This document shows, piece after piece, positions 1 to 64,000 of a stretch of DNA of 64,000 bases. The notes beneath the pieces are model-generated. The model did no database searches, was not told the DNA's origin, and saw only the letters and a list, made by a program, of their open reading frames with translations. The DNA comes from an archaeon (GTDB lineage Archaea; Nanobdellota; Nanobdellia; Woesearchaeales; UBA9642). The stretch spans positions 59,312 to 123,311 of the forward strand of contig JAGVGF010000004.1 of the NCBI GenBank assembly GCA_020057295.1. Direction: 5' to 3'. A program made the position numbers and the translations under genes. The first letter of the stretch is position 1. The number at the start of each line of letters is the position of its first letter.

Positions 1-290
1 TAATAATAGAGGCTGGATTATGCGGTGTTCCAACAATAGGTTCAACTGTTGGAGGTGTACCAGAATTGGTTCATGATGGAGTAAATGGTTATCTAATAAC
101 TTCTGGAGATGTAAATTCTTTAGAAGATAGATTGGTTTTTTTAATGAATCATGATGATGTGCGTAAAAGATTGGGAGATAATGCTAGAGTAGATTTCCTA
201 GAAAAATTTAATGCTGCTCACGTTGCACAAAGACATTTAGATGTTTATTTAGGACTTATTAAAAAATCAGTTTCTTTAAATCTAAATTAA
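1..290 (+). CDS. Glycosyltransferase family 1 (GT4), C-terminal fragment; 5' end lies outside the window
   Basis: The in-frame translation from position 3 gives IIEAGLCGVPTIGSTVGGVPELVHDGVNGYL, the classic GT1 EAGL-CG-P-I...GG..E-v-dG-nG motif. The listed ORF 66..290 is only its tail. Confidence 0.7.
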   Translation, partial: IIEAGLCGVPTIGSTVGGVPELVHDGVNGYLITSGDVNSLEDRLVFLMNHDDVRKRLGDNARVDFLEKFNAAHVAQRHLDVYLGLIKKSVSLNLN

Positions 291-305
291 GAAATATGTA
301 GTATT

Positions 306-2048
306 CTACTTTCCTATCTCTGCTATATTAATATTTTCTGGCAATACTTTTATACGCAATAGCGGGAATTCTAAATATTGTGTCGGAAATTCAAATCTTG
401 GATGTCCTCCATAATAAGTAGTTGTTCCTTTTTCCTGTGGTGTGGTTCTTCTGCTTACTTCCTTCCATCTGCTCTCTGTTTTTGCATATCCTTGTAGATG
501 TTTGAAGAAATATGTATGATTTTCAAGTATGTATACTGAACTTTCAGGATCTGAACCTAATTCTGTAAAAATATTTTCTAAATCTTTTCTAAATGCTCCT
601 GAGAATTTTGCATCGGGATCTAATGGAGATTTTTCACAACATGATATTAAATTATTAGTCCAATTTTTTATCTGTGCATTACTGATTTTCACTCCAGTTT
701 TTAAGTATTCTGTTACTGCTCTTGCACGTATAATATCTGCTGCTACATTGTCATGTATAGCTCCATCGATATCGTCGTACCGATATTTGAAATATTCTAT
801 ATTTTCTTCTGGTGACTTTTCAAATACTGCAGCATTTTGTAGCATATAATCTAATTGTAATCTTTTATCTACTTCTGATTCTATATCTTGTAATCTTTTT
901 TCTATATCGGAATTTATGAATTTTTTTAGAGCGACTAATTCCTTTTCTTTGCTGCTTTTTCTAAAAGCCTCTTTATATTTTGGTGCTAATACAGTATCTT
1001 TTTCTACTATTGATACAATATAAGGATTTAATTTCTGTTTTATTTCATTTGCGTTGTATATTACTCTCTCAATTTCTATTGGTTCCCAACTATTGGGATC
1101 TTTATCTAAATAAAATTTTGCTTCACGATCAGATATTCTATCTCCTATAAAATCCATATATTTTATCTGTGCGTCTCTCTGAATTTTTATCAAATTATTC
1201 TGATATGAAATCATTTGATATGTCATAAATGGTATCAGTCCTATTATAGCATATTTGTTAATTTTTCTAACAACTTTTGCTGTTAAAGTCAATCCTTTAT
1301 CTATCATTGTTCCAATTGTCATCTTTTTCTTTGTTTTAGGATTAAAATGTGTTATATCCTCAGATAATATTTTTTCAAGTGTATCTATTGTGAAATCTAA
1401 CTTTTCATCAAGTGCTCTATCTAGAAATTTATTTATTTCAATATGTTCTGATTCTGCTCGGAAATGTTTTGGTATATATTCTTTTTTTGGTGATATGCGT
1501 GGTAGTATGTGCTTAAACGTTCTGCCTGTTGATTCTATTCCACTACTTGATTTTCCGTGATCTACTCTGTGTCTTAATTCTACTAAAGGCTTGTTTCTTT
1601 CATATTCTTCTGTTAATTGTTTTGAAAGCCCATCAATATGTGATAATAGTCTTTCTGGTACTTTGTTTCCATATTTGCTTAACATATTTGTTCTATATGT
1701 TTCTTGTCTAAATTTATTTGGACTTTCATAAATAGCTTGCAATAATCCGTTTAGGTTTTCACTTATACCTCTAATATTGCTGACTACAGATTCGTATTTT
1801 CTTCTAATATCTCCTATATCTCTCTCGCTAGAAAATCCTATTGTTGCTCCTATTTTGAACATTCTGTATATTCTTTTAAGTTCTTTTTGATGAATTGTTG
1901 CATCTTTTGCTGTAATTGATAGAAATGTTCCTAGATCTTCAATATCGTGTCTTCTATTTATTCCTGTTTTATCTCTTTCAACAATTACTCTTTCTTTTAA
2001 TTCTTCAACTAGTCTTTCTAGTTTAGATACTTTACTTTCAAGATTCAT
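306..2048 (-). CDS. Hypothetical protein, 580 aa, no recognisable motif
   Basis: Long uninterrupted ORF with a coiled-coil-like N-terminus. The overlapping antisense ORFs look spurious. Confidence 0.5.
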   Translation of the reverse strand: MNLESKVSKLERLVEELKERVIVERDKTGINRRHDIEDLGTFLSITAKDATIHQKELKRIYRMFKIGATIGFSSERDIGDIRRKYESVVSNIRGISENLNGLLQAIYESPNKFRQETYRTNMLSKYGNKVPERLLSHIDGLSKQLTEEYERNKPLVELRHRVDHGKSSSGIESTGRTFKHILPRISPKKEYIPKHFRAESEHIEINKFLDRALDEKLDFTIDTLEKILSEDITHFNPKTKKKMTIGTMIDKGLTLTAKVVRKINKYAIIGLIPFMTYQMISYQNNLIKIQRDAQIKYMDFIGDRISDREAKFYLDKDPNSWEPIEIERVIYNANEIKQKLNPYIVSIVEKDTVLAPKYKEAFRKSSKEKELVALKKFINSDIEKRLQDIESEVDKRLQLDYMLQNAAVFEKSPEENIEYFKYRYDDIDGAIHDNVAADIIRARAVTEYLKTGVKISNAQIKNWTNNLISCCEKSPLDPDAKFSGAFRKDLENIFTELGSDPESSVYILENHTYFFKHLQGYAKTESRWKEVSRRTTPQEKGTTTYYGGHPRFEFPTQYLEFPLLRIKVLPENINIAEIGK

Positions 2049-2143
2049 ACTCTAAGAACTAGTTTTTTATTTATAAATCTTTCGATTTGTTGTCACTATT
2101 AAGTGATTAAATCTTTTTTTAGAATATTTTATAAAAAATAAAA

Positions 2144-3778
2144 TTAATATTCAGGCATTTGCATTCCTTGTTGTCCCATTGGTGGCTGTTTTCCGCCTGC
2201 AATTACATCATCAATTCGAAGTATCATTGTAACAACTTCTGATGCAGAACTAACAGCTTGAGTCTTGCTCTTCAATGGTTCAATTATTCCTTCATCCCAT
2301 GCATTTATTACTTTTCCTGAGAATACATCTATTCCGGCCCAAACTTGCTTCTTTTCGTGTGCTGCCTTCATTGCAACAAGAATATCTATTGGATCAAGAC
2401 CAGCATTTTCTGCAAGTGTCTTTGGAACAATTTCCATACTATCAGCAAATGCTTGTACTGCTAATTGTTCTCTGCCTGATAATCCTTCTGAAAATTCTCG
2501 TAACTGTTTTGCAAGTTCTATCTCACAAGATCCTGCACCAGCAACAATTCTACCATATCTTAATGCAGAAATAATTCCGCCTATAGCATCATCCATTGCT
2601 CTTTCAATTTCTGCAACAACATGTTCAGTTCCGCCTTTAACTAAAATAGTTACAGATTTTGCATTCTTACATTTCTTGACATAAGTCATATTTTCTCTAC
2701 CATTATTTATTTCTTCAACAAATCCTGCATATCCTAAATCTTTAGCTGTTAAATCCTTAACATCAGTCAATATGCTTGCACCAGTTGCTCTTGCCAATTT
2801 TTCCATATCGCTCTTCTTAACTCGACGTACAGCATATATTCCTTTCTTTGCAAGGAAGTGTTGTGCCAAGTCATCGATGCCTTTTTGGCATATTAAAACA
2901 TTAGCTCCACTATTAACTATCCTGTCAACCATTCCCCTTAACATACGCTCTTCCATATCTAAGAATGCTTGCATCTTTTCAGGATCACTGATTTGAATTT
3001 TTGCGTCAATTTCAGTATTTTTTATTTCAATAGCAGAATCTATTAATGCAATCTTTGCATCCTTAACATTTGATGGCATACTAGAATGAATTTTTTCTTT
3101 GTCTAATACTATTCCTTCAATTAATTCACTATCTTCAACAGATCCACCAACATTCTTTTCAATTTTAATATCGTTTTTATCAATGTGGATTGTAACTTTT
3201 CCATTATCTTTACGTTTTTCAAGCACTGAAGTAGCTGCTTGAACAATTAAATCAGATAATATCTCTTTAGCAGATTCAGCTTCTTTACCGACGATTGCTG
3301 TAATCGCAATTCTTCTAAGTAAGTCTGTATCTGTATCAGTTATTGGTTTTGACATTTCATTTAATATTTGCATTGCTTTTTCTGTTGCAATTTTATAACC
3401 TTTAACAATAACTGTTGGATGAATATTTCTATCAAGTAATGTTTCAGCATTTTTTAATAATTCTCCAGCTAGGACTACTGCAGTTGTTGTTCCATCACCA
3501 ACTTCTGACTCTTGAGTTTTTGCAATTTCAACTAACATTTTTGCTGCAGGATGTTCAATAGACATTTCCTTAAGAATAGTTGCACCATCATTAGTAATTA
3601 TAACATCACCAAGAGAATCAACAATCATCTTATCCATCCCTTTTGGGCCAAGTGTTGTTCTTACGATATCAGAAACAATTTTTGCAGCCATAATATTATT
3701 ACGCTGTGCATTCTTGCCAGTAGTTCTTTGAGTATTTTCTGGAAGTATAAATATTGGTTGCATATTCTCTCTAGTCAT
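2144..3778 (-). CDS. ths: Thermosome subunit (group II chaperonin)
   Basis: [23 protein letters not shown] and a C-terminal GGM-rich tail ([17 protein letters not shown]). Confidence 0.95.
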
Positions 3779-3831
3779 TAAAATTCACCCCAACTATAAT
3801 AATACACGTAGTACTATCTTCTTTATAAATT

Positions 3832-4437
3832 TTGTCAACAACCTTTTTATATAAGTTATATGATTATGTCTACATGATTATTACTATTTCTGGACTTGCA
3901 GGTTCGGGTAAGACCACTGTTTTAAAAGAATTAGCGAAGCGATTAAATTACAGTTTCTATGATATTGGAACCTTAAGGAAGAGAATGGCTAAAGAGCGTG
4001 GAATGACAATTGAAGAATTTAATAAACTTGGAGAAAAGGAATCATTCACAGATAACGATGCAGATAAATATCTAGAAAATTTAGGAAAAACAGAAGACAA
4101 TTTTGTTGTACAAGGAAGATTAGCATACTATTTCATACCACACTCAATAAAAATATTTTTGAATGTTACATTAGAGAAAGCTGCAGAACGAATAATGAAA
4201 GATAGTGATAATCCTGAACGTAATAGCGAATCACAACATTCTTCGTTAGAAGTCATACGAAGATTATCTAAGGATAGAGATGATAGTGATATAGTAAGAT
4301 ATAGAAAATGGTATGGGATAGAAAATTATCGTGACCCAAAGAATTACGATTTAATAATAGACACATCTAATATAACTGCTGACGAAGTAGTTCAGAAAAT
4401 ACTTGATTATACTAATTCTCAAACGCTGACTACTTAA
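3832..4437 (+). CDS. cmk: Archaeal-type cytidylate (CMP) kinase, P-loop NTPase; the true start is probably ATG 3874
   Basis: MIITISGLAGSGKTTV P-loop near the N-terminus, about 185 aa, with family-like layout. Confidence 0.65.
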   Translation: MSTTFLYKLYDYVYMIITISGLAGSGKTTVLKELAKRLNYSFYDIGTLRKRMAKERGMTIEEFNKLGEKESFTDNDADKYLENLGKTEDNFVVQGRLAYYFIPHSIKIFLNVTLEKAAERIMKDSDNPERNSESQHSSLEVIRRLSKDRDDSDIVRYRKWYGIENYRDPKNYDLIIDTSNITADEVVQKILDYTNSQTLTT

Positions 4438-4502
4438 GATTAAACAAACTTTTTAAATAAACTTCTAGTCCTTATGATATTAATATTTATGAGGTAATTA
4501 TA

Positions 4503-5144
4503 ATGGTTGACAAGATAAAGAAAGGCGATTTTGTAGAATTGGACTATACTGCAAAGATAGTTAATCTAGATAAGGTATTTGATACTACACTAGAATCTGT
4601 AGCAAAAGACAAAGGCATTCATAATAAGGAAATAAAGTATAAGCCATTAGTAATTAAGGTTGGTGAAGGACATTTAGTAAAAGGACTTGATGCATTTATT
4701 GTAGACAAAGTTCCTGGAAATTATAAAGTAGAATTAGATGCAGAAAATGCATTCGGCAAGAAAAATGCTAAATTATTACGATTAGTATCAATCAAAGAAT
4801 TTCATAAAAACCAGATACAACCAGTACCAGGTCTTGAGGTAGAATTAGATAATCATAGAGGAGTAGTTCGAACAGTAAATGGTGGACGAGTTATTGTAGA
4901 TTTTAATCATCCACTAAGTTCACAAGATGTCACATATGATATACACATTAAGAGCATAGTTACAGACCCTAAAGCTAAAGTTGAAGCAGCATTAGAATCA
5001 TTCAGGATACCATTTGAACAAGTCACATTTGAAAATGATAAGGCAACAGTCACATTCAAGACAAAAATACCCGAAGAAATAGTCAAGCCAATTGTTGATG
5101 AGTTAAAGAAAATGACTGATGTAAAAGATGTCGAATTCAAGTAA
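4503..5144 (+). CDS. FKBP-type peptidyl-prolyl cis-trans isomerase (long archaeal FKBP with insert domain)
   Basis: GDFVELDYTAK...FDTT...PLVIKVGEGHLVKGLDAFI is an FKBP-fold signature. Confidence 0.8.
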   Translation: MVDKIKKGDFVELDYTAKIVNLDKVFDTTLESVAKDKGIHNKEIKYKPLVIKVGEGHLVKGLDAFIVDKVPGNYKVELDAENAFGKKNAKLLRLVSIKEFHKNQIQPVPGLEVELDNHRGVVRTVNGGRVIVDFNHPLSSQDVTYDIHIKSIVTDPKAKVEAALESFRIPFEQVTFENDKATVTFKTKIPEEIVKPIVDELKKMTDVKDVEFK

Positions 5145-5233
5145 AATTAAGGCAAATATGTTTTTTAATTGTTCTTTTCTTAAAATTTTTAAATACAACG
5201 AGTCTCTAGTGGTTATAATGTAGGTGGTTATGT

Positions 5234-6337
5234 ATGGATAAAATTCATCAGGGTGTCAATCCTAAGCTTGCTTCTAAGGAAGTTACAGATAAGAATCCTT
5301 TAGATGCAGAATTGGAAGAGATGTTATCAAAACAGCGAGCTTCAATCAAAGTTGTAGGATGTGGTGGTGCTGGTAATAACACTATTAATAGGATTGCAGA
5401 GGTTGGAGTTGTTGGTGCGGAAACAATAGCTGTAAATACTGATGCTCAAGATTTACTATACACTACAGCAGATAAAAAAATTCTAATCGGAAAAGAGTTA
5501 ACTAAAGGTCTTGGAGCTGGCGGAATCCCAAAAGTTGGTGAGGATGCATGCAGAGAACAAGAGCACGAATTAAAGAATGCATTAACAGGCGCTGACATGG
5601 TGTTTTTAACATGTGGTCTTGGTGGCGGTACAGGAACTGGATCAGTATCAGTAGTTGCAGAAATTGCAAAAAAATTAGGTGCATTAACAGTTGCAATAGT
5701 CACAGTCCCATTCTCAATGGAAGGACATAGAAGATATGAAAATGCAATGTATGGTCTAGATAATCTAGAGAAAAACGTTGATACATTAATTGTAATTCCA
5801 AACGATAAATTAATCGAACTAGCACCAGATTTACCATTACACACAGCATTCAAAGTAGCAGATGAAATTCTAACAAATGCTGTTAAAGGAATAGCTGAAT
5901 TAATTACAAGAGCAGGTCTAGTAAATTTAGACTTTGCGGATGTTAAGGCAGTAATGGGTAATGGCGGAATAGCATTAATAGGAATAGGAGAATCAGATTC
6001 AGAAAACCGCGCAATGGAAGCTGTAGACAAGGCAATACATAATCCGTTATTAGATGTTGATGTAGCAGGAGCAAACGGCGCATTAATCAACGTTTGCGGT
6101 GGAACAGATTTAACATTGAATGAAGCAAAGAAAATAGTTGAAGCAATCTCAGTAAAACTTGATGAAGATGCAAGACTAATCTGGGGAGCACAAATCTCAG
6201 AAGAACTACAAGGCACAGTCAAAGTAATGTTAATCGTAACTGGTGTTAAAAGTTCGCAAATCACGGGTAGAAGTCAAATCGAAGTAAAAGACAAGAAAGG
6301 ACAAATGACTGATTCCTTAGGAATTGAGTTCTTATAA
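5234..6337 (+). CDS. ftsZ: Cell division GTPase FtsZ
   Basis: VVGCGGAGNNTINR and GLGGGTGTGS tubulin/FtsZ GTP-binding motifs. Confidence 0.95.
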   Translation: MDKIHQGVNPKLASKEVTDKNPLDAELEEMLSKQRASIKVVGCGGAGNNTINRIAEVGVVGAETIAVNTDAQDLLYTTADKKILIGKELTKGLGAGGIPKVGEDACREQEHELKNALTGADMVFLTCGLGGGTGTGSVSVVAEIAKKLGALTVAIVTVPFSMEGHRRYENAMYGLDNLEKNVDTLIVIPNDKLIELAPDLPLHTAFKVADEILTNAVKGIAELITRAGLVNLDFADVKAVMGNGGIALIGIGESDSENRAMEAVDKAIHNPLLDVDVAGANGALINVCGGTDLTLNEAKKIVEAISVKLDEDARLIWGAQISEELQGTVKVMLIVTGVKSSQITGRSQIEVKDKKGQMTDSLGIEFL

Positions 6338-6587
6338 AATTATTTTTTTCTTACTTATCTTATTCTAATATTGCAGCGATATTGTATTAATATTACAGCA
6401 CCCACAACATTTATAAATGCCCTAAATTTCCTTTATTCTATAATAAACGGTTCTCAAACCGTAGTGAGATGCATTGTAATTCTCGTAGCATGCGTCGACC
6501 ATAATCGTCGTTGGCGATTAATCAATATAATAATACTATATCATATCAAAAATAATAATATTATAATAAACATCGAGGTTAAATAAA

Positions 6588-7430
6588 ATGGCTGAAGAAA
6601 ATACAAATACAAACAATAGAAATGCTGCAAAGAATGCTGCAAAAGCAGCTGCAGATTTAAAGAAACAAAAGAAAAAGAAATGGTTTCCGCTAGTAGCACC
6701 AGAAGCATTCCAAAGTAGAATAATAGGAGAAGTACTATTAGAAGATGCATCTGTATTAATGGGTAGGACAGTAAAAGTTAACATGATGCAATTAATGGGA
6801 GACATGAAGAGACAAAGTGTTAATGTAATGTTCAAAGTTACAGATATTAAGGAAGGTAAAGCATTTACACAACCAGTAAAATTCGAGATATCCTCATTCT
6901 CATTAAAGAGACTTGCAAAGCGAGAAAAAGATAAATTATCAGACAGTTTTGTTGTAAAAACTGGAGACGGAAAGTTAGTTAGAATAAAACCTGTAATGGT
7001 AACAAATGCTATGACTAACGGAGCAGTACTTGCAACATTAGTTAAGACATGTAGAGCCGTATGTAAGGAAATAGTTAATAAGAGTAAATTCGAACAATTA
7101 ATTATAGACTTAGTAACATACAAATTCCAGAAAGAAGTAAAAGAAGGACTACATAAAGTTTATCCATTAAGAAACTTCGATATCAGAATATTAGAACTAG
7201 AAAATAAGAAGAAGAACGAGACTGTAGAAGAAGAAATGATAATGAAGTTAAAGAAAGTAGCTGAAAAGAAGCTAGCGGATAAGGCAGAAGAGCAAGAAGA
7301 AGAAAAGAAAAGTTCACAAGAAGAATCAGATACGAGTGATGAACCAGTAGACAATGCTCCAGAGCCAGAAGCATCAGAAGAAGAAACTGATGACGAAGAT
7401 TCAGAAGAGGATTCTGAAGAAGGTAAATAA
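6588..7430 (+). CDS. rps3ae: Ribosomal protein S3Ae (eS1) with a roughly 80-aa K/E-rich and acidic C-terminal extension
   Basis: KKWFPLVAPEAFQSRIIGE is the S3Ae N-terminal signature. The tail is EEQEEEKK...SEEETDDEDSEEDSEEGK. Confidence 0.85.
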   Translation: MAEENTNTNNRNAAKNAAKAAADLKKQKKKKWFPLVAPEAFQSRIIGEVLLEDASVLMGRTVKVNMMQLMGDMKRQSVNVMFKVTDIKEGKAFTQPVKFEISSFSLKRLAKREKDKLSDSFVVKTGDGKLVRIKPVMVTNAMTNGAVLATLVKTCRAVCKEIVNKSKFEQLIIDLVTYKFQKEVKEGLHKVYPLRNFDIRILELENKKKNETVEEEMIMKLKKVAEKKLADKAEEQEEEKKSSQEESDTSDEPVDNAPEPEASEEETDDEDSEEDSEEGK

Positions 7431-7462
7431 ACTCTTATTTTTTTATTTTTTTTAATTACATT
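7431..7462 (+). terminator. Oligo-T tract after S3Ae (archaeal intrinsic terminator-like)
   Basis: cttatttttttattttttttaatt immediately after the stop codon. Confidence 0.4.
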
Positions 7463-7503
7463 TTTATATAATACATTCTTTATGAGATTATCAAACACAA
7501 AAA

Positions 7504-7764
7504 ATGATTAACGAAGATTACGATTTGGAATTAGAAAAAGTTGTTACAGAAATTAAGAAACGTAAGGCAAAAAAAGTACTTGTACAACTTGGTGAAGGAT
7601 TAAAACCTAGAGCAAAAGAGATACAAGAACACATATCTAAGGAATTAGGAAATTCATGTCAAGTATATTTCTGGTTAAATAGCTGTTATGGTAAATGCGA
7701 TATCCCAGAAATTATCGACAGTAAAAACAACGATTTTGATGTGTTAATACAATTCGGACACTAA
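7504..7764 (+). pseudogene. dph2: Dph2 (diphthamide synthase) N-terminal fragment, truncated after the FGH motif
   Basis: YDLELEKVVTEIKKRKAKKVLVQLGEGL, SCYGKCD and LIQFGH match the Dph2 N-terminus. It is only 86 aa against about 330, and no other frame continues it. Confidence 0.6.
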
Positions 7765-7813
7765 AATCCTTTCTATAGAAACATTTATTAATTATGTGTG
7801 ACTTTGGATTCTT

Positions 7814-8065
7814 ATGGTTAAAAAAGATAATTTAAAAAAATTATATATTAGCTTACTAGTATTATTTGTTTTATGGTTAGTTATTTTCTTTGTTGGATTA
7901 AATTCCAATTGTAGAACTGTGACTGCTTCTGGAGTACATTGGTTATCTTGTTCGGAATTAAGTTTCTCCATGAATTTATTTTATGGCGTCCTATCTACTT
8001 TAACTATACTCGGAACAGCTGTAATTATAATCTTACTAATAATGCGCTTGTCATTTAAACAGTAA
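7814..8065 (+). CDS. Small hydrophobic membrane protein, hypothetical
   Basis: Two predicted TM segments; ORF only. Confidence 0.3.
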   Translation: MVKKDNLKKLYISLLVLFVLWLVIFFVGLNSNCRTVTASGVHWLSCSELSFSMNLFYGVLSTLTILGTAVIIILLIMRLSFKQ

Positions 8066-8267
8066 AATTATAGCTGTTTTTTAGACGGCATTCAATAATA
8101 AATTGTAACTCTAAGTTCTAATTTTGTTTTTTCATTTTTTAAAGCATGTTTTATCGACGATAAATTTAGCTCATTTTTTGGCAAAATCAAAAATATTATA
8201 TATTTCTTAAGTTATACTACATTAAAAATTTGTAAAGCGAAGTTATTGAATTAGTATTTAATCGTCG

Positions 8268-10754
8268 ATGAAATGTCGTTTTGCAAAGAGATATGCTATG
8301 ACCTATGAATTAATCATAACTGAAAAACCAAATGCTGCTGAAAAAATAGCACAAGCATTAGCAGATTATAAGCCAATTAAAGAAATGTTTCAAGGCGTTC
8401 CATATTATAAAATTACACATAACGGCAAGGATATTGTCGTCGGATGTGCCGTAGGGCATTTATTTACTATAGCTGAAACAGAGAAGAGTTTCAAATATCC
8501 TTCATTTGTTCTAGAATGGAAGGCAACTGATGAAGTTGATCCTAAAAGTTTTACTAAAAGATATATCGCTGCATTAAGAAAAATTTCTAAGGGTGCTAAA
8601 GACTTTACAGTAGCTACTGATTATGATATTGAAGGAGAAGTTATAGGACTAAATGTTATTAGATATATATGTAAACAGAAAGATGCCAGTAGAATGAAAT
8701 TTTCAACCTTAACAAAACCTGATTTAATTGAAAGTTATGCTCACAAATCTAAATCTTTAGATTGGGGTCAGGCATATGCTGGTGAAGCGAGACATTTCTT
8801 AGACTGGATGTACGGTATAAACTTAAGCAGAGCGTTAATGCATTCACTAAAAAGTGTTGGACAGTTTAAGATAATGAGTTCTGGACGTGTTCAAGGACCG
8901 GCCCTCAAGACTATTGTAGATTTAGAGAAGGATATTGCAAAATTTAAACCAACTCCTTATTGGGAGATACAAGTTAATGGATTATTAGATAATAAACATG
9001 TAGAATCATGGCATGAAAAAGATAAATTTAATGATGAGAAAGAAGCATTACACGTATATCATAAGATTAAAGGCAAAGATGGTGTTGTTAGAAGCCTAGA
9101 AAAATCTGAATTTATACAAAAAGCTCCAGTTCCATTTGATTTAACAACATTACAAACCGAAGCATACAGATTCTTTGGAATAAATCCTAAACAAACTTTA
9201 GAAATAGCTCAAGAATTGTATACCGGAGGATTTATATCATATCCAAGAACTTCATCACAAAAACTACCTAAAGAGATAGGGTACAAAAAAGTTTTAGAAT
9301 CACTCGGTAAAAATGTATTATATAAACCATTAACAGATGCATTACTAAAACTTAAAGAATTAATACCTACTGAAGGTAAAAAAACCGATCCAGCACATCC
9401 AGCTATATATCCTACAGGAGTATTGCCTCGTGTTAAAGATCGTGAACATAAGATTTATGATTTAATAGTTAAAAGATTCATGTCGTGTTTTGGTGATGAT
9501 GCAAAACGTGAAACAGCAACAATAACTATAGATATAGAAAAGGAAAAATTCATAGCCAAAGGTACTAGAACAACATATCCCGGATGGCATAAATATTATG
9601 CACCTTATGTAAAGTTAGAAGATCAAGAAATGCCTGCAGTAAAGCAAGGAGACAAGTTTCATAATAAAGAAACAATAAAGCATGATAAACAAACACAACC
9701 ACCAAGAAGATATACTCAAGCATCACTTGTTCGAGAGTTAGAAACTAGAAATCTTGGAACGAAAGCTACGAGAGCATCAATTATAGAATCATTATATGAT
9801 AGAAATTATATTAAGAACGATCCAATAGAAGCCACAGAACTTGGAATGGAGACCATAAGAGTTCTTGATAAATATTGTCCAGAAATTGTTGATGAACAAT
9901 TAACAAGACATTTCGAAGAAGAAATGGAAGAAATTAGAGAGAAAAAATTAAGTGAACATAAAATACTTGTTGAAGCAAAGACTGAATTAACAAAATTATT
10001 AGAAAAATTCAAGAAGAATGAAAAAATTATTGGTGGAGAATTATTAACTTCATATAAGAAAGCTTTAGAAACTGAAAGTTATATTGGTAAATGTCCAAAA
10101 TGTAATAAGGGAAATTTACGAATTACTTATTCTAGAAAAAGCAAAAGAAAATTTATCGCATGTGATGGATATCCTGAATGTAAAAATATTTTCAATATGC
10201 CATTTGGAAAAGTTAAGGCTACAGAAAAAATTTGTGACAAATGTCAATATCCTATAATACAGATAATAGCTGCCAGAAGATTTCAAGAAACATGTTTAAA
10301 CAATGGTTGTCCTTCAAAAAAATCTGAAGATAAACAAATTCAGAAAGAAGTTGATAGAATAGAATCAGGAAAGGTAGAAAAAGCATGCCCTGTATGTGGA
10401 AAAAATCTTGCATTAAGAAAATCTATGTATGGACAATTTTTAGGATGTTCTGGATATCCTGAATGTAGATATATAGAAAAGATTCCTAAAGATGAAACTG
10501 ATAAAAAAACTATTGAAGAGAAGAGAAAATATATCTCCGCTAATAAAGAAAAATATATTGCGGAAATGGCTGCAAAAGCGGAAGCCAGAAAGAATAGATT
10601 CCAAAAGTTTGGTAAGAAAGCAACAAAAGCTGAGCCGAAAAAAGAAACTTCTAAAGATAATAAAACAATAAAAACAGAAACTACAAAAAATAAATCATCA
10701 ACAAAACCTGCTGTAACGGCTAAACCTGTTAAAAAAACTTCTAAAAAGAAATGA
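8268..10754 (+). CDS. topA: DNA topoisomerase I (type IA) with C-terminal Zn ribbons and a K-rich tail; the true start is probably ATG 8298
   Basis: TOPRIM N-terminus (ELIITEKPNAAEKIAQAL), an active-site Tyr region, and repeated C-x2-C...C-x-C zinc-ribbon modules. Confidence 0.9.
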   Translation: MKCRFAKRYAMTYELIITEKPNAAEKIAQALADYKPIKEMFQGVPYYKITHNGKDIVVGCAVGHLFTIAETEKSFKYPSFVLEWKATDEVDPKSFTKRYIAALRKISKGAKDFTVATDYDIEGEVIGLNVIRYICKQKDASRMKFSTLTKPDLIESYAHKSKSLDWGQAYAGEARHFLDWMYGINLSRALMHSLKSVGQFKIMSSGRVQGPALKTIVDLEKDIAKFKPTPYWEIQVNGLLDNKHVESWHEKDKFNDEKEALHVYHKIKGKDGVVRSLEKSEFIQKAPVPFDLTTLQTEAYRFFGINPKQTLEIAQELYTGGFISYPRTSSQKLPKEIGYKKVLESLGKNVLYKPLTDALLKLKELIPTEGKKTDPAHPAIYPTGVLPRVKDREHKIYDLIVKRFMSCFGDDAKRETATITIDIEKEKFIAKGTRTTYPGWHKYYAPYVKLEDQEMPAVKQGDKFHNKETIKHDKQTQPPRRYTQASLVRELETRNLGTKATRASIIESLYDRNYIKNDPIEATELGMETIRVLDKYCPEIVDEQLTRHFEEEMEEIREKKLSEHKILVEAKTELTKLLEKFKKNEKIIGGELLTSYKKALETESYIGKCPKCNKGNLRITYSRKSKRKFIACDGYPECKNIFNMPFGKVKATEKICDKCQYPIIQIIAARRFQETCLNNGCPSKKSEDKQIQKEVDRIESGKVEKACPVCGKNLALRKSMYGQFLGCSGYPECRYIEKIPKDETDKKTIEEKRKYISANKEKYIAEMAAKAEARKNRFQKFGKKATKAEPKKETSKDNKTIKTETTKNKSSTKPAVTAKPVKKTSKKK

Positions 10755-10796
10755 TATCATACTTACTAAGAAAGAGTAAAAATATTATAAAGCTTC

Positions 10797-10982
10797 CTAA
10801 TCTCCACCATCATCAGCTTCAAAGTCGTCAAAATCTAACTCATCATCGTCTATATCTGAAACTAAGTCTTCTCTTCCAAGATCGAAATCTTCTCCCTTCT
10901 TTTTATCCTCGATGACTATTATATCTTCTACATCGTATTGTTCTTTTCCCTTCTTTTCCGGCTTCTTTTCAGGTTTGACCAT
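10797..10982 (-). CDS. Small, highly acidic hypothetical protein
   Basis: ORF with a D/E-rich C-terminal half. Confidence 0.3.
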   Translation of the reverse strand: MVKPEKKPEKKGKEQYDVEDIIVIEDKKKGEDFDLGREDLVSDIDDDELDFDDFEADDGGD

Positions 10983-11094
10983 AATATATACCTCAAAACA
11001 GTTTCTTGTAGTGTCTAATCAAGTATATAAATCTTTTGTCGTTACAATAAGGAAATATTTAAAAACCCAACACTTTTCTTTCCCTTATTCCAAT

Positions 11095-11169
11095 GGGGTT
11101 GTGGGGTAACTTGGTTTAGCCTTCGAGGTTTGGGACCTTGCGATCCCGGTTCAAATCCGGGCAGCCCCA
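11095..11169 (+). tRNA. tRNA-Pro (anticodon UGG)
   Basis: Acceptor GGGGTTG/CAGCCCC, anticodon arm CGAGG-TTTGGGA-CCTTG, T arm CCCGG-TTCAAAT-CCGGG, discriminator A. Confidence 0.85.
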
Positions 11170-11314
11170 TTTTCTTATTCTTTTAATAGTTATATTTGTT
11201 CCTGTCGCCTTTATTTCAGTTTTGTTCGTATTATTCTCTGACAAAACCATAAAGTATATAAATAAAAACTTTAATAGTTTGATTGTTAGTGAGGTAACGG
11301 TTTTGGTGAGTAAA

Positions 11315-12766
11315 ATGAATGCTAAATATTTTTCTATAACGACCTTTTTTATAATTATCCTATTAGCTGTTTCTGTTAATGCAGTAACACCTGATGTAAA
11401 GTATAAGGTTATAACTGATAGTGTTAATGTTAACGACACATCAAATCCAGCATTATATTCGCTTACGATAACCAATAGCGGTGCACTGACTGAACGTTAT
11501 CAATTATATACTATAAGTGCCTTTTGGAATATTAATCCTACAATTGTTATTGTTCCTGCTGGTGAACCAAAAACGTTCACTTTGGAAATAGCCTTAAATG
11601 ATAAACAAATATATGGTCCGCAGTTAGTTCCTATAACCATTAAATCATTATCTAGCGATGATACTGTTGTTGAAAATTTTTATGTATATGTTAAACCTTT
11701 AAATTATACTGTACTTTCATATGTTCCTAATGTTGCTATGGAAGTTAATACTAAATACGAAGTTGATCCTAGGGAACCAATTTCTATTGAAGTATACATG
11801 AGAAATAGGAATCCTTTGAATATAAAAGATTTAAGAATTATAGTTGAATCACCTTTGCTTAATAAAGAATATTTAACTACACTAGGTCCGCTTGACGAGA
11901 AGACTAATCAAATACTATTTACAGACATTAGTAAGATTCAGGAGCCAGGAAAATATCCTATAATTGTCAGGATAGTTACGCAAAATAAAACGATAGCACA
12001 AGTACAGAAAGAAGTGCAAGTCATAGGATATTCTGAGGTTACTGTCGAACAAACAAAAATTAGAGGATTATTCTCTTATACTGAAAAAATTAAGGTTCAT
12101 AACAACGGTAATTATGAAGCTACAAAACTTGTGAAAGTTCAAAAAAACTTTTTTGAAAAAATATTTACATCAACTAGTGCAAAATATGTTCCTATAAGTG
12201 AAGACGGAATTGGTTATCTTAGTTGGAATATTCCGTTGAAACCTCAAGAATCTTACGAATTAACAATATCAACAAATTATAATATCATAGCAATAATTGT
12301 TATTATAATAATTGCATTAATAATATTATATTATATATTTAGAAGTCCAGTATTATTATTTAAGAGAGCTAGAATATTATCATCAAATGATGATGGAATA
12401 TCTGAAATTCGCGTTAAATTACACCTAAAAAATCGTTCAGGACAAGTTATTAGAAATATTAAAGTTATAGATAAATATCCAAAAATAGTATCATTAGTTG
12501 AAGATAATTCTTTAGGAGCATTAAAACCTACTAAAATGCTTAGTGCTGATAAAGTACATTCATTACTAATGTGGAATCTAGAATCTTTAGAACCATATGA
12601 AGAAAGATTATTAAGTTATACCGTACGTTCAAGATTGAACATTGTAGGTAACTTGTCATTACATGCTGCAAAAGTAAGATTCCAATCTCCAGCAGGAGAA
12701 AGAACACACACAAGCAATGATGTTACACTAAAACACAAGTCAGAGAATGTGATATCTTACGATTAA
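11315..12766 (+). CDS. Secreted or membrane-anchored surface protein, hypothetical; start re-set downstream of tRNA-Pro
   Basis: Signal peptide MNAKYFSITTFFIIILLAVSVNAVTP and one TM helix (IIAIIVIIIIALIILYYIF). The listed ORF start at 11138 overlaps tRNA-Pro. Confidence 0.5.
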   Translation: MNAKYFSITTFFIIILLAVSVNAVTPDVKYKVITDSVNVNDTSNPALYSLTITNSGALTERYQLYTISAFWNINPTIVIVPAGEPKTFTLEIALNDKQIYGPQLVPITIKSLSSDDTVVENFYVYVKPLNYTVLSYVPNVAMEVNTKYEVDPREPISIEVYMRNRNPLNIKDLRIIVESPLLNKEYLTTLGPLDEKTNQILFTDISKIQEPGKYPIIVRIVTQNKTIAQVQKEVQVIGYSEVTVEQTKIRGLFSYTEKIKVHNNGNYEATKLVKVQKNFFEKIFTSTSAKYVPISEDGIGYLSWNIPLKPQESYELTISTNYNIIAIIVIIIIALIILYYIFRSPVLLFKRARILSSNDDGISEIRVKLHLKNRSGQVIRNIKVIDKYPKIVSLVEDNSLGALKPTKMLSADKVHSLLMWNLESLEPYEERLLSYTVRSRLNIVGNLSLHAAKVRFQSPAGERTHTSNDVTLKHKSENVISYD

Positions 12767-12768
12767 TT

Positions 12769-13479
12769 TTATTTTTTCATGTAGAATTTTTTTTCTTTTT
12801 CTGTGAATTTCTCAATTGCATATCGAAGCATTGTTCGAGGCATGTGTTTATGATATTTTTTTAAGAATTTCTCCTCAACATCCTGATTTCTTTTTCCTAC
12901 TTCACGAAGCATCCATCCGACAGCTTTGTGAATTAAATCATGTTTATCATTAATTAAGACATCAGAAATATTTAATGTTGCATCGAAATCATTTTCTCTG
13001 ATAAAATAGGCTGTTGAAATTATTGCGATACGTTTCTCCCAAAGATCTTTTGAATGCGCGAGTTTGAAGAGTGTTTTTGTTTCAGTTTTCAAGTGATTGT
13101 ATATGTATGCGCCAACGATTTTATGTGCGGATAAATCGACGAGATCCCAGTTATTAATATATTTAGTATTTTTTAGATACATTTCGTATAATGCTCTTTT
13201 TTCTGAATCAGTTTTTGATCTTTCGTATTTATCAACTAAAATTAATAATGCAACAAGTCTGCATTCATGATATTTATTTTTTAATAATTTTTGAACATCA
13301 CCAAGAGAAATATAAAAATATTTTTTTGCAATTATTCTCATCTCAGGAACTGATGCGCCATAAAACAGATCTCCATGACCATACTGTCCTTTCCCTGTCT
13401 TAAAGAATCTTAGTGAATGTTTTGCGCGCTGTGGACTTCCATACTTTTCAAGTTCCTTAATTATTTGTTTGACTGTCAT
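12769..13479 (-). CDS. DNA alkylation repair enzyme (AlkD/AlkC-like HEAT-repeat glycosylase)
   Basis: Overall resemblance to the DNA_alkylation family (WDLVD, ISTAYFIREN, KAVGWMLREVGKR). Confidence 0.75.
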   Translation of the reverse strand: MTVKQIIKELEKYGSPQRAKHSLRFFKTGKGQYGHGDLFYGASVPEMRIIAKKYFYISLGDVQKLLKNKYHECRLVALLILVDKYERSKTDSEKRALYEMYLKNTKYINNWDLVDLSAHKIVGAYIYNHLKTETKTLFKLAHSKDLWEKRIAIISTAYFIRENDFDATLNISDVLINDKHDLIHKAVGWMLREVGKRNQDVEEKFLKKYHKHMPRTMLRYAIEKFTEKEKKFYMKK

Positions 13480-13483
13480 TCTG

Positions 13484-14584
13484 TTAATTAGCGACCATTC
13501 TTTTATAATATTTATTTTTGGATAAAAGTATATTTGCTAATATTATTGCAGTAATTCCGGCCACCAACTTTCCAATAATCATTGGCAATATAAATTCTTT
13601 ATTTACTGCAGCAGTAAATCCGAGATGATCTCCTAGAATAAATGATGCGCTTACAGCGAATGCAACATTCAGAACTTTTTCTCTGTTTGTCATATCTTTT
13701 AGCATAGTAAACATAGGAATATTATTCGCAAGAGTCGATATCATTCCAAGGATTCCTCTCTCTTTCATTCCAATTTTTTTTCCTATATTATTTAAAGTTT
13801 TTTTCAGAAGTTTGCTTACTATGTAAAGAAGCGGGAATGCTCCTGCCAAAACTATGGCTATTCCAGCGATAATTTTGAATCCATCCCAAATAGGAATCAT
13901 TCCTTCAATTATTGTTATGTTTGTTAATGTCTGGAATATGCTTACTACAAGACTTAATGTTATTACAATTAGTATCAACCAACCAAACCATGTAAAAAAT
14001 TTGAGAGTCTTTTCCGGAATCTTCCATAAAAAGAATGCTATGATAAGCGATATGATTATTATCGGAACGAGATTTGCAAGTATCATCATCACATCAAATC
14101 CTGCAATAATTCCTCCGATAAACGCACCAAGTGGTATTGTTATTATTCCTGCTAGTATTCCAAGAGCAAGAAATTTATGGTCTTCTTTTTTAATTATTCC
14201 AAGCGCTACCGGAATTGTGAATACGAGAACTGCTCCAAGCATTGACGCAACAATTAATCCAGCAAATAGTCCTGCGTTTGCGCTTTGTGCTAACTGCATT
14301 GCAAGAGGATAACCTCCCATATCATTTGCGAGTATAGTTCCAGCAAACATTGAAGGATCCGCTCCTAAAAACGTATATACGGGAACTATGATTGGCTGTA
14401 ATATTTTTGCAAGAACTGGAGAAATTGCAATCATTCCAACCATTGCTAGAGCAAGAGGTCCTAGAGCATTTATTCCTTCCTCGAATTTTTTACCCAAACC
14501 AAACCTATTTTTTAGACATCTATCAATAGCTCCAAGAACAGCAAAAATTGCCATAATAAATATTATTATATAATTTACGTCCAT
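13484..14584 (-). CDS. eutH: EutH-family (ethanolamine utilisation) membrane permease
   Basis: N-terminus VLGAIDRCLKNRFGLGKKFEEG and a polytopic membrane profile as in EutH. Confidence 0.75.
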   Translation of the reverse strand: MDVNYIIIFIMAIFAVLGAIDRCLKNRFGLGKKFEEGINALGPLALAMVGMIAISPVLAKILQPIIVPVYTFLGADPSMFAGTILANDMGGYPLAMQLAQSANAGLFAGLIVASMLGAVLVFTIPVALGIIKKEDHKFLALGILAGIITIPLGAFIGGIIAGFDVMMILANLVPIIIISLIIAFFLWKIPEKTLKFFTWFGWLILIVITLSLVVSIFQTLTNITIIEGMIPIWDGFKIIAGIAIVLAGAFPLLYIVSKLLKKTLNNIGKKIGMKERGILGMISTLANNIPMFTMLKDMTNREKVLNVAFAVSASFILGDHLGFTAAVNKEFILPMIIGKLVAGITAIILANILLSKNKYYKRMVAN

Positions 14585-14655
14585 CGTATTTGAGACAATA
14601 TAAGATATAAATATTTATTGGTTGTTATACTTTTAAGTCTTTAGAAAATTAAATA

Positions 14656-14777
14656 TCCCTTCGCCCAGACTCGAACCGGGAACCTCACGGTTACGGCTGA
14701 ACATTTTTCATCCATTGTCAAACGACATAGTCGAATGTTTTCTACAGCCGTGCGCTCTACCATTGAGCTACGAAGGG
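14656..14777 (-). tRNA. tRNA-Tyr (GUA) with a 50-nt intron at the canonical 37/38 position (14692-14741)
   Basis: C1-G72 acceptor (CCCTTCG/CGAAGGG, the archaeal Tyr identity), D arm GCTC-AATGGTA-GAGC, anticodon stem CACGG/CCGTG with loop CUGUAG|A, and an exon-intron helix ACGGCTG/CAGCCGT. Confidence 0.8.
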
Positions 14778-14931
14778 AATATTCTTTGGAAATAGAAATG
14801 GTTTATAAAGATTGTTGATTGATATATGCTCATCAACCAATACCTTTTTAAACACCCTAAAATTCCCATTATTATATTAATGCTTAAGCTACATCAACGT
14901 TGCATTCAATCTACGCATTGATATTGAGACT

Positions 14932-14944
14932 GACTTGACAAGTC
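14932..14944. repeat. Perfect 13-bp palindrome GACTTGACAAGTC in the tRNA-flanking intergenic region
   Basis: Read directly from the sequence. Confidence 0.5.
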
Positions 14945-15071
14945 ACGAGGAATATCAAAAATGCTTTGTACTATATCTGAATAATCATACACTACAACTA
15001 CAGATAGAGCTATGCAATTTTTCCTCGAAATCGTTCAAAATCATTAATTAACAAAAAAAATCACAGTAACT

Positions 15072-15144
15072 GCCCTGGTAGTGTAGCGGCCTATCATGCA
15101 ACCCTGTCACGGTTGCGACCCGGGTTCAAATCCCGGCTAGGGCG
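15072..15144 (+). tRNA. tRNA-Asp (GUC)
   Basis: GCCCTGGTAGTGTAGCGGCCTATCATGC...CTGTCAC...GGGTTCAAATCCCGG has the archaeal tRNA-Asp consensus form, anticodon loop CUGUCAC. Confidence 0.85.
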
Positions 15145-15213
15145 TATTATATTTAAAAATATGTAACATAGTCGATATCCAGCTGAGTTTAGGTATCGAT
15201 AATCAAATTTAAT

Positions 15214-15288
15214 GGGTCCGTAGCTCAGCCTGGTTAGAGCAATGCACTTTTAATGCATTGGCCGCGAGTTCAAATCTCGTCGGACCCG
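15214..15288 (+). tRNA. tRNA-Lys (UUU)
   Basis: GGGTCCG TA GCTC-AGCCTGGTTA-GAGC, anticodon arm ATGCA-CTTTTAA-TGCAT, T arm GCGAG-TTCAAAT-CTCGT. Confidence 0.85.
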
Positions 15289-15327
15289 TAATATTTAATA
15301 TAAAAAATTATGTAGTGGGGATGTAAA

Positions 15328-15597
15328 ATGGTCAAGAAAAGAAAATCAAAGCCGACAGAAAAACTCGATGTAAGTAATCACATTCTAGTGCCAAAACATG
15401 AGAAGTGTTCTGAAACGGAAAAGAAAGCGTTACTAAAAAAGTTTAATGTCGAAATCAAAGACTTACCAAAAATTTCTATTAATGATGCAGCAATAGTTGA
15501 TATGAATCTACAACCAGGAGATGTTGTAAAGATAACAAGAGCTAGCCCAACAGCAGGCGAGAGTATATTTTATAGAGTAGTAATAGAGATTAAATAA
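15328..15597 (+). CDS. rpoH: DNA-directed RNA polymerase subunit H (Rpb5 homolog)
   Basis: NHILVPKHEK...GDVVKITRASPTAGESIFYRVV, and its position first in the RNAP operon. Confidence 0.9.
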   Translation: MVKKRKSKPTEKLDVSNHILVPKHEKCSETEKKALLKKFNVEIKDLPKISINDAAIVDMNLQPGDVVKITRASPTAGESIFYRVVIEIK

Positions 15598-15643
15598 ATT
15601 ATAATTAATACAATGAAAAATATTATTATTATCGGAGGCCAAA

Positions 15644-17128
15644 ATGAGTGATTATTCAAAGTTGTTAATAAAAAAATATTTTGATGATAACTCCTTTATT
15701 GCAGCAGATATAAAATCATACAACAATTTTGTTGATGTAGAGTTGCAAAAAATTATAGAGGAGAATAAGATTATCGAGCCAACAATTATTCCAAGTAATG
15801 TTGAAGAATACAAAATAATGTTAGATAAGATTTCTATAACCAAACCAGAAATAACAGAAGCTGATGGTTCTAAAAGAGTAATTTATCCTATGGAAGCAAG
15901 ATTAAGAAAATTATCATACAGTGCTCCGGTATTCATAGAGATATCAAGTCATATCAATGGCGCGCAACGTGAATCATTCAGAACACAAATTGGTTCTATA
16001 CCAGTAATGTTAAAATCAAAATATTGTCACTTAAATGGTTTATCAAGAGAAGAACTAATAGATAAAGGAGAGGATCCTGAAGATCCAGGTGGTTACTTCA
16101 TAATTAATGGTACAGAAAAAGCATTAGTCAAAATCGAAGATTTGGCAGCGAATAAATTCTTAGTATCAGTATCTAGCAGTACAACAACACCATTCGAAGG
16201 TAAAGTATTCTCCGAAAGAGGATCATATAAGATTCCACATAGCATAGAAAAATTAAAAGACGGAATAGTATACATATCATTTACAAGAGTAAAGAGAATA
16301 CCGTTAGTAGTAATAATCAAAGCATTAGGTGTAGTAAAGGATGAAGATATAATGAAATATATCGAGTTAGAAGATAGTTCTGAAGTATTCATCAACCTAT
16401 ATGAGTTTGTAGATATAAAGACTGAAGATGATGCAGTAGATTATATTGCAAAAAGAATTGGTATAATGCAGACTAAAGAAATAAGAATGGAAAGAACAAG
16501 AGAAATCTTAGACAAATATTTACTACCACACATTGGCTTAGAAAAAAGCGGCAGATCTTCAAAAGCACAGAACTTGTGTAAGATGTTAAAGAAATACATC
16601 TTAGTATATAATGGGGTATTACCAGCAGATGATAGAGATCATTATATGAACAAGAGATTAAAAATGTCTGGTGATTTACTTGCTGACTTGATTAGAGCAA
16701 ATCTTAAAATATTAATTGGAGACATGTTATACAATTTCCAAAGAATTGTAAAACGTGGAAAATTCCCAAATCTAAAAGTAATAATTAGAGACAAATTATT
16801 AACTCAAAGAGTATACAGTAGTATGGCTACTGGTTCATGGGTTGGTGGAAGAAAAGGAATAAGTCAGAGAATGGAAAGACTAAATTTCTTACAGGTACAA
16901 TCTACATTACAAAGAGTTATCAGTCCACTTAGTGCGTCACAGGAAAACTTCGAGGCAAGAACATTACATCCTACACATTTAGGAAGACTATGTCCTGCAG
17001 AAACTCCAGAAGGTACAAATATTGGATTGAGAAAAAATTTAGCATTACTTGCAAATATAACTCAAGAAATTGATGAAGAAGAAGTATTAAAGACATTAAA
17101 AGGCTTAGGATTGGAGATGGCCAAATAA
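15644..17128 (+). CDS. rpoB2: DNA-directed RNA polymerase subunit B'' (N-terminal half of split RpoB)
   Basis: Rpb2 N-terminal domains; split-B architecture. Confidence 0.95.
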   Translation: MSDYSKLLIKKYFDDNSFIAADIKSYNNFVDVELQKIIEENKIIEPTIIPSNVEEYKIMLDKISITKPEITEADGSKRVIYPMEARLRKLSYSAPVFIEISSHINGAQRESFRTQIGSIPVMLKSKYCHLNGLSREELIDKGEDPEDPGGYFIINGTEKALVKIEDLAANKFLVSVSSSTTTPFEGKVFSERGSYKIPHSIEKLKDGIVYISFTRVKRIPLVVIIKALGVVKDEDIMKYIELEDSSEVFINLYEFVDIKTEDDAVDYIAKRIGIMQTKEIRMERTREILDKYLLPHIGLEKSGRSSKAQNLCKMLKKYILVYNGVLPADDRDHYMNKRLKMSGDLLADLIRANLKILIGDMLYNFQRIVKRGKFPNLKVIIRDKLLTQRVYSSMATGSWVGGRKGISQRMERLNFLQVQSTLQRVISPLSASQENFEARTLHPTHLGRLCPAETPEGTNIGLRKNLALLANITQEIDEEEVLKTLKGLGLEMAK

Positions 17129-17158
17129 TTATAATTATTGAGGATCAAGGTGTAAAAA

Positions 17159-18964
17159 ATGGTTGAAGTCTTTATTGATAACAAATATGTTGGTAACGTT
17201 AAGGATGGAAAGAAATTTTCCGAAGATATCATAGCTTTCAGACGTATTGGTAAACTACCCATGGAAGTAAATGTACGATATGATCAAAAAATGGATCAAA
17301 TATTCGTAGAAACCGCACGTGGTAGAGCAATCAGACCATTAATTGTTGTTAAAGATGGCAAGTCTGTATTAACAGATAAACATCTTGAACAATTGAGAAA
17401 TAATTCATTATCATGGGCTGACTTATTAAAACAGGGACTACTTGAATACTTAGATCCAACAGAAGAGGAAAATGCACTTGTAGCATTTTATGAAAGTGAT
17501 TTAACATCAGAACATACACACCTAGAAATTTCACCTATTGCAATACTTGGATTATGTACAAGTTTAATTCCATTCGGTCAATTCAACCAAGGAGTAAGAC
17601 TTTCACAAGGTTCAAAAAATCAGAAACAAGCAGTAGGATTCTATGCAGCAAATTATTTCTGCAGAATAGATATGGATGTAAATATATTACATTATCCACA
17701 AAATCCTGTAGTTAAAACTTTAATGCATGATGTTTCAGATTATGAAAAACATCCATCAGGACAGAATGTTGTAATAGCAGTAATGCCATACGATGGATAT
17801 AATATGGAAGATGCAGTAGTAATTAACAGAGGCTCTGTTGACAGAGGATTAGGCAGAAGTACATATTATAGACCAGTAGTATCTGAAGAATTAAGATACC
17901 CTGGTGGTTTAATGGATGAAATAGTAATTCCAAATAAAGATGTTAAAGGTTACAGAACAGAAAAAGATTATAGATTCTTAGAAGAAGACGGTATTGTAAG
18001 TGCTGAAAGCAAAGTTGCTGAAGGAGACGTAATCATAGGAAAGACAAGTCCTCCAAGATTCTTAAATTCAATGGATGAATACAATTTAGCAGGAAATGTC
18101 AGAAGAGAAAGTTCAATGACATTAGAACACGGAGAAAAAGGAGTTGTTGATTTAGTAATGTTATCAGAAAATGAGGAAGGTAACAGATTAATCCAAGTGA
18201 GATTAAGAGAACAAAGAATTCCAGAAATTGGAGATAAATTTATTTCAAGACACGGTCAGAAAGGTGTTATTGGATTAGTAGTTCCAGAACAAGACATTCC
18301 ATTCAGTGAAACTGGAATGAGACCGGATATATTATTCAATCCACACGGTCTACCAAAAAGAATGACAGTTGCACATTTAATGGAAATGTTAGGTGGTAGA
18401 GTTGGTGCAATGGAAGGAAGATTTGTTGACGGAACAACATTCGATTCAGAAAATGCAGACGACTTAAGAAAGACATTAGAAAAATTAGGATTCAAAGAAG
18501 ACGGTACAGAAGTAATGTATTCAAGCATTACAGGAAGACCATACACTGCAAGAATATTCATTGGTAACATGTATTATCAGAGATTGAAACACATGGTAGC
18601 AAATAAAATGCATTCAAGAGCAAGAGGACCAATCCAATTGTTAACAAGACAACCAACTGAAGGTAGAGCAAAAGAAGGTGGCTTAAGACTTGGAGAGATG
18701 GAGAAGGATACATTCGTAGCACACGGTGCATCAATGCTCTTAAAAGAAAGATTTGATTCAGATAAAACAATAGTTCCAATATGTGAAAAATGTGGAATGA
18801 TTGGAGTATATGATTCAAGAAAGAATAAGAGTTATTGTCCAGTATGTGGAGATACGGCAGAATTAAGCAATGTAGAAATCGCATATGCATTCAAGTTATT
18901 CATGGACGAAATTAAATCATTCGGTATATATCCGAAAATGATATTGAAGAGCGAGTACGAATAA
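17159..18964 (+). CDS. rpoB1: DNA-directed RNA polymerase subunit B' (C-terminal half of split RpoB)
   Basis: Rpb2 C-terminal domains with a Zn motif CEKCG...CPVCG. Confidence 0.95.
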   Translation: MVEVFIDNKYVGNVKDGKKFSEDIIAFRRIGKLPMEVNVRYDQKMDQIFVETARGRAIRPLIVVKDGKSVLTDKHLEQLRNNSLSWADLLKQGLLEYLDPTEEENALVAFYESDLTSEHTHLEISPIAILGLCTSLIPFGQFNQGVRLSQGSKNQKQAVGFYAANYFCRIDMDVNILHYPQNPVVKTLMHDVSDYEKHPSGQNVVIAVMPYDGYNMEDAVVINRGSVDRGLGRSTYYRPVVSEELRYPGGLMDEIVIPNKDVKGYRTEKDYRFLEEDGIVSAESKVAEGDVIIGKTSPPRFLNSMDEYNLAGNVRRESSMTLEHGEKGVVDLVMLSENEEGNRLIQVRLREQRIPEIGDKFISRHGQKGVIGLVVPEQDIPFSETGMRPDILFNPHGLPKRMTVAHLMEMLGGRVGAMEGRFVDGTTFDSENADDLRKTLEKLGFKEDGTEVMYSSITGRPYTARIFIGNMYYQRLKHMVANKMHSRARGPIQLLTRQPTEGRAKEGGLRLGEMEKDTFVAHGASMLLKERFDSDKTIVPICEKCGMIGVYDSRKNKSYCPVCGDTAELSNVEIAYAFKLFMDEIKSFGIYPKMILKSEYE

Positions 18965-19044
18965 AATAATTCGTAAGATACGACAACAAAATAAAATTAT
19001 AAAAATAAAATACTAAAAAATAATAATGGTTACGAGGGTTTAAA

Positions 19045-21645
19045 ATGGATGAATACGTTCACAAGAAGGTTGATAGAATCGAATTCGGATTTATGAGTTC
19101 GAAAGCCATCAAAGATATGGCATCTGCAAAAATTGTTACACCAGAATTATACGATAAGGAAGGATATCCTGTAGATGGTGGATTAATGGACATAAGACTT
19201 GGTGTAATTGATCCAGGATTAAAATGTAAAACTTGTGGTGGAAAATTAAAGGAATGCCCAGGACATTTTGGTTATATGGAACTTGCAAGACCAGTAATAC
19301 ATATTAAATTTATAACATTACTTTATGATTTAGTTAGATGCACTTGTAGAGATTGTGGAAGAATATTAATTCCTAAAACAAAGATTGACAAATGCATGGA
19401 AGATTTAGTACGCGTTGAGTTAGAAGGCGGATTAACAGCTCGTAGAGACAGAATTAAAGAAATTATTACAGAATTAAAATCTACAAATCAATGCCCTTAC
19501 TGTAAAGCTAAACAATTCAAGATTACTTTAGAAAAACCAACAACATTCTTAGAGGAAGAAAAGAAAATTTCACCAATTGAAGTAAGAATGCGTTTAGAAA
19601 AAATGACTGATGATGACTTAAAAGTCTTCGGTATAAATCCTGTAGCATTAAGACCAGAATGGACTGTGTTAACAGTAATGCCGATACCGTCAGTAACAAT
19701 GAGACCATCAATCACATTAGAATCTGGTGAGAGATCAGAAGATGATTTGACACACAAGCTTGGTGATATTGTTAGAATCAATCAGAGACTATTCGAAAAT
19801 ATTAATGCTGGTGCGCCAGAAATAATTATTGAAGATTTATGGGATTTATTACAATACCATATCACAACATTTTTCGATAACGAAGTTAGTCAATTACCTC
19901 CAGCAAGACATAGAAGTGGTCAACCATTAAAGACATTGACTGCAAGAATAAAGAGTAAAGAAGGTAGAATTAGACATAACTTAGCAGGAAAAAGAACTAA
20001 CTTTTCAGCAAGAACAGTTATCAGTCCAGATCCAAAATTAAATATTAATGAAGTTGGTATTCCAAAAGTTGTAGCAATGAAGTTAACAGTTCCACAACGC
20101 GTAACGACTTGGAACATGGAATACTTAAAACAATTTGTATCAAGAGGACCAGAAACTTATCCAGGATCAAACTATGTTATTAGACCAGATGGTAAGAGAA
20201 AGAGAATAACAAATGAGACTAAGGAGCAATTAGTTGAAGAGATACAACCAGGATTTATTGTTGAAAGACACTTAATGGATGGAGATATTGCAATATTCAA
20301 TAGACAACCATCATTACACAGAATGAGCATGATGTGTCATAAAATAAAAGTTCTACCAGGATTAACATTTAGAATTAATCCAGCAGTATGTGAGCCATAC
20401 AATGCAGACTTCGATGGAGACGAGATGAACTTGCATATTCCACAAACAGAAGAAGCAAGAGCAGAAGCAGAAATATTAATGCATGTACCAACACAAATAA
20501 TCTCTCCAAGATATGGTCTATCAATCATCGGATGTAACAAAGATGCACAAACCGGTATGTATGTATTATCCAAGAAAGATTTTAAATTAACAAGAGAAGA
20601 AGCAGTAGATTTACTAGCTGCAATAAACATTACAGACTTCTCAAGACTTCCAGATAAAGAAATTGTTAGTGGTAGAGATGTAATAAGTGCATTACTACCA
20701 AAAGACTTTAACTTTACAGGATACTCTAAAGTCTACAAGGAAAATAAGGAAGACCCAGATGCAATAGTAAAAATAGAAAAGGGTCACTTGAAGAGTGGAG
20801 TATTAGATAATGCAAATCTTGGTGAAGGTCAAGGATTATTATTAAGACACATCTATAAACAGTATGGTCCAGATTTCGCATCTGATTTCTTAGGTAAAAT
20901 ATTCAGACTAGGAAATGCTGTATTAACATATACCGGATTCACAACAGGAATAGGAGATATTGATATAAGTGCAGATGCTAAGAAACAAATTATGGACATA
21001 ACTGACAATACATATGTAGAAGTAGATCAGTTAATCAAAGACTATAATGAAGGAACATTAGAAACATTACCAGGCCGAAGTATGAAAGAAACTTTAGAAT
21101 TAAAGATTCTGGAAAAATTAAATAAGGCAAGAAACAGATCTGGTAAAATTGTCGCAGATACTGCAAGAAAAGATTCTGAATTAATGACTATGATAAAATC
21201 TGGCGGTGCAGGTAACCTATTAAATTTAGCACAGATGAGTGCGTGTGTAGGACAGCAGTCAATGAGAGGAGGAAGAATCAGTAAGGGATACGAAGATAGA
21301 ACATTATCTGTATTCAAGAAAAATGATTTGAGCCCAGCAGCACGAGGATTTATCAAAGAAGGATTCAAAGATGGCCTTAGACCACACGAATTATTCTTCA
21401 TGAGTATGACTGGAAGAGACAGTCTGATGGATACTGCATTAAGAACACCAAAATCTGGATATTTATACAGAAGATTAGCGAACGCGATGCAGGACTTGAA
21501 AGTCAATAACGACTTTACTGTAAGAGATGCAAGTAACAAGATTGTACAATTCGTTTACGGTGAAGATGGTGTTGATGTTACTAAATCAGAAAGTGGTAGA
21601 ATCAATGTTAAAAGAATAATAGAAAAAGTAGTTACAGAGGAATAA
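19045..21645 (+). CDS. rpoA1: DNA-directed RNA polymerase subunit A'
   Basis: Zn-binding CKTCGGKLKECPGHFG and the NADFDGDEMN catalytic motif. Confidence 0.95.
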   Translation: MDEYVHKKVDRIEFGFMSSKAIKDMASAKIVTPELYDKEGYPVDGGLMDIRLGVIDPGLKCKTCGGKLKECPGHFGYMELARPVIHIKFITLLYDLVRCTCRDCGRILIPKTKIDKCMEDLVRVELEGGLTARRDRIKEIITELKSTNQCPYCKAKQFKITLEKPTTFLEEEKKISPIEVRMRLEKMTDDDLKVFGINPVALRPEWTVLTVMPIPSVTMRPSITLESGERSEDDLTHKLGDIVRINQRLFENINAGAPEIIIEDLWDLLQYHITTFFDNEVSQLPPARHRSGQPLKTLTARIKSKEGRIRHNLAGKRTNFSARTVISPDPKLNINEVGIPKVVAMKLTVPQRVTTWNMEYLKQFVSRGPETYPGSNYVIRPDGKRKRITNETKEQLVEEIQPGFIVERHLMDGDIAIFNRQPSLHRMSMMCHKIKVLPGLTFRINPAVCEPYNADFDGDEMNLHIPQTEEARAEAEILMHVPTQIISPRYGLSIIGCNKDAQTGMYVLSKKDFKLTREEAVDLLAAINITDFSRLPDKEIVSGRDVISALLPKDFNFTGYSKVYKENKEDPDAIVKIEKGHLKSGVLDNANLGEGQGLLLRHIYKQYGPDFASDFLGKIFRLGNAVLTYTGFTTGIGDIDISADAKKQIMDITDNTYVEVDQLIKDYNEGTLETLPGRSMKETLELKILEKLNKARNRSGKIVADTARKDSELMTMIKSGGAGNLLNLAQMSACVGQQSMRGGRISKGYEDRTLSVFKKNDLSPAARGFIKEGFKDGLRPHELFFMSMTGRDSLMDTALRTPKSGYLYRRLANAMQDLKVNNDFTVRDASNKIVQFVYGEDGVDVTKSESGRINVKRIIEKVVTEE

Positions 21646-21690
21646 ACGATTAGTAACAATATTATAAAAAATTATGAATAATAATTAAAG

Positions 21691-22878
21691 GTGTCAAAAA
21701 TGGATAACAAACTATTCAAAGAATATGAGGATTTAATTCCAGCGAAAATTATAGATGATGTAAAAGCTAGTCTTCCAGATAAAATTTCTGACAGTAAAGT
21801 AAAGAAGATAATGGAATTAGTTTATGAAGAATATAAAAATTCTTTAGCTGAACCAGGAGAATCAGTAGGATTAGTAGCAGCAGAATCAATAGGAGAACCA
21901 TCCACTCAAATGACTCTAAACACATTCCACTTTGCAGGTGTATCGGAGATGAACGTAACTACAGGTTTACCAAGAATTATCGAAGTACTTGATGGTAGAG
22001 CAGAAATAAGTACCAAAATGATGCAGATATACTTAAAGAGTCCATACAGTGAAGGTAAGGATATTAAGAAAATAGCAGAATCAATTAAGGAAACAACATT
22101 AAAAGAATATATCAAAGAAACATCAATAGATATTGCAGAATCACAGATGATGCTTTCATTAGATGAAGATAAATTATCAAGAGTAGGAATGAAACCTGCA
22201 ACAATAATTAAAGTATTAGAAAAAGCATTCGCTAAAGGATACAGTTTCAAACCTTCAAAAGAAAATGAAAATGTGTTAATAATAAAATCTACATCTAAAG
22301 AAGATGATTTAAATAACATTTACAAACTGAAGGAAAAATTACAAGAAATATACGTTAACGGAATTAAAGGCATAAAACAAGTTTTGCCAGTAAGAAAAGG
22401 CGAAGAATATATTGTTGTAACATCTGGTTCAAACTTAAAAGATGTATTTAAGCTAGAATTTGTTAATCCAGATAAAACAATCACTAATGATATTTTTGAA
22501 ATTGAAAAAATATTAGGTGTTGAAGCAGCAAGACAAGCAATAATTGATGAAGTAGCAAAAGTCATTGATGAACAAGGATTAAATGTAGACTTAAGACATA
22601 TAATGTTAGTATCTGATATAATGACTACATCAGCAACAGTTCTTGGAGTAAACAGATATGGTATTGTTAAGGAAAAACCATCTGTACTTGCTAGAGCATC
22701 ATTCGAGACACCAATCAAGCACATAATAAATGCAAGTATCAGTGGTGAAACTGATTATTTAAGAAGTGTTATTGAGAATGTTATGATAAATCAAGTTGTA
22801 CCAGTAGGAACTGGATTACCAAGATTAACTGTAAAGGTTGAAAAGAAAGGCAAGAAAGAAAAATCTGAAAAAGAATAA
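21691..22878 (+). CDS. rpoA2: DNA-directed RNA polymerase subunit A''
   Basis: Rpb1 C-terminal segment homolog; operon position. Confidence 0.95.
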
Positions 22879-22929
22879 ACTATACAAGAACTAAAATAAA
22901 ATATACAATCAAAAAATTATGTTAAGGAG

Positions 22930-23199
22930 TTGAATAAAATGTATGAGGAAGAGATAAGAAAGCTATTGACAAGCAAAAAATTAATCATTGGAGAAGATGA
23001 AGTTTTAAAGAATGCACGTAAAGGTGCACTTGCAAAAGTATACTTAGCATCTAATGTTAAAAAAACACTTAATGCTGACTTACTTAAATACGCTAAGATT
23101 TCAAGCTTCGAAGTATTAGATACAAAAGTGGCTAATGATGAGCTTGGAACAGTATGTAAAAAACCATTTAGTATATCTACTATAGGGATGTTAAGATAA
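22930..23199 (+). CDS. rpl30e: Ribosomal protein L30e
   Basis: KKLIIGEDEVLKNARKGALAKVYLASN and its position after rpoA''. Confidence 0.85.
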   Translation: MNKMYEEEIRKLLTSKKLIIGEDEVLKNARKGALAKVYLASNVKKTLNADLLKYAKISSFEVLDTKVANDELGTVCKKPFSISTIGMLR

Positions 23200-23215
23200 G
23201 ATATATCGAGCAAGA

Positions 23216-23656
23216 ATGGAACTATTAAAGAAGGGTACAGCTGTAAAAACTGTCTATGATCTAGATATGATCAAGACAATAAATTTGTTTGAACAAGTTA
23301 CACATGCAAGAGTTAAAGAAGCATTCTATATGAAGGATGTTTTGACTTTTATCGTGCTTGAAGGAGACAAGTTTAAGGCTTTAGGTAAAAACCTTTCAAA
23401 TCTTCATAAGATTGAACAAATGCTTTCCAAAAAAGTTAAGATAGTTGAATTTGACTCGGACATGACAAAATTTATAACTAATTTAATATACCCTTATAGG
23501 GTAGAAAGTGTAGTATTAAATGATAAAGTTGTTACAATCACTGATTCAGACAACAAAACTAAAGGTTTAATAATTGGTGCTAAGGCACAAAATCTTAGGA
23601 TGTATGAAGGTATAGTGAAAAAATATTTTGAGATAGAAGAAATAAAAGTTTTGTAA
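23216..23656 (+). CDS. nusA: Archaeal NusA-like transcription factor (two KH domains)
   Basis: About 145 aa with KH-like GxxG (LIIGAKAQN), in the conserved L30e-NusA-S12 position. Confidence 0.85.
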   Translation: MELLKKGTAVKTVYDLDMIKTINLFEQVTHARVKEAFYMKDVLTFIVLEGDKFKALGKNLSNLHKIEQMLSKKVKIVEFDSDMTKFITNLIYPYRVESVVLNDKVVTITDSDNKTKGLIIGAKAQNLRMYEGIVKKYFEIEEIKVL

Positions 23657-23726
23657 AACTTTGTGTTTTATGAGACAAATTATTTTTTAAAATAAAAATT
23701 ATGTTAAATTTTCGGAGGAGTATAAG

Positions 23727-24164
23727 ATGAGCAAGAAGAGTTCAGGATTAGGCGCGGCAAAAAAATTAGCAAAGAGACGTGCAACATTTAGATGGAATGA
23801 TAAATGGTTTGTTAAGAGAGTAACACACTACAAAGAGAGATCAGATCCTTTAGAAGGAGCATCACAGGCATCAGGCATAGTTTTAGAAAAGACTCAAATC
23901 GAAGCTAAGCAGCCAAACTCTGCAATGAGAAAATGTGTAAGGGTACAATTAATCAAGAACGGTAAACAAGTTACTGCTTTTGCTCCAGGAGATGGTGCTA
24001 TTAAGATGATTGATGAGCACGATGAAGTTGTTATCGAACAGATTGGTGGTAAAATGGGTAAGACCAAAGGAGACCTTTCTGGAATAAGATGGCAAGTCAT
24101 CAAGGTTAACAGTCAATCCTTAGATGCATTATTAAAAGGAAAGATAGAAAAGGCAAGAAAATAA
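23727..24164 (+). CDS. rps12: Ribosomal protein S12 (uS12)
   Basis: [31 protein letters not shown]. Confidence 0.95.
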
Positions 24165-24220
24165 ACTCTTTAATTTTTTATTTTTATTATATTATTCTAA
24201 ATCATTCTTGTTATTATTAA

Positions 24221-24817
24221 GTGGATACATTTTTAAATAAGCTCTTTCTAGTATTAGCTATGTCGTCTATTAAAGAGAAACTTTTAGAAACGCGTCCATC
24301 TTTTGATAGCCTGGATTTATCAAAAGTAACTGCTTGCAATGTTTATAATCCTATGGAAGTTCGTGGCAGAATTGCAGAAGCTTTTGTGCTTCAGTGGTTA
24401 ACTCAAATGCAAGTAGAATTTATAAACTGTTTTTCTAATGTTGTTAATCATAAAAGATGGATTGCACATAATCATGGAGTGACTGTTTATGATGGAGGAA
24501 ACTCTATAAGAGAATTTGATTTTGTATTTTCACATGATTCAAATGTGTATGTTGCTGAAGTTAAATCATTGAAATTAAATGGGATAGAGCAAAAAATACC
24601 TCGTTCTTTAGACCTTGCGCAAGAACAATTTCAACAACCAGTGCATATGTTATTATTCTTTCCTCAATATACAAACAAGGTTGTTGATGCAAAAAATATT
24701 GAAGATAGACATCCTCAAGTAATATGTATTGATACAGGTTATAAGAGAAAAGGTTTAGAAAATGCTGTAAGCAGATTCTACGCCTCTAGACATTATGCTT
24801 CAAGGTCTGTGTTATAA
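24221..24817 (+). CDS. Hypothetical protein with a PD-(D/E)xK (YraN/UPF0102-like) nuclease-fold motif; the true start is possibly ATG 24260
   Basis: GRIAEAFVLQWL...REFDFVF...VYVAEVKS resembles the G-x-GE...E-x-D...E-V-K pattern. It sits where S7/EF-2 normally follow S12. Confidence 0.4.
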   Translation: MDTFLNKLFLVLAMSSIKEKLLETRPSFDSLDLSKVTACNVYNPMEVRGRIAEAFVLQWLTQMQVEFINCFSNVVNHKRWIAHNHGVTVYDGGNSIREFDFVFSHDSNVYVAEVKSLKLNGIEQKIPRSLDLAQEQFQQPVHMLLFFPQYTNKVVDAKNIEDRHPQVICIDTGYKRKGLENAVSRFYASRHYASRSVL

Positions 24818-24888
24818 TATCTCTTGCCAAAATATCTCTTTCCCAAAATTTATAAATAGCCATTATTTTCTCGATTCTAGGTGATATT

Positions 24889-25572
24889 ATGGTTGCAAAG
24901 AAAGTTTCTAAAACAAACACATCTAAAATGGATGTAAAATCAAAAACAGATGCAAAGTTAAAGTCCGATGTTAAGACATCTAAAGATTCAAAGACTGCAA
25001 AGTCTGAGAAGAAAACTGTTAAGGTTGAAAAACCTTCAATGGTTGCTAACGGACATTTAGTATCAGTAGAATATGTTGGTACTCTAGACTCGGGTGAAGA
25101 ATTTGATAATAGCAAGAATCATGGTCCAATACAGTTTGTGGTTGGTTCAGGTCAAGTAATTAAGGGATTTGATACCGCTGTTCTTGGAATGAAAGTTAAT
25201 CAAAGTAAAAAATTCAATATCCCAAAAAATGAAGGTTATGGAGATATAAATCCAGAAATGGTTCAAGTAGTACCTTTGGAAAAAATTCCTGACCACATAA
25301 AATCACAATTAAAAGTCGGCGGATTTTTAGTAATGCAGGCGCCAACAGGTCAACAAATACCAGCAAAAGTCTTGAAGATGGATAAAAAAACTGTTAGTCT
25401 AGATATGAATCATCCATTAGCTGGTAAAAATTTAACATTTAATATAAAAGTTGTAGATATCAATGTCGCGCCAGAAGCAGGAGACTGTTGTGGAGGCGGT
25501 TGCGGTGATGGTGATTGTGGTGATGACGGTTGCGGCGATGAATGCGCATGCGGACATGACCATAAAGGTTAA
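24889..25572 (+). CDS. slyD: FKBP-type PPIase (SlyD-like) with a Lys-rich N-terminus and a Cys/His-rich metal-binding C-terminal tail
   Basis: FKBP core GHLVSVEYVGTLDSGEEFDNS...PIQFVVGSGQVIKGFDTAVLGMKVNQSKKF and the tail DCCGGGCGDGDCGDDGCGDECACGHDHKG. Confidence 0.8.
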   Translation: MVAKKVSKTNTSKMDVKSKTDAKLKSDVKTSKDSKTAKSEKKTVKVEKPSMVANGHLVSVEYVGTLDSGEEFDNSKNHGPIQFVVGSGQVIKGFDTAVLGMKVNQSKKFNIPKNEGYGDINPEMVQVVPLEKIPDHIKSQLKVGGFLVMQAPTGQQIPAKVLKMDKKTVSLDMNHPLAGKNLTFNIKVVDINVAPEAGDCCGGGCGDGDCGDDGCGDECACGHDHKG

Positions 25573-25637
25573 ATTTTTTTATTTATTTCTTAAATTTTCA
25601 ATATATTTATTTAAAACATAACACTGAGAGTATAACG

Positions 25638-26027
25638 ATGGCGCACTTAATAGCATGTTTAAGTTCTGGAAAGGGTACGTGGACTGAATTAGGAAAAATA
25701 ATAGATTCTAAATTATTTGATAAAATATACTTGATAACAAACGATTTTTTTAGTCAAACTTATACTATTCCAACAATTAACGGAGTAAACATACAACTTG
25801 TCGTTCTAGATTTTAATAAAGCATCAGAAGATTTAGTACCAGAACTTTATGTTATTCTAAAGAAAAAATTTCTCGAAGATAAAATACAAGATTTAGACAT
25901 AGCTGTAAATATAACTTCTGGAACTGGCAAAGAACATTCAGTCTTAATTTCTACATTAATGAAACTTGGCTATGGAATAAGATTGGTTAATTTAGATAAA
26001 CAAGGAAATATTCTAGAAATGATTTAA
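25638..26027 (+). CDS. Hypothetical 129-aa Rossmann-like protein (possibly CARF/SLOG-like)
   Basis: LIACLSSGKGTW...ITSGTGKEHSVLISTLMKLGYGIRLV glycine-rich loops. Weak. Confidence 0.3.
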   Translation: MAHLIACLSSGKGTWTELGKIIDSKLFDKIYLITNDFFSQTYTIPTINGVNIQLVVLDFNKASEDLVPELYVILKKKFLEDKIQDLDIAVNITSGTGKEHSVLISTLMKLGYGIRLVNLDKQGNILEMI

Positions 26028-26062
26028 ATTAATTGTATAATTTGAATTATTAATTTTAAAGT

Positions 26063-26668
26063 TTATTTCTTTACGCTAATATACACTCTGTATCCGCGTT
26101 TCTTACAAAGTTCACCAACATTGCCAAAAACTTCAAGCATTATTTTTTTTAAACTCTCTCCGCCCTTATTATGTGGTGCAACTAGTTGGAATAGGCCATC
26201 TTTATTCAAGTGCTCTTTTGACTGTTTAATTATTTCTATACATACAGCTTTTCCTGCACTGAATGGAGGATTTGTTAATATTACGTCAAATTTTTTGCTT
26301 TGCAATTCGGGATTACTAAAAATATCACTTTTGATTACCATACATTCTGCGTCGTTTTCATCACAATTCTGTCTACTTAATTTTATTGCACGATCATTAA
26401 TATCGCTCATTGTAACATTTAAGTGCGGATATTGTTTTTTTAATGCAATTCCCACTATTCCATAACCACATCCCATGTCTAATAGTTCAGCATCATTTTT
26501 TGGTATTTTAGAATTTTTTATTAACAATTCTGTACCAAAATCTATTTCCTTCAATGAAAATATTCCTGAACCAGAATTTACAATAATTTTTTGATCTAGA
26601 ATGTCAACTTCAAATCGTTCTTTCCGAAATTCTGATTGCGGCCTTTCGGTAAAGTAGTGTTCGACCAT
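26063..26668 (-). CDS. Class I SAM-dependent methyltransferase (small MTS domain, RsmC/RlmG-like)
   Basis: LDMGCGYGIVG (motif I) and ILTNPPF (motif IV, NPPF). Confidence 0.75.
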   Translation of the reverse strand: MVEHYFTERPQSEFRKERFEVDILDQKIIVNSGSGIFSLKEIDFGTELLIKNSKIPKNDAELLDMGCGYGIVGIALKKQYPHLNVTMSDINDRAIKLSRQNCDENDAECMVIKSDIFSNPELQSKKFDVILTNPPFSAGKAVCIEIIKQSKEHLNKDGLFQLVAPHNKGGESLKKIMLEVFGNVGELCKKRGYRVYISVKK

Positions 26669-26669
26669 T

Positions 26670-27377
26670 TTATTCCTGAATAATATTTAATAATCTAAAT
26701 GCAAATGCATCGGCAACTCTTATAGCTTCAGTAGCATTTTTAGATTCTAGAGTTATACAATTTCTATTTATACTAACCAAATTTTTATCACTAATAACTT
26801 GATATATTATTAAATTATCATAAGATTCGTTCCCACAGTTAACAACTGCCACATCTTGACTAGTATTGGAACCATACATTGGTCTGCTTATTGCTGACTT
26901 AACTCTCATATTATAAATATTATAACTATCGCCTAAAAGTCTAGCATATTCTACACCAGCCAATACTACTCTTGAAGAAGCATCAGGATCAACAGTTATG
27001 TATACTGTACCATTCTTATAGAAACTAAATTCTTTAACACGATTAATGCTTTTAGCATCCACAGGGATATCTAGTATTTCAGTAGGATTATTATAGAATG
27101 GTATGTTATATAATTGTTCCTTAATTAATTGTTGTGTCATCCATTTATTGCCTTCAAACTTTTCAAAAGTATAATTATTATATACCACAATGTTTTTGTT
27201 GGTATTAGAATATTTGCCAAAAATTATTATTGCAGCTAGAATACCAATAACTATTGCAACAATCACGAGTATGGTTATTAAAGATTTTTTACTATCAACA
27301 GGTTTTGTATCACTATCACTAACATCCTCGTTAGTATGATGCATTTCATGTGTCTTATGATGTTCGTGTTCTGTCAT
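26670..27377 (-). CDS. Membrane-anchored hypothetical protein with a His-rich N-terminus
   Basis: N-terminal HEHHKTHEMHH, one TM helix, and a predicted extracellular domain. Confidence 0.4.
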   Translation of the reverse strand: MTEHEHHKTHEMHHTNEDVSDSDTKPVDSKKSLITILVIVAIVIGILAAIIIFGKYSNTNKNIVVYNNYTFEKFEGNKWMTQQLIKEQLYNIPFYNNPTEILDIPVDAKSINRVKEFSFYKNGTVYITVDPDASSRVVLAGVEYARLLGDSYNIYNMRVKSAISRPMYGSNTSQDVAVVNCGNESYDNLIIYQVISDKNLVSINRNCITLESKNATEAIRVADAFAFRLLNIIQE

Positions 27378-27420
27378 AATATCTCCTCGAATTGTGTTAT
27401 AAAAATATAAAACGTATGGT

Positions 27421-28029
27421 TTAAGACATTATACCATAGTATGTGTACACAAATCTATCTTTTAATGCTAGCAATTCTTTTAATTTACCGTTCATTATAA
27501 TACAGTCAGGATATTCTTGAGAAACATTAAAATTAGTTGTTGATGAAGAGTTAATTAGTATGAAAGGCATGTAGAAACTAGAGTTTCTACAATCAACAAC
27601 AGGCAAAGTATATTTTGTTGAATTTTTTGTAATTCCAAAATATACTGGTTTATCAATTTGTGATTGTAATTCGTAACGCATAACATCAATATATACAAGA
27701 TTATCAGTAACATTATCTTCAGGATCAAATACAAATACTACTCCTTGACTAGCCTTGATTTTAGCCATAATATTTGGATCTAATGATATTCTTTCTAAAT
27801 CTCCAGGATAATAATAGAAGTCAATGTACTTACCGTTTATTTGAGTTTTATATCCATTATCTGTTATAGTAAATTTTTTTCCATTATAAGTTGGACTATT
27901 ATCAGATTGTCCTGTATCTAAAACTACAAAAGCGAATATACTAGCAACCATCAAGAACGCTATAATTATTGTCATTATGACGCTTATTTTTTTCTTACGT
28001 CGTTCGTATGCATCAAGTTTTCTCATCAT
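27421..28029 (-). CDS. Membrane-anchored hypothetical protein with the same N-in TM-plus-ectodomain layout as its neighbour
   Basis: N-terminal TM helix followed by a Cys-containing ectodomain. Confidence 0.4.
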   Translation of the reverse strand: MMRKLDAYERRKKKISVIMTIIIAFLMVASIFAFVVLDTGQSDNSPTYNGKKFTITDNGYKTQINGKYIDFYYYPGDLERISLDPNIMAKIKASQGVVFVFDPEDNVTDNLVYIDVMRYELQSQIDKPVYFGITKNSTKYTLPVVDCRNSSFYMPFILINSSSTTNFNVSQEYPDCIIMNGKLKELLALKDRFVYTYYGIMS

Positions 28030-28071
28030 TACACCTATTATTATATATTAAATTATTTTAAATCAAGAAGT

Positions 28072-28341
28072 TTATAATACATCTTCTATTGGTTTCTTCT
28101 TACCAGGATTTTGTGAGGAGGTTTGCTTCATTTGTTCTACTTCCTTCTGCAAGTCTACGCCCAATTCGTTAAGTGCTGCAACGTGCATCTGCATTAATTG
28201 TTCAACAATAGATAACATTCTAGCTAACTCTTGTCGTTCTTTAGCTAAAGTAGACAATGCTCCTTTATGAAATCCGATTTGTTCATCCTTAGAAACATTC
28301 TTTGAAACCTTTTTAGTATCTTTCTTATCATTCTTAACCAT
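28072..28341 (-). CDS. Hypothetical small charged protein
   Basis: ORF only. Confidence 0.3.
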   Translation of the reverse strand: MVKNDKKDTKKVSKNVSKDEQIGFHKGALSTLAKERQELARMLSIVEQLMQMHVAALNELGVDLQKEVEQMKQTSSQNPGKKKPIEDVL

Positions 28342-28495
28342 ATCATATCACCAATAAGATGAATAAGTGCACACTTTATATATTTTTCCCTAACTTCAAG
28401 ATAAACCTTTATAAACCCTCCTCTTATACTATAGCATAGCCAAAAAGGCATATTAGACATAAAAAAGTCTGAAACAGAATATAAAAAAGGATAAA

Positions 28496-29095
28496 ATGGC
28501 ATATAATATTACTAATAATAGCGGAGTATTATTTAATGAGGCAAATATTGCCTTATCAATAATTAACCCAATAATAATTAAGGTTATAACAGCGATACTT
28601 ATATTCTTAATAGGATTTGTTATAGGAAAGATTGTTCAGAGGTTGATAATTAAATTTTTTGAAATAAGTGATTTGGATAAATTATTCAAGAAAAAGATAG
28701 GATTAAAATTTTCTGTATCAAAAGTTACAGCAGCAATAATATCTTATTTTATATATATTATATCTATAGTAATGGCATTAAATAAGTTAGAAATAGCAAC
28801 CACAATAGTAACAACCATAGTTATTGTGCTTGTAATAATACTTATATTATTTGTAATATTTGGTCTTAACGATGTTTTTGCGAATTTACTAGCAGGATTT
28901 ATGGTGAAGTTTAAGAAAAATATTAAGGCAGGAGATTATATAAGAATTAGTGATAAACGTATAGAAGGATATATTGTCAGTATGAACCTATTAAATATTC
29001 GTCTGGAAACAAAGAAAGATGAAATGGTATTTATCCCGAATATGATATTATTCAAATCAGAAATAGTAAAACCCAAAAAAATTCCGAAACATTAA
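28496..29095 (+). CDS. Small-conductance mechanosensitive channel (MscS-like)
   Basis: TM helices followed by a GDYIRISDKRIEGYIVSMNLLNIRLETKKDEMVFIPN MscS-type beta domain. Confidence 0.6.
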   Translation: MAYNITNNSGVLFNEANIALSIINPIIIKVITAILIFLIGFVIGKIVQRLIIKFFEISDLDKLFKKKIGLKFSVSKVTAAIISYFIYIISIVMALNKLEIATTIVTTIVIVLVIILILFVIFGLNDVFANLLAGFMVKFKKNIKAGDYIRISDKRIEGYIVSMNLLNIRLETKKDEMVFIPNMILFKSEIVKPKKIPKH

Positions 29096-29122
29096 AACTG
29101 TTCTATTTTTAAAAACATATTT

Positions 29123-29395
29123 TTATTGACTATTTAGTTTTTCTAACATGCTAGAAATAGTATATATTTGCGTTCTAATGAATGATGGAAGGTTTAAATC
29201 TTCAGAAACTTCATCAAGATTATGTAATGATTTACTTACCTTTGTGGAAACATCAGTGTCTTCTTTAAGATCAGAAATGATTATTTCAATCTTAATTTTA
29301 ACGTTCTTTGGAACGCCATCATCATCTTTTAATGAATTCAACGCATGAATAATTTCATCGCACTCTTGTCTCAAAATTTCTTTATCTTTAATCAT
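29123..29395 (-). CDS. UPF0147-family small archaeal protein
   Basis: Size and VPKNVKIK motif region. Weak family recall. Confidence 0.45.
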   Translation of the reverse strand: MIKDKEILRQECDEIIHALNSLKDDDGVPKNVKIKIEIIISDLKEDTDVSTKVSKSLHNLDEVSEDLNLPSFIRTQIYTISSMLEKLNSQ

Positions 29396-29403
29396 TTTAT
29401 GCT

Positions 29404-29763
29404 CTATTTACTTGTAGTCTTAGTTTTCTTATCGCTGTTTTTGTTTTCTAAAGTTTTCATAACTTCTTGTTGTATCTCTTCAGCCTTAACGCGCATTTTA
29501 TCTTCTTGTTTTTCTATAGTGCTAATCCTAATAGTTAACATCTCTTTTTTTTCTTCTAACTCTTTCTTTAATTTGTCTCTATCTGTTAACACCATTATAT
29601 TTCCTATAATCTTATAACTTTGAGTAGTAGTATTTAATTCACTTAATGCAGTCTCTATCTCTGTCTGTTGTATCTGAAACTGTTGTCTCTGATTAGAAAA
29701 ATTCTCAAGATTCTGTTGTATTAATTGTATCTGTCCTATTTTTTCTTGCATTTGTTCATCCAT
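29404..29763 (-). CDS. pfdB: Prefoldin beta subunit
   Basis: Coiled-coil-hairpin-coiled-coil layout (QQ...GNIMVLTDRD...EEKKEML) and position next to pcc1/rpoP. Confidence 0.85.
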   Translation of the reverse strand: MDEQMQEKIGQIQLIQQNLENFSNQRQQFQIQQTEIETALSELNTTTQSYKIIGNIMVLTDRDKLKKELEEKKEMLTIRISTIEKQEDKMRVKAEEIQQEVMKTLENKNSDKKTKTTSK

Positions 29764-29764
29764 T

Positions 29765-29992
29765 TTAATTACCCTTTAATGCCTTAGTTTTTTCCCAAAC
29801 CAGTAATACCTTTGTTATAGTATTAAATGCCGTTTTCAATGCTGTAGCGTCTTGTGCTTCAATATTAAAAATTAGGGTTTTCTTATCCTTCTTAATAGTA
29901 TATGTTGCCCTATTCAACGTCCTATCTTCAGGTATAAACAACTTCTCTATCTGATCCAAATCTTCAGTTACATTTATTGTTGACTGATACAT
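29765..29992 (-). CDS. pcc1: KEOPS complex subunit Pcc1-like
   Basis: About 75 aa with FNIEAQDATALKTAFNTITKVLLVWEKT, in the conserved L37Ae-RpoP-Pcc1-prefoldin cluster. Confidence 0.55.
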   Translation of the reverse strand: MYQSTINVTEDLDQIEKLFIPEDRTLNRATYTIKKDKKTLIFNIEAQDATALKTAFNTITKVLLVWEKTKALKGN

Positions 29993-29993
29993 T

Positions 29994-30131
29994 TTATCTG
30001 GCTTTAACCTTTGTTATTGACGTTCTTGGCTTAAATATTAGTCTAGAACCACAATATGGACACCTAACTTTCTTCTTAATATATGTGTCAGCAACTGTCT
30101 TGCTGCATGAGAAACATTTGTAATCAACCAT
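29994..30131 (-). CDS. rpoP: DNA-directed RNA polymerase subunit P (Rpb12 homolog), 45 aa, not in the ORF track
   Basis: Manual translation gives MVDYKCFSCSKTVADTYIKKKVRCPYCGSRLIFKPRTSITKVKAR with a C-x2-C...C-x2-C zinc ribbon. The stop lies 1 nt before the pcc1 start. Confidence 0.85.
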   Translation of the reverse strand: MVDYKCFSCSKTVADTYIKKKVRCPYCGSRLIFKPRTSITKVKAR

Positions 30132-30138
30132 TTTAACC

Positions 30139-30396
30139 TCACTCTACGGATCTTATAGCAGGCACTTTTGATACAGTGTATGCTCTACTAGTAAACTTTG
30201 CCTTACATTTATCACATTGCCATATACCTGTCGATATTCTACCAACTTTTGGAAACGCGCAGTATGGACATTTATGCTTCTTTTTTTGTTCAACTTCTAT
30301 TAATGCAACCTTTTCTCTATTTCTACGCCCATATCTTGTACCGTATCGTCCAACGGCTTTATAGTGTTTCATTGACTCTGCCATCTTAAACCTCAC
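30139..30396 (-). CDS. rpl37ae: Ribosomal protein L37Ae (eL43)
   Basis: KAVGRYGTRYG...CPYCAF...GIWQCDKCKAKF. Confidence 0.9.
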   Translation of the reverse strand: MRFKMAESMKHYKAVGRYGTRYGRRNREKVALIEVEQKKKHKCPYCAFPKVGRISTGIWQCDKCKAKFTSRAYTVSKVPAIRSVE

Positions 30397-30468
30397 ATGT
30401 AATATTAAAAGGATTAAAGAGGGATTTATAAAGGTTATTGTGTGATACGCTTATAGAATTAGGTTTTT

Positions 30469-30933
30469 TTAAGTTCTAAAATAAGGACCGTTAGTTGAGG
30501 AGTGAACTCTGTTATTATATTTCATATTCTGTGATTTTAATCTAGTCATTAACTTATTTGCATACTCTTTTTCATGAATTCTCCAAGATTCATGACCTTC
30601 TCTAAGAGTTAAAGGATGATTATCTGGAGAGTTACCTGGTGGTATGATTGTTCTGCTGGTTCTAAAATTTGTCTGAACTTGGCCTGTGGTTTGCTGATTG
30701 GTTGGTATATTGTTTTGAAATGTGTAACTTGTAGTGTTTAAGAATAAATCGAATATGTGTGGATTACTTTTTTCTGAATCTTCTGACGAGTTTTGATTTA
30801 TATTGTCTTCTGACCAAGAATTTTTGTAGGGTTTTATATCTACTATTTCTGGTCCTGTTTTATTTTTAGCTTCTGCAGCTTGCGTGGTTCCTAATGCTAG
30901 TCCTGCGCATAGTGCTAGTTCTAATTTGTTCAT
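30469..30933 (-). CDS. Secreted hypothetical protein (Sec signal peptide with AXA site)
   Basis: MNKLELALCAGLALGTTQAAEA signal peptide and an N/Q/T-rich mature part. Confidence 0.4.
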   Translation of the reverse strand: MNKLELALCAGLALGTTQAAEAKNKTGPEIVDIKPYKNSWSEDNINQNSSEDSEKSNPHIFDLFLNTTSYTFQNNIPTNQQTTGQVQTNFRTSRTIIPPGNSPDNHPLTLREGHESWRIHEKEYANKLMTRLKSQNMKYNNRVHSSTNGPYFRT

Positions 30934-31118
30934 AGTATTATTAGAACTAACTTATATATAAATGTTTCGTTTTTTAACTACTCTTAAGGGACAAAAATAA
31001 AAATGATTTTATTCTTTTTTAGATCCATTTCCCTTTAAGAAAGAAAAATTTCTAAAGAATTCATAATGAACATAATTTAATTCAGTTCTAGTTTCCATTA
31101 CCATTGCGATATTTCTTT

Positions 31119-31493
31119 CTATCTATATTGCCTGTTTTCTGTCATATAAGTCATTCTTAAATTTTCGAGGTCGTTGTGTACATATTTTAATAGATATTCA
31201 TTATAACGCTGTAATGCTTCGTGACTTCCAAGCAATTCTCCTGCTCGTGCGCGTTGAGAAATATTTAATAATGTATCTATGTGTCTTCGCGCGGTTGGTG
31301 GTGTTGTTAGTAAGATTGTTATATCTGTAAATTCCTGTACTAACGCTTTCTTTACATCAGCATTTGTGACTTCTTTTCTTAGCAATCTGTTTCCGTCATG
31401 TTCTCCAAATACAAAATAGAAGAATATTTCCTGCAAATTTTGAACATGACTCATGTTGTAAGAAAAGCAAAACCTATTTAAATATGTTACCAT
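31119..31493 (-). CDS. Hypothetical protein, divergent from the primase gene
   Basis: ORF only. Confidence 0.3.
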   Translation of the reverse strand: MVTYLNRFCFSYNMSHVQNLQEIFFYFVFGEHDGNRLLRKEVTNADVKKALVQEFTDITILLTTPPTARRHIDTLLNISQRARAGELLGSHEALQRYNEYLLKYVHNDLENLRMTYMTENRQYR

Positions 31494-33340
31494 TTTTGGA
31501 TAGTAATGGGGGTCTTATGGGACGCGTTGATTTAAGTATGTTTGTAGATGAATTATTATCACAGACAGATATTACGGAGCATATTGGACAAGTCGTATCT
31601 TTGAAAAAAAGAGGAAGCACATACTGGGCATGTTGTCCGTTTCATGAGGAAAAAACAGCGTCATTCCATGTTGATCCAAAAAAAGGTCTCTATAGTTGTT
31701 TTGGTTGTCACAGAGGAGGCAATCTTCTAACATTTTTTATGGAATATCAAAAGTTGAATTTCATTGAAGCAGTAAAATTTCTTGCAGAAAAAGAGGGCAG
31801 ACCGATGCCCGGATTTATGCATGAACGTGGAGAAAAAAATGCACATACAAGAGAAATACTCGAAGAGGCATTAACATATTTCACATCAAAATTAGAGACG
31901 TATCCAGAAGTCTACTCTTATCTTACAAGTGAAAGACGAGGATTAAATCCTGATACAATAAGAGAATATAGACTAGGATATGCTGAGCCTGGTTGGGATG
32001 GTTTGCTTAATCATCTTCGTGGAAAAGGATTTAGTATCGAAGATTTAATCAGGCAGAACCTTATATCAAAGAAATCATCGGCAGGAGAAAAATCCGAGTC
32101 ATTTAATGATTATTATGATCGTTTTCGTGGTAGAATAATAATTCCTATTTTTAATCATTTAGGTCAACTTACTGGATTTGCAGGACGTGTATTCAAAGAA
32201 GAGGATGCACAATATGGTAAGTATATTAATACAGCTGATGATACTCCTTTTGGCAAAACATCATATGTAAAGAAAAACACCTTGTTCGGTCTTGATAAGG
32301 CAGCACAATCAATCATTGACTTAGGAGAGGCAATATTAACTGAAGGATATTTTCATCATATAAGCAGTCACCAATCAGGTTTACTGAATGTTGTAGCATC
32401 TGGAGGTACTGCATTTACAAAAGAACAAGCAACACTTCTAAGAAGATATGCTGATAAGATATTAATATTAATGGACCCTGATGCAGCAGGAATAAGAGCT
32501 GCACGCACAGCTGCAGAGATAAGTTACGGTTTAGGTTTTAGTCCAAGATTAGGATTACTTCCAGAAGGCAAAGATCTTGATGATATCTCTAGAGAGTGCA
32601 AAAATAGAGATGCTATATTGCAAAGAATTTCTTTTATGGATATTCCACAATTCATAATACATACTACACAATACGATAGGAGTAATCCCGATGATGTTCA
32701 TCGTACATTAGAGGATTTAGCTAAATTCTTTTCTTTAGAAAAAAATGCTGGAAGAAAATTATTATGGATAAGCGAAACATCAAAAAGTCTTGATGTGCCG
32801 AAGGAAATTATTCATTCCTATATAAGAAAAGATATTAGAGAACCAGAAATTGATAGTGATACCATACCAGATACGTTGGTTAAATCGTACATTTATCATC
32901 TTCTAACAGCTCCTAAGGATTATAGAGCTACATTTCTTAGTGAGATACCTTGTGAAAGTAGAGTATTTAGATTCAATAAAGGTTTACAGATACTTTACAA
33001 AACCATTATAGAAGAGAGTCGCAAGAATCCTCAACAAAATTTAGATATTGAACCGCCAAGATTAGAAGAGTTAGATTTTGGAGTAATAAGGAGAGAACAA
33101 ATATTTGATTATTTAAGGAAAAAATTTATGGAGAGAACAATAGAACAATTTCCTTTTGAATTACAAGAATTTCTTTATAAAAAACCTAAAATAGATTTTA
33201 AGACAACTGTTTCATTATTAAGACATTACGTAAAAGAGTATCAACGCCAAGATTTAGTGCAGGGATTAGCAGAAGCATATAGAACAGAAAATGAAGAATC
33301 AATAAAAAGGATTTCAGAAGAGCTAAGAACATTAACATAA
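31484..33340 (+). CDS. dnaG: Bacterial-type DnaG primase (CHC2 zinc finger plus TOPRIM) with an extra C-terminal domain; the likely start is ATG 31517
   Basis: WACCPFHEEKTASFHVDPKKGLYSCFGCHRGGNLLTFFMEY zinc-binding domain and TOPRIM ILTEGYFH...ILILMDPDAAG. Confidence 0.8.
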   Translation: MLPFLDSNGGLMGRVDLSMFVDELLSQTDITEHIGQVVSLKKRGSTYWACCPFHEEKTASFHVDPKKGLYSCFGCHRGGNLLTFFMEYQKLNFIEAVKFLAEKEGRPMPGFMHERGEKNAHTREILEEALTYFTSKLETYPEVYSYLTSERRGLNPDTIREYRLGYAEPGWDGLLNHLRGKGFSIEDLIRQNLISKKSSAGEKSESFNDYYDRFRGRIIIPIFNHLGQLTGFAGRVFKEEDAQYGKYINTADDTPFGKTSYVKKNTLFGLDKAAQSIIDLGEAILTEGYFHHISSHQSGLLNVVASGGTAFTKEQATLLRRYADKILILMDPDAAGIRAARTAAEISYGLGFSPRLGLLPEGKDLDDISRECKNRDAILQRISFMDIPQFIIHTTQYDRSNPDDVHRTLEDLAKFFSLEKNAGRKLLWISETSKSLDVPKEIIHSYIRKDIREPEIDSDTIPDTLVKSYIYHLLTAPKDYRATFLSEIPCESRVFRFNKGLQILYKTIIEESRKNPQQNLDIEPPRLEELDFGVIRREQIFDYLRKKFMERTIEQFPFELQEFLYKKPKIDFKTTVSLLRHYVKEYQRQDLVQGLAEAYRTENEESIKRISEELRTLT

Positions 33341-33401
33341 TATTAATTTTATGATTTTATAATATTATTATAAGTTAAAACCATCAGGAGTTAAAGATAA
33401 T

Positions 33402-35372
33402 ATGATACTAAACATTTCTGGTCACAATTATACGTTGAGAGATTTTGAGAATGTAAGGCAAGAACTTCATAAATTCTATGAACGCTATGGAAAGAAAAAA
33501 CAGCCTACACAAGTTATGATTAGAACAAAAAATCCTTCATTATATCATCAGTTAAGATTGTGGGGATATAAATTATCAGGAAAGGGTTCGCCGAGATATG
33601 CTATAAAAGAAATGGGTCGTGATATAAAGACTGTGTTAAGTTTAGATGAAATAAAGGAACAGTTCAAATCTGTTTTTAACCCAGAATATGTCTCTAAATT
33701 TTATGGTACTCCAGGAAAGCGTGTGAGCATAAAAAAAGAAATGCTCGATGCTGGTCAGAGACAAAAACAAGCGTATTTTGCATGTTTTTTTAAAAAGAGA
33801 AATCTTTCTTTAAAAGATATTATTAATGGATTACACGGAGAACATCCTGATCTTTATGATGCGTTACATGGGTCTTTATTAACTAACGAAGTTATTGGCG
33901 ATAATTTAATAGATTTATATTATCAAGGTAAAGATTTATCTCCTGGTGCTATTGAGCGTACAAATAGTATTGGAAGCAGAATTAAGCATCAATTACAAAA
34001 AAGTATAAAGTCTGATAAAGGTTCTGAAAAATATTGGCATAATATGCTAAAATTCTTGCCTATCCCTAGAATAAATATTTCTGATTTACGTAGTGACGGT
34101 CAAGACGCTAGAGCTGTTATGTCACAAATAGTTGAATTACAGGCACAATTTTTATTAGAAATAGTAAAAAAATATGATCCTGAATGTTCTTCGATGAGTG
34201 ATACATTTAAAAAATTATTTGGACCAAAAATTACTGCAATATATCCAAGAAGTAATCAAGGCATGGTAGAGTTAGAGAATGGCAATACATTTGCTGATGC
34301 ACGTATACAATCCGGTTTAGAAGATATACTTTTAGAAGTAAAGAACAAAAATCTTTTAACAGACAGCCTTCATAAAAGACTAAGAAAATATGATTCTAAA
34401 CATTATTGGAATGATTCTAAAAGAATAACAAAAAAAGTTCTATTAGTAAACACAATCGATGAATGTGTAAGTGAGCATTTTGAGAGGTTTGAAAGGAAAG
34501 GTTGGGATGTTTGGAATACAACACAATTTTTTGAAGATTATAAAAAAGCAATAGATATTTTAATGCAAAATGATCCTTTGTTTTTCCAGAAATCTATGAT
34601 GCCTATGCAAAGTCAAGAATTAATGATGGATATTGCTAAGGAGATAACAACCACACCTCACCTACTTATGAGAAGATCACATGCATACAAAAGAAATTGG
34701 ATCAAGACATTACTTAAAGAAAATATTTTAGCTCTCACAAAAAATATTCCTAATCACGAAAGAGAAAATTATGCTGAATGTTATCGTGAACCATTTCTGG
34801 TTTTCGATCAATACTATCATGGTCGTGAAAAAGTATCTGTTCCTAACGTGTTGTTCGTAGATCTTGAAACAACAGGACATCTTAAAAATGGATCAATGAT
34901 TGTTGTTTTAGGGATGGCATATATGCATGAAGGACAGATGTATACAGAACTATTATTTGCCAGAAATCCTCAAGAAGAAAAAAGAATCTTAGAACGATTT
35001 AATCAACTATCACAACAATATGATACCATAGCGACATTTAACGGAGATTCTTTTGATAAACCCTTTTTACAAGAACGATTAAATGCTCATCTTATACGCT
35101 ATCCCAAAGAATGGAATCATGTAGATGTATATAAGAAATATAAACAAATAGCTAAAAAAAATAAATATCCTACAGCATCGCTACAAACATATGAGAGAAC
35201 AGAGTTAGGCTTAATAAGAAGAGGCGATATTTTAGGAAAAGATATTCCTCAAGCATATAAAGATTTTATAAATGGTATTGACGATCATACTATAAAGAAA
35301 GTTATTACTCATAATCATCTTGATGTAATAAGCTTAGCAATAATTTACGATCAATATTATCAGAAGAAATAA
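33402..35372 (+). CDS. Large hypothetical protein with a C-terminal RNase H-like (DEDD/YprB-type) 3'-5' exonuclease domain
   Basis: VLFVDLETTGH (Exo I), FNGDSFDKPFL (Exo II) and HNHLDVISLAIIYDQY (Exo III-like). Confidence 0.55.
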   Translation: MILNISGHNYTLRDFENVRQELHKFYERYGKKKQPTQVMIRTKNPSLYHQLRLWGYKLSGKGSPRYAIKEMGRDIKTVLSLDEIKEQFKSVFNPEYVSKFYGTPGKRVSIKKEMLDAGQRQKQAYFACFFKKRNLSLKDIINGLHGEHPDLYDALHGSLLTNEVIGDNLIDLYYQGKDLSPGAIERTNSIGSRIKHQLQKSIKSDKGSEKYWHNMLKFLPIPRINISDLRSDGQDARAVMSQIVELQAQFLLEIVKKYDPECSSMSDTFKKLFGPKITAIYPRSNQGMVELENGNTFADARIQSGLEDILLEVKNKNLLTDSLHKRLRKYDSKHYWNDSKRITKKVLLVNTIDECVSEHFERFERKGWDVWNTTQFFEDYKKAIDILMQNDPLFFQKSMMPMQSQELMMDIAKEITTTPHLLMRRSHAYKRNWIKTLLKENILALTKNIPNHERENYAECYREPFLVFDQYYHGREKVSVPNVLFVDLETTGHLKNGSMIVVLGMAYMHEGQMYTELLFARNPQEEKRILERFNQLSQQYDTIATFNGDSFDKPFLQERLNAHLIRYPKEWNHVDVYKKYKQIAKKNKYPTASLQTYERTELGLIRRGDILGKDIPQAYKDFINGIDDHTIKKVITHNHLDVISLAIIYDQYYQKK

Positions 35373-35374
35373 TT

Positions 35375-37774
35375 CTATACTATCTGACTATTGTGTTCAT
35401 GCTTATTAATACGTATTATGTTTTGTACGTAACTTTCCATTTTTGGCTCATGACTGACCATTATCAGCTGTTTCATGTCTAATTCGTAAAGCACATCACG
35501 CATTCTATCAAGTTGTTCTGAACTGAACCCATCTGTTGGTTCGTCTAAAATTATTAAATCCTTAGTTTTAATATTATTAATAAGATCATTAATAACCTTA
35601 TTTAGAGCAAGCCTATATGCTAATGCTACTGCTGTTTTTTCTCCACCAGACAAATTTGATATTTCCGTTTCGTAATTATTTTGAGTAACTAAAGGAGTGA
35701 ATTCATCATCAACTCTTACTTCAATATTTTCATCATCAATTAACATGGTAAACCATTTCTGGAATAACTCGTTGAATTCTATATGTATTTTTTGCATTAT
35801 AACTTTTTCGATAGTAGATGTTAAATTTACAAAATGTTCTGTAATCCAATAATTTAAATCATTAATATATGCTATTTTATCTTTGAGTTTATTTTTCTTA
35901 TCTATATCTTCTGTCAATTTAGAAATTTCTTTATTTGCGTTATCTAAATCTTTCTTTACACTTACAATTCTAATATCGCTCTCTCTTAATTGTTTATTAT
36001 TATCATCTAATTCTTTCTTTTTAGTATTATATTCTGACTCAATGTTTGCATATTGTGAGATTTTGTTATTATGTTCGTTATATTTTTCATTTAAATCTTT
36101 GACTTCATCCTGAATAATTTTATTACGCGAGTCTAATTCTATTTTTTGCGTACTTTTTTCTTTTAATGATTCTTCGATATGTTTTTTTACTTCAATATTA
36201 TTTAGTATCTTTCTATTTTTTGATATAGTCTCTATTAATTTATTTACATCCATATGATCTAACTTTTCTTTCTTTAGTTTTAAATCGTCAATTTCGTTAG
36301 TTAGCTGGGTTTTCAATTCTTGCTGTTTAGTAATATTAGATAATTTCATTGAAACTTCTTTTAATTCAATTTCGCTTTTTCTTAACTCTTCAAATCCTTC
36401 TTTAAGATTTTTAATCTTTATTTCTAAGTCTTTTTTCTTATTGTTTAATTCTACAATCTTTCTGTCTGTCCCTAATATGTTAGCGTTTTCTTTGTCTAGA
36501 ATTTTTACTTTGTGTGTAAAGTCTACATTTTGTAAACATAATGGACATGTATTTAAGTCCTTTAATTGATTCACAATTTTTAAAGAATTATTTTTACCAA
36601 TACTGATAGTATTTAATTCAATACTAATTTTATCGAGCAATACTTTTTCTTCATCGAGCTCTTTCTCTTTATGTGATTTTAATTCTAATCTCTTAGTTAT
36701 TATTTGTTGCTTGTAGTTTAATGCAGCGACATCTTCCACAATAAGATTCTCTATATCCCTTTGTTTATCTTCTAATCTTTTGCCAATTACCTCTTTTGCA
36801 GTTCTTATGCGTTCTAATTTTTGTTCGCTATCATTTAATTCTTGTCTTATTGTAGTTTCGTTCGAGTCTATAACTCCTAAATCTTTCAACTTATTGTTAT
36901 ACTCATTAATTCTGTATTCTATCATTCCTAATTCTTTAGTATTTCTATCAAGTTCTGACTTTTTATTTTTTAAGTGTAATAGCGATATCTCTAAATCTTT
37001 TTTTAAAATATTTAATGCGTTAATTTTATTCTCGTAGTTTTTGATGTCTGTATTTTTACTCTCATGTAAAGATTTTATTTCAGAATTAGCTTTTTCCTCT
37101 TCTGATAATGTCGATAACATCTTGTCTTTTAACGAAATCTGATCCTCTAAAGATTTTTTTATTAAATCTAAATCCTGTATTTTGCCTTCAATAATTTTTT
37201 TAGTATTACGCAACTCTTTTGCATACATCAACGAGTTTTCTCTAATTCTCTTATATTTGTCTATATCAAATATTTTTCTTAAAGTATCAAGTCTATCTTC
37301 TTTACTTTCTAGAAGAATTCTTTTCATCTCTTCCTGTGGTGTATAGACTGTATATCGATATATTAAACTAGTATTCTTATTAATTAATTCTTGAGGATAA
37401 CCAAATAATTCTAACATCTTAGATTTTAATTCTACTGGTGTCCCATCAAAAACTTTGCTATCAGTAATTATTTGTCCAGACTCCTGACCAATAACATCAT
37501 CCTTTCCACGTTTTAATTTCCTCACAATCCTTACTTCTTTATTATCAATGATAAATGTTAATTCTACACTTCCCTCTTTTTTTCCATGACGTAATAATGT
37601 TCCGCCGCTAATATCTCCTTTAATCAATCCAAACATTGCAAACTCTATAGCAAGTAATATTGTTGTCTTTCCTGAACCAATATCCCCAAGAAGAAGTGTA
37701 GAACCGTTCGTGAAATCAATACTTTGAGAATTGTATGAACGAATATTTTCCAGCTTTAAAGACTTAAGGAGCAT
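35375..37774 (-). CDS. Rad50/SbcC-like SMC-family ATPase with a zinc hook
   Basis: Walker A GDIGSGKTTILLAIEFAMFG, long coiled coils, CPLC hook, signature LSGGEKTAVALAYRLAL, Walker B LIILDEPTDGFS and H-loop MVSHE. No adjacent Mre11/SbcD. Confidence 0.8.
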   Translation of the reverse strand: MLLKSLKLENIRSYNSQSIDFTNGSTLLLGDIGSGKTTILLAIEFAMFGLIKGDISGGTLLRHGKKEGSVELTFIIDNKEVRIVRKLKRGKDDVIGQESGQIITDSKVFDGTPVELKSKMLELFGYPQELINKNTSLIYRYTVYTPQEEMKRILLESKEDRLDTLRKIFDIDKYKRIRENSLMYAKELRNTKKIIEGKIQDLDLIKKSLEDQISLKDKMLSTLSEEEKANSEIKSLHESKNTDIKNYENKINALNILKKDLEISLLHLKNKKSELDRNTKELGMIEYRINEYNNKLKDLGVIDSNETTIRQELNDSEQKLERIRTAKEVIGKRLEDKQRDIENLIVEDVAALNYKQQIITKRLELKSHKEKELDEEKVLLDKISIELNTISIGKNNSLKIVNQLKDLNTCPLCLQNVDFTHKVKILDKENANILGTDRKIVELNNKKKDLEIKIKNLKEGFEELRKSEIELKEVSMKLSNITKQQELKTQLTNEIDDLKLKKEKLDHMDVNKLIETISKNRKILNNIEVKKHIEESLKEKSTQKIELDSRNKIIQDEVKDLNEKYNEHNNKISQYANIESEYNTKKKELDDNNKQLRESDIRIVSVKKDLDNANKEISKLTEDIDKKNKLKDKIAYINDLNYWITEHFVNLTSTIEKVIMQKIHIEFNELFQKWFTMLIDDENIEVRVDDEFTPLVTQNNYETEISNLSGGEKTAVALAYRLALNKVINDLINNIKTKDLIILDEPTDGFSSEQLDRMRDVLYELDMKQLIMVSHEPKMESYVQNIIRINKHEHNSQIV

Positions 37775-37870
37775 AACCTTGAGAATAAATACAGCTTTAA
37801 AAGGTTTATTGTGATTTGTCCTGTGCCTATTTCTAGCACAACATTTTTAAAACACTTTAATTGTCTCACA

Positions 37871-37884
37871 ATATAGCCCCGTAG
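37871..37884 (+). repeat. 14-nt copy (TATAGCCCCGTAGT) of the tRNA-Gln 5' end plus 3 nt of flank, about 90 nt upstream of the tRNA
   Basis: Exact match to 37961-37974. Confidence 0.5.
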
Positions 37885-37963
37885 TACGCAGCGCCTTTTA
37901 CAAAAAGTCGCGTCAAAAGTGTGTGTTCACTTCGTGAAGCACATGCGTCTATGTTTTGCTTAT

Positions 37964-38083
37964 AGCCCCGTAGTGTAGCGGTCAATCATGCAGGCCTTTG
38001 GTGGCAAAAATCAAAGATTTTTGAAAATCTTTGTCAAATGCCAAAGATAGCCTGTGACCCCAGTTCGAATCTGGGCGGGGCTA
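37964..38083 (+). tRNA. tRNA-Gln (UUG) with a 47-nt intron (38002-38048); integration target
   Basis: A1-U72 acceptor AGCCCCG/CGGGGCT, archaeal Gln-like D region, anticodon stem CAGGC/GCCTG with loop CUUUGG|A, exon-intron helices CTTTGG/CCAAAG and TGGCA/TGCCA, T arm CCCAG-TTCGAAT-CTGGG. Confidence 0.8.
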
Positions 38084-38169
38084 GTTTATTCTATCGTGAA
38101 AGTGAAGGGCTAAATCAGTACCAAAACTGTACTGAGAATATAAAAGTAAACTCGTCTAAACGTAGTTCT

Positions 38170-39306
38170 ATGGTGAAAATTCATCCAGAAGGACGCATAA
38201 TAGACAAGAAGTATTTATGGAACGGAGTACTTAATTTAACTAATTCTATTGAAAGAAGCGATATGCTTCAAGAGAATAAAGATTTGATAGGGCGATTTAT
38301 TCATGATGCCAGAATTGGTAAAACAATAAAGATAGGACAAAAAAAGCAAGTTGCCATCTTGCGTCAAGTAAAATATCTACAAGACCTAAAAAAACTTGAT
38401 GCTTACTTCAGGAAACCACTTGATAAAATAACACAATTAGAAATGGAACAGTTTATTCTTGATTTGGAGGAAGGTCGATTAAAGAAAAATAATGGGCAAC
38501 CATTCGCTAAAGAAACACAAGTATGTATGAAAAAAATTATAATTAAGTTCTATAAATGGTTGTTTGGTAAGAGTCGAACAGTGCCTGAACTTGTAGATTG
38601 GATAGACACAAGCATAGAAGTTAGAGACTATAAAGCTATACGAAAAGAAGACGTAGACACAATTTTAATTAGATATACCAGTAATACTACAGAAAATTTA
38701 TTGCGAAACAAAGCTATTATTATGTTTTTGTTTGACAGTGGAGCAAGAGCAGATGAACTTCTTAATGTGCGTTTGAATCATTTAACAATAGAAAATGGAA
38801 ATTATAAAGTTCGTATAGAATATTCTAAAACAAAGAAAAGAACTCTGTCTTTACCTTTTTCTAAGGAGTACCTTGATGCATGGTTAAAAGTTCATCCTGC
38901 AAAAGATGAACCATTGGCGCAATTATTTCCTGTAACGTATGCAGGATTATGCAATGTAGTTCATAGAGGTGGAGAATTAGTTAAAAAGAAACTAACTCCT
39001 CATGGTTTAAGACATAGCTCAGCAACACATTGGGCAAGAACGTTGTCGCAGTATGTTTTATGTGGACGTTTTGGATGGAGTATGAATAGTAAACAGCCTG
39101 CAAGATATATTGATAGAGAAGGATTAGACCAAGAGAAAGTACAAGAACAAGCTACTGCTGATAAAGTCATATCTTTAGAAAGCAAAAATTCACAGTTAAA
39201 TAGCAGAATAGCAATGCTAGAAGACCAGTTTGAAAAATTCTTCAAAGGAGATAAAGAAGAACTGATAAAGATAATTGATATCGTGAAAAAACAAAAGGAA
39301 TTATAA
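38170..39306 (+). CDS. int: Tyrosine recombinase/integrase (phage-integrase family); start re-set downstream of the tRNA
   Basis: HGLRHSSATHWA box II and the catalytic Tyr region QPARYIDRE. The listed ORF start at 38038 lies inside tRNA-Gln. Confidence 0.85.
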   Translation: MVKIHPEGRIIDKKYLWNGVLNLTNSIERSDMLQENKDLIGRFIHDARIGKTIKIGQKKQVAILRQVKYLQDLKKLDAYFRKPLDKITQLEMEQFILDLEEGRLKKNNGQPFAKETQVCMKKIIIKFYKWLFGKSRTVPELVDWIDTSIEVRDYKAIRKEDVDTILIRYTSNTTENLLRNKAIIMFLFDSGARADELLNVRLNHLTIENGNYKVRIEYSKTKKRTLSLPFSKEYLDAWLKVHPAKDEPLAQLFPVTYAGLCNVVHRGGELVKKKLTPHGLRHSSATHWARTLSQYVLCGRFGWSMNSKQPARYIDREGLDQEKVQEQATADKVISLESKNSQLNSRIAMLEDQFEKFFKGDKEELIKIIDIVKKQKEL

Positions 39307-39494
39307 TTGAAAGGAATTTTATCGGGCAAAGAATGCAGTATATTAGTTTATACTTTTTGCAAAAGAAATATCTTTATAAAACACAATTGCCATGAGTTAT
39401 TATGCACGTAATGAATACTCAAAAATATGATAAGAGAGACATTACTTCTATTAAGACTTATGCATAAAAACTTATTAATCATACACTAAGAGAG

Positions 39495-40745
39495 ATGACT
39501 GATGCACCAACAACTCTTAATAAAAATTCTGCAAAAGAAGTTAAAGGAAAATTCGGACAGTATTTAGAAAAATATTATTTTGGCATTGAAAATAATTCGA
39601 TTAGCGAACCTGATTTTAAAGAAGCAAAATTAGAATTAAAGAGTACGCCTATTAAACGTCTAAACAATGGAACATACACACCAAAAGAAAGATTAGTGTT
39701 AAATATTATTGATTATTGCGCTATTATTGAAGAGAAATGGGAAACATCTCACTTCCTCAGTAAAAATGAATTATTATTGTTAATTCTATATCTATACGAA
39801 ACAGATAAAAATTTTCTAGATTATCTAATAAGATATGTTACCCTTTGGAAAATTGAGGGTGCAGATAGAGAAATGATTAGACAGGACTGGGAAAAAATAG
39901 TTTCTAAAATAAAATCCGGTAAAGCCCACGAATTATCAGAAGGAGAAACATTTTATTTAGGTGCATGTAGAAAAGGATGGAAAGAAGAACCTAGAAAACA
40001 ACCTAATTCTCCGATTAGAGCGCCACAGAGAGCGTTTAGTTTTAAAGTTAAATATATGAGTGCCGTATTAAAGAGATTAGAAGATTCACAAAAACTAATC
40101 ACAGATATTTCTGAACTAAAGAAAAATAGTTTTGAAAATTTAGTGTATAATAAATTTCAACCGTTCTTGAATATGAATATAAAAAATATTGAACAAAAAT
40201 TACATACAAAACTAAATAGAAAATCAAAAGGTTACTATGCAGATTTAGCTAGGAGAATGATGGGAGTTTCAGCTAAGTATATCGAAGAATTCGAGAAGGC
40301 AGGCGTATCAATGAAAATAATACGTTTGAAACACAACGGCGTTCCAAAAGAAGATATGTCTTTTCCATATTTTAAATATAAAGAAATTGCAGAACAAGAG
40401 TGGGATGAGAGCAATTTTAGTGAACAATTAGAAAGCAAATTCTTTTTTGTAGTTTATCAAATGAATAAAGATGAATCAAAAATATTTTTTAAAAAAGCAT
40501 TTTTTTGGAATATGCCTATAACAGATATGGCTGAATGTGAAGCAGTCTGGATTGAAACTAAAAAAAGAATTATTTCTGGGAAAGCAGATACTTTACCTAA
40601 AAAAATAGAGAATAGAGTTTCTCACGTCAGACCTCACGCAAGAAATAAACAAGATACTGATATAGCACCTAATGGAAAATTATATGTAAAAAAATGCTTT
40701 TGGTTGAATTCTAAATACTTAAAAGAACAAATAGAAAATAATTAG
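39495..40745 (+). CDS. MutH/Sau3AI-family type II restriction endonuclease (probable GATC specificity)
   Basis: GQYLEKYYFGIENNSISEPDFKEAKLELKSTPIKR...WETSHFLSKNEL parallels MutH GVLLEIWLGASAGS...DFAALGVELKTIPVD...WETSHVRHKL, with the D-(x)n-E-x-K catalytic motif. It is convergent with and overlaps the C5 methyltransferase. Confidence 0.7.
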   Translation: MTDAPTTLNKNSAKEVKGKFGQYLEKYYFGIENNSISEPDFKEAKLELKSTPIKRLNNGTYTPKERLVLNIIDYCAIIEEKWETSHFLSKNELLLLILYLYETDKNFLDYLIRYVTLWKIEGADREMIRQDWEKIVSKIKSGKAHELSEGETFYLGACRKGWKEEPRKQPNSPIRAPQRAFSFKVKYMSAVLKRLEDSQKLITDISELKKNSFENLVYNKFQPFLNMNIKNIEQKLHTKLNRKSKGYYADLARRMMGVSAKYIEEFEKAGVSMKIIRLKHNGVPKEDMSFPYFKYKEIAEQEWDESNFSEQLESKFFFVVYQMNKDESKIFFKKAFFWNMPITDMAECEAVWIETKKRIISGKADTLPKKIENRVSHVRPHARNKQDTDIAPNGKLYVKKCFWLNSKYLKEQIENN

Positions 40746-42442
40746 TTCTTGATTAAAGAAACAAAGTATCCGCATGCATATGCACCAATTATTGTTAATA
40801 ACGGTATCTCTGCTCTTTCAATCTCTATAAATTTATTTTCTATCGATACAGCTTCTTGATTAGTATAGTGTTTAGTTATTAATTTTCTTATTAGTTCTAA
40901 TGCTTTATCTGGGGAAACAACTTTAGATTTTCCATTTAACACATATGATTCTTGTAATTCTCTTGCAGATAATTTGAAATCTTTGAAAGAGTTTTCTAAG
41001 TCTTTTTTAAATGTGGAGAAATTTTTATTTGAGAATAGTACTTTATCTAATTTTTTTAAATCTAGGATTGCAACCTTCGCGCTCTTGCCAGAACCGTAAT
41101 GTACTTTAGACTTCCAAACGTATTTTCCTTTAGAAAATTCAGAATCTGTGTTACTAAGTTCTACTCTGAAGCTTTTAATCTTTAAATAAGGTATTGGAAT
41201 TGCAAATCTCGCATCTTTGGCTCGTGGTTTTGGAACTTTAGGACTTCTTTTTATTCCAGTCAAATCAAAAGAAGATTTTATGATTTTTTGAGGAATGTAT
41301 TCTTGAATTTTTGTTCTTTCTGCTTTTGCAATAGCTTCTGCCAAAGCCGAAGATAATTTACAACATACTGCATTTCCGATTAATTTATATTTAGTATTTT
41401 CGTTTGCTCCTTCGAACTGATATGTTATGGGGAAAGACATAAAACATGCGATTTCTCTTATTGTAGGCAATCTATATCCTGTTTGCTTGTTTGATTTAAT
41501 TGCTTCAAAGATTATAGATTCTCTTGTTGATGCTGACATAGTTGCCATAACTGTTCTACTAGGTCTATCTAGATATTCTGGAAAAGACATTTTTCCCATA
41601 AATCCGTGGTCTTCTTTTAACCTTTTTGACCTCATCCATTCATAATCTGCAACGCTAGTATCATAGAAGTGGTCAGTTAAATTTTTTGAATCTAATTCAA
41701 AACCATATACTGGGTCTTTTATTTTTGAAGGATGAGTTATATCTAGTGGATTAGATAATGCTTTTTGAACATTACGCATTGTAATCCAAGATTTTTTATC
41801 TTCGTGACTTTTATATGGTTCAGGATAATTTCCACATACGAATCTTTTTCTAGTTTGTGGCGCACCATACTCTGCAGCATTTAATATTCCTTTAACAGGA
41901 ATTTCTATAGCGATTTTTTTTCCGCCAGGCAATCCCAATTCTTCCCAAGTGTATGAATCTTGAATATATTTCCCTGAATTAGGAACATTTTCCAAAATCC
42001 AATACTTGCATGTGCCTTTTTTTAGCTTTACAGCAATTATTCTTAGATACGCTTTGATAAGTCTTATACCTAAACTTTTATCAGCCTTTCCAGCTTTATT
42101 TGAGCCTGAAAAAGAAACACATGGAGGACTTCCGACAATAATGTCTGTGTCTGGAACAATATTTTCTATCTTTTCTATAGTATCTAACTCTAATATGTCC
42201 ATTAATTCACATTGACAATCAGGATGATTTAAATCATGAGTCTTCTTGGCTGGTGCCCAATTATCTAGAGAGAAAACTACATCAAATCCTTTTTGACGAA
42301 ATCCTTCTGAGAATCCACCAGCACCACAGAAAAAATCTGCTACTGTTAATTTTTTACTCACCATTATACTAGTTATATTGTATCTATTTTTAAAGTTTTC
42401 GATCGATTGTCCAATGATTTTATGATTAAGTATTTTAAACAA
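40742..42442 (-). CDS. dcm: DNA (cytosine-5) methyltransferase
   Basis: Motif I FFCGAGGFSEGF, motif IV GSPPCVSFSGSN (catalytic PC), motif VI WILENVPN. Confidence 0.85.
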   Translation of the reverse strand: MFKILNHKIIGQSIENFKNRYNITSIMVSKKLTVADFFCGAGGFSEGFRQKGFDVVFSLDNWAPAKKTHDLNHPDCQCELMDILELDTIEKIENIVPDTDIIVGSPPCVSFSGSNKAGKADKSLGIRLIKAYLRIIAVKLKKGTCKYWILENVPNSGKYIQDSYTWEELGLPGGKKIAIEIPVKGILNAAEYGAPQTRKRFVCGNYPEPYKSHEDKKSWITMRNVQKALSNPLDITHPSKIKDPVYGFELDSKNLTDHFYDTSVADYEWMRSKRLKEDHGFMGKMSFPEYLDRPSRTVMATMSASTRESIIFEAIKSNKQTGYRLPTIREIACFMSFPITYQFEGANENTKYKLIGNAVCCKLSSALAEAIAKAERTKIQEYIPQKIIKSSFDLTGIKRSPKVPKPRAKDARFAIPIPYLKIKSFRVELSNTDSEFSKGKYVWKSKVHYGSGKSAKVAILDLKKLDKVLFSNKNFSTFKKDLENSFKDFKLSARELQESYVLNGKSKVVSPDKALELIRKLITKHYTNQEAVSIENKFIEIERAEIPLLTIIGAYACGYFVSLIKN

Positions 42443-42511
42443 CAGTTAGTATTAAATGTTGATTGTTTAAGATAAATTTAAATATATGATAACTTACTAA
42501 TTATTGAGAGT

Positions 42512-43723
42512 ATGAAAGAAGTAAAAGAGACACTAAAAAATACTAATTTTAGAATATACAAATATGTATTTGTTATTGATACAAATATATGTTTTAATAA
42601 ACGGTTTAGTTATGATGTCCTTAACAATAGATTGCTCAAGGAATTAATAGAGATTAGAGATGAGTATAATTTACATAATTCTCTTGGAAATATAAGTCTA
42701 AATATCCCTCAAATAGTTAAAGAAGAAAGATTATTTCAAAAAAAGCAAATTTTCAATACCAATAAACCCAATATCGGAAATAGATTGAAAGAACTTAATG
42801 ACCTGGAATTAGTAAATAAATTTGAAGATGTTCTCAAACAATACCCCTCTAAACTAGAGAATAATTTAGAAAAAGAATTACAGAAGGATAAAATATTGAC
42901 TATCCCTTATTGTGATGATAGTTACTTAAAAGAAATAATAAAAAAAGCCGTTGACAAAAAAACGCCCTTTAGAGCAGTAACTATTACAAATAATGAATTA
43001 ATCGGGGAGCAGGGATTTAAAGATTGCGTATTATGGTATTCTATTTTTTCTCATGCAATGAAAATTCCGCGCAAAACTCCTCATATATATGTATTACTAA
43101 CAGCTAATATTAGAGATTTTAATAGCGTTGATAATATTAAAGAATTTGAAGACAAAACAGGGCATAAAATAAGAATAATTAATTATGCTTTGAAAACAAA
43201 TGAATTGAACAAGATGTTTATGGAAGATTTTAAAACATATCAAATACATCATGTAGAAATAAATTATAAATTAAAAGAAAATAATTCTTATGTATCTAGC
43301 GCCAATATATATAGCGATGGATTGATATTTGATGTTTCTTTAGAAAATAAATCATATATTGGAGAAATCTCTCTTCAGAAAGCTGATATTATCAAAGATA
43401 TTGAAGAAGAATTGGGAAGGGAAATATCTTCTGATGTCAGCGTAGAATTTATACTTGATGAGATAGCAGAGATATCTGTTTCTATAGAATACTATAAATG
43501 GTTCTATAGAATATCTAGCATAAATCTATGGTATTCCAATGGTGATGAAGAAGAAGTTGACTATAAATTTTATGATGGGATGGAATGGGTTTTATTAGAA
43601 GATGAAGAGGGAAATTCTAAAAAATTTGAAACAGATGTTTATGAACTTTTAAAAGAAGCAGGATATGATTGCGATGATGTAAATATAAATTATAGTGTCA
43701 CAGAATATACTGAAGATGATTAA
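42512..43723 (+). CDS. Hypothetical protein with an N-terminal PIN-like motif and an acidic C-terminus
   Basis: YVFVIDTNICFN resembles a PIN first strand with Asp. The rest is not recognisable. Confidence 0.35.
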   Translation: MKEVKETLKNTNFRIYKYVFVIDTNICFNKRFSYDVLNNRLLKELIEIRDEYNLHNSLGNISLNIPQIVKEERLFQKKQIFNTNKPNIGNRLKELNDLELVNKFEDVLKQYPSKLENNLEKELQKDKILTIPYCDDSYLKEIIKKAVDKKTPFRAVTITNNELIGEQGFKDCVLWYSIFSHAMKIPRKTPHIYVLLTANIRDFNSVDNIKEFEDKTGHKIRIINYALKTNELNKMFMEDFKTYQIHHVEINYKLKENNSYVSSANIYSDGLIFDVSLENKSYIGEISLQKADIIKDIEEELGREISSDVSVEFILDEIAEISVSIEYYKWFYRISSINLWYSNGDEEEVDYKFYDGMEWVLLEDEEGNSKKFETDVYELLKEAGYDCDDVNINYSVTEYTEDD

Positions 43724-43736
43724 TTTTTTTTTAAAG

Positions 43737-45305
43737 TTACATAAAGAATTTATAATGATTTTGTAATTGGCTACCTTTATCAAGTTCAGATAATACTTCG
43801 CCGACTCTTGAAGAAAATGCTAACGTTATGGGCATATAAATCGAAAATGCAGTCGTATTCCAATTTAATTTTGTTAATCCTAATATTTCATCAGCAACTT
43901 CTTTGATACTTGAATCGCCTATATGAGTAAGTAATAATGGTTGAGGTATGCTGTGACCCGGGTACGTTCTAATGCGAGGTATATATCCTGAAGTGTATAA
44001 TATATGTTGACTATCTGTTAGCGATATTAAAGTTCCTCTTAATACTGGATAAGACCCGGAACGCAAAAATCTAATTCCGAAATTACGTTTAGATAATGTC
44101 ACAAAATCTTTTTGTAAATTACCTATTGCCCTGCTAAAACCTTGTTTTTCTGCATCAGAGAATAATGATTTTTTATGGATAACTACGCGAATAGGATTTC
44201 TTTTAGCTTTCTCAATATATTTTTCAATTACATTCTTTAATAAGTCTTCTGATTGTTTCTCGGTTAAATGTGGTTCTCTTGTTTTTTCATCTATATACAC
44301 TTCTGTGCCTCTCAAGACTAATCCATCACCTGTGTGTGTAAATACTTGCGCCATTGATGTTTGCATGTCGTTATTATAGCTTAATTTATCTTTATAAAAA
44401 GAAATGCCTACATAACAAGTATCATCCCTTAACTTTGCTAACCTCCAAGGTTTACCGTTGGCTTTATAGAATAATGCTGTTGAAAAATTCCATGCAAATG
44501 ATGCGGGTTCTTGTCTAGATGCTCTCATGTCTTTATTATAATTTAATATTGCATCCGCAGTTGATTCCCTAAGAATTTGAATAGGTTTGGCGGATTTATG
44601 AGCCATTAGTTTTCCCTTTAATGCATTTCTAAAATCAAAACCTTTAATTTTTTTCTCTGTTTTAATTTCTGTAACAATACACCAATCGGTTAAAAACTTT
44701 TGATTATTTTTTTGAAAGTCTTGAATCTGTTTTTCTAAATCAGTAAATTTGGCTGTTTTAGCTCCACGAGTATGCTCAGAGATTCCACAATAATCTTCTA
44801 TTTGTTTAGGTAAAGAACAGATAATCACATCTGGTAAAGAATCTTCATCGAGTATGTTATTAATTTTTTTTAAATATATCTCCACAGCTTTTCCTATACG
44901 CTCATTAGTATCTAATATTTTGAGTAAATGGTCAATTTCATCCATCGAGATTATCTGCTCCCATACGTTTGATAGTTCTATAGTGCACTTAAAATTAGTT
45001 TTAGAATTCATTCCAGGAAAATCAGGATATAACCATTTATTACTTTCTCCTGTATGTATTTCTGATTTTAGTTTAGATATTATTTGTTTAGTTTTTTCTA
45101 TGCTATTCTTGTCACCAATAATTCCAATTTTGATATTATCTAAATTTTCAGGTTTAGTGGAGAATTGAAATGGACCAAATTCTCTTAATCCTATCCGAGG
45201 GTCTTTTTCTTCGGAACGTCCTCCAAATATTAATTCTTTTTCCTCTAAAAATAATGTATTAAATGTCATTAATTTCCTCATCAGCATATATTTCATCATC
45301 TGCAA
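43737..45305 (-). CDS. Short prokaryotic Argonaute (MID-PIWI only), predicted catalytically inactive
   Basis: PIWI hallmarks ANGKPWRLAKLRDDTCYVGISFYKD (G-x-PW plus a GIDV-like strand with Ser in place of the catalytic Asp) and a C-terminal SIYMPITLAFSSRVGEVL (the P-x-YYA...R-x-R analogue). About 520 aa, too short for N/PAZ domains. Confidence 0.7.
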   Translation of the reverse strand: MQMMKYMLMRKLMTFNTLFLEEKELIFGGRSEEKDPRIGLREFGPFQFSTKPENLDNIKIGIIGDKNSIEKTKQIISKLKSEIHTGESNKWLYPDFPGMNSKTNFKCTIELSNVWEQIISMDEIDHLLKILDTNERIGKAVEIYLKKINNILDEDSLPDVIICSLPKQIEDYCGISEHTRGAKTAKFTDLEKQIQDFQKNNQKFLTDWCIVTEIKTEKKIKGFDFRNALKGKLMAHKSAKPIQILRESTADAILNYNKDMRASRQEPASFAWNFSTALFYKANGKPWRLAKLRDDTCYVGISFYKDKLSYNNDMQTSMAQVFTHTGDGLVLRGTEVYIDEKTREPHLTEKQSEDLLKNVIEKYIEKAKRNPIRVVIHKKSLFSDAEKQGFSRAIGNLQKDFVTLSKRNFGIRFLRSGSYPVLRGTLISLTDSQHILYTSGYIPRIRTYPGHSIPQPLLLTHIGDSSIKEVADEILGLTKLNWNTTAFSIYMPITLAFSSRVGEVLSELDKGSQLQNHYKFFM

Positions 45306-46779
45306 TATCTAATGTAAATTCACTAGAAGGCATATCAAATAATATTCCTGCATTAATTTTTATTTCTACAGGTTTAGAACATATTGTCATATAATCAGTT
45401 AATAATATGTCTTTGCTAGTTCCTAATTGATATATCCAGAATAATACTGTATTAAGATAAATACTGTTATATTTACTATATGATAATCTGGTAATTATGG
45501 TTCCAATAGTAAAATTAGATATTGGGTTTCTCCCATTTTCAGTTATTACAAAAGTAGGGAGAATTCGGATATAAAATCTATCTCTTAGGTGTAATACATT
45601 CACTGAAAAAGCTATATGCCAGTATATCGATTTCTTTATTTGTTCTGCATACATTTTGGCTGCCACTGTCTTATTAGATTTACGATATCTACTTTGCCAA
45701 ACTTCTTTTCTAGATTCAGATTCTGAAGGATAGAAGAAATTATCTTTGTCTTGATTATGCCATAATCCTCGCGATATAATAAAATGTTTTATTTCTCTAT
45801 TAAGAAGCTCGATTATTTGTGGGTGTTTATCTGCGTTTGTAATCCATTGTTGTAACGAAGTCTTACATATAGTTTTTGTATCGACTAATTGTCTATATGG
45901 ATTATCATTATCTTGTAAATTTTCAAAAGTAATCAATTTTTTATTCCAAAATTTAAATTTGTAATAGAATTCCGGAAAAATTTTGTTTTGTTTTAATAAT
46001 GTTTTAATAGATACATTGTCATAATTTAGACTGTCTGCTTCATAAACATATTTAGGTACAGATGTTATTTCAAATAAATTTGAGTACAGCGTTTCTTCTA
46101 CCATGTCAGGTTCTCCACCCAGCAAAGAAAGTCGGTAATTTTCATTTCTTATGCGCTTATTAATTAAGGTAAGTTCATAGGCGCCCGGAACTACATTTTG
46201 CGTGCCTCTGCGATAAAATATGTCTCCTATCTTGAAGACTACATGTTCTTTTCCATCAATAGTATATTTGCCTTCTTTTTTAGGGCTAAGTAATGTGTGT
46301 GATGGAGGGATATATATTAATGCAAAACGTTTAGATATAGAATTTATTTTTTCTAGAACCTTTGCATCTGTGGTGGAATAATTTCCTTGAAAATTATTTT
46401 CAAATTCAACATATCCTATCTCCATATCGCTGTTACTATATGAATTAAATTTACTTTGTAAATCGGCTTGGTCAACTGAATATTCTTCAGGTAATCCCAC
46501 TGGCACGAATTGATTTTTTTTATATTCTTCCCAACCTATTAACATCCAACCGCCACCGTAATTTGAAAATGCAAACATGTCCTTCGCTAAATTAGGGAAG
46601 GTAGAATTTTTATCAATACTAATTATTTTTTTAAAGTCCAAAAAGGGTGATTCTTTTTTCTGAGAACACAAATAGCTGATTATATTAGGACCTAGAGGAT
46701 TCTCTTCTAAACCATTAAGTACAATTCCCCCGATAATTTTCTTTGTATTCATACAGTCTCCTAAGACAAGTATCTTCAA
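45259..46779 (-). CDS. pAgo-associated partner with an N-terminal AlbA_2/Schlafen-type domain and an uncharacterised C-terminal half (candidate APAZ-like)
   Basis: KKESPFLDFKKII...FAFSNYGGGWMLIGWEE...VPVGL matches the AlbA_2 (Schlafen N-domain) E-x-x-x-EFK ... AFaN-GGG-l-iGv pattern. The gene is directly upstream of the short pAgo and overlaps it by about 10-45 nt. Confidence 0.5.
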   Translation of the reverse strand: MKILVLGDCMNTKKIIGGIVLNGLEENPLGPNIISYLCSQKKESPFLDFKKIISIDKNSTFPNLAKDMFAFSNYGGGWMLIGWEEYKKNQFVPVGLPEEYSVDQADLQSKFNSYSNSDMEIGYVEFENNFQGNYSTTDAKVLEKINSISKRFALIYIPPSHTLLSPKKEGKYTIDGKEHVVFKIGDIFYRRGTQNVVPGAYELTLINKRIRNENYRLSLLGGEPDMVEETLYSNLFEITSVPKYVYEADSLNYDNVSIKTLLKQNKIFPEFYYKFKFWNKKLITFENLQDNDNPYRQLVDTKTICKTSLQQWITNADKHPQIIELLNREIKHFIISRGLWHNQDKDNFFYPSESESRKEVWQSRYRKSNKTVAAKMYAEQIKKSIYWHIAFSVNVLHLRDRFYIRILPTFVITENGRNPISNFTIGTIITRLSYSKYNSIYLNTVLFWIYQLGTSKDILLTDYMTICSKPVEIKINAGILFDMPSSEFTLDIADDEIYADEEINDI

Positions 46780-47014
46780 TAGATAACATGCGAACTCGTT
46801 ACTTGTATGCAGATAAACGTATCTGTATTGATAGGGTATTATTTATTGTTTATAAAGGAAGTGATTTTTCTATTATATGGTCTATTCCTATTTTAAATCA
46901 GAACATGTGGCGTATATGTGTATCGATTAATTTTCAGAGCTACAATTATATTCAAATTGATAAATTATACTGCCTATAAAATTTAATATTATGTTATGTA
47001 GAAATGTTATATAC

Positions 47015-47055
47015 CTAATGTACGTTACAGCTAATGTAGCTAAACAGCTAATGTA
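47015..47055 (+). promoter_or_regulatory. Three direct repeats of CTAATGTA (two as CAGCTAATGTA, 17-nt spacing) in the AT-rich intergenic region of the element
   Basis: Copies at 47015-47022, 47028-47038 and 47045-47055, upstream of the minus-strand HTH gene cluster. Candidate operator or iteron. Confidence 0.35.
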
Positions 47056-47128
47056 ACTATAAAGCGTAGCTTTATTAGCCTAATTATTTATTTTTGTTCT
47101 TGATTTATGCCTAATCTAATATCTTAAA

Positions 47129-47163
47129 CACACATACATACCTGTGTGCGATATGTATGTGTG
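47129..47163. repeat. Inverted repeat CACACATACATA-(11 nt)-TATGTATGTGTG
   Basis: Perfect 12-bp arms read from the sequence, in the same intergenic region. Confidence 0.5.
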
Positions 47164-47349
47164 CGTGGCGGGGTGTTTTCTGATTAACTATAAGTTGCAC
47201 TTTTTTATTTTTGAACTGTTAATTTTTTTGTTAAGTATTAATACTAGCACTCTCTAAAAAAATATTTTTATATCTAAAGTTATTAACTATTATTATTAAT
47301 AGATATTTATTATAATTATTTATTATACGTATGCAACAACACTTTATAT

Positions 47350-47871
47350 TTAGTTTCTAGTCAATTTTCCATTAATTATCCGCTCCTTACTCACTAATTT
47401 GTTCTCTTCATATATTACAAATCCTTTATTTTGTGATATAAAATACTCCGCAATAATTCTTGCAGTGTTGATTGGTACGTCAAGAGAAATCATTATTTCG
47501 TTAAATGTTAGTATAAGATTTTTATCTAATGATTTTTTAATTCGTATCATTTGGTCATTGATGACTTTTGATTCGTTATATATTATTATTGTAGGTCTTT
47601 GTGTTTCTTTGTTTCCTCCAATATAACTAAATCCGGGATGTTCTGAAACTTTTTTCATCATATCTATCGCCCAAGTTCTTGAAACGCCTAGAAACGTCAT
47701 TACCTCTCCAGTATTCATTCTTCCCCTATTTTGCATCTCCTCTATTAGTCTATTTTTTTTGTTACTTATTCTTTGTTTTACAACAAATTTTAGTAACTCT
47801 AATATTGCATCTAATTTTTCATCCGTATTGTTAGATGGTGTTTTTATTTTAGTATTTTCATTTTCACTCAT
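47350..47871 (-). CDS. Hypothetical HTH (winged-helix-like) protein, element-encoded
   Basis: EVMTFLGVSRTWAIDMMKKV helix-turn-helix-like segment. Weak. Confidence 0.35.
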   Translation of the reverse strand: MSENENTKIKTPSNNTDEKLDAILELLKFVVKQRISNKKNRLIEEMQNRGRMNTGEVMTFLGVSRTWAIDMMKKVSEHPGFSYIGGNKETQRPTIIIYNESKVINDQMIRIKKSLDKNLILTFNEIMISLDVPINTARIIAEYFISQNKGFVIYEENKLVSKERIINGKLTRN

Positions 47872-48174
47872 TTAAATCACCTGGTCTGTTTTATTTGTTC
47901 GTAGCAACGCTTCTTTAGCGTCTTATTGCGACTTTTTATTCTGTTTGATAGTTTTCCATCTTCTTTTGAAAAATCTGTTTCTACAGCAAGGATTGCAGAA
48001 TTTTGCATCTTTACGCTTTCCCGAGAGTGGTCTTTGACACTCCGAGCATTTTGAGCTATTCATGGGATAATAGTTCTGATTCAAAATGCTCTAGAGTGAT
48101 TAGCAGTATTTCTTGTCTATCTTCAGGATAATTTTCTTTTATGTACTGAATTATTTGTTGTTTAAGTTCTTGGT

Positions 48175-48318
48175 TCATTTTTCCTCCTGCTTTAATTTAA
48201 GCAAAGTTATTGCATGTCCTATTGCTTGACTCAGGCTTTTGCAATTATTATCTAGTTTGTATTGCCATAGCAATTTTTTATCTTCAGATGTTATTCGTAT
48301 TGTTTCTTTAGGTGTCAT
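48175..48318 (-). CDS. 47-aa ribbon-helix-helix (CopG/Arc-like) small protein, not in the ORF track
   Basis: Manual translation gives MTPKETIRITSEDKKLLWQYKLDNNCKSLSQAIGHAITLLKLKQEEK, a beta strand followed by two helices. Its stop overlaps the ATG (ATGA) of a 40-aa ORF at 48056-48178. Confidence 0.3.
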   Translation of the reverse strand: MTPKETIRITSEDKKLLWQYKLDNNCKSLSQAIGHAITLLKLKQEEK

Positions 48319-48473
48319 GTACGACTAATGTGCAGTTGTTAATATAAATATTATACACAAATTTGGTACTATTTTAGATACTTCAGAATTATAAAGACGA
48401 AGAATATTTTTAAAACAGATATTAGTTTGGTATTGATAACATTTATAAGTATGTATGCTTTCTCACTTAGTTA

Positions 48474-49472
48474 ATGAAACAAAATCATATTGAGTATGCA
48501 AAAAAACTACATTTAGCCGCATTACTACCGCGTGCATTTTATTTGCATAGAAAAAAAATTGCATGGGACGTATTACAAATACTTTCAGTTGAGAAAAAAT
48601 TAGATATGACTCAAATAAAAACGTATTTCCTATTTCTTTCAGTTTATTTTAACGAATCAAATCAAGTCAATAAACGAAAAAAATTTTATAGTATTAACGG
48701 TGTATATCCTTTAATATGTGCTTTGAGCAAATCGTATAAAAAAAATAAAATCTTCTTATCAACTAACAGAACTGAATTACTTAAAAATTTAAATGCTCTT
48801 AAAAAAACAGGATTAATCGCCAAGAAATCTTTTAAGAGAGAACTTGAGATATATCCTACCTTATTTTCAAATGTAAAATATTCGAAAAAAACAAAGAAAA
48901 AAACATTGAACAAAAAAACAATACAGCCAATCGGAGAGTACGCAAATTTTTGGAGTATCCACTACTTAGGCGATGACCCTGATAACAAATGGATATTAAA
49001 ACCTAATGAACCTAAATGTTTTCCATTAGAATTAACTAGACCTGAAGAACCAAGAAACATTTTCCCCGTCACTTTATGTGCAGTCAAAGACATACTAGAA
49101 GATTTCTTCCTTAACACTAATAAATCATTCGAGAGCCAGGTTATGACTAAACACTGCGATGTGTTTTATAAAATGATATTCAAAGAAAACATTTCATCTC
49201 ATGACATGATAGATATTCTACAAAAATATTTATGGGATGAATCCGGACTACCTACAAAAAACTTTTTATTCACAGTTTCTGAGAAAGATATAGAACTACA
49301 TTTAAAAAAATTAAAAAAATTTAACAATAAGTATATAGATATAAAACCCGAAGCTTTAAAAAATCAAGAGTATGACTTAGATTTATCAGAGAGGTTAAAA
49401 GAGCAAATCAACATATGGTATAATTTGGAGGGCAAAAATGAAAAAAACAATAAAAGAAAATCAGCCCAATAA
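48474..49472 (+). CDS. Hypothetical basic protein, last gene before attR
   Basis: ORF only, K-rich. Confidence 0.35.
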   Translation: MKQNHIEYAKKLHLAALLPRAFYLHRKKIAWDVLQILSVEKKLDMTQIKTYFLFLSVYFNESNQVNKRKKFYSINGVYPLICALSKSYKKNKIFLSTNRTELLKNLNALKKTGLIAKKSFKRELEIYPTLFSNVKYSKKTKKKTLNKKTIQPIGEYANFWSIHYLGDDPDNKWILKPNEPKCFPLELTRPEEPRNIFPVTLCAVKDILEDFFLNTNKSFESQVMTKHCDVFYKMIFKENISSHDMIDILQKYLWDESGLPTKNFLFTVSEKDIELHLKKLKKFNNKYIDIKPEALKNQEYDLDLSERLKEQINIWYNLEGKNEKNNKRKSAQ

Positions 49473-49493
49473 ATTCACGACAGCTTCTCCGCT

Positions 49494-49507
49494 TCTGGGC
49501 GGGGCTA
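49494..49507 (+). repeat. attR: 14-bp direct repeat of the tRNA-Gln 3' end (TCTGGGCGGGGCTA)
   Basis: Exact match to 38070-38083. Confidence 0.7.
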
Positions 49508-49687
49508 CTTTTCTAATAATTTTTTAATGATATACATTTAATATATGTTCTTCTGATAAACTTTATAAATGAACTTTTATTCCTTATATTATCGCGATAG
49601 GTAGTTCCGTGAAAGCGTGACTATGCTGGAAGCAAATAGTTTCTAGGTTCTATCGTTAATATTTCAAATAACTAGCGAGGTAATTTT

Positions 49688-50140
49688 ATGGCAAGAAAAT
49701 ATTCAGGAGCAAAAGGCGTTGCAGGCAGTAAGAGACCTATAAAAAAAGTTGTACAATCATGGTCAAGATATGGTGCTAAAGAAGTAGAAATGTTAGTACT
49801 AAAATTGAATAAGGAAGGACAAACACCTTCACAGATAGGGTTACATTTGAGGGATGTTTATGGTATACCAGATGTAAAGACTTTATGTAAAAAGAGCATT
49901 ACACAAATATTAGCTGATAAAAAAGCTTTAAATCCTATGCCAGAAGATCTAATGGCTTTAATAAAGAAATTAACATTAATAAAGAAACATATGGATGAAA
50001 ACAAGCAGGATAATGTTGCTTTAAGAGGCTTACAAATTACAGAGTCAAAAATTCAACGTTTAATAAAATATTATAAGGGAACAGGAAGATTAAGCAAAGA
50101 CTGGACTTATGATGTAAGTAAGGCAAAATTATACGTATAA
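49688..50140 (+). CDS. rps15: Ribosomal protein S15 (uS15; S13e-type)
   Basis: GLHLRDVYGIPDVK...ESKIQRLIKYYKGTGRL. Confidence 0.9.
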   Translation: MARKYSGAKGVAGSKRPIKKVVQSWSRYGAKEVEMLVLKLNKEGQTPSQIGLHLRDVYGIPDVKTLCKKSITQILADKKALNPMPEDLMALIKKLTLIKKHMDENKQDNVALRGLQITESKIQRLIKYYKGTGRLSKDWTYDVSKAKLYV

Positions 50141-50186
50141 ACGTATATTTTTATTTTTTATTTTCTATACTTGTTATAATATTATT

Positions 50187-50450
50187 TTGAAAAAAATGGC
50201 AAAAATTATATGTGACGATGAAATGGTAGAGCTACCGGATAATTCTTCTGCTATGCCTTATGCTGAACAGTTAGGCGTATATTTCGGCTGTCAAGATGGA
50301 AATTGCGGTGTGTGCGATGTAGAGATAGTTGCTGGAGCAGAAAATTTAAATTCATTAACGGATAAAGAAAAAGATTTCAATCTTCTAAAAAATCATAGAT
50401 TATTGTGTCAATGTAAAATTAAAAAAGGCGAAATAAAAATAAAATTATAA
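50187..50450 (+). CDS. Small [2Fe-2S] ferredoxin-like protein
   Basis: C-x4-C-x2-C (GCQDGNCGVC) plus a distal Cys pair (LLCQC). Confidence 0.5.
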   Translation: MKKMAKIICDDEMVELPDNSSAMPYAEQLGVYFGCQDGNCGVCDVEIVAGAENLNSLTDKEKDFNLLKNHRLLCQCKIKKGEIKIKL

Positions 50451-50548
50451 ACTTAAAACTTTCAATCAAAATTTTTGATGTTTTTCTAAAATGTTCGGTA
50501 ATACAAAAATATTTAAATCAGCTGTAAATATTTGAATCTTGTGATTCT

Positions 50549-52000
50549 ATGGAACACTTAATATCAGCAGTTGAAACACCGGATTATGAAGGCTTTAATC
50601 AGTCATTAAAAAGTGGTGCAGAACTATTATTACAAATTCCAAAAAATAAAACTATACGTGTTATAGGACATCTAGATGCTGATGGTATATGTGCTTCTGC
50701 AATAATGATTAATGCATTAATAAAATTAAATCGTAAATATGCCTTAACAACTCTTCCAACAATTACTGAAGAGATATTGTCAGATGTTGTTGAAGATAAT
50801 GAAGAGCATATAATCTTTGTAGATTTAGGATCAGGGAATATTGATACTGTAGGAAAAGTATTATCAAATAAAAAAATATTTGTTCTGGATCATCACCAAT
50901 TACATTCAACAACAAATTATGAGAATATTACACAAATGAACCCTCATATGTACAACATTGATGGATCAAATGAGATATCTGGTTCTGGAGTTGTGTTTAT
51001 GTTCACACAATATTTAACAGATAATAAAAATACTGAAATGTCTCGAATAGCAATAGTTGGAGCGATAGGAGATATACAGGAACGTGATGGATTTAAGAAA
51101 TTAAACAATGATATATTAGATATTGCCATAAAAAATAATTTAATAGAGGTGCGTAAGGGATTAAAGTTTTTTGGTGTACAAACAAAACCTATCTATAAAT
51201 TATTACAATATAGTTCAGACATAATTATTCCGGGAGTTACAGGTTCAGAATCTGGATCAATACATTTTCTACAAAGTATAGGAATAGATCCAAAAACAAA
51301 AAATGGATGGAAGAAAATCGCGGATCTTACAGAGGATGAAAAGAAGAGATTGATAGCAACGATAATAATGAAAAGAGTTGTTAAATCAGGAAGTTCATCT
51401 AGTGACGTGTTTACTAATTCTTATTTACTAATTGGAGAGTTAGATGACGTTCCGTTCCGTGATGCTAAAGAATTTGCAACATTACTTAATAGCTGTGGAA
51501 GATTAAATAAAGCCAGTATAGGTATAGGTGCATGTTTAAATGATAAGAAAATGAAAGAGATGGCAATGCAGAACTTGACTGATTATCGTAAAGAATTAGT
51601 CAATGCATTAAACTGGTACAAAGATAATGCTAATACTGACAGAGTTATTAAGAAAAAAAATTGTATAATCATAAATGCAGAGGATGAAGTTATACCAACA
51701 ATAATTGGAACGCTTGGATCAATATTATCTAAATCACAAGATATACCTCCAAACACGTTTATACTTTCATTAGCGCGTAATCATGATGATACAACAAAAA
51801 TTTCGTTAAGAATTACAGGAAATCCAGATGGGATAAATCTCAAAGAAGTAATCGAATCAATAATACAAAAGATAAATCATGGTTCTTCAGGAGGACATAG
51901 CTTCGCTGCTGGTGCTGTTATAGATACAGACAAAGAAGAAGAATTCTTAAAAGCTTCTCTTGACGTTCTAGAAAGTATAATAATAGAAGAAAAAATATAA
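50549..52000 (+). CDS. recJ: DHH-family phosphoesterase, archaeal RecJ/Cdc45-like (GAN)
   Basis: GHLDADGICASAI, DHH (VLDHHQ), and a C-terminal GGHSFAAGA DHHA1-like motif. Confidence 0.75.
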   Translation: MEHLISAVETPDYEGFNQSLKSGAELLLQIPKNKTIRVIGHLDADGICASAIMINALIKLNRKYALTTLPTITEEILSDVVEDNEEHIIFVDLGSGNIDTVGKVLSNKKIFVLDHHQLHSTTNYENITQMNPHMYNIDGSNEISGSGVVFMFTQYLTDNKNTEMSRIAIVGAIGDIQERDGFKKLNNDILDIAIKNNLIEVRKGLKFFGVQTKPIYKLLQYSSDIIIPGVTGSESGSIHFLQSIGIDPKTKNGWKKIADLTEDEKKRLIATIIMKRVVKSGSSSSDVFTNSYLLIGELDDVPFRDAKEFATLLNSCGRLNKASIGIGACLNDKKMKEMAMQNLTDYRKELVNALNWYKDNANTDRVIKKKNCIIINAEDEVIPTIIGTLGSILSKSQDIPPNTFILSLARNHDDTTKISLRITGNPDGINLKEVIESIIQKINHGSSGGHSFAAGAVIDTDKEEEFLKASLDVLESIIIEEKI

Positions 52001-52076
52001 CTTCACTACTTCTTAGTAACAAATAAACCGTAAACTTTATAAATACTGCTCACTATGTTAATTCTAGTATAAGACA

Positions 52077-52604
52077 TTGTTGGGGGTGTATTATATGGTA
52101 GATAAAAAGGCTTTTTTAAAGGCTTTCATGATAACTTTAGTATTCAGTTTAGGATTTTTAACTAGTAATATTTATGCAAACTTAAACGTTGAACAACCTT
52201 CAAATATTAGTACAAGCAACAGTCCATACACGGATCAAGTTGCAAGCCCAAGCGATTGGGTTAATGAAGGTCAAATTGGCGTGTATAGTAAGAATGTTAT
52301 TTTAGATATTAAAGACGCGCAATGGGCACAATTTACTGACACACATAGCATGGAACCTGTATTAAGTTCAAGAGCTAACGCTATTGAAGTAGTTCCAAAA
52401 AATGTTGATCAAATAAAAGTAGGAGATATTGTATCATACGAGTCAGAATATGCTGACGGATTCATAGTACATAGAGTAATACAAAAAAGTTCAGATGAAC
52501 AAGGAGTATATTTTATTATGAAAGGCGATAATAACGATGCTCAAGATCCAGGAAGAGTAAGATTTAATCAGATAAAAAGAGTTGTAGTAGCAATAGTCTA
52601 TTAA
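52077..52604 (+). CDS. Signal peptidase I (archaeal Sec11/S26B type); the likely start is ATG 52095
   Basis: SMEPVLSSRANAI (catalytic Ser region), VGDIVSY, HRV and GDNN motifs. Confidence 0.8.
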   Translation: MLGVYYMVDKKAFLKAFMITLVFSLGFLTSNIYANLNVEQPSNISTSNSPYTDQVASPSDWVNEGQIGVYSKNVILDIKDAQWAQFTDTHSMEPVLSSRANAIEVVPKNVDQIKVGDIVSYESEYADGFIVHRVIQKSSDEQGVYFIMKGDNNDAQDPGRVRFNQIKRVVVAIVY

Positions 52605-52798
52605 AATAATGACTCAAGGTGTTATATTATGATTACTGAACCATTAAAAGAAAATCCTTATCTTGGTAAAGATGGTCATGATTATCAAACTATAGATGCT
52701 TTAAAACAAGCAAATAGAGAATATGCTGAAAGGATGTACGGAAAAAAAGAAAATCCTTGGAAGTGTATAGAAAAATTAGATTATAAATTGGTGTAACA

Positions 52799-52903
52799 AT
52801 GAAATTAATAAAGAACATTAAACGTAAAGGATTATCAGAAGTAGTGTTCATAGTATTTGGAGCTATAATGATATTAATGACGATAGCTGCGGTGTTACAA
52901 TGA
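52799..52903 (+). CDS. 34-aa ORF with a class-III (prepilin-like) signal-peptide-like N-terminus, not in the ORF track
   Basis: MKLIKNIKRKGLSEVVFIVFGAIMILMTIAAVLQ. Its stop overlaps the ATG of the next gene. Confidence 0.25.
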   Translation: MKLIKNIKRKGLSEVVFIVFGAIMILMTIAAVLQ

Positions 52904-53298
52904 ATGATGAAAATACCATTATTAATAATCTAGAGCATAAAAAGAATCCTCCATTATATACTGTTGTTGATAAATTGTATCATGGCGTAATGGACAACAA
53001 ATTTGTACCTAGTTATTTTAAGAAACATCCAGAATTATCTGCATCTATACTTGCAAATACAGGCACAGTTGCAGTACTTGGAGCTGTACAGAAGGGTACA
53101 GAAATTATTCTGCCACAATTCTATGCTCATAATTTTAAAACATTAGAAGCATTATGTATTGTAGGAATGGTGTGTGTTGCAGTAGCATACAAAAACAAAT
53201 TAGTAGATTTTGTAACTGAACATCCAGTGTATTCTAGCGGAATGGTTTCAACATGGTTAACTAGTATTGGAATGGCATTATACGATCTTAATAAATAA
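52900..53298 (+). CDS. Hypothetical membrane protein
   Basis: Two or three predicted TM helices. Confidence 0.35.
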   Translation: MNDENTIINNLEHKKNPPLYTVVDKLYHGVMDNKFVPSYFKKHPELSASILANTGTVAVLGAVQKGTEIILPQFYAHNFKTLEALCIVGMVCVAVAYKNKLVDFVTEHPVYSSGMVSTWLTSIGMALYDLNK

Positions 53299-53338
53299 TA
53301 TTACAAAACTATATAAATAATTATAATTCTATACATTT

Positions 53339-54256
53339 ATGATTGTTAATGAATTAGAAAGAGATAAAGCGATTATAGCTGGTAAAATTGCCGCTAAGGC
53401 AATACTTTATGGACAATCAATAATTAAACCTGATGTAAATATCGTTGAAGTTCTTGATAAGATTGAAGCATTTGTTAAGGACAATGGTGGGCATATGGCG
53501 TTTCCTGCGCAGGTTGCATTGAATGATGTTGCAGCACATTTTTGTCCTTTGGCTGATGATTCTTTAACATTTAAATCAACAGATATAATAAAATTAGATT
53601 TAGGAGTGCATGTTGACGGAATAATAGCAGATACTGCATTTACTATCGTGTTTAAGGAAGATAATCCTAAATATGATGAATTAATAAATATTAAAAAAGC
53701 TTCAGAAGAAGCATTATCTAATGTACTTAAATATATTCGTCCAGGAATAACGCTTGGAGAAATTGGATTAATTATACAAGAAACTATTGCTCAATATGAT
53801 CTTGTTCCTGTAAGAAATCTTTCAGGACATGGTTTAGGAAGGTATTCCGTACATGAAGATCCTAACATACCAAATTTTGATACTAGAGACAAACGTGAAT
53901 TAGAAGAGAATCAAATAATAGCTATAGAACCATTTGCAACTAACGGTCATGGAATGATATTTGAAAGTACAAATGCGACATTATTTTCATTAAATAACAA
54001 TAAAAATATTAGAAGTAATATTACTAGAGAAATTTTAAAAGATATTCAACCATTCAAAAATTTACCATTCACAACAAGATGGTTAACTCAAAAACATCCA
54101 TTATCTAAGGTACGTTATGCATTAAATGATTTAAAGAATTCTGGAATTATACACGCATATCCTCCATTAATAGAAATGGGCAAAGGAATGGTAGGTCAGA
54201 GCGAACATACAGTAATAGTTAGAGAGAAACCAATAATAACAACATTAAGAGAATAG
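53339..54256 (+). CDS. map: Methionine aminopeptidase (type 2, archaeal)
   Basis: AHFCP...KLDLGVHVDGIIADTAFT...HGLGRYSVHE...IEPF metal-ligand pattern. Confidence 0.9.
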   Translation: MIVNELERDKAIIAGKIAAKAILYGQSIIKPDVNIVEVLDKIEAFVKDNGGHMAFPAQVALNDVAAHFCPLADDSLTFKSTDIIKLDLGVHVDGIIADTAFTIVFKEDNPKYDELINIKKASEEALSNVLKYIRPGITLGEIGLIIQETIAQYDLVPVRNLSGHGLGRYSVHEDPNIPNFDTRDKRELEENQIIAIEPFATNGHGMIFESTNATLFSLNNNKNIRSNITREILKDIQPFKNLPFTTRWLTQKHPLSKVRYALNDLKNSGIIHAYPPLIEMGKGMVGQSEHTVIVREKPIITTLRE

Positions 54257-54290
54257 ATTATATTATTTTCTAGAACAAAAATTTTTATAT

Positions 54291-54842
54291 TTATTTCTTT
54301 GGAATGCCAATATATGCATTAATGAAAGTTTTTCCATGTAATGCTAAACATACAGTTCTATGGCATCCGTCATCAATATCATATCTCTCTTTTAGGTATT
54401 TCTTTTCATCTCTTATAATACCTCCTTGAGTAACGATTGTCGGAATATGTCTATTAAGATAAGGTGCAAATGGCATTATCCTAAATAGGTGATTTAATTC
54501 TCCTTTCACTATCTTATTTGAATTTGTATATATTTGATTTGCAGACCATTTTGTATCTTCAAAAAGTAAATTATCAGCAATATGCCCCATATGAGGCCAA
54601 ACGCCTGTACTAGATATCTTAATTTTACCGAAATACCAATCACAAGATTTATATCTTTTTATTCTATCTTTATCTTTTATACGTTGCCAAAGTTCTTTTT
54701 CAGAATAATTTTTTATATTATTTCTTATCGCGGAATAGACTTTTTTATATTCTGAAATATCATTAATTTCACTGTATCTTTTTTTGAGTTCATTTGCTAC
54801 AATGAATGTTTGCAGAACCTCTTTAATTTTAACTTTTCTCAT
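54291..54842 (-). CDS. Hypothetical protein
   Basis: ORF only. Confidence 0.35.
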   Translation of the reverse strand: MRKVKIKEVLQTFIVANELKKRYSEINDISEYKKVYSAIRNNIKNYSEKELWQRIKDKDRIKRYKSCDWYFGKIKISSTGVWPHMGHIADNLLFEDTKWSANQIYTNSNKIVKGELNHLFRIMPFAPYLNRHIPTIVTQGGIIRDEKKYLKERYDIDDGCHRTVCLALHGKTFINAYIGIPKK

Positions 54843-54868
54843 TTTTTTAATTAGTTATTCTATAATCT

Positions 54869-55090
54869 CTAGAACAAATCTCTTCTAAATCCTTCATCTC
54901 GTTGAAATTCTTTCCTGCCTAAAGGATCTGTAGAACGTGGTAATCTTATAATCTCGTAGCCACAATTTATACATTTAATAATTTCATACATTTTGCCTTC
55001 GTGAGGTTCAAGTTTTATATTGTTACCGTGAGGCTTCTTACAATTATTGCATATATCTTCTAAGTGTTCTTCTCTAACAGCGTGAGGCAT
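54869..55090 (-). CDS. Small zinc-ribbon protein, hypothetical
   Basis: CNNCKK ... CINCG, two C-x2-C pairs. Confidence 0.35.
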   Translation of the reverse strand: MPHAVREEHLEDICNNCKKPHGNNIKLEPHEGKMYEIIKCINCGYEIIRLPRSTDPLGRKEFQRDEGFRRDLF

Positions 55091-55174
55091 ACAGATATAT
55101 GGTGAAATGTTTTTATAAATTTTTGCTATTCTCTATGATATAATAATAACTTTTATAAAAAAACATAGATTCTG

Positions 55175-55888
55175 ATGGTTATGACTAATTTAGTTGGTGT
55201 ATTAAATGATGTTGATGGCGATAGTGGTGTAGATATAGATGATACATTTATACCTGTGCGCAGTCCTTTGATGGAGTATACTAATAAAGTTTTTGGACAC
55301 AGATTACCAAGACCATTCACGGAACACGATTTTGTGATTTATGGGTTAGAACGTATAAAATTATTGTATGATGCTGGTATTACTCGTGAAGATATTTCTA
55401 CAATGTTACAGGTTATGGAATCTGAAGGAGCATTAGAGAATATAATGCCAGATAATTATGCTGTCAGATCATTAAAAAGATTATCTACAAGAAAAGGTAA
55501 AGTATATTTTGTAACATCAAGAGGTAACGGTTTTTACAAGGATGCTAAAGGAATGACTGATAGATGGCTTGTCAAATTAGTTGCTCAACACGAATTTATG
55601 CCAGCAGACACCATATATAATCATAATAAAGAAGAAACTTTAAAAAAATTAAATATTGCAAGATTTTTCGAAGATAATCCTTATTTTGCAATAAGTCTAC
55701 TAGAAAAAGGTGTACCTGTAGTTTTGTTTAATCTCCCAATAAATCATATGAATCCTCATGATAGAGATGTTATATCAGAAAAAGCGTATAAGGAAAAAGT
55801 AGATTTAATTAAACGTTTAGACAGTTATAAAGGTAAATTACTTTTTAGAGTGAACAACTGGGAAGATGTGTATAAGCACTTAATGTAG
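55175..55888 (+). CDS. HAD-superfamily hydrolase, 5'(3')-deoxyribonucleotidase-like
   Basis: DIDDTFIP (DxDxT motif I) near the N-terminus; size and layout fit. Confidence 0.5.
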   Translation: MVMTNLVGVLNDVDGDSGVDIDDTFIPVRSPLMEYTNKVFGHRLPRPFTEHDFVIYGLERIKLLYDAGITREDISTMLQVMESEGALENIMPDNYAVRSLKRLSTRKGKVYFVTSRGNGFYKDAKGMTDRWLVKLVAQHEFMPADTIYNHNKEETLKKLNIARFFEDNPYFAISLLEKGVPVVLFNLPINHMNPHDRDVISEKAYKEKVDLIKRLDSYKGKLLFRVNNWEDVYKHLM

Positions 55889-55918
55889 ATATATTATCTT
55901 GTAGAATTTATGACTATT

Positions 55919-58471
55919 TTACTTCTGTTTATCATTGATTTCTCTTAAGAATCGTTCTATAGTTTTGATAACATTTTCTGGCTGTGTATTAAGCATTGAC
56001 GCAGTTTTATTTAATAATTTTTCTTCAGTATAATCGCTTTCTATAGTAGATGTTAATTCAAATTTTTCTGTACTATTCTTCTTAACTATTTTCTTCCATT
56101 TCTGAAATAATTCTTCTACACGTCCAGGAACTTGTTTAGGACTACAGTTAAGTATTTTAGCAACATCCTCTAACGATGTCTCTTTATCATGTATTGTCTT
56201 TTCAGCCGCTAAGCCTGCTGTAAATTCTATTCTTACTATTCCATCTTGTAGTTTTGATGATCTTAATATTTTAATTTGTCCAACATCTCCTGTAATATCT
56301 AAATGTGTACCGCCGCATGCTTCAACATCGAAACCTATAATTTCAACAATTCTTAAATCCTTACCAGGAACTGCTCCACCCTGATATATTCTAAAACCGT
56401 ATTTAGATTCTGCAACGTTACGTTTCATGAAACTCTTATATACTGGAAGATTTTCTCTAACAACTTTATTAGCCACATCTTCTATTTCAGTAATTTGTTC
56501 TTTACTCAAATTCTCATAATGTGTAATATCTAGTCTAGCTTTCTCAAGAGTTTTTGATGCTCCTGCTTGCCATATATGATTCCCTAAAACTCTTTTTGCT
56601 GCACCGTTAAGTATGTGCGTTGCAGTGTGATGCTGTGCTAATTGTATTCTACGATCTAATTCTATCCTCCCATGCACAATTTGACCTTCATGGAAATCAA
56701 CATTTTCTAGCACGTGAATAATTACTATTCCCTGCTTAAATACATCTAATACTTTAGACTTATTTAGCGTGCCTAAATCGTGTAATTGTCCTCCTGATGT
56801 GGGATAAAATGCTGTTTTATCAAGAATTACTTTATAATTATTTTCTGCAATGTCATGAATAATTTTTAATACTACAGACTTAAAGTCTATTAAATCATAA
56901 TGATCAAAATATAATGCTTCAGTTTTTAATCCAGTAACATCATATTGTTTCTCTTTCTTAGTTTGTGTCTTTATAGTATCTACTGCCTTTAATGCATCAT
57001 TTTCATGTTTTTCAGCTACTAATTTATAAAAATTGTCAGGCACAATAATTTTTAGTCCCTGTTTTTTAGCTTCAACAGATAACTCTTCAGGATTAACACC
57101 ATTACTATCGTATAACTCTACAAGTTTATCATTAGTTATTGAATCATTTTTACTTATAATGTTCTTGATTATATTGTTTGCACGTTCTCTGCTCTCATAA
57201 TATTTTTTCTTTTCATAATCTAATATTTCATAAACTTCATTAACTGCATTCTGCAATTCTGGAAATACTGGCTCTAAAAATTGTGCATGCATCCTTAGAA
57301 TTTTTTTAATATCTATCTTCGTAGACCAATCATACTTATCTATAAAATTCATCATTCTTCTAAATATTACTCTCAGATTGTAAAATCCTCCAACATTACT
57401 TGGGAGGCCACCATCCGCAATAGCGAATAATAATGATCTAGAATGTTCTGCAACGCTATAAATTGCAGTCATAGGTAATATTTTATTTTTTAATGTTTCC
57501 ACACTTATACCTACTTTTTCGGCAACAGAATCCCATGCCTTGTTAATATCTTCAACTTCATCAATATTTAACAATGATGCGTAAGGAGCGAATTTTCTGA
57601 ACAATTCTTGATTAAATTCGACTTGTGTACTTTCTTTCAAATATTCTATAACAGTAGGGAATACTGCATCATACAATGTTGCAGTTCCTTGTGAGAACCA
57701 TGCAATTCTTTCCATTCCCAACCCCATATCCAATACTTTAATTTTTAATTCTCTGTCTCCTTCATCGGAATGTTCAAACATCATGTAAACTTGATTAAAT
57801 AATTCAATACCATTACTGAAAAATTCCATGCACGGACCGAAATTTCCTCCACCAGCCCAAGCATCCTCATGAAGTACAAGCTCATCTTTTGATAATCCTA
57901 CGATTTTTGTAACATAATTGTAAATATCCATAAAAAATTGTTCCTGATTCCATTCACTCGGGTTTACGAATGCGTGTTGTCCAATCATTACAAAGCCAGT
58001 ACAATGTGATCCTGTAATTCCTACATTATCAATATCTCCAAACCTTAAGCAGAATTGTGGTATCACTAATTTTTTTGCAGGAGGTTCAACTTCTCCAGAT
58101 ACAACATATGGTTGAAATGCAGCGATACTTGCAATTGTAAAATCTGTAGTAGGATTCCATTTTGCAATAACAGGATATCTATTAATTGATGTATATCCTA
58201 GTTTTGTGAAATGTTCTTTATATTTTTCCCACACTTCAATATATGTCATTGGAATACGTTTAGGATTATTAGAGAATAATGTTACTCCTTTAATACACTC
58301 CGCATCACCACAAACTGTTCTATCATGTGTGGACCAGAAAAATTTTTTACAATGAGAACATTGTGTTCTATGAAAACCTTCTTTCTTTAGAGCGTTAACA
58401 GCATAATACTTCTCAGGACTCTTGCTTGCTTCAAGCTTAAATTCTTTCTTCAATTCCTTATCAGTTTTCAT
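55919..58471 (-). CDS. alaS: Alanyl-tRNA synthetase (archaeal type)
   Basis: Class II core, editing domain HHTATHIL, C-terminal C-Ala domain. Confidence 0.95.
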   Translation of the reverse strand: MKTDKELKKEFKLEASKSPEKYYAVNALKKEGFHRTQCSHCKKFFWSTHDRTVCGDAECIKGVTLFSNNPKRIPMTYIEVWEKYKEHFTKLGYTSINRYPVIAKWNPTTDFTIASIAAFQPYVVSGEVEPPAKKLVIPQFCLRFGDIDNVGITGSHCTGFVMIGQHAFVNPSEWNQEQFFMDIYNYVTKIVGLSKDELVLHEDAWAGGGNFGPCMEFFSNGIELFNQVYMMFEHSDEGDRELKIKVLDMGLGMERIAWFSQGTATLYDAVFPTVIEYLKESTQVEFNQELFRKFAPYASLLNIDEVEDINKAWDSVAEKVGISVETLKNKILPMTAIYSVAEHSRSLLFAIADGGLPSNVGGFYNLRVIFRRMMNFIDKYDWSTKIDIKKILRMHAQFLEPVFPELQNAVNEVYEILDYEKKKYYESRERANNIIKNIISKNDSITNDKLVELYDSNGVNPEELSVEAKKQGLKIIVPDNFYKLVAEKHENDALKAVDTIKTQTKKEKQYDVTGLKTEALYFDHYDLIDFKSVVLKIIHDIAENNYKVILDKTAFYPTSGGQLHDLGTLNKSKVLDVFKQGIVIIHVLENVDFHEGQIVHGRIELDRRIQLAQHHTATHILNGAAKRVLGNHIWQAGASKTLEKARLDITHYENLSKEQITEIEDVANKVVRENLPVYKSFMKRNVAESKYGFRIYQGGAVPGKDLRIVEIIGFDVEACGGTHLDITGDVGQIKILRSSKLQDGIVRIEFTAGLAAEKTIHDKETSLEDVAKILNCSPKQVPGRVEELFQKWKKIVKKNSTEKFELTSTIESDYTEEKLLNKTASMLNTQPENVIKTIERFLREINDKQK

Positions 58472-58571
58472 AATTATAGTGTGATAAGATTAGAATTTAA
58501 AAAGTAAATGGTTTTTATTAGTAATCTATTTAAATTCTAGTATTTATTTGTATACTTAGGAAGGTGATACT

Positions 58572-58781
58572 ATGTGTCTTGATAAATTAGCTAAAAAATT
58601 TTCTAAGAATTTGAAATGGTACGATGTATCGTTACTAAAATTATGTGTATTTTTCTTTACATTATTCTTAGTAACAGTATGGCCTGGATTTAGGAATGTA
58701 GTATTTAGTTTTGATTGGTACTGGTATTTGATAATTGGAATTATACTTGCAATACCCTTATTTAAGAAAATGTTTTGGTAA
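58572..58781 (+). CDS. Small membrane protein, hypothetical
   Basis: ORF with two TM segments. Confidence 0.25.
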   Translation: MCLDKLAKKFSKNLKWYDVSLLKLCVFFFTLFLVTVWPGFRNVVFSFDWYWYLIIGIILAIPLFKKMFW

Positions 58782-58822
58782 ATATAAGTTTATAAATAAA
58801 CATTGGTTTCTCTTATCTAAAG

Positions 58823-59248
58823 GTGATATTTATGGCAAGATTTGTTCATACTGAAAAATTTAGTGGACCAAAGAAGTTCAACAGTCATTCAAAAAAATTC
58901 TCAGGAAGAGATAGTGAGAGTTCTAGTAGAAGCAGTTCTCCAAGAAAGTTTACTCGAAGAGATGATGGAGATTCTGGAAGTAGAAGACCTGATTTTCAAC
59001 TTCATAAAGCTATATGTGATGCTTGTGGTAGAGAATGTGACTTACCGTTTAAACCAACAGGAAGCAAACCAATCTATTGTAGATCATGCTTTAGAAAAGA
59101 CGGCCCTCAAGAACCACGAAGAGATTTTGAAAGATCTGATTCAAGATCGAGAGACGATTTTAAGTCTGAACCTAATTTCGATGCTGATAAATTAGATCAA
59201 ATCGAAAAGAAATTAGATAAGATAATGAAGTTCTTAAAGATAAATTAA
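58823..59248 (+). CDS. Hypothetical protein with an R/S-rich N-terminus and a C-terminal zinc ribbon
   Basis: CDACGRECDLPF...YCRSCF. Confidence 0.35.
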   Translation: MIFMARFVHTEKFSGPKKFNSHSKKFSGRDSESSSRSSSPRKFTRRDDGDSGSRRPDFQLHKAICDACGRECDLPFKPTGSKPIYCRSCFRKDGPQEPRRDFERSDSRSRDDFKSEPNFDADKLDQIEKKLDKIMKFLKIN

Positions 59249-59327
59249 TTTTTTTATTCTCTTTACTTGAATATTTTCAAAAAATTTATATACGCATATG
59301 ATTTGTTCTTATTAAATAGTAGTTGGG

Positions 59328-59864
59328 GTGTTATTTATGCAAACTTCAAACTGTCTTGTATTGACACAATCATTCTCTGATAATATTTTTAGTGGATTAT
59401 ATTGGTTTCCATTTCCGCAACATTTAGCCGGTAGAAAATTTGGAACACAAAAAGATTTACAAAATTTTCTGAAAACTTTTGAGCAAGATGGACAACAATT
59501 TTTAGACACGCTTGTTGAAAATCACTTAATGAGTCCTAAAGGAATGACTCGTCTTGTTGGAGATTTTTATTTATCTGCCGCCGAACAATTTGATTCTCTT
59601 CACTATACTGGAAGTTTTCATACTAGTGGGAAAGGTTTGATTGTATTAGATGGAAAATTCTCTTTTAATGGAAGAGAGTTTCCTACTCATGCAGGATATC
59701 AAGGTTTATGTTGTCATACGCCGATATTAGGAGTTCCTGAACATCAAGAAACTCCTAGAAGATATGATGACGAGCATTTGAATAGAGAGCTTGTTCTAAA
59801 ATGTCATGCATGTGATTCAGAAATGTTAAAGATAAGTTTACCAAACACTTTTAATTACAAATAA
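59328..59864 (+). CDS. Hypothetical protein
   Basis: ORF only; ends 2 nt from tRNA-Ala. Confidence 0.35.
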   Translation: MLFMQTSNCLVLTQSFSDNIFSGLYWFPFPQHLAGRKFGTQKDLQNFLKTFEQDGQQFLDTLVENHLMSPKGMTRLVGDFYLSAAEQFDSLHYTGSFHTSGKGLIVLDGKFSFNGREFPTHAGYQGLCCHTPILGVPEHQETPRRYDDEHLNRELVLKCHACDSEMLKISLPNTFNYK

Positions 59865-59866
59865 AA

Positions 59867-59977
59867 TGGACGAGCCGGGATTTGAACCCGGAGCCTTCCC
59901 AATTTTGAAAACGCAAATTCTTAATGTTACTTGCGTAAACGCCAATGGGACGTTATACCGGATTTAACTACCCGCCC
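59867..59977 (-). tRNA. tRNA-Ala with an intron of about 37 nt; the anticodon is GGC or UGC depending on intron placement
   Basis: Acceptor GGGCGGG/CTCGTCC with a G3:U70 wobble (Ala identity), D arm GTTA-AATCCGGTA-TAAC, anticodon stem TCCCA/TGGGA enclosing 44 nt (TTGGCG...intron...T), T arm CCGGG-TTCAAAT-CCCGG, discriminator A. Confidence 0.75.
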
Positions 59978-60038
59978 ATTGATTAAACAGAAAAATGTAT
60001 TGTTTAAAAATCTAATTAAAAAAAATAAAAATAATATT

Positions 60039-60347
60039 TTAGAAATTTTTTGCTAAAGCTCCTACTAGTGGAATTTCTTTCATTTCATCTGATAAACTGT
60101 AGACAATTCCAATTATCCATAAGACAAATAGTGCTATACTAAGTAATGGTCCTAAAATCCAACCTATTATTGGAACCCAACTAAATACTCCGACAATTAC
60201 AAATCCTATGAACAATACTAGTCCTTGTTTTGCATAATGCATTGCATACTTATCGTTTTTTCTTGTTAAATAAACTATTAACCATCCTATTATTGTTAGG
60301 AATATTCCTAAAAATGCAAATAGTTTGCTATCATCATTTTTACCCAT
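60039..60347 (-). CDS. Small membrane protein (three TM helices), hypothetical
   Basis: Hydrophobicity pattern. Confidence 0.4.
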   Translation of the reverse strand: MGKNDDSKLFAFLGIFLTIIGWLIVYLTRKNDKYAMHYAKQGLVLFIGFVIVGVFSWVPIIGWILGPLLSIALFVLWIIGIVYSLSDEMKEIPLVGALAKNF

Positions 60348-60391
60348 AAAACATCACCCAAATGTATTCAAGGCATTACGACTTATAAAGT

Positions 60392-60574
60392 TTACTTGTA
60401 CATTCTAGAAATAGTGTTTGGAATATCTCTTTCTTCAGATTCTATAATTACTACTCTGTTAACTAGAGCGTTAGGATCCATGCTTGATTGAATATCATCG
60501 AGAATACTTATTGGAATATTGTCTAGTCTTGTGACAGGAATGTCGTCAAGTCTAGTTATTGGTATTTCTTCCAT
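60392..60574 (-). CDS. 60-aa protein built from three tandem IPxTRLDD/N repeats (24-nt DNA repeats)
   Basis: IPITRLDDIPVTRLDNIPISILDDI; the DNA repeat units are visible at 60481-60574. Confidence 0.25.
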   Translation of the reverse strand: MEEIPITRLDDIPVTRLDNIPISILDDIQSSMDPNALVNRVVIIESEERDIPNTISRMYK

Positions 60575-60814
60575 GTGTGTTTAGAAGATTATTCGTTCTC
60601 TTCTTCCTCAATATCTTCTATATTTTTAATGTCTCTGATTGCGAATAAGTCTGTGTTCATGGTTACTACCTCGGTTGTTGCTATATTGTTATATTTTATT
60701 GAATATTAGTATACATTTTTGATTTTTATGAGGCACTAAAACTTCCTACAGTTTTTTGGTGGGGTGGGTTTTAAGAATTTTTAGATATTGTAGGAAGCCG
60801 GCCTCTTTTGAATG

Positions 60815-61234
60815 TTATTTCTTGATGCTTATCGTGTGTGCTTGTGCTGGTTTACGCATTTCGTAAAGCCACAACATACCGATCCTCATCATGTTTTTGT
60901 TAAACTTGTCGCTAACCTTATATGTCTTCTTGTACATGTCATAGTCTATCAATCCCATACTCTTCATAGGAGTCAATATTCTATCGTAGAACTGTCTTTT
61001 ATTGTAAGATAATGTTACTTTCTTCTTTTGACCAAATTGGGTTGTTTCCTCATCAATTAGTTTGCCTTCATGCAATGCTGTAGCAAATACGGACATTTCT
61101 GTCTTTCCTATCTCTCCGCCATGAGTCTTCATCTCTTCAATCAGCAACTTAGCTACGATTACTTGTTGGCTTGTTGCGAAGATTACTTCGTATATATTCT
61201 CAGGTAGATTGAATTGGTCGAATAAGATTGTCAT
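60815..61234 (-). CDS. Hypothetical protein
   Basis: ORF only. Confidence 0.35.
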   Translation of the reverse strand: MTILFDQFNLPENIYEVIFATSQQVIVAKLLIEEMKTHGGEIGKTEMSVFATALHEGKLIDEETTQFGQKKKVTLSYNKRQFYDRILTPMKSMGLIDYDMYKKTYKVSDKFNKNMMRIGMLWLYEMRKPAQAHTISIKK

Positions 61235-61354
61235 AACCTTTAGAAAGATTAACTAATATATAAATGTTACGTTTTTGTATACTGGTTTACCTATTGAGCG
61301 TAAGATTCCTTTATAAGTATATCAAATAGTATATCTGTATACCTATATGTATAT

Positions 61355-63445
61355 TTATTCTTTTTCCTTAAAGAAATCTTTAATCAAATCTTTATACAAT
61401 AAACTTACACGTATTTTCCATGTTGGTGGGAAACATCTGTAATAATTACTCCACGTATATCTTTCATCTAGAAATATTATTACTCCCTTATCAGTTTCTG
61501 TTCTTATACATCTGCCAGCAGCTTGTATGGTTTTTGTAAATGCTGGGAATAAATATCCATAATCCCATCCCTTCTTAAACTTATTATCGTAATATTCAAT
61601 CATAGATTTCGTTTCAAGATCAGGCTTCTGTAATGGCAGTCCGACAATAACTACTGCTTTTAATATTCCGGGCATATCAATACCCTCTGCAAAACTTCCA
61701 GTAATTACCGCGTTTAGCAACGCACCATTATCTTTATATGATGCAAATTTTAGTAAAAATTCTTGTTTATCCGATTTGCTCATTTCAGGTCTTTCTGTAA
61801 AAACAGTTTTAGTAATTTTAGTATTAAGATATTTAGATATTTCATCCATCAAATAATAGCTAGGATAATATATTGCCATACATCCACTTGTTACACTACT
61901 AACATCAGCTATTACTGCAGCAATTTCCTTATACTGATCCTGACTTCGAGCTTCATACTTCGTACTTGTCTTTGGAATAATTAAATTCATTCTATTTTCT
62001 TGTGGGAATGGACTCTTTAATGTTAATTCTTCAGCGTTAATCCCGAATAATTCTTTATACATTGAAGTAGGAGTAAGAGTTCCTGACATGAGTATTGTTG
62101 AATATGCTCCACTAATCAATGGTGCAGTAATAATGCTAGGATCTAAACATCTATAACTTAATGTAATCATATCTGTTTTATCTTTTAATTTTTTAACACT
62201 AACTATTCTTGTAAATCCCTCATCAGTATTAACCCATGATTCTAAAAAAGCAGCCACAGCACCAATGTATGATACATGTTGCGTCTCTCTTACAGCATTA
62301 GCAATAAATGTTAATTCAGAAATTAATTCATCATAATCCTTAATTTGTTCTACACGATCAACAAAATCTTTCTTAGTAATATATGTCTCGCTTGTTGCAA
62401 ATTCACCCCATTTCTTACCAGAAACTTCAGATGCAGGAGTAAAACTATCAAGTGTAACAGCAGCATTCTGAGGTGAATTTTTAGCATATTTAGAATCAAC
62501 ATTACTAATTAAAGATTTAGTAAAATCCTCTAAAATGTTTTCGATATCTTCAAGTATAGGAACAATTTGAGCATTATTGAATTTTTTAGCTTCATTAATC
62601 GCACGTTTAATTGTAATATTAGATAAATATTCAGAAACCAAATCTTTAACTCTATTAGACAAATTGTGTGCCTCATCAACAATAATTATTGCATCCTTTA
62701 ATTCTTTGTTTATCCTTTTAAAAAATCCTTCACGAATATGCGGGTTAAAGATATAACTGTAATCTGTAACAATAACTCTTGATTGTTTAGCCATTAGTAT
62801 AGAAACTTCATATGGACATAAATGTTTCAAACCGCTTTCAGCAATAATATGTTCAGTACTAGTAACTCCGTTATCTCTAGATTTTAAAACGTGTAATGTT
62901 GCTTCAGTATCAGGAGTTAATTTCGTTCCTTTTTTAATATTAGTATAATAATCACATTTACCATTTTCAGTTAATAATTTACAGAATTCAGCAAACTCTT
63001 TACTTGGAAGTTTTTCAACACCGGGTTGTAAACATAAATGTTTCTTGCCAATAACACTTGAACCAACAATCTTTAAATTAAATTTATTATTAATCTTTTT
63101 AAGAGTTTCAATAACAATTTTATGTTGTGTATGTCTTGATGTTAAGAAATATATTGTAAGATTTTTATTATCTCTCTTCATTATATGAGTTAATGCAGGA
63201 CTTAACGCGGCAGCAGTCTTACCAAGACCTGTAGGAGCATGTACAACAAGATTAGTTTTACTTTTAATAACTCTATCAATACTCTTAACAAGTTCATCTT
63301 GTGCATCTCTTATATCTGGATGTGGAAAGAGTAACGTTTCAATAGCTTCCAAATCTACATTAGAATCTTTATACTGTGAATCATCCACAGGAGCTTCAGC
63401 AAGAAAGTGATCATCATATTCTACAATCTTAGGATCCTTGCTCAT
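61355..63445 (-). CDS. xpd: XPD/Rad3-family Fe-S DNA helicase
   Basis: Walker A VHAPTGLGKTAA, DEAH (VDEAHNL), a four-Cys Fe-S domain (CLQ...C...CDYY...CPYE) and helicase C-terminal motifs. Confidence 0.9.
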   Translation of the reverse strand: MSKDPKIVEYDDHFLAEAPVDDSQYKDSNVDLEAIETLLFPHPDIRDAQDELVKSIDRVIKSKTNLVVHAPTGLGKTAAALSPALTHIMKRDNKNLTIYFLTSRHTQHKIVIETLKKINNKFNLKIVGSSVIGKKHLCLQPGVEKLPSKEFAEFCKLLTENGKCDYYTNIKKGTKLTPDTEATLHVLKSRDNGVTSTEHIIAESGLKHLCPYEVSILMAKQSRVIVTDYSYIFNPHIREGFFKRINKELKDAIIIVDEAHNLSNRVKDLVSEYLSNITIKRAINEAKKFNNAQIVPILEDIENILEDFTKSLISNVDSKYAKNSPQNAAVTLDSFTPASEVSGKKWGEFATSETYITKKDFVDRVEQIKDYDELISELTFIANAVRETQHVSYIGAVAAFLESWVNTDEGFTRIVSVKKLKDKTDMITLSYRCLDPSIITAPLISGAYSTILMSGTLTPTSMYKELFGINAEELTLKSPFPQENRMNLIIPKTSTKYEARSQDQYKEIAAVIADVSSVTSGCMAIYYPSYYLMDEISKYLNTKITKTVFTERPEMSKSDKQEFLLKFASYKDNGALLNAVITGSFAEGIDMPGILKAVVIVGLPLQKPDLETKSMIEYYDNKFKKGWDYGYLFPAFTKTIQAAGRCIRTETDKGVIIFLDERYTWSNYYRCFPPTWKIRVSLLYKDLIKDFFKEKE

Positions 63446-63608
63446 TATATTGATAATTGATGTTTTTTTATAAAGATTCCCCTGACTTGACTAGTATAAT
63501 AAATCCACTACCTTTATAAATCGCCCTTTTTTCCTCTTATAGTTTCGAGGATAAATAATGCTATGAGTTGCAATCAGGCATTGTTTAAAGAATCGAGGTA
63601 AAACTAAA

Positions 63609-64000
63609 ATGAGTATTTATAATGTTGATGCAAAAGTTGTTATTGATAACGTTGCTAAAGAATTAAAGCAATACATCAAACAGCCAGAATGGACACCAAT
63701 TGTTAAGACTGGAAACCACAAGCAAAGGCCACCAGCAGATAAAGACTGGTTCTTTACAAGAGCAGCTTCAGTATTAAGAACTGTAGCATTAAAAGGCCCT
63801 ATTGGAGTATCAAAGTTAAGAACAAAATATGGTGGAAGAAAAAACAGAGGCTATAAGCCAGAAAAATTCTTTAAAGGATCAGGAAGTATAGTTAGACATG
63901 CATTACAAGAACTTGATAAGGCAGGATTAACAGTACAAGCTGAGAAAGGATTACATAAAGGCAGAATAGTTACACCTAAGGGTCAATCATTACTAGCCAG
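63609..64000 (+). CDS. rps19e: Ribosomal protein S19e (eS19); 3' end lies outside the window
   Basis: Manual translation gives MSIYNVDAKVVIDNVAKELKQY...WFFTRAASVLRTVALKGPIGVSKLRTKYGGRKNRGYKP...GSGSIVRHALQELDKAGL. Confidence 0.85.
   Translation, partial: MSIYNVDAKVVIDNVAKELKQYIKQPEWTPIVKTGNHKQRPPADKDWFFTRAASVLRTVALKGPIGVSKLRTKYGGRKNRGYKPEKFFKGSGSIVRHALQELDKAGLTVQAEKGLHKGRIVTPKGQSLLA

What the first reader, a model, noticed from the sequence alone, without database searches (positions are those of the whole stretch)
30469..37860. Second accessory block with a bacterial-type zinc-finger DnaG primase, a DEDD-exonuclease fusion protein and a standalone Rad50/SbcC-like ATPase
Archaeal chromosomal DnaG lacks the CHC2 zinc finger. 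The primase at 31484-33340 has the full bacterial or phage-type zinc-binding domain plus TOPRIM, and about 280 further residues. It is followed by a 656-aa protein whose last 200 aa form a DnaQ/YprB-like exonuclease, and by a zinc-hook SMC ATPase with no Mre11 partner. The block sits between the conserved L37Ae cluster and tRNA-Gln. A gene encoding a secreted protein with a Sec-type signal peptide lies at its left edge. This looks like the replication module of an integrated plasmid or virus, or a primase-linked defense or repair system.
Basis: partly seen in the sequence, partly recalled or inferred. Interest (0 to 1): 0.6.

Follow-up and report, generated by a model that had tools for sequence, protein, structure and literature searches.

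The report
Inserted primase–nuclease module beside core Rad50
In this Woesearchaeota (DPANN archaeon) chromosome, a 4.9-kb insertion carries an apparently undescribed three-gene unit: a bacterial-type DnaG primase, a two-nuclease partner and a small helical protein. The neighbouring Rad50 gene is ordinary core genome, and the real integrated mobile island lies on the other side of the tRNA.

Summary
The domain calls hold. The 618-aa protein is a full bacterial-type DnaG, the 656-aa protein ends in a YprB/MrfB-like DEDDh exonuclease, and the 799-aa protein is a zinc-hook Rad50-like ATPase. tRNA-Gln(TTG) carries an intron.

The block is not one unit. Three sister genomes (Rad50 64-71% identical, more than 15 genes colinear) put Rad50 directly next to L37Ae, so Rad50 is core synteny. 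Only about 30432-35374 is an insertion, and its DnaG and nuclease have no close relatives (best 37-39% and 34-35%).

The insertion carries a module: a small helical protein gene, divergent from DnaG, which is followed by the nuclease gene. I found DnaG followed by the nuclease gene in all 10 distinct places examined, flanked mostly by housekeeping genes. All named members are Woesearchaeota.

The partner also has a central PD-(D/E)xK nuclease domain with invariant E245, D299, E312 and K314.

The insertion has no integrase, terminal repeats, compositional deviation, or virus, plasmid or defence-system match. The real integrative island, with integrase, a restriction-modification pair and a short pAgo, is att-flanked at 38070-49507, beyond the tRNA.

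Best reading: a horizontally acquired accessory primase-nuclease module for DNA repair or replication restart. A defence role is the main rival. The function is inferred, not shown.

The parts
30139..30396 (-). Ribosomal protein L37Ae gene. This is the core left flank of the insertion.
   Evidence: It is 85-87% identical to the L37Ae genes of L009, L011 and L012 in colinear order. The L009 orthologue carries PF01780.
30404..30428 (-). Conserved L37Ae promoter (CTTTATAAATCCCTCTTTAATCCTT). Homology with the sister genomes resumes here, which marks the left edge of the insertion.
   Evidence: Direct sequence comparison of the window, L011 and L012.
30432..35374 (.). An insertion of about 4.9 kb, absent from the sister genomes. 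It holds four ORFs. Its right edge lies 2 nt from the Rad50 stop codon.
   Evidence: The Rad50-L37Ae gap is 76 bp in L011. In L012 it is 180 bp and holds a tRNA-Pro. In L009 it holds one APH kinase gene. No terminal repeats were found. GC, GC3 and codon usage lie within the core range.
30469..30933 (-). Orphan 154-aa ORF with an N-terminal signal-peptide-like segment. It is cargo of the insertion, not part of the conserved module.
   Evidence: It has no Pfam, NCBIfam, PADLOC or PHROG hit. None of the other module loci has a homologue. The hydrophobic N-terminus is shown. A host-type BRE/TATA element at 30948-30974 is 93% identical to the one upstream of ORF 60815-61234 (repeat D1).
31119..31493 (-). 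Small helical protein of 111-124 aa, transcribed divergently from dnaG. It is the first gene of the conserved module. The likely start is 31454.
   Evidence: Homologues lie in the same position in L001, L002, L003 and L004 (BLASTP 2e-8 to 5e-4). ORFs in the same position in L005, L007 and L008 share the FFxY, E(I/L) and Y..YL motifs in the alignment only. L023 has an uncompared 180-aa ORF in that position. No family hit.
31484..33340 (+). Bacterial-type DnaG primase. It has a CHC2 zinc ribbon, an RNA-polymerase core with TOPRIM, and a lineage-specific C-terminal region of about 200-250 aa. The likely start is 31517.
   Evidence: The C-terminal region is shared only with other module-type DnaGs (97% coverage for P0002 and P0003), and more loosely with a few Patescibacteria-type DnaGs.
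33402..35372 (+). Dual-nuclease partner. It has an N-terminal helical region (aa 1-230), a PD-(D/E)xK nuclease domain (about aa 233-372), a helical linker, and a MrfB/YprB-like DEDDh 3'-5' exonuclease (aa 480-656).
   Evidence: Pfam PF13482 at 2.3e-30. Invariant E245, D299, E312, K314, D487, E489, D552, H637 and D641 across 13-26 family members. AF2 model with pLDDT 88.9 and an alpha-beta-beta-beta-alpha-beta core at aa 233-350. Foldseek matches MrfB 8un9 at 1.2e-4. Weak fold hits for the N-terminal part are enriched in HamA, MspJI, Mrr and other PD-(D/E)xK nucleases. One member hits Pfam HamA at 0.008.
35375..37774 (-). Rad50 orthologue with a zinc hook (CPLC, aa 410-413). This is a core gene and not part of the insertion.
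   Evidence: At least 18 relatives at 64-71% identity, from Woesearchaeota. Colinear synteny in L009, L011 and L012. Best NCBIfam match is archaeal Rad50 PRK03918 at 2.8e-34. Best PDB matches are M. jannaschii and P. furiosus Rad50. Mre11-like genes lie directly upstream of the 35-44%-identical orthologues in L014, L018 and L019.
37964..38083 (+). tRNA-Gln(UUG) with an insertion (intron) of about 45-50 nt. Its 3' end is the attL of the neighbouring island.
   Evidence: Rfam RF00005 at 49.2 bits. Intron-less tRNA-Gln(ttg) orthologues lie next to Rad50 in L011 and L012.
38070..49507 (+). Integrated defence island of about 11.4 kb, bounded by a 14-nt direct repeat (TCTGGGCGGGGCTA). It lies outside the finding and is the real mobile element at this tRNA.
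   Evidence: The repeat occurs at 38070-38083 and 49494-49507, with 0 matches expected by chance. The island holds a tyrosine integrase (38170-39306), a MutH/Sau3AI-like endonuclease and a C5 methylase. It also holds PIN_12, a short pAgo (1.5e-150) and an APAZ-type partner (1.6e-32). Core sequence resumes with S15 at 49688.

Best explanation
**Shown.**
- The finding covers two unrelated things.
- The Rad50-like gene is the lineage's own Rad50 orthologue in its conserved chromosomal position: L37Ae cluster, Rad50, tRNA-Gln.
- Between Rad50 and L37Ae, this genome alone has acquired about 4.9 kb. That DNA carries a conserved Woesearchaeota three-gene module plus one orphan ORF that looks secreted.
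- The module consists of:
  - a small helical protein gene, transcribed divergently;
  - a complete bacterial-type DnaG primase;
  - immediately downstream, a protein with two nuclease domains, PD-(D/E)xK and a MrfB-like DEDDh 3'-5' exonuclease.

**Inferred.**
- DnaG and the nuclease form a complex. The two genes abut or overlap in most loci. The C-terminal region of this DnaG, which replaces the DnaB-binding domain, is the likely docking surface.
- The zinc ribbon recognises exposed single-stranded DNA, and the TOPRIM core lays down an RNA primer.
- The partner cuts with its PD-(D/E)xK domain and resects 3'-5' with its DEDDh domain.
- I read this as an accessory DNA repair or replication-restart device: repriming plus end or flap processing at damaged or stalled DNA. 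It spreads horizontally among DPANN chromosomes.
- It is not an integrated virus or plasmid, and it is not the host's vertically inherited replicative primase.
For: **Insertion.**
- The order RpoA2...L37Ae-[gap]-Rad50-tRNA-Gln is colinear in L009, L011 and L012, and the gap lacks DnaG and the nuclease.
- The best non-self DnaG is 37-39% identical and the best non-self nuclease 34-35%, against 64-71% for Rad50.

**Module.**
- The nuclease gene follows DnaG on the same strand, abutting or overlapping it, in the window, L001-L005, L007, L008, L022 and L023.
  - L006 is a near-identical copy of L005 from a second sample.
  - The upstream gene in L022 is cut by the contig end and was not checked.
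- The small-ORF family is conserved.
- All named members are Woesearchaeota.
- The exhaustive search gave 43 representatives at E <= 1e-30 and roughly 60 full-length ones.

**Enzymology.**
- DnaG scores above the TIGR01391 cutoff and keeps the CHC2 and TOPRIM residues.
- The catalytic residues of both nuclease domains are invariant.
- The exonuclease domain's best fold match is MrfB, with PolB editing domains also matching.

**Housekeeping context.**
- Flanks elsewhere include eIF2-gamma, S7, prefoldin, SRP54, L15e, PolB, eIF6, PGK, ADK and PCNA.
- A DnaB gene lies next to the module in L007.

**Not a mobile element.**
- The insertion has no integrase, no terminal repeats and no compositional deviation.
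- No relatives were found in phage records, plasmids or IMG/VR.
Against: - No experiment or characterised homologue ties this module to repair.
- The patchy distribution, the fast divergence and a HamA/Mrr-like nuclease domain are also what a defence system would show.
- In this window the module sits 2.7 kb from a defence island.
- TOPRIM looks degenerate in one family member, L007, so priming may not always be the essential activity.
- One acidic position of the DnaG active site (E. coli D269, numbering recalled from memory) is His here and Asn in L001.
- I could not see the rest of the genome. Whether the host keeps PriSL, or has DnaB or Mre11, is unknown.
- Only 10 distinct neighbourhoods were examined.
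Confidence: 0.5

Rival explanations
1. The three-gene module is an antiviral defence system. DnaG, through its zinc ribbon and possibly primer synthesis, senses invading or replicating foreign single-stranded DNA. It then licenses the dual nuclease to destroy that DNA. The small divergent gene would be a regulator or inhibitor.
For: - The module is absent from sister genomes and has no close relatives.
- Family members are highly divergent, at most about 39% identical apart from the L002/L004 pair.
- The PD-(D/E)xK domain's weak matches point to HamA (Hachiman), MspJI and Mrr nucleases.
- PADLOC holds DnaG-like proteins associated with DRT defence systems (RT_UG29 at 8e-34; RTasDnaG-like at 4e-29).
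- The insertion site is a variable hot spot next to a restriction-modification and pAgo island.
- TOPRIM is degenerate in L007 while the zinc ribbon is kept.
Against: - No PADLOC system model matches beyond the shared domains.
- The nine other neighbourhoods are mostly housekeeping, not defence islands.
- This DnaG is conserved at the level of replicative primases, scoring above the TIGR01391 cutoff.
Confidence: 0.3
2. The block would be the replication module of an integrated plasmid or virus, now decayed to a remnant.
For: - DnaG-type primases are common in phages and plasmids (PHROG phrog_6444 at 1e-89).
- The DNA is an insertion relative to the sister genomes.
- In L007, DnaB lies next to the module, like a phage or plasmid primosome.
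Against: - No integrase, att site or terminal repeats flank the insertion.
- No structural or partition genes are present.
- The same compact three-gene unit sits mostly among housekeeping genes in all nine other places examined.
- The nuclease has no relatives in 50,697 phage records beyond its exonuclease domain. The limited pattern scan of IMG/VR found none.
- The best plasmid-collection DnaG matches are about 31% identical chromosomal-type genes.
- Composition equals the core.
Confidence: 0.1
3. The module is the vertically inherited replicative primase of this lineage, either replacing or supplementing the fused PriS-PriL of cluster-2 DPANN. It only looks accessory because it evolves quickly.
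For: - The DnaG domain set is complete.
- The neighbourhoods are housekeeping, with replication genes nearby (PolB in L005, PCNA in L023).
- Surveys list 'DnaG' among the conserved DPANN replication genes (PMC8407392; bioRxiv 10.64898/2026.05.13.725050). These probably mean the archaeal exosome-type DnaG.
Against: - Three colinear sister genomes lack the module at this site, and the database holds no orthologue above 39% identity although at least 18 close relatives are sampled.
- All cluster-2 DPANN are reported to keep a fused PriS-PriL (PMC7414124).
- The family is small, with roughly 60 representatives at 50% clustering.
Confidence: 0.05

Closest known systems
Bacterial replicative primase DnaG (TIGR01391 / COG0358; for example Aquifex aeolicus 2au3)
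   Same: It has the CHC2 zinc ribbon, the DNAG_N core and TOPRIM, with most catalytic residues conserved. It scores above the NCBIfam cutoff.
   Different: - It is encoded in an archaeon.
- Its C-terminal region does not match the DnaB-binding domains PF08278 or PF10410.
- It is not in an rpsU-dnaG-rpoD context. A Patescibacteria DnaG of similar length is in that context.
- It is always followed by a dual-nuclease gene.
- The position equivalent to E. coli D269 (numbering from memory) is His.
Archaeal DnaG (the exosome-associated TOPRIM protein)
   Same: Both carry a TOPRIM domain and occur in archaea.
   Different: By established knowledge (PMC4227792, listed), archaeal DnaG lacks the zinc ribbon and has an N-terminal RNA-binding domain. 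The protein here has the zinc ribbon, and its best hits outside the module family are bacterial DnaGs.
MrfB/YprB of Bacillus subtilis (the exonuclease of the MrfAB mitomycin-C repair pair; PDB 8un9)
   Same: The C-terminal 175 aa match PF13482 with a DEDDh active site, and 8un9 is the best solved fold match. MrfB is a 3'-5' DNA exonuclease acting in repair (PMC11194089; bioRxiv 10.1101/2025.09.15.676423).
   Different: The partner gene is a primase, not the MrfA/YprA helicase. The protein carries an extra 470-aa N-terminal part that includes a PD-(D/E)xK nuclease domain. No TPR domain was detected.
HamA (Hachiman) and Mrr/MspJI-type PD-(D/E)xK nucleases
   Same: The central domain has an E...D...ExK motif and an alpha-beta-beta-beta-alpha-beta core. 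The top weak fold hits are these proteins.
   Different: No match is statistically significant (best E-values 1.4e-3, 8e-3 and 2.3e-2). There is no HamB helicase partner and no methyl-DNA-binding domain.
Archaeal Mre11-Rad50
   Same: The 799-aa protein has the Rad50 head motifs and a mid-protein CxxC hook. Its orthologues in Nanoarchaeota and Micrarchaeota sit just downstream of an Mre11-like gene.
   Different: In this clade Rad50 stands alone, and so it does in L009, L011, L012, L013, L016 and L017. It scores far below the NCBIfam equivalog cutoffs (118 against 700 bits) and is shorter than canonical Rad50.

Membership tests
Bacterial DnaG primase | CHC2 zinc-binding domain | tested here: met
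   PF01807 at 1.1e-32. CPFH at aa 51-54 and CFGC at aa 72-75.
Bacterial DnaG primase | RNA-polymerase core with TOPRIM acidic residues | tested here: met
   DNAG_N at 2e-25 and Toprim_2 at 1.6e-17. E287, D331/D333 and D364/D366 align with the Aquifex and Pseudomonas DnaG residues. One position (E. coli D269, numbering from memory) is His.
Bacterial DnaG primase | Score above the curated family cutoff (TIGR01391) | tested here: met
   319.2 bits against a cutoff of 283.6.
Bacterial DnaG primase | C-terminal DnaB-binding domain and a DnaB partner | tested here: not met
   There is no PF08278 or PF10410 hit, although many bacterial hits carry them. The window has no DnaB. Whether DnaB occurs elsewhere in the genome cannot be tested. 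L007 has DnaB next to the module.
MrfB/YprB-like DEDDh exonuclease (PF13482) | DEDDh catalytic residues and fold | tested here: met
   PF13482 at 2.3e-30. D487, E489, D552, H637 and D641 are invariant. Foldseek matches 8un9 at 1.2e-4.
MrfAB repair pair | Adjacent MrfA/YprA (DUF1998) helicase | tested here: not met
   None of the module loci examined has one. The upstream gene is DnaG wherever it could be identified.
PD-(D/E)xK nuclease superfamily | E/D...D...(D/E)xK motif on an alpha-beta-beta-beta-alpha-beta core | tested here: met
   E245, D299, E312 and K314 are invariant in 13-26 sequences. The AF2 secondary-structure elements are H233-258, E277-282, E300-304, E307-315, H321-330 and E344-350.
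PD-(D/E)xK nuclease superfamily | Significant sequence or fold match to a known member | tested here: inconclusive
Archaeal Rad50 | ABC head motifs plus a CxxC zinc hook at mid coiled coil | tested here: met
   Walker A at aa 30, CPLC at 410, SGGE at 709 and Walker B at 740. The best NCBIfam and PDB hits are archaeal Rad50.
Archaeal Rad50 | Adjacent Mre11 nuclease | tested here: not met
   None is adjacent in the window, L009, L011, L012, L013, L016 or L017. One is present upstream of the orthologues in L014, L018 and L019. The rest of the genome cannot be tested.
Lamassu (LmuB) | An LmuB-like SMC ATPase with adjacent LmuA (and LmuC) effector genes | tested here: not met
   The PADLOC LmuB hit is 5.8e-31, no better than the Rad50 hit, and no LmuA or LmuC neighbour exists. 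The gene is in core synteny.
Integrated mobile element (tRNA-targeting island, provirus or plasmid) | Integrase, flanking att or terminal repeats, mobile-element hallmark genes | tested here: not met
   For 30432-35374 there is none. The features are met instead by the neighbouring island at 38070-49507.
Integrated mobile element (tRNA-targeting island, provirus or plasmid) | Absence from the same site in close relatives | tested here: met
   L009, L011 and L012 lack it.
Known anti-phage defence systems (PADLOC 2.0) | Match to a system-specific protein model set | tested here: not met
   Only domain-level hits were found: DRT-associated primase domains and a weak DEDDh match. The small ORF hits nothing.

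The most novel reading that the evidence does not exclude
The trio is a previously undescribed Woesearchaeota/DPANN-specific system: a small helical protein, a bacterial-type DnaG, and a PD-(D/E)xK plus DEDDh dual nuclease. In it, a bacterial-style primase works without DnaB and is physically coupled to nucleases. Two roles are possible. One is a new kind of primase-triggered antiviral defence. The other is a bacterial-type repriming and repair machine that operates alongside the archaeal MCM and PriSL replisome and spreads horizontally between archaeal chromosomes.
Probability: 0.35. Interest if true: 0.75.

Novelty: new variant of a known kind. Interest (0 to 1): 0.55.

Why it matters
- Archaea are thought to prime replication with PriS/PriL, and their own 'DnaG' works in the RNA exosome.
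- Here a complete bacterial-type DnaG is fixed in a conserved operon with a dual nuclease across many Woesearchaeota. That would be a clear case of a bacterial replication enzyme re-wired in archaea.
- The system is tractable. It has three genes and clear catalytic residues, so one can test what a DnaG primase does without DnaB.
- The work also corrects the map of this locus:
  - Rad50 is core genome.
  - The mobile defence island, with a restriction-modification pair and a short pAgo, is a separate att-flanked element at tRNA-Gln.
  - The stretch from L37Ae through Rad50 to tRNA-Gln is a hot spot of variable insertions in this lineage.

Tried and rejected
- **Single three-gene block (DnaG, exonuclease, Rad50).** Rejected by synteny with L009, L011 and L012.
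- **Compositional test for foreign DNA.** GC, GC3 and codon usage of the insertion lie within +/-1.1 SD of the core. The att-flanked island is equally unremarkable, so the test carries no information.
- **Terminal repeats around the insertion.** Only chance-level short matches turned up. A 10-nt inverted match, TATAGAATTA, at both edges that I saw by eye is not significant in this AT-rich DNA.
- **Rad50 as Lamassu LmuB.** The PADLOC hit is no better than the Rad50 hit, there are no partner genes, and the gene is in core synteny.
- **Virus or plasmid origin.**
  - Phage records matched only the exonuclease domain (tblastn).
  - The IMG/VR pattern scan found nothing.
  - The best plasmid-collection DnaG hits are about 31% identical chromosomal-type genes.
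  - The PHROG hits are generic primase and exonuclease families.
- **Origin from Patescibacteria together with the partner.** The Patescibacteria DnaG with full-length similarity sits in a normal dnaG-rpoD operon with no nuclease.
- **Searches that failed technically.**
  - The word-indexed search with the nuclease found only itself.
  - The genome-contig scan with the single protein found nothing.
  - Alignments A1 and A2 were too divergent for pattern scans.
  - The metagenome-contig scan with A4 found nothing.
- **Literature.** I found no description of this operon.

Full report
**1. What is at the coordinates**

The ORF map matches the finding. Pfam gives these results:
- 31484-33340 (+): Zn_ribbon_DnaG at 1.1e-32, DNAG_N at 2e-25 and Toprim_2 at 1.6e-17.
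- 33402-35372 (+): RNase_H_2 (PF13482) at 2.3e-30 on aa 484-651, and nothing on the first 480 aa.
- 35375-37774 (-): AAA_23 and SbcC_Walker_B.

Further checks on the primase:
- It passes NCBI's bacterial dnaG model (TIGR01391, 319 bits against a cutoff of 283.6).
- It aligns to Aquifex DnaG 2au3 (1.3e-49), with the CHC2 ligands and the TOPRIM Glu and DxD motifs in place.
- One acidic position (E. coli D269, numbering recalled from memory) is His here.
- The last 200-250 residues hit neither DnaB-binding Pfam family.

The Rad50-like protein has a Walker A motif, a mid-protein CPLC hook, a signature motif and a Walker B motif. Its best hits are archaeal Rad50 in NCBIfam and PDB.

Rfam finds a tRNA with anticodon UUG and an insertion of about 45-50 nt at 37964-38083. 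ARAGORN's default run had missed it. The two small ORFs at 30469-30933 and 31119-31493 have no family hits.

**2. The organism and the flanks**

The rest of the window is archaeal core genome. It holds thermosome, FtsZ, S3Ae, RNA polymerase B and A subunits, NusA, S12, L37Ae, prefoldin-beta, S15, a RecJ-like DHH protein, AlaRS and XPD. The closest named relatives are Candidatus Woesearchaeota MAGs.

**3. Rad50 is core; DnaG and the nuclease are an insertion**

The Rad50-like protein has at least 18 full-length relatives at 64-71% identity. I fetched three of their loci: L009, L011 and L012.

More than fifteen genes are colinear with the window. They run from RpoA'' through NusA, S12, FKBP, MscS, UPF0147, prefoldin-beta, Pcc1 and L37Ae to Rad50 and tRNA-Gln.

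The space between Rad50 and L37Ae differs in each genome:

| Genome | Content of the Rad50-L37Ae gap |
|---|---|
| L011 | 76 bp |
| L012 | 180 bp holding a tRNA-Pro |
| L009 | one APH kinase gene |
| window | about 4.9 kb (about 30432-35374) with four ORFs |

On the left, homology resumes at the conserved L37Ae promoter, CTTTATAAATCCC.... On the right, the nuclease stop codon is 2 nt from the Rad50 stop.

DnaG and the nuclease have no close relatives anywhere. The best non-self matches are 37-39% for DnaG and 34-35% for the nuclease. So the sister species lack orthologues altogether, not merely at this site.

Rad50 itself is the orthologue of the Rad50 that follows an Mre11-like Metallophos gene in more distant DPANN (L014, L018, L019). 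In this clade it stands alone.

**4. The insertion carries a conserved module**

The Woesearchaeota contig encoding the best DnaG hit (L001, 421 kb) has the same arrangement: a 124-aa ORF divergent from DnaG, then DnaG, then a 662-aa RNase_H_2 protein. These lie between CarS, prefoldin and SRP54 on one side and eIF2-gamma and S7 on the other. The nucleases align end to end (29% identity, 9e-71), and the small ORFs are homologous (2e-8).

An exhaustive HMMER search with the nuclease found 43 representatives at E <= 1e-30 and roughly 60 full-length family members.

I looked at ten distinct places: the window, L001-L005, L007, L008, L022 and L023. L006 is a near-identical copy of L005 from a second sample.
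- In nine of them a zinc-ribbon DnaG lies directly upstream of the nuclease gene on the same strand, often overlapping by a few bases.
- In L022 the upstream gene overlaps the nuclease gene in the same way, but it is cut by the contig end and was not checked.
- In eight of them a small divergently transcribed ORF of the same family lies upstream of DnaG. L023 has an uncompared 180-aa ORF in that position.

Flanks differ from place to place and are mostly housekeeping: L15e, PolB, eIF6, PGK, ADK, arginase and PCNA. L007 has a DnaB helicase gene beside the small ORF. All members that carry a name are Woesearchaeota, annotated only as hypothetical or RNase H-like. A Patescibacteria DnaG with full-length similarity sits in an ordinary dnaG-rpoD operon with no nuclease.

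**5. Anatomy of the partner protein**

The alignment of 26 members has ten invariant columns, and they fall into two clusters:
- D299, E312 and K314, joined by E245 in the 13-sequence N-terminal alignment.
- D487, E489, D552, H637 and D641.

The AF2 model is confident (pLDDT 88.9, pTM 0.79).
- **C-terminal domain.** It is a DEDDh exonuclease. Its best solved match is B. subtilis MrfB/YprB (8un9, 1.2e-4), followed by PolB and PolC editing domains.
- **Central domain.** Residues 233-350 form an alpha-beta-beta-beta-alpha-beta core with D299 at the start of the second strand and ExK on the third. That is the PD-(D/E)xK arrangement.

A separate model of aa 1-470 (pLDDT 84) gave no significant fold match. 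Its weak hits, however, are dominated by PD-(D/E)xK nucleases:
- HamA of Hachiman, MspJI, Bax1, Can2 and Mus81 in the PDB.
- Mrr-type and PD-(D/E)xK proteins in BFVD, the best at 1.4e-3.
- Pfam HamA at 0.008 in one family member.

I therefore call the protein a dual nuclease. The first about 230 residues are helical and uncharacterised.

**6. Is it a mobile element or a defence system?**

Evidence against an integrated virus or plasmid:
- The insertion has no integrase and no terminal repeats.
- Its GC, GC3 and codon usage do not deviate from the core.
- No relatives appear in phage records, IMG/VR or plasmids beyond generic domains.

The real integrative element is on the other side of the tRNA:
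- The tRNA's 3' 14 nt recur at 49494-49507, with 0 matches expected by chance.
- The repeats bracket an integrase, a MutH/Sau3AI-like endonuclease with a C5 methylase, a PIN_12 protein, and a short pAgo with its APAZ-type partner.

Evidence against a known defence system: PADLOC gives only domain-level hits, and nine of the ten neighbourhoods are mostly housekeeping.

Evidence that keeps a defence role plausible:
- The distribution is patchy and divergence is strong.
- The endonuclease domain is HamA/Mrr-like.
- TOPRIM is degenerate in L007.
- In this genome the insertion sits at a variable hot spot.

**7. Mechanism**

Shown:
- The three genes form a conserved unit.
- DnaG has an intact zinc ribbon and, here, an essentially intact active site.
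- Both nuclease sites are under purifying selection.

Inferred:
- DnaG and the nuclease form a complex. The genes abut or overlap, and DnaG has a lineage-specific C-terminal region where bacteria have the DnaB-binding domain.
- The zinc ribbon selects single-stranded DNA and a primer is made.
- The partner cuts and resects.

I favour an accessory repair or replication-restart role, at about 0.5. The reasons are the MrfB-like exonuclease, the replicative-grade DnaG and the housekeeping context. A defence role stands at about 0.3, a mobile-element remnant at about 0.1, and a vertically inherited replicative primase at about 0.05. Cluster-2 DPANN are reported to keep a fused PriS-PriL (PMC7414124).

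**8. Comparison and novelty**

Each domain belongs to a known family, namely bacterial DnaG, PD-(D/E)xK and MrfB-like DEDDh. The combination as a fixed operon in archaea is not in PADLOC, Pfam or NCBIfam as a unit. I did not find it in the searchable literature either. One possibly relevant paper could not be read. I rate it a new variant of known kinds, of moderate interest. The Rad50 gene and the tRNA-linked island are ordinary.

Noticed in passing
window 38070-49507: An integrated island of about 11.4 kb at the 3' end of tRNA-Gln, bounded by the 14-nt direct repeat TCTGGGCGGGGCTA. It carries a tyrosine integrase, a MutH/Sau3AI-like endonuclease with a C5 methylase, PIN_12, a short pAgo (PADLOC pAgo_I, 1.5e-150) with a Schlafen/APAZ-type partner, and two unknown genes. 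It is a compact archaeal defence island in a DPANN genome.
   Followed up: partly
window 37872-37885 and 37961-37974: An exact 14-nt duplicate (TATAGCCCCGTAGT) of the tRNA-Gln 5' end plus 3 upstream nt lies 89 nt upstream of the tRNA, with 0 matches expected by chance. The sequence between the copies is richer in GC and contains a hairpin (gtgttcac-TTCG-tgaagcac). The sister genome L011 has only about 84 nt between the tRNA and Rad50. This could be a scar of an old integration or a small RNA. It is unexplained.
   Followed up: partly
window 30948-30974 and 61250-61276: A near-identical 27-nt BRE/TATA-like element (25 of 27 nt) lies upstream of two unrelated small ORFs, the 154-aa ORF and the 139-aa ORF at 60815-61234. 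The 139-aa ORF has an unusually high GC3 of 0.45 (z = 4.4).
   Followed up: partly
L009 2098-8103; L012 7246-7334; L010 446-1654: The stretch from L37Ae through Rad50 to tRNA-Gln is a hot spot of variation in this lineage. L009 has an APH kinase between Rad50 and L37Ae, two unknown genes between tRNA-Gln and Rad50, and its own integrase beyond the tRNA. L012 has an intron-bearing tRNA-Pro(CGG) in the gap. L010 has an integrase-like gene and many small ORFs upstream.
   Followed up: partly
L007 4427-8004: One module variant has a DnaB-family helicase gene (PF00772 plus PF03796) next to the small ORF. Its DnaG keeps the zinc ribbon but has lost the TOPRIM Glu and DxD motifs. I did not establish whether L007 and the GC-rich L008, which has bacterial-type MetK and a beta-lactamase-like gene, are archaeal.
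   Followed up: no
window 14656-14777 (-), 59867-59977 (-), 37964-38083 (+): Rfam calls three tRNA genes that ARAGORN's default run misses. All are long (111-122 nt), which implies introns. This fits DPANN-style intron-bearing tRNAs.
   Followed up: no
window 35375-37774 and orthologues in L009, L011, L012, L013, L016, L017: In this Woesearchaeota clade Rad50 stands alone, whereas Nanoarchaeota and Micrarchaeota orthologues (L014, L018, L019) keep an Mre11-like gene directly upstream. Whether Mre11 was lost or moved could not be checked.
   Followed up: partly
L012 (CAZFVG010000002.1) and L016 (CAYMBN010000007.1): These contigs are labelled 'uncultured Methanosarcinales archaeon' in their records. 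L012 is colinear with the Woesearchaeota window and 64-94% identical to it. The taxonomic labels look wrong.
   Followed up: no

Follow-up and report, generated by a model that had tools for sequence, protein, structure and literature searches.

A short Argonaute paired with a Schlafen–APAZ protein on a tRNA-Gln-integrated island: a putative guide-directed RNA-cleaving defence module

Organisation of the locus and its island

The window, a stretch of 64,000 nucleotides, contains two overlapping genes on the minus strand, which encode a short prokaryotic Argonaute (pAgo) and, upstream of it, a partner protein in which a Schlafen (SLFN)/AlbA_2 domain precedes an APAZ domain. The pair lies on an island bounded by two att sites and shared with an integrase, a restriction-modification system and a PIN_12-domain protein:

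37964-38083, plus strand: tRNA-Gln(UUG) with a 47-nt intron at 37/38 (Rfam tRNA model, 49.2 bits; gathering score 29)
38070-38083: 3' end of tRNA-Gln, TCTGGGCGGGGCTA, the attL of the island
38038-39306, plus strand: tyrosine integrase of the island (Pfam Phage_integrase, 2.2e-11)
39495-42442: Type II restriction-modification pair (Pfam and PADLOC), made up of the next two genes
39495-40745, plus strand: MutH/Sau3AI-like endonuclease (Pfam MutH, 4.3e-40; PADLOC REase_II, 1.7e-87)
40742-42442, minus strand: C5 cytosine methyltransferase (Pfam DNA_methylase, 2.3e-37; PADLOC MTase_II, 6.6e-45)
42512-43723, plus strand: PIN_12-domain protein (Pfam PIN_12, 5.3e-14), convergent with the pAgo gene, with 13 nt between the stops
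43737-45269, minus strand: short pAgo, MID-PIWI only, 510 aa, S2B-like by sequence (PADLOC and PDB sequence matches; ORF open to TTG 45305)
45259-45269, minus strand: 11-nt overlap, ATGACATTTAA, with the pAgo start codon inside the 3' end of the partner gene
45259-46752, minus strand: SLFN-APAZ partner gene, 497 aa (ORF open to TTG 46779)
49494-49507, plus strand: attR, identical over all 14 nt to the tRNA 3' end (direct repeat, 11.4 kb downstream)

The intron-bearing tRNA-Gln beside the integrase was missed by ARAGORN and found by Rfam alone, its anticodon UUG being read from the sequence. The 14-nt att sequence matches the window twice, where 0.00 matches are expected (100 shuffles), and the Argonaute module is cargo of an 11.4-kb element integrated in tRNA-Gln. 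The start of the integrase ORF overlaps the tRNA, so that the protein probably begins at M45 (38170). A preliminary description, made from the letters of the DNA, had set the module next to a restriction-modification system within an integrative element of an archaeon; the tRNA-Gln target and the att duplication bear out the element, and the archaeal host is likewise upheld, probably as a member of a DPANN lineage.

The two ORFs occur on the minus strand exactly where that description had put them, at 43737-45305 (522 aa, TTG) and 45259-46779 (506 aa, TTG), but their real starts lie further in. Public annotation and homologue alignment place these at ATG 45269 for the pAgo (510 aa, MTFNTLF...) and at ATG 46752 for the partner (497 aa, MNTKK...), where GGAG is located 6 nt 5' of the start codon. 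The overlap that had been reported between the genes is real, but from these starts, and as read directly from the sequence, it spans 11 nt and not 47 nt; overlaps in related loci range from about 0 to 38 nt, with 11 nt the commonest. An antisense ORF of 104 aa within the pAgo gene (44854-45168, plus strand) is regarded as spurious.

The pairing of pAgo and APAZ protein is strict, being kept in 27/27 distinct related loci that can be judged, and the neighbourhoods of these loci hold no further conserved adjoining gene. The PIN_12 gene was considered as a third component and rejected, as none of 28 distinct related loci contains a homologue. The SLFN-APAZ relatives form about 50 sequence clusters with an almost wholly archaeal distribution, and in those from Thorarchaeota the effector, APAZ and MID-PIWI are fused in one polypeptide. 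Searches with the partner by tblastn returned nothing from phage records and, from plasmids, nothing but a DUF4365 protein that was matched in its APAZ part.

The setting, an island integrated at a tRNA and equipped with an integrase and a restriction-modification system of its own, could also be taken to mean that the pair serves the element, by addiction or stabilisation or by attacking competing mobile elements, with host defence as a side effect; a Nitrosotenuis relative that adjoins an integrase, HerA and a restriction-modification system points the same way. We hold this to be highly improbable: the Methanoperedens copy is flanked by housekeeping and toxin-antitoxin genes, no integrase being seen in its neighbourhood, and the proposal would in any case change the beneficiary rather than the molecular mechanism.

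The Argonaute and its Schlafen–APAZ partner

Two regions of the pAgo bear on its function:

44397-44408, minus strand: PIWI strand GISF replacing the catalytic G-x-D-x strand, with S290 at the first DEDX position
44463-44630, minus strand: MID pocket for the 5'-phosphate guide end, R214, K218, Q231, N261 and K269 (510-aa numbering), of RK/HK type (family alignment)

The PADLOC model pAgo_I matches the pAgo over its full length (E=1.5e-150, profile positions 3-455 of 455), and a PDB sequence search recovers solved short pAgos with E-values of 4e-71 to 1e-55, among them the SPARDA Ago (9jsb_A, 4.4e-71), the SPARHA Ago (9om4_B, 8e-65) and the SPARTA Agos (about 1e-55 to 1e-57). The end-to-end alignment of the 510-aa protein with solved short pAgos of 471-507 aa shows it to consist of MID and PIWI, without N or PAZ. 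The bit scores in the same search run from SPARDA (243) and SPARHA (222) to SPARTA (about 195) and SPARSA (88), a best-hit ranking that by itself suggests an S2B-like clade. The identification relies on PADLOC and the PDB because the Pfam PIWI and MID models gave no match and NCBIfam yielded a sub-threshold RsAgo-type match only; of the domains that the preliminary description expected from a Pfam/CDD profile search, AlbA_2 was found in the partner, whereas PIWI and MID were not found by Pfam in the pAgo. An identical 510-aa sequence is present in NCBI/JGI, labelled 'hypothetical protein'.

The motifs originally quoted for the pAgo (ANGKPWRL, YVGISFYK and PITLAFSSR) are all in the translation, and the GISF strand together with the full-length PADLOC and PDB matches supports the reading as a short, inactive MID-PIWI protein. 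Position 290 is Ser in 21/23 family members and Ala in the other two (2/23), and S290 aligns with the GISF of the SPARDA Ago. In addition, H365-K366 and F485 are invariant among the 23 members; we take the former to be the site of R-D-G in active Agos and the latter the fourth tetrad position, by comparison with the hAgo2 and TtAgo motifs. With the positions beyond the first mapped by these motifs, the PIWI domain appears to lack the DEDX catalytic tetrad. The same absence has been described for all short pAgos (Koopal 2022). The putative guide pocket corresponds to the (H/R)-K-Q-N-K motif defined by Ryazansky 2018, with K218, Q231, N261 and K269 invariant among the 23 family members and position 214 occupied by Arg (17/23), His (5/23) or Trp (1/23); the C-terminal M510 is also invariant.

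The partner can be divided into an N-terminal effector region, an APAZ domain and a tail:

45262-45339, minus strand: disordered C-terminal tail rich in acidic residues, FDMPSSEFTLDIADDEIYADEEINDI, a possible auto-inhibitory mimic of nucleic acid
45340-46110, minus strand: APAZ domain (PNTD1-PNTD2), residues 215-471, predicted pAgo-binding module (PADLOC, PDB and Foldseek)
46195-46653, minus strand: Schlafen/AlbA_2 domain, residues 34-186 (497-aa numbering), predicted effector nuclease
46630-46653, minus strand: nuclease motif ESPFLDFK, that is, E34-x4-D39-x-K41 (homologue alignment)

The APAZ domain, which had been put forward as a mere possibility, is matched by the PADLOC models Aga_REase-PNTD1-PNTD2 (1.6e-32, residues 224-480 of the 506-aa ORF) and SIR2-PNTD (3.5e-29), as well as by the HNH-APAZ chain 9om4_A in the PDB sequence search (2.4e-14). 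The full-length AF2 model (mean pLDDT 86) gives the same chain as its best Foldseek match (1.3e-15, TMt 0.77), followed by SPARDA and SPARTA APAZ chains. Residues 471-497 have pLDDT < 50 in this model, and the last 28 residues of the protein contain 10 Asp/Glu and no Lys/Arg, a bias that is shared by the family (means of 9.9 D/E and 1.9 K/R over 53 homologues). By analogy with the acidic C-tail of SPARTA, this segment is a candidate for auto-inhibition.

The N-terminal domain matches Pfam SLFN_AlbA_2 (PF04326) with 32.6 bits against a cut-off of 25.3 (E=1.3e-7), spanning residues 43-195 of the 506-aa ORF and profile positions 1-114 of 118, and PF04326 is present in all full-length partner homologues. 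Because the full-length Foldseek search is dominated by APAZ matches, the fold was assessed with a separate N-domain model, which conforms to a Schlafen fold with low Foldseek TM-scores (0.3-0.4); sequence-profile matches to solved SLFNs are individually weak (E 0.008-0.07), the best in the PDB being CbCash. Both Pfam and the modelled fold thus assign the N-terminal 200 residues to Schlafen. The PADLOC models for TIR-, SIR2-, DREN- and HNH-type partners align from residue 210 onward only, that is, with APAZ alone, and Pfam and PADLOC profiles detect no SIR2, TIR, Mrr/DREN or HNH domain in the partner. NCBIfam returned nothing for the partner, and neither protein contains a GHKL ATPase (PF13749) by Pfam and NCBIfam. 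The AlbA_2/Schlafen assignment and the absence of SIR2, TIR and Mrr hallmarks, both anticipated in the preliminary description, are confirmed by these searches, and the quoted partner motifs ESPFLDFKK, FAFSNYGGGWMLIGWEE and VPVGL are all in the translation.

The motif ESPFLDFK is followed by the Schlafen box FAFSN (N64) and by GGGWMLIGWEE with the third acid, E76, and follows the definition E(x)4(D/E)xK plus SAFAN (Kuzmenko 2026). E34, D39, K41, N64, G66, G68 and G73 are invariant in 53/53 homologues. Position 76 is Glu in 41 of these, Gln in 7, Pro in 4 and Lys in 1; with the third acid absent in 12/53, the family as a whole does not keep to the classical three-acid site. The catalytic centre of CbCash is E17-D22-K24 (Cash paper 2026), and both CbCash and RzAgo are killed by mutation of residues equivalent to E34/D39/K41. 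By analogy, the Schlafen domain is predicted to be a metal-dependent tRNA/RNA endonuclease. The variability of E76, the fact that several mammalian SLFNs are without catalytic residues, and older annotations as a 'DNA-binding domain' (Ryazansky 2018) or predicted 'regulatory ATPase' (2018 FEMS review) would each suit a domain that is not catalytic at all, but binds nucleic acid or regulates, sequestering targets or acting through some as yet unnamed host nuclease. We consider this very unlikely, given the invariance of precisely those three residues that are essential in CbCash and RzAgo, the lack of a detectable ATPase domain (Pfam, NCBIfam) and the lack of any other gene conserved beside the pair.

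Proposed mechanism and significance

We consider it probable that the two genes form a short-pAgo defence module of S2B-like type, in which a guide directs Schlafen cleavage of tRNA or RNA with an abortive outcome. The MID-PIWI pAgo is unable to cleave, keeps a pocket for a 5'-phosphorylated guide and would act as sensor. The translationally coupled upstream gene supplies an APAZ domain predicted to bind the pAgo in place of the missing N/L1/L2 region and, as putative effector, an N-terminal Schlafen domain of the C-lobe-type AlbA_2 kind. Translational coupling and the natural SLFN-APAZ-pAgo fusions lend indirect support to a heterodimer of the two proteins. We infer that this heterodimer loads small guide RNAs and that, before a target is bound, the nucleic-acid channel may be filled by the partner's acidic C-tail, which would be expelled when the guide pairs with invader DNA. 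Oligomerisation mediated by the pAgo (dimers, tetramers or filaments, by analogy with SPARTA, SPARDA and SPARHA) would then bring the Schlafen domains together into a composite, metal-dependent E-D-K active site, and the ensuing cleavage of tRNA (or of RNA in general) would stop translation, kill or arrest the cell and abort the infection or the establishment of a plasmid. The mode in which the Schlafen domains assemble is conjectural, because RzAgo needs a GHKL ATPase for this step, which is absent here. What the sequences establish is the identity of the domains, the integrity of their motifs, the strict pairing of the genes and the existence of natural fusions, whereas complex formation, the nature of guide and target, oligomerisation and tRNA as the substrate are inferred.

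The substrate could also be RNA other than tRNA, or DNA. Indeed, SPARDA and SPARHA, which have the nearest counterparts of both the pAgo and the APAZ domain, use collateral DNases as effectors, and SLFN-family domains bind DNA, with SAMD9 and SLFN5 entries annotated as DNA or DNA/RNA binding. On the same sensor and scaffold, Schlafen might therefore act as an indiscriminate DNase, or DNase/RNase, on genomic and invader DNA. The Schlafen/AlbA_2 nucleases characterised in the sources consulted (RzAgo, CbCash, mammalian SLFNs and the SAMD9 tRNase domain) nevertheless cut RNA, mainly tRNA, and we regard a DNase as unlikely.

The preliminary description had called the effector type unreported, which does not hold. 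Guo et al. 2023 name Schlafen/Alba in their introduction as one of the domains fused to APAZ, an APAZ orthogroup with a Schlafen domain appears in Ryazansky et al. 2018, and the Cash paper 2026 links a Schlafen cluster to short pAgos. RzAgo, a fused long-B SLFN-pAgo, already demonstrates that an Argonaute sensor can cooperate with a Schlafen tRNase (Kuzmenko et al. 2026 preprint); our literature searches found no experimental study of SLFN-APAZ with short pAgos. The conceptual picture is unchanged, since surveys already record the pairing and specialists would expect such a mechanism. If the proposed mechanism is correct, a Schlafen RNase would add translation shut-off by tRNA cleavage to the effectors of short pAgo systems, which in those characterised so far are NADases (SIR2, TIR) and DNases (DREN, HNH), and the pair would represent a second independent architecture of Argonaute-Schlafen cooperation besides fused RzAgo. 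The locus is an intact and compact two-gene archaeal example on a defined mobile island, and with the roughly 50 relative clusters and the single-chain fusions it offers ready constructs for biochemistry. A broader proposal stands for us in even balance: that these pairs form an archaeal, element-borne class of guide-directed tRNases, in which pAgo and APAZ alone, with no GHKL ATPase as in RzAgo, assemble C-lobe-only Schlafen domains into an active nuclease gated by the acidic C-tail, and that the single-chain fusions of the Asgard Thorarchaeota place an Argonaute-Schlafen partnership in the archaeal lineage closest to eukaryotes.

Comparison with known systems

The closest systems are SPARHA and SPARDA, two-gene operons in which the gene for the APAZ-effector protein likewise precedes that for an inactive MID-PIWI pAgo. 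They provide the best sequence and fold matches of both pAgo and APAZ, and a similar activation by guide-RNA/target-DNA binding and oligomerisation may be expected. In contrast to their HNH or PD-(D/E)XK DNases acting on DNA, the effector here is Schlafen/AlbA_2 with tRNA or RNA as the expected substrate, and the SLFN-APAZ type is almost wholly archaeal.

RzAgo of Runella zeae shares with the locus an inactive Argonaute sensor and a C-lobe-type Schlafen domain with E(x)4(D/E)xK and a SAFAN box; in RzAgo, recognition of DNA through the guide is what permits tRNA to be cut (Kuzmenko et al. 2026 preprint). RzAgo differs, however, in being one extra-long polypeptide, a long-B pAgo that has both N and PAZ and whose tetramerisation is driven by a GHKL ATPase, whereas the locus has a short pAgo, APAZ on a separate protein and no GHKL domain; moreover, the same preprint sees no more than a distant relationship between its clade II and the SLFN domains found in SLFN-APAZ proteins (Kuzmenko et al. 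2026). The locus is not a member of the RzAgo-type SLFN-pAgos, yet probably works in a similar mode.

With SPARTA the locus shares the predicted heterodimer architecture and the acidic disordered C-terminal tail of the partner. The SPARTA tail blocks the guide-target channel until target is bound; SPARTA differs in its TIR NADase effector, its clade (S2A) and its bacterial distribution. CbCash is likewise a prokaryotic Schlafen protein with an E-D-K centre, a tRNase with Mg2+ at that centre that becomes active on forming a higher-order oligomer; sensing there falls to a Csx15 cA4-binding domain, which acts downstream of type III CRISPR, and not to an Argonaute/APAZ pair. The single-chain Thorarchaeota relatives parallel SPARSA-A, the SIR2-APAZ-pAgo fusions of clade S1A, differing from these in having Schlafen rather than SIR2 as effector, while the locus in the window is split into two genes. 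By its effector, which is none of TIR, SIR2, DREN (DUF4365) or HNH, the locus lies outside SPARTA, SPARSA, SPARDA and SPARHA.

The short Argonaute and its partner gene

The two minus-strand open reading frames at 43737-45305 (522 aa) and 45259-46779 (506 aa), each opening with TTG, almost certainly encode a short Argonaute (pAgo) and a partner protein that joins a Schlafen (SLFN) domain to an APAZ domain. The preliminary description had read the two genes in this way and its account is confirmed, both frames and every peptide motif it quoted being present in the minus-strand translations. According to homologue alignments and the public annotation, the pAgo actually starts at ATG 45269 (510 aa) and the partner at ATG 46752 (497 aa), the latter preceded by GGAG 6 nt upstream. 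The two genes therefore share 11 nt, ATGACATTTAA, and the start codon of the pAgo lies inside the last codons of the partner. Residue numbers refer to these shorter forms unless the ORF is named.

Features of the gene pair
43737-45269, minus strand: pAgo gene (PADLOC pAgo_I, solved short pAgo sequences)
45259-46752, minus strand: partner gene
ORF residues 43-195 (34-186 of the 497-aa protein), minus strand: SLFN_AlbA_2 domain of the partner (Pfam)
ORF residues 224-480, minus strand: APAZ (PNTD1-PNTD2) of the partner (several PADLOC partner models)
45262-45339, minus strand: acidic C-terminal tail of the partner (AlphaFold2 pLDDT, residue counts)

The pAgo is not recognized in a Pfam profile search, where PIWI and MID had been expected; rather, it is matched from end to end by PADLOC pAgo_I (E=1.5e-150). 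Among solved structures, PDB sequence searches rank the Agos of SPARDA (9jsb_A, 4.4e-71; 9qbp/9qbl, ~1e-67) and SPARHA (9om4_B, 8e-65) ahead of those of SPARTA (~1e-55 to 1e-57) and one of SPARSA (5e-24), these being short pAgo systems with DREN, HNH, TIR and SIR2 effectors, respectively, while long pAgos match at only ~1e-4. By this match ranking, the protein probably belongs to clade S2B. In an alignment of 23 pAgo genes recovered from related loci, the PIWI domain is catalytically dead, with no acidic residue at its catalytic positions: S290 of the GISF strand is serine in 21/23 and alanine in 2/23, and H365-K366 (R-D-G in active Agos) and F485 of PITLAF, which we take to be catalytic positions by mapping from eukaryotic/TtAgo motifs, are invariant. 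Short pAgos in general are without DEDX (Koopal et al. 2022). The 5'-phosphate pocket of the MID domain is intact, with K218, Q231, N261 and K269 invariant in the 23 sequences, as is the C-terminal methionine, and with position 214 occupied by R (17/23), H (5/23) or W (1/23). Judged from these residues, the pocket is of the RK/HK type given for short pAgos by Ryazansky et al.

Schlafen domain, APAZ region and acidic tail of the partner

The AlphaFold2 model of the partner, built on 53 homologues, consists of two well-folded domains followed by a disordered C-terminal end (mean pLDDT 86). The Schlafen domain scores 32.6 bits with Pfam SLFN_AlbA_2 (gathering score 25.3) and contains ESPFLDFK, FAFSN and GGGWMLIGWEE, matching the nuclease signature of prokaryotic and mammalian proteins, namely E(x)4(D/E)xK, the SAFAN box and a glycine/hydrophobic stretch (Kuzmenko et al.). 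E34, D39, K41, N64, G66, G68 and G73 are invariant among the 53 homologues, and E76, the equivalent of the third acid of mammalian SLFN, is conserved in 41 of them and replaced by Q in 7, by P in 4 and by K in 1. In the CRISPR-associated Schlafen (Cash) study, E17-D22-K24 constitute the catalytic centre, with Mg2+. Older surveys treat the Schlafen domain as a DNA-binding or regulatory ATPase module, but the residues that inactivate RzAgo (the Runella zeae SLFN-pAgo) and CbCash when mutated are exactly those that are invariant here, which counts against such a role and argues for the domain being an active nuclease, as we predict from sequence. Pfam and NCBIfam searches find no ATPase domain in the partner or the pAgo.

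The APAZ region is matched by the PADLOC models REase-APAZ (1.6e-32), SIR2-APAZ (3.5e-29) and TIR-APAZ (2.2e-11). All of these matches begin past residue 210, thus the REase, SIR2 and TIR effector domains are absent from the partner. Among solved proteins, the HNH-APAZ chain of SPARHA is the closest in sequence (9om4_A, 2.4e-14, APAZ region only), and Foldseek comparison of the model with the PDB retrieves APAZ chains of SPARHA, SPARDA and SPARTA (best 1.3e-15, TM 0.77 on the target). The last 26-28 residues are disordered (pLDDT <50) and strongly acidic, with 10 D/E and 0 K/R; over the last 28 residues, the 53 homologues average 9.9 D/E versus 1.9 K/R, the whole-protein composition being 14.8% acidic and 14.1% basic. 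This family-wide tail resembles the auto-inhibitory acidic C-terminal tail of SPARTA TIR-APAZ, and by analogy a SPARTA-like gate is plausible.

Recurrence of the pair and its mobile setting

Full-length relatives of the partner number 108 at 90% clustering, all with PF04326. The family is small, since only 48 of 1.84 billion 50%-identity representatives match at E<=1e-30 and weaker matches cover the APAZ half only, within other architectures. When each species is represented by a single genome, scanning yields 25 full-length loci, of which 24 are archaeal (Methanoperedens, ANME-1, Archaeoglobus, Woese-, Nano- and Micrarchaeota, Nitrososphaeria, Bathyarchaeia, Thermoplasmata, Thorarchaeota). 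The remaining one, in a MAG labelled Gammaproteobacteria (L014, contig CATQGX010000003.1), carries the same SLFN-APAZ and short pAgo pair at 40% and 51% identity, which suggests horizontal transfer or mis-binning.

The search for homologous pairs proposed in the preliminary description reveals strict pairing: a pAgo homologue (46-70% identity) lies directly downstream on the same strand in 27/27 distinct loci uncut by a contig end, with loci from an exact look-up added and four near-identical Methanoperedens copies counted as one. Outside this count stand one locus that ends within the partner gene and one that gives just pAgo residues 1-49 before the contig end. The overlaps range from ~0 to 38 nt, 11 being the commonest, and no other neighbour is conserved across the related loci. 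In three Thorarchaeota MAGs, the pair is fused into a single ORF of 967-981 aa, in which SLFN_AlbA_2, APAZ and the whole of MID-PIWI are matched.

Single-frame loci (ORFs of ~950-980 aa)
L026:5980-8925, L027:5965-8874 and L028:1694-4597: fused ORFs of Thorarchaeota MAGs, SLFN_AlbA_2 + APAZ + MID-PIWI
L025:5986-8847: uncultured archaeon, one continuous frame spanning APAZ and pAgo

The pair resides on an 11.4-kb island whose integration target is tRNA-Gln(UUG), a gene missed by ARAGORN because of a 47-nt intron at canonical position 37/38. The att duplication, the integrase and the endonuclease and methyltransferase genes bear out the integrative element and neighbouring restriction-modification system of the preliminary description.

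Features of the island
37964-38083, plus strand: tRNA-Gln(UUG) (Rfam 49.2 bits; anticodon read from sequence)
38070-38083, plus strand: attL, last 14 nt of the tRNA, TCTGGGCGGGGCTA
49494-49507, plus strand: attR, exact copy of attL (0.00 matches expected by chance)
listed start 38038, plus strand: tyrosine integrase, starting inside the tRNA gene; true start likely M45 at 38170
between the att sites: MutH/Sau3AI-like endonuclease and C5 methyltransferase
42512-43723, plus strand: PIN_12-domain protein, 403 aa, convergent with the pAgo, 13 nt between stop codons
47350-47871, minus strand (173 aa), and 48474-49472, plus strand (332 aa): ORFs unmatched in Pfam/NCBIfam

No related pAgo locus contains a PIN_12 homologue, so this gene may act in its own right, in defence or as a toxin. 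The genes flanking the island are archaeal in type (S15, L37Ae, Rad50, archaeal RecJ), GC is ~30%, and it is in Woesearchaeota that the closest relatives of the pAgo occur (69-70% identity), which makes a DPANN host likely. Relatives likewise occupy defence-rich or mobile surroundings, with Fic, ParE, PIN and HicAB toxin-antitoxin genes in Methanoperedens, and an integrase, HerA, a BsuBI/PstI restriction-modification system and GmrSD in Nitrosotenuis. Elsewhere in the window, a DnaG primase of bacterial type, bearing a CHC2 zinc finger (31484-33340, plus strand; TIGR01391, 319 bits, above cut-off), sits in otherwise archaeal surroundings and is followed by a 656-aa ORF of unassigned family (33402-35372, plus strand); the segment 31484-35372 may be another acquired or mobile one.

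Proposed action and relation to known systems

By analogy with characterised relatives, the pAgo and SLFN-APAZ proteins would form a heterodimer that takes up 5'-phosphorylated guide RNAs and recognises invader DNA. Target binding would displace the acidic tail and set off pAgo-mediated oligomerisation, for which SPARTA tetramers and SPARDA/SPARHA filaments are precedents, and would thereby juxtapose the C-lobe-only Schlafen domains, which require pairing for a working nuclease in RzAgo and in CbCash filaments. Cleavage of tRNA would then stop growth. We consider such a tRNase-based abortive-infection mechanism somewhat the better bet for this pair.

Contrary to what the preliminary description proposed, the effector type is not unreported, and a specialist would not be surprised by the locus. 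An APAZ orthogroup with a Schlafen domain appears in Ryazansky et al. 2018, 'Schlafen/Alba' is among the APAZ-appended domains of Guo et al. 2023, and a short-pAgo-linked Schlafen cluster is defined in the 2026 Cash paper. The SPARHA paper of 2025 still assigns 'additional uncharacterized effectors' to S2B. Our literature search found no experimental study of an SLFN-APAZ short system; thus, the locus is a further case of a catalogued, biochemically uncharted subclass. Together with its relatives, the single-chain Asgard fusions foremost, it offers good material for the first biochemistry of a Schlafen-armed short Argonaute. These fusions have an S1A-like single-chain architecture, but with a Schlafen effector. 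The window pair does not belong to the RzAgo-type SLFN-pAgo family (long-B), as it is without GHKL, N or PAZ domains and consists of two polypeptides, and it is distinct from SPARTA, SPARSA, SPARDA and SPARHA in its effector.
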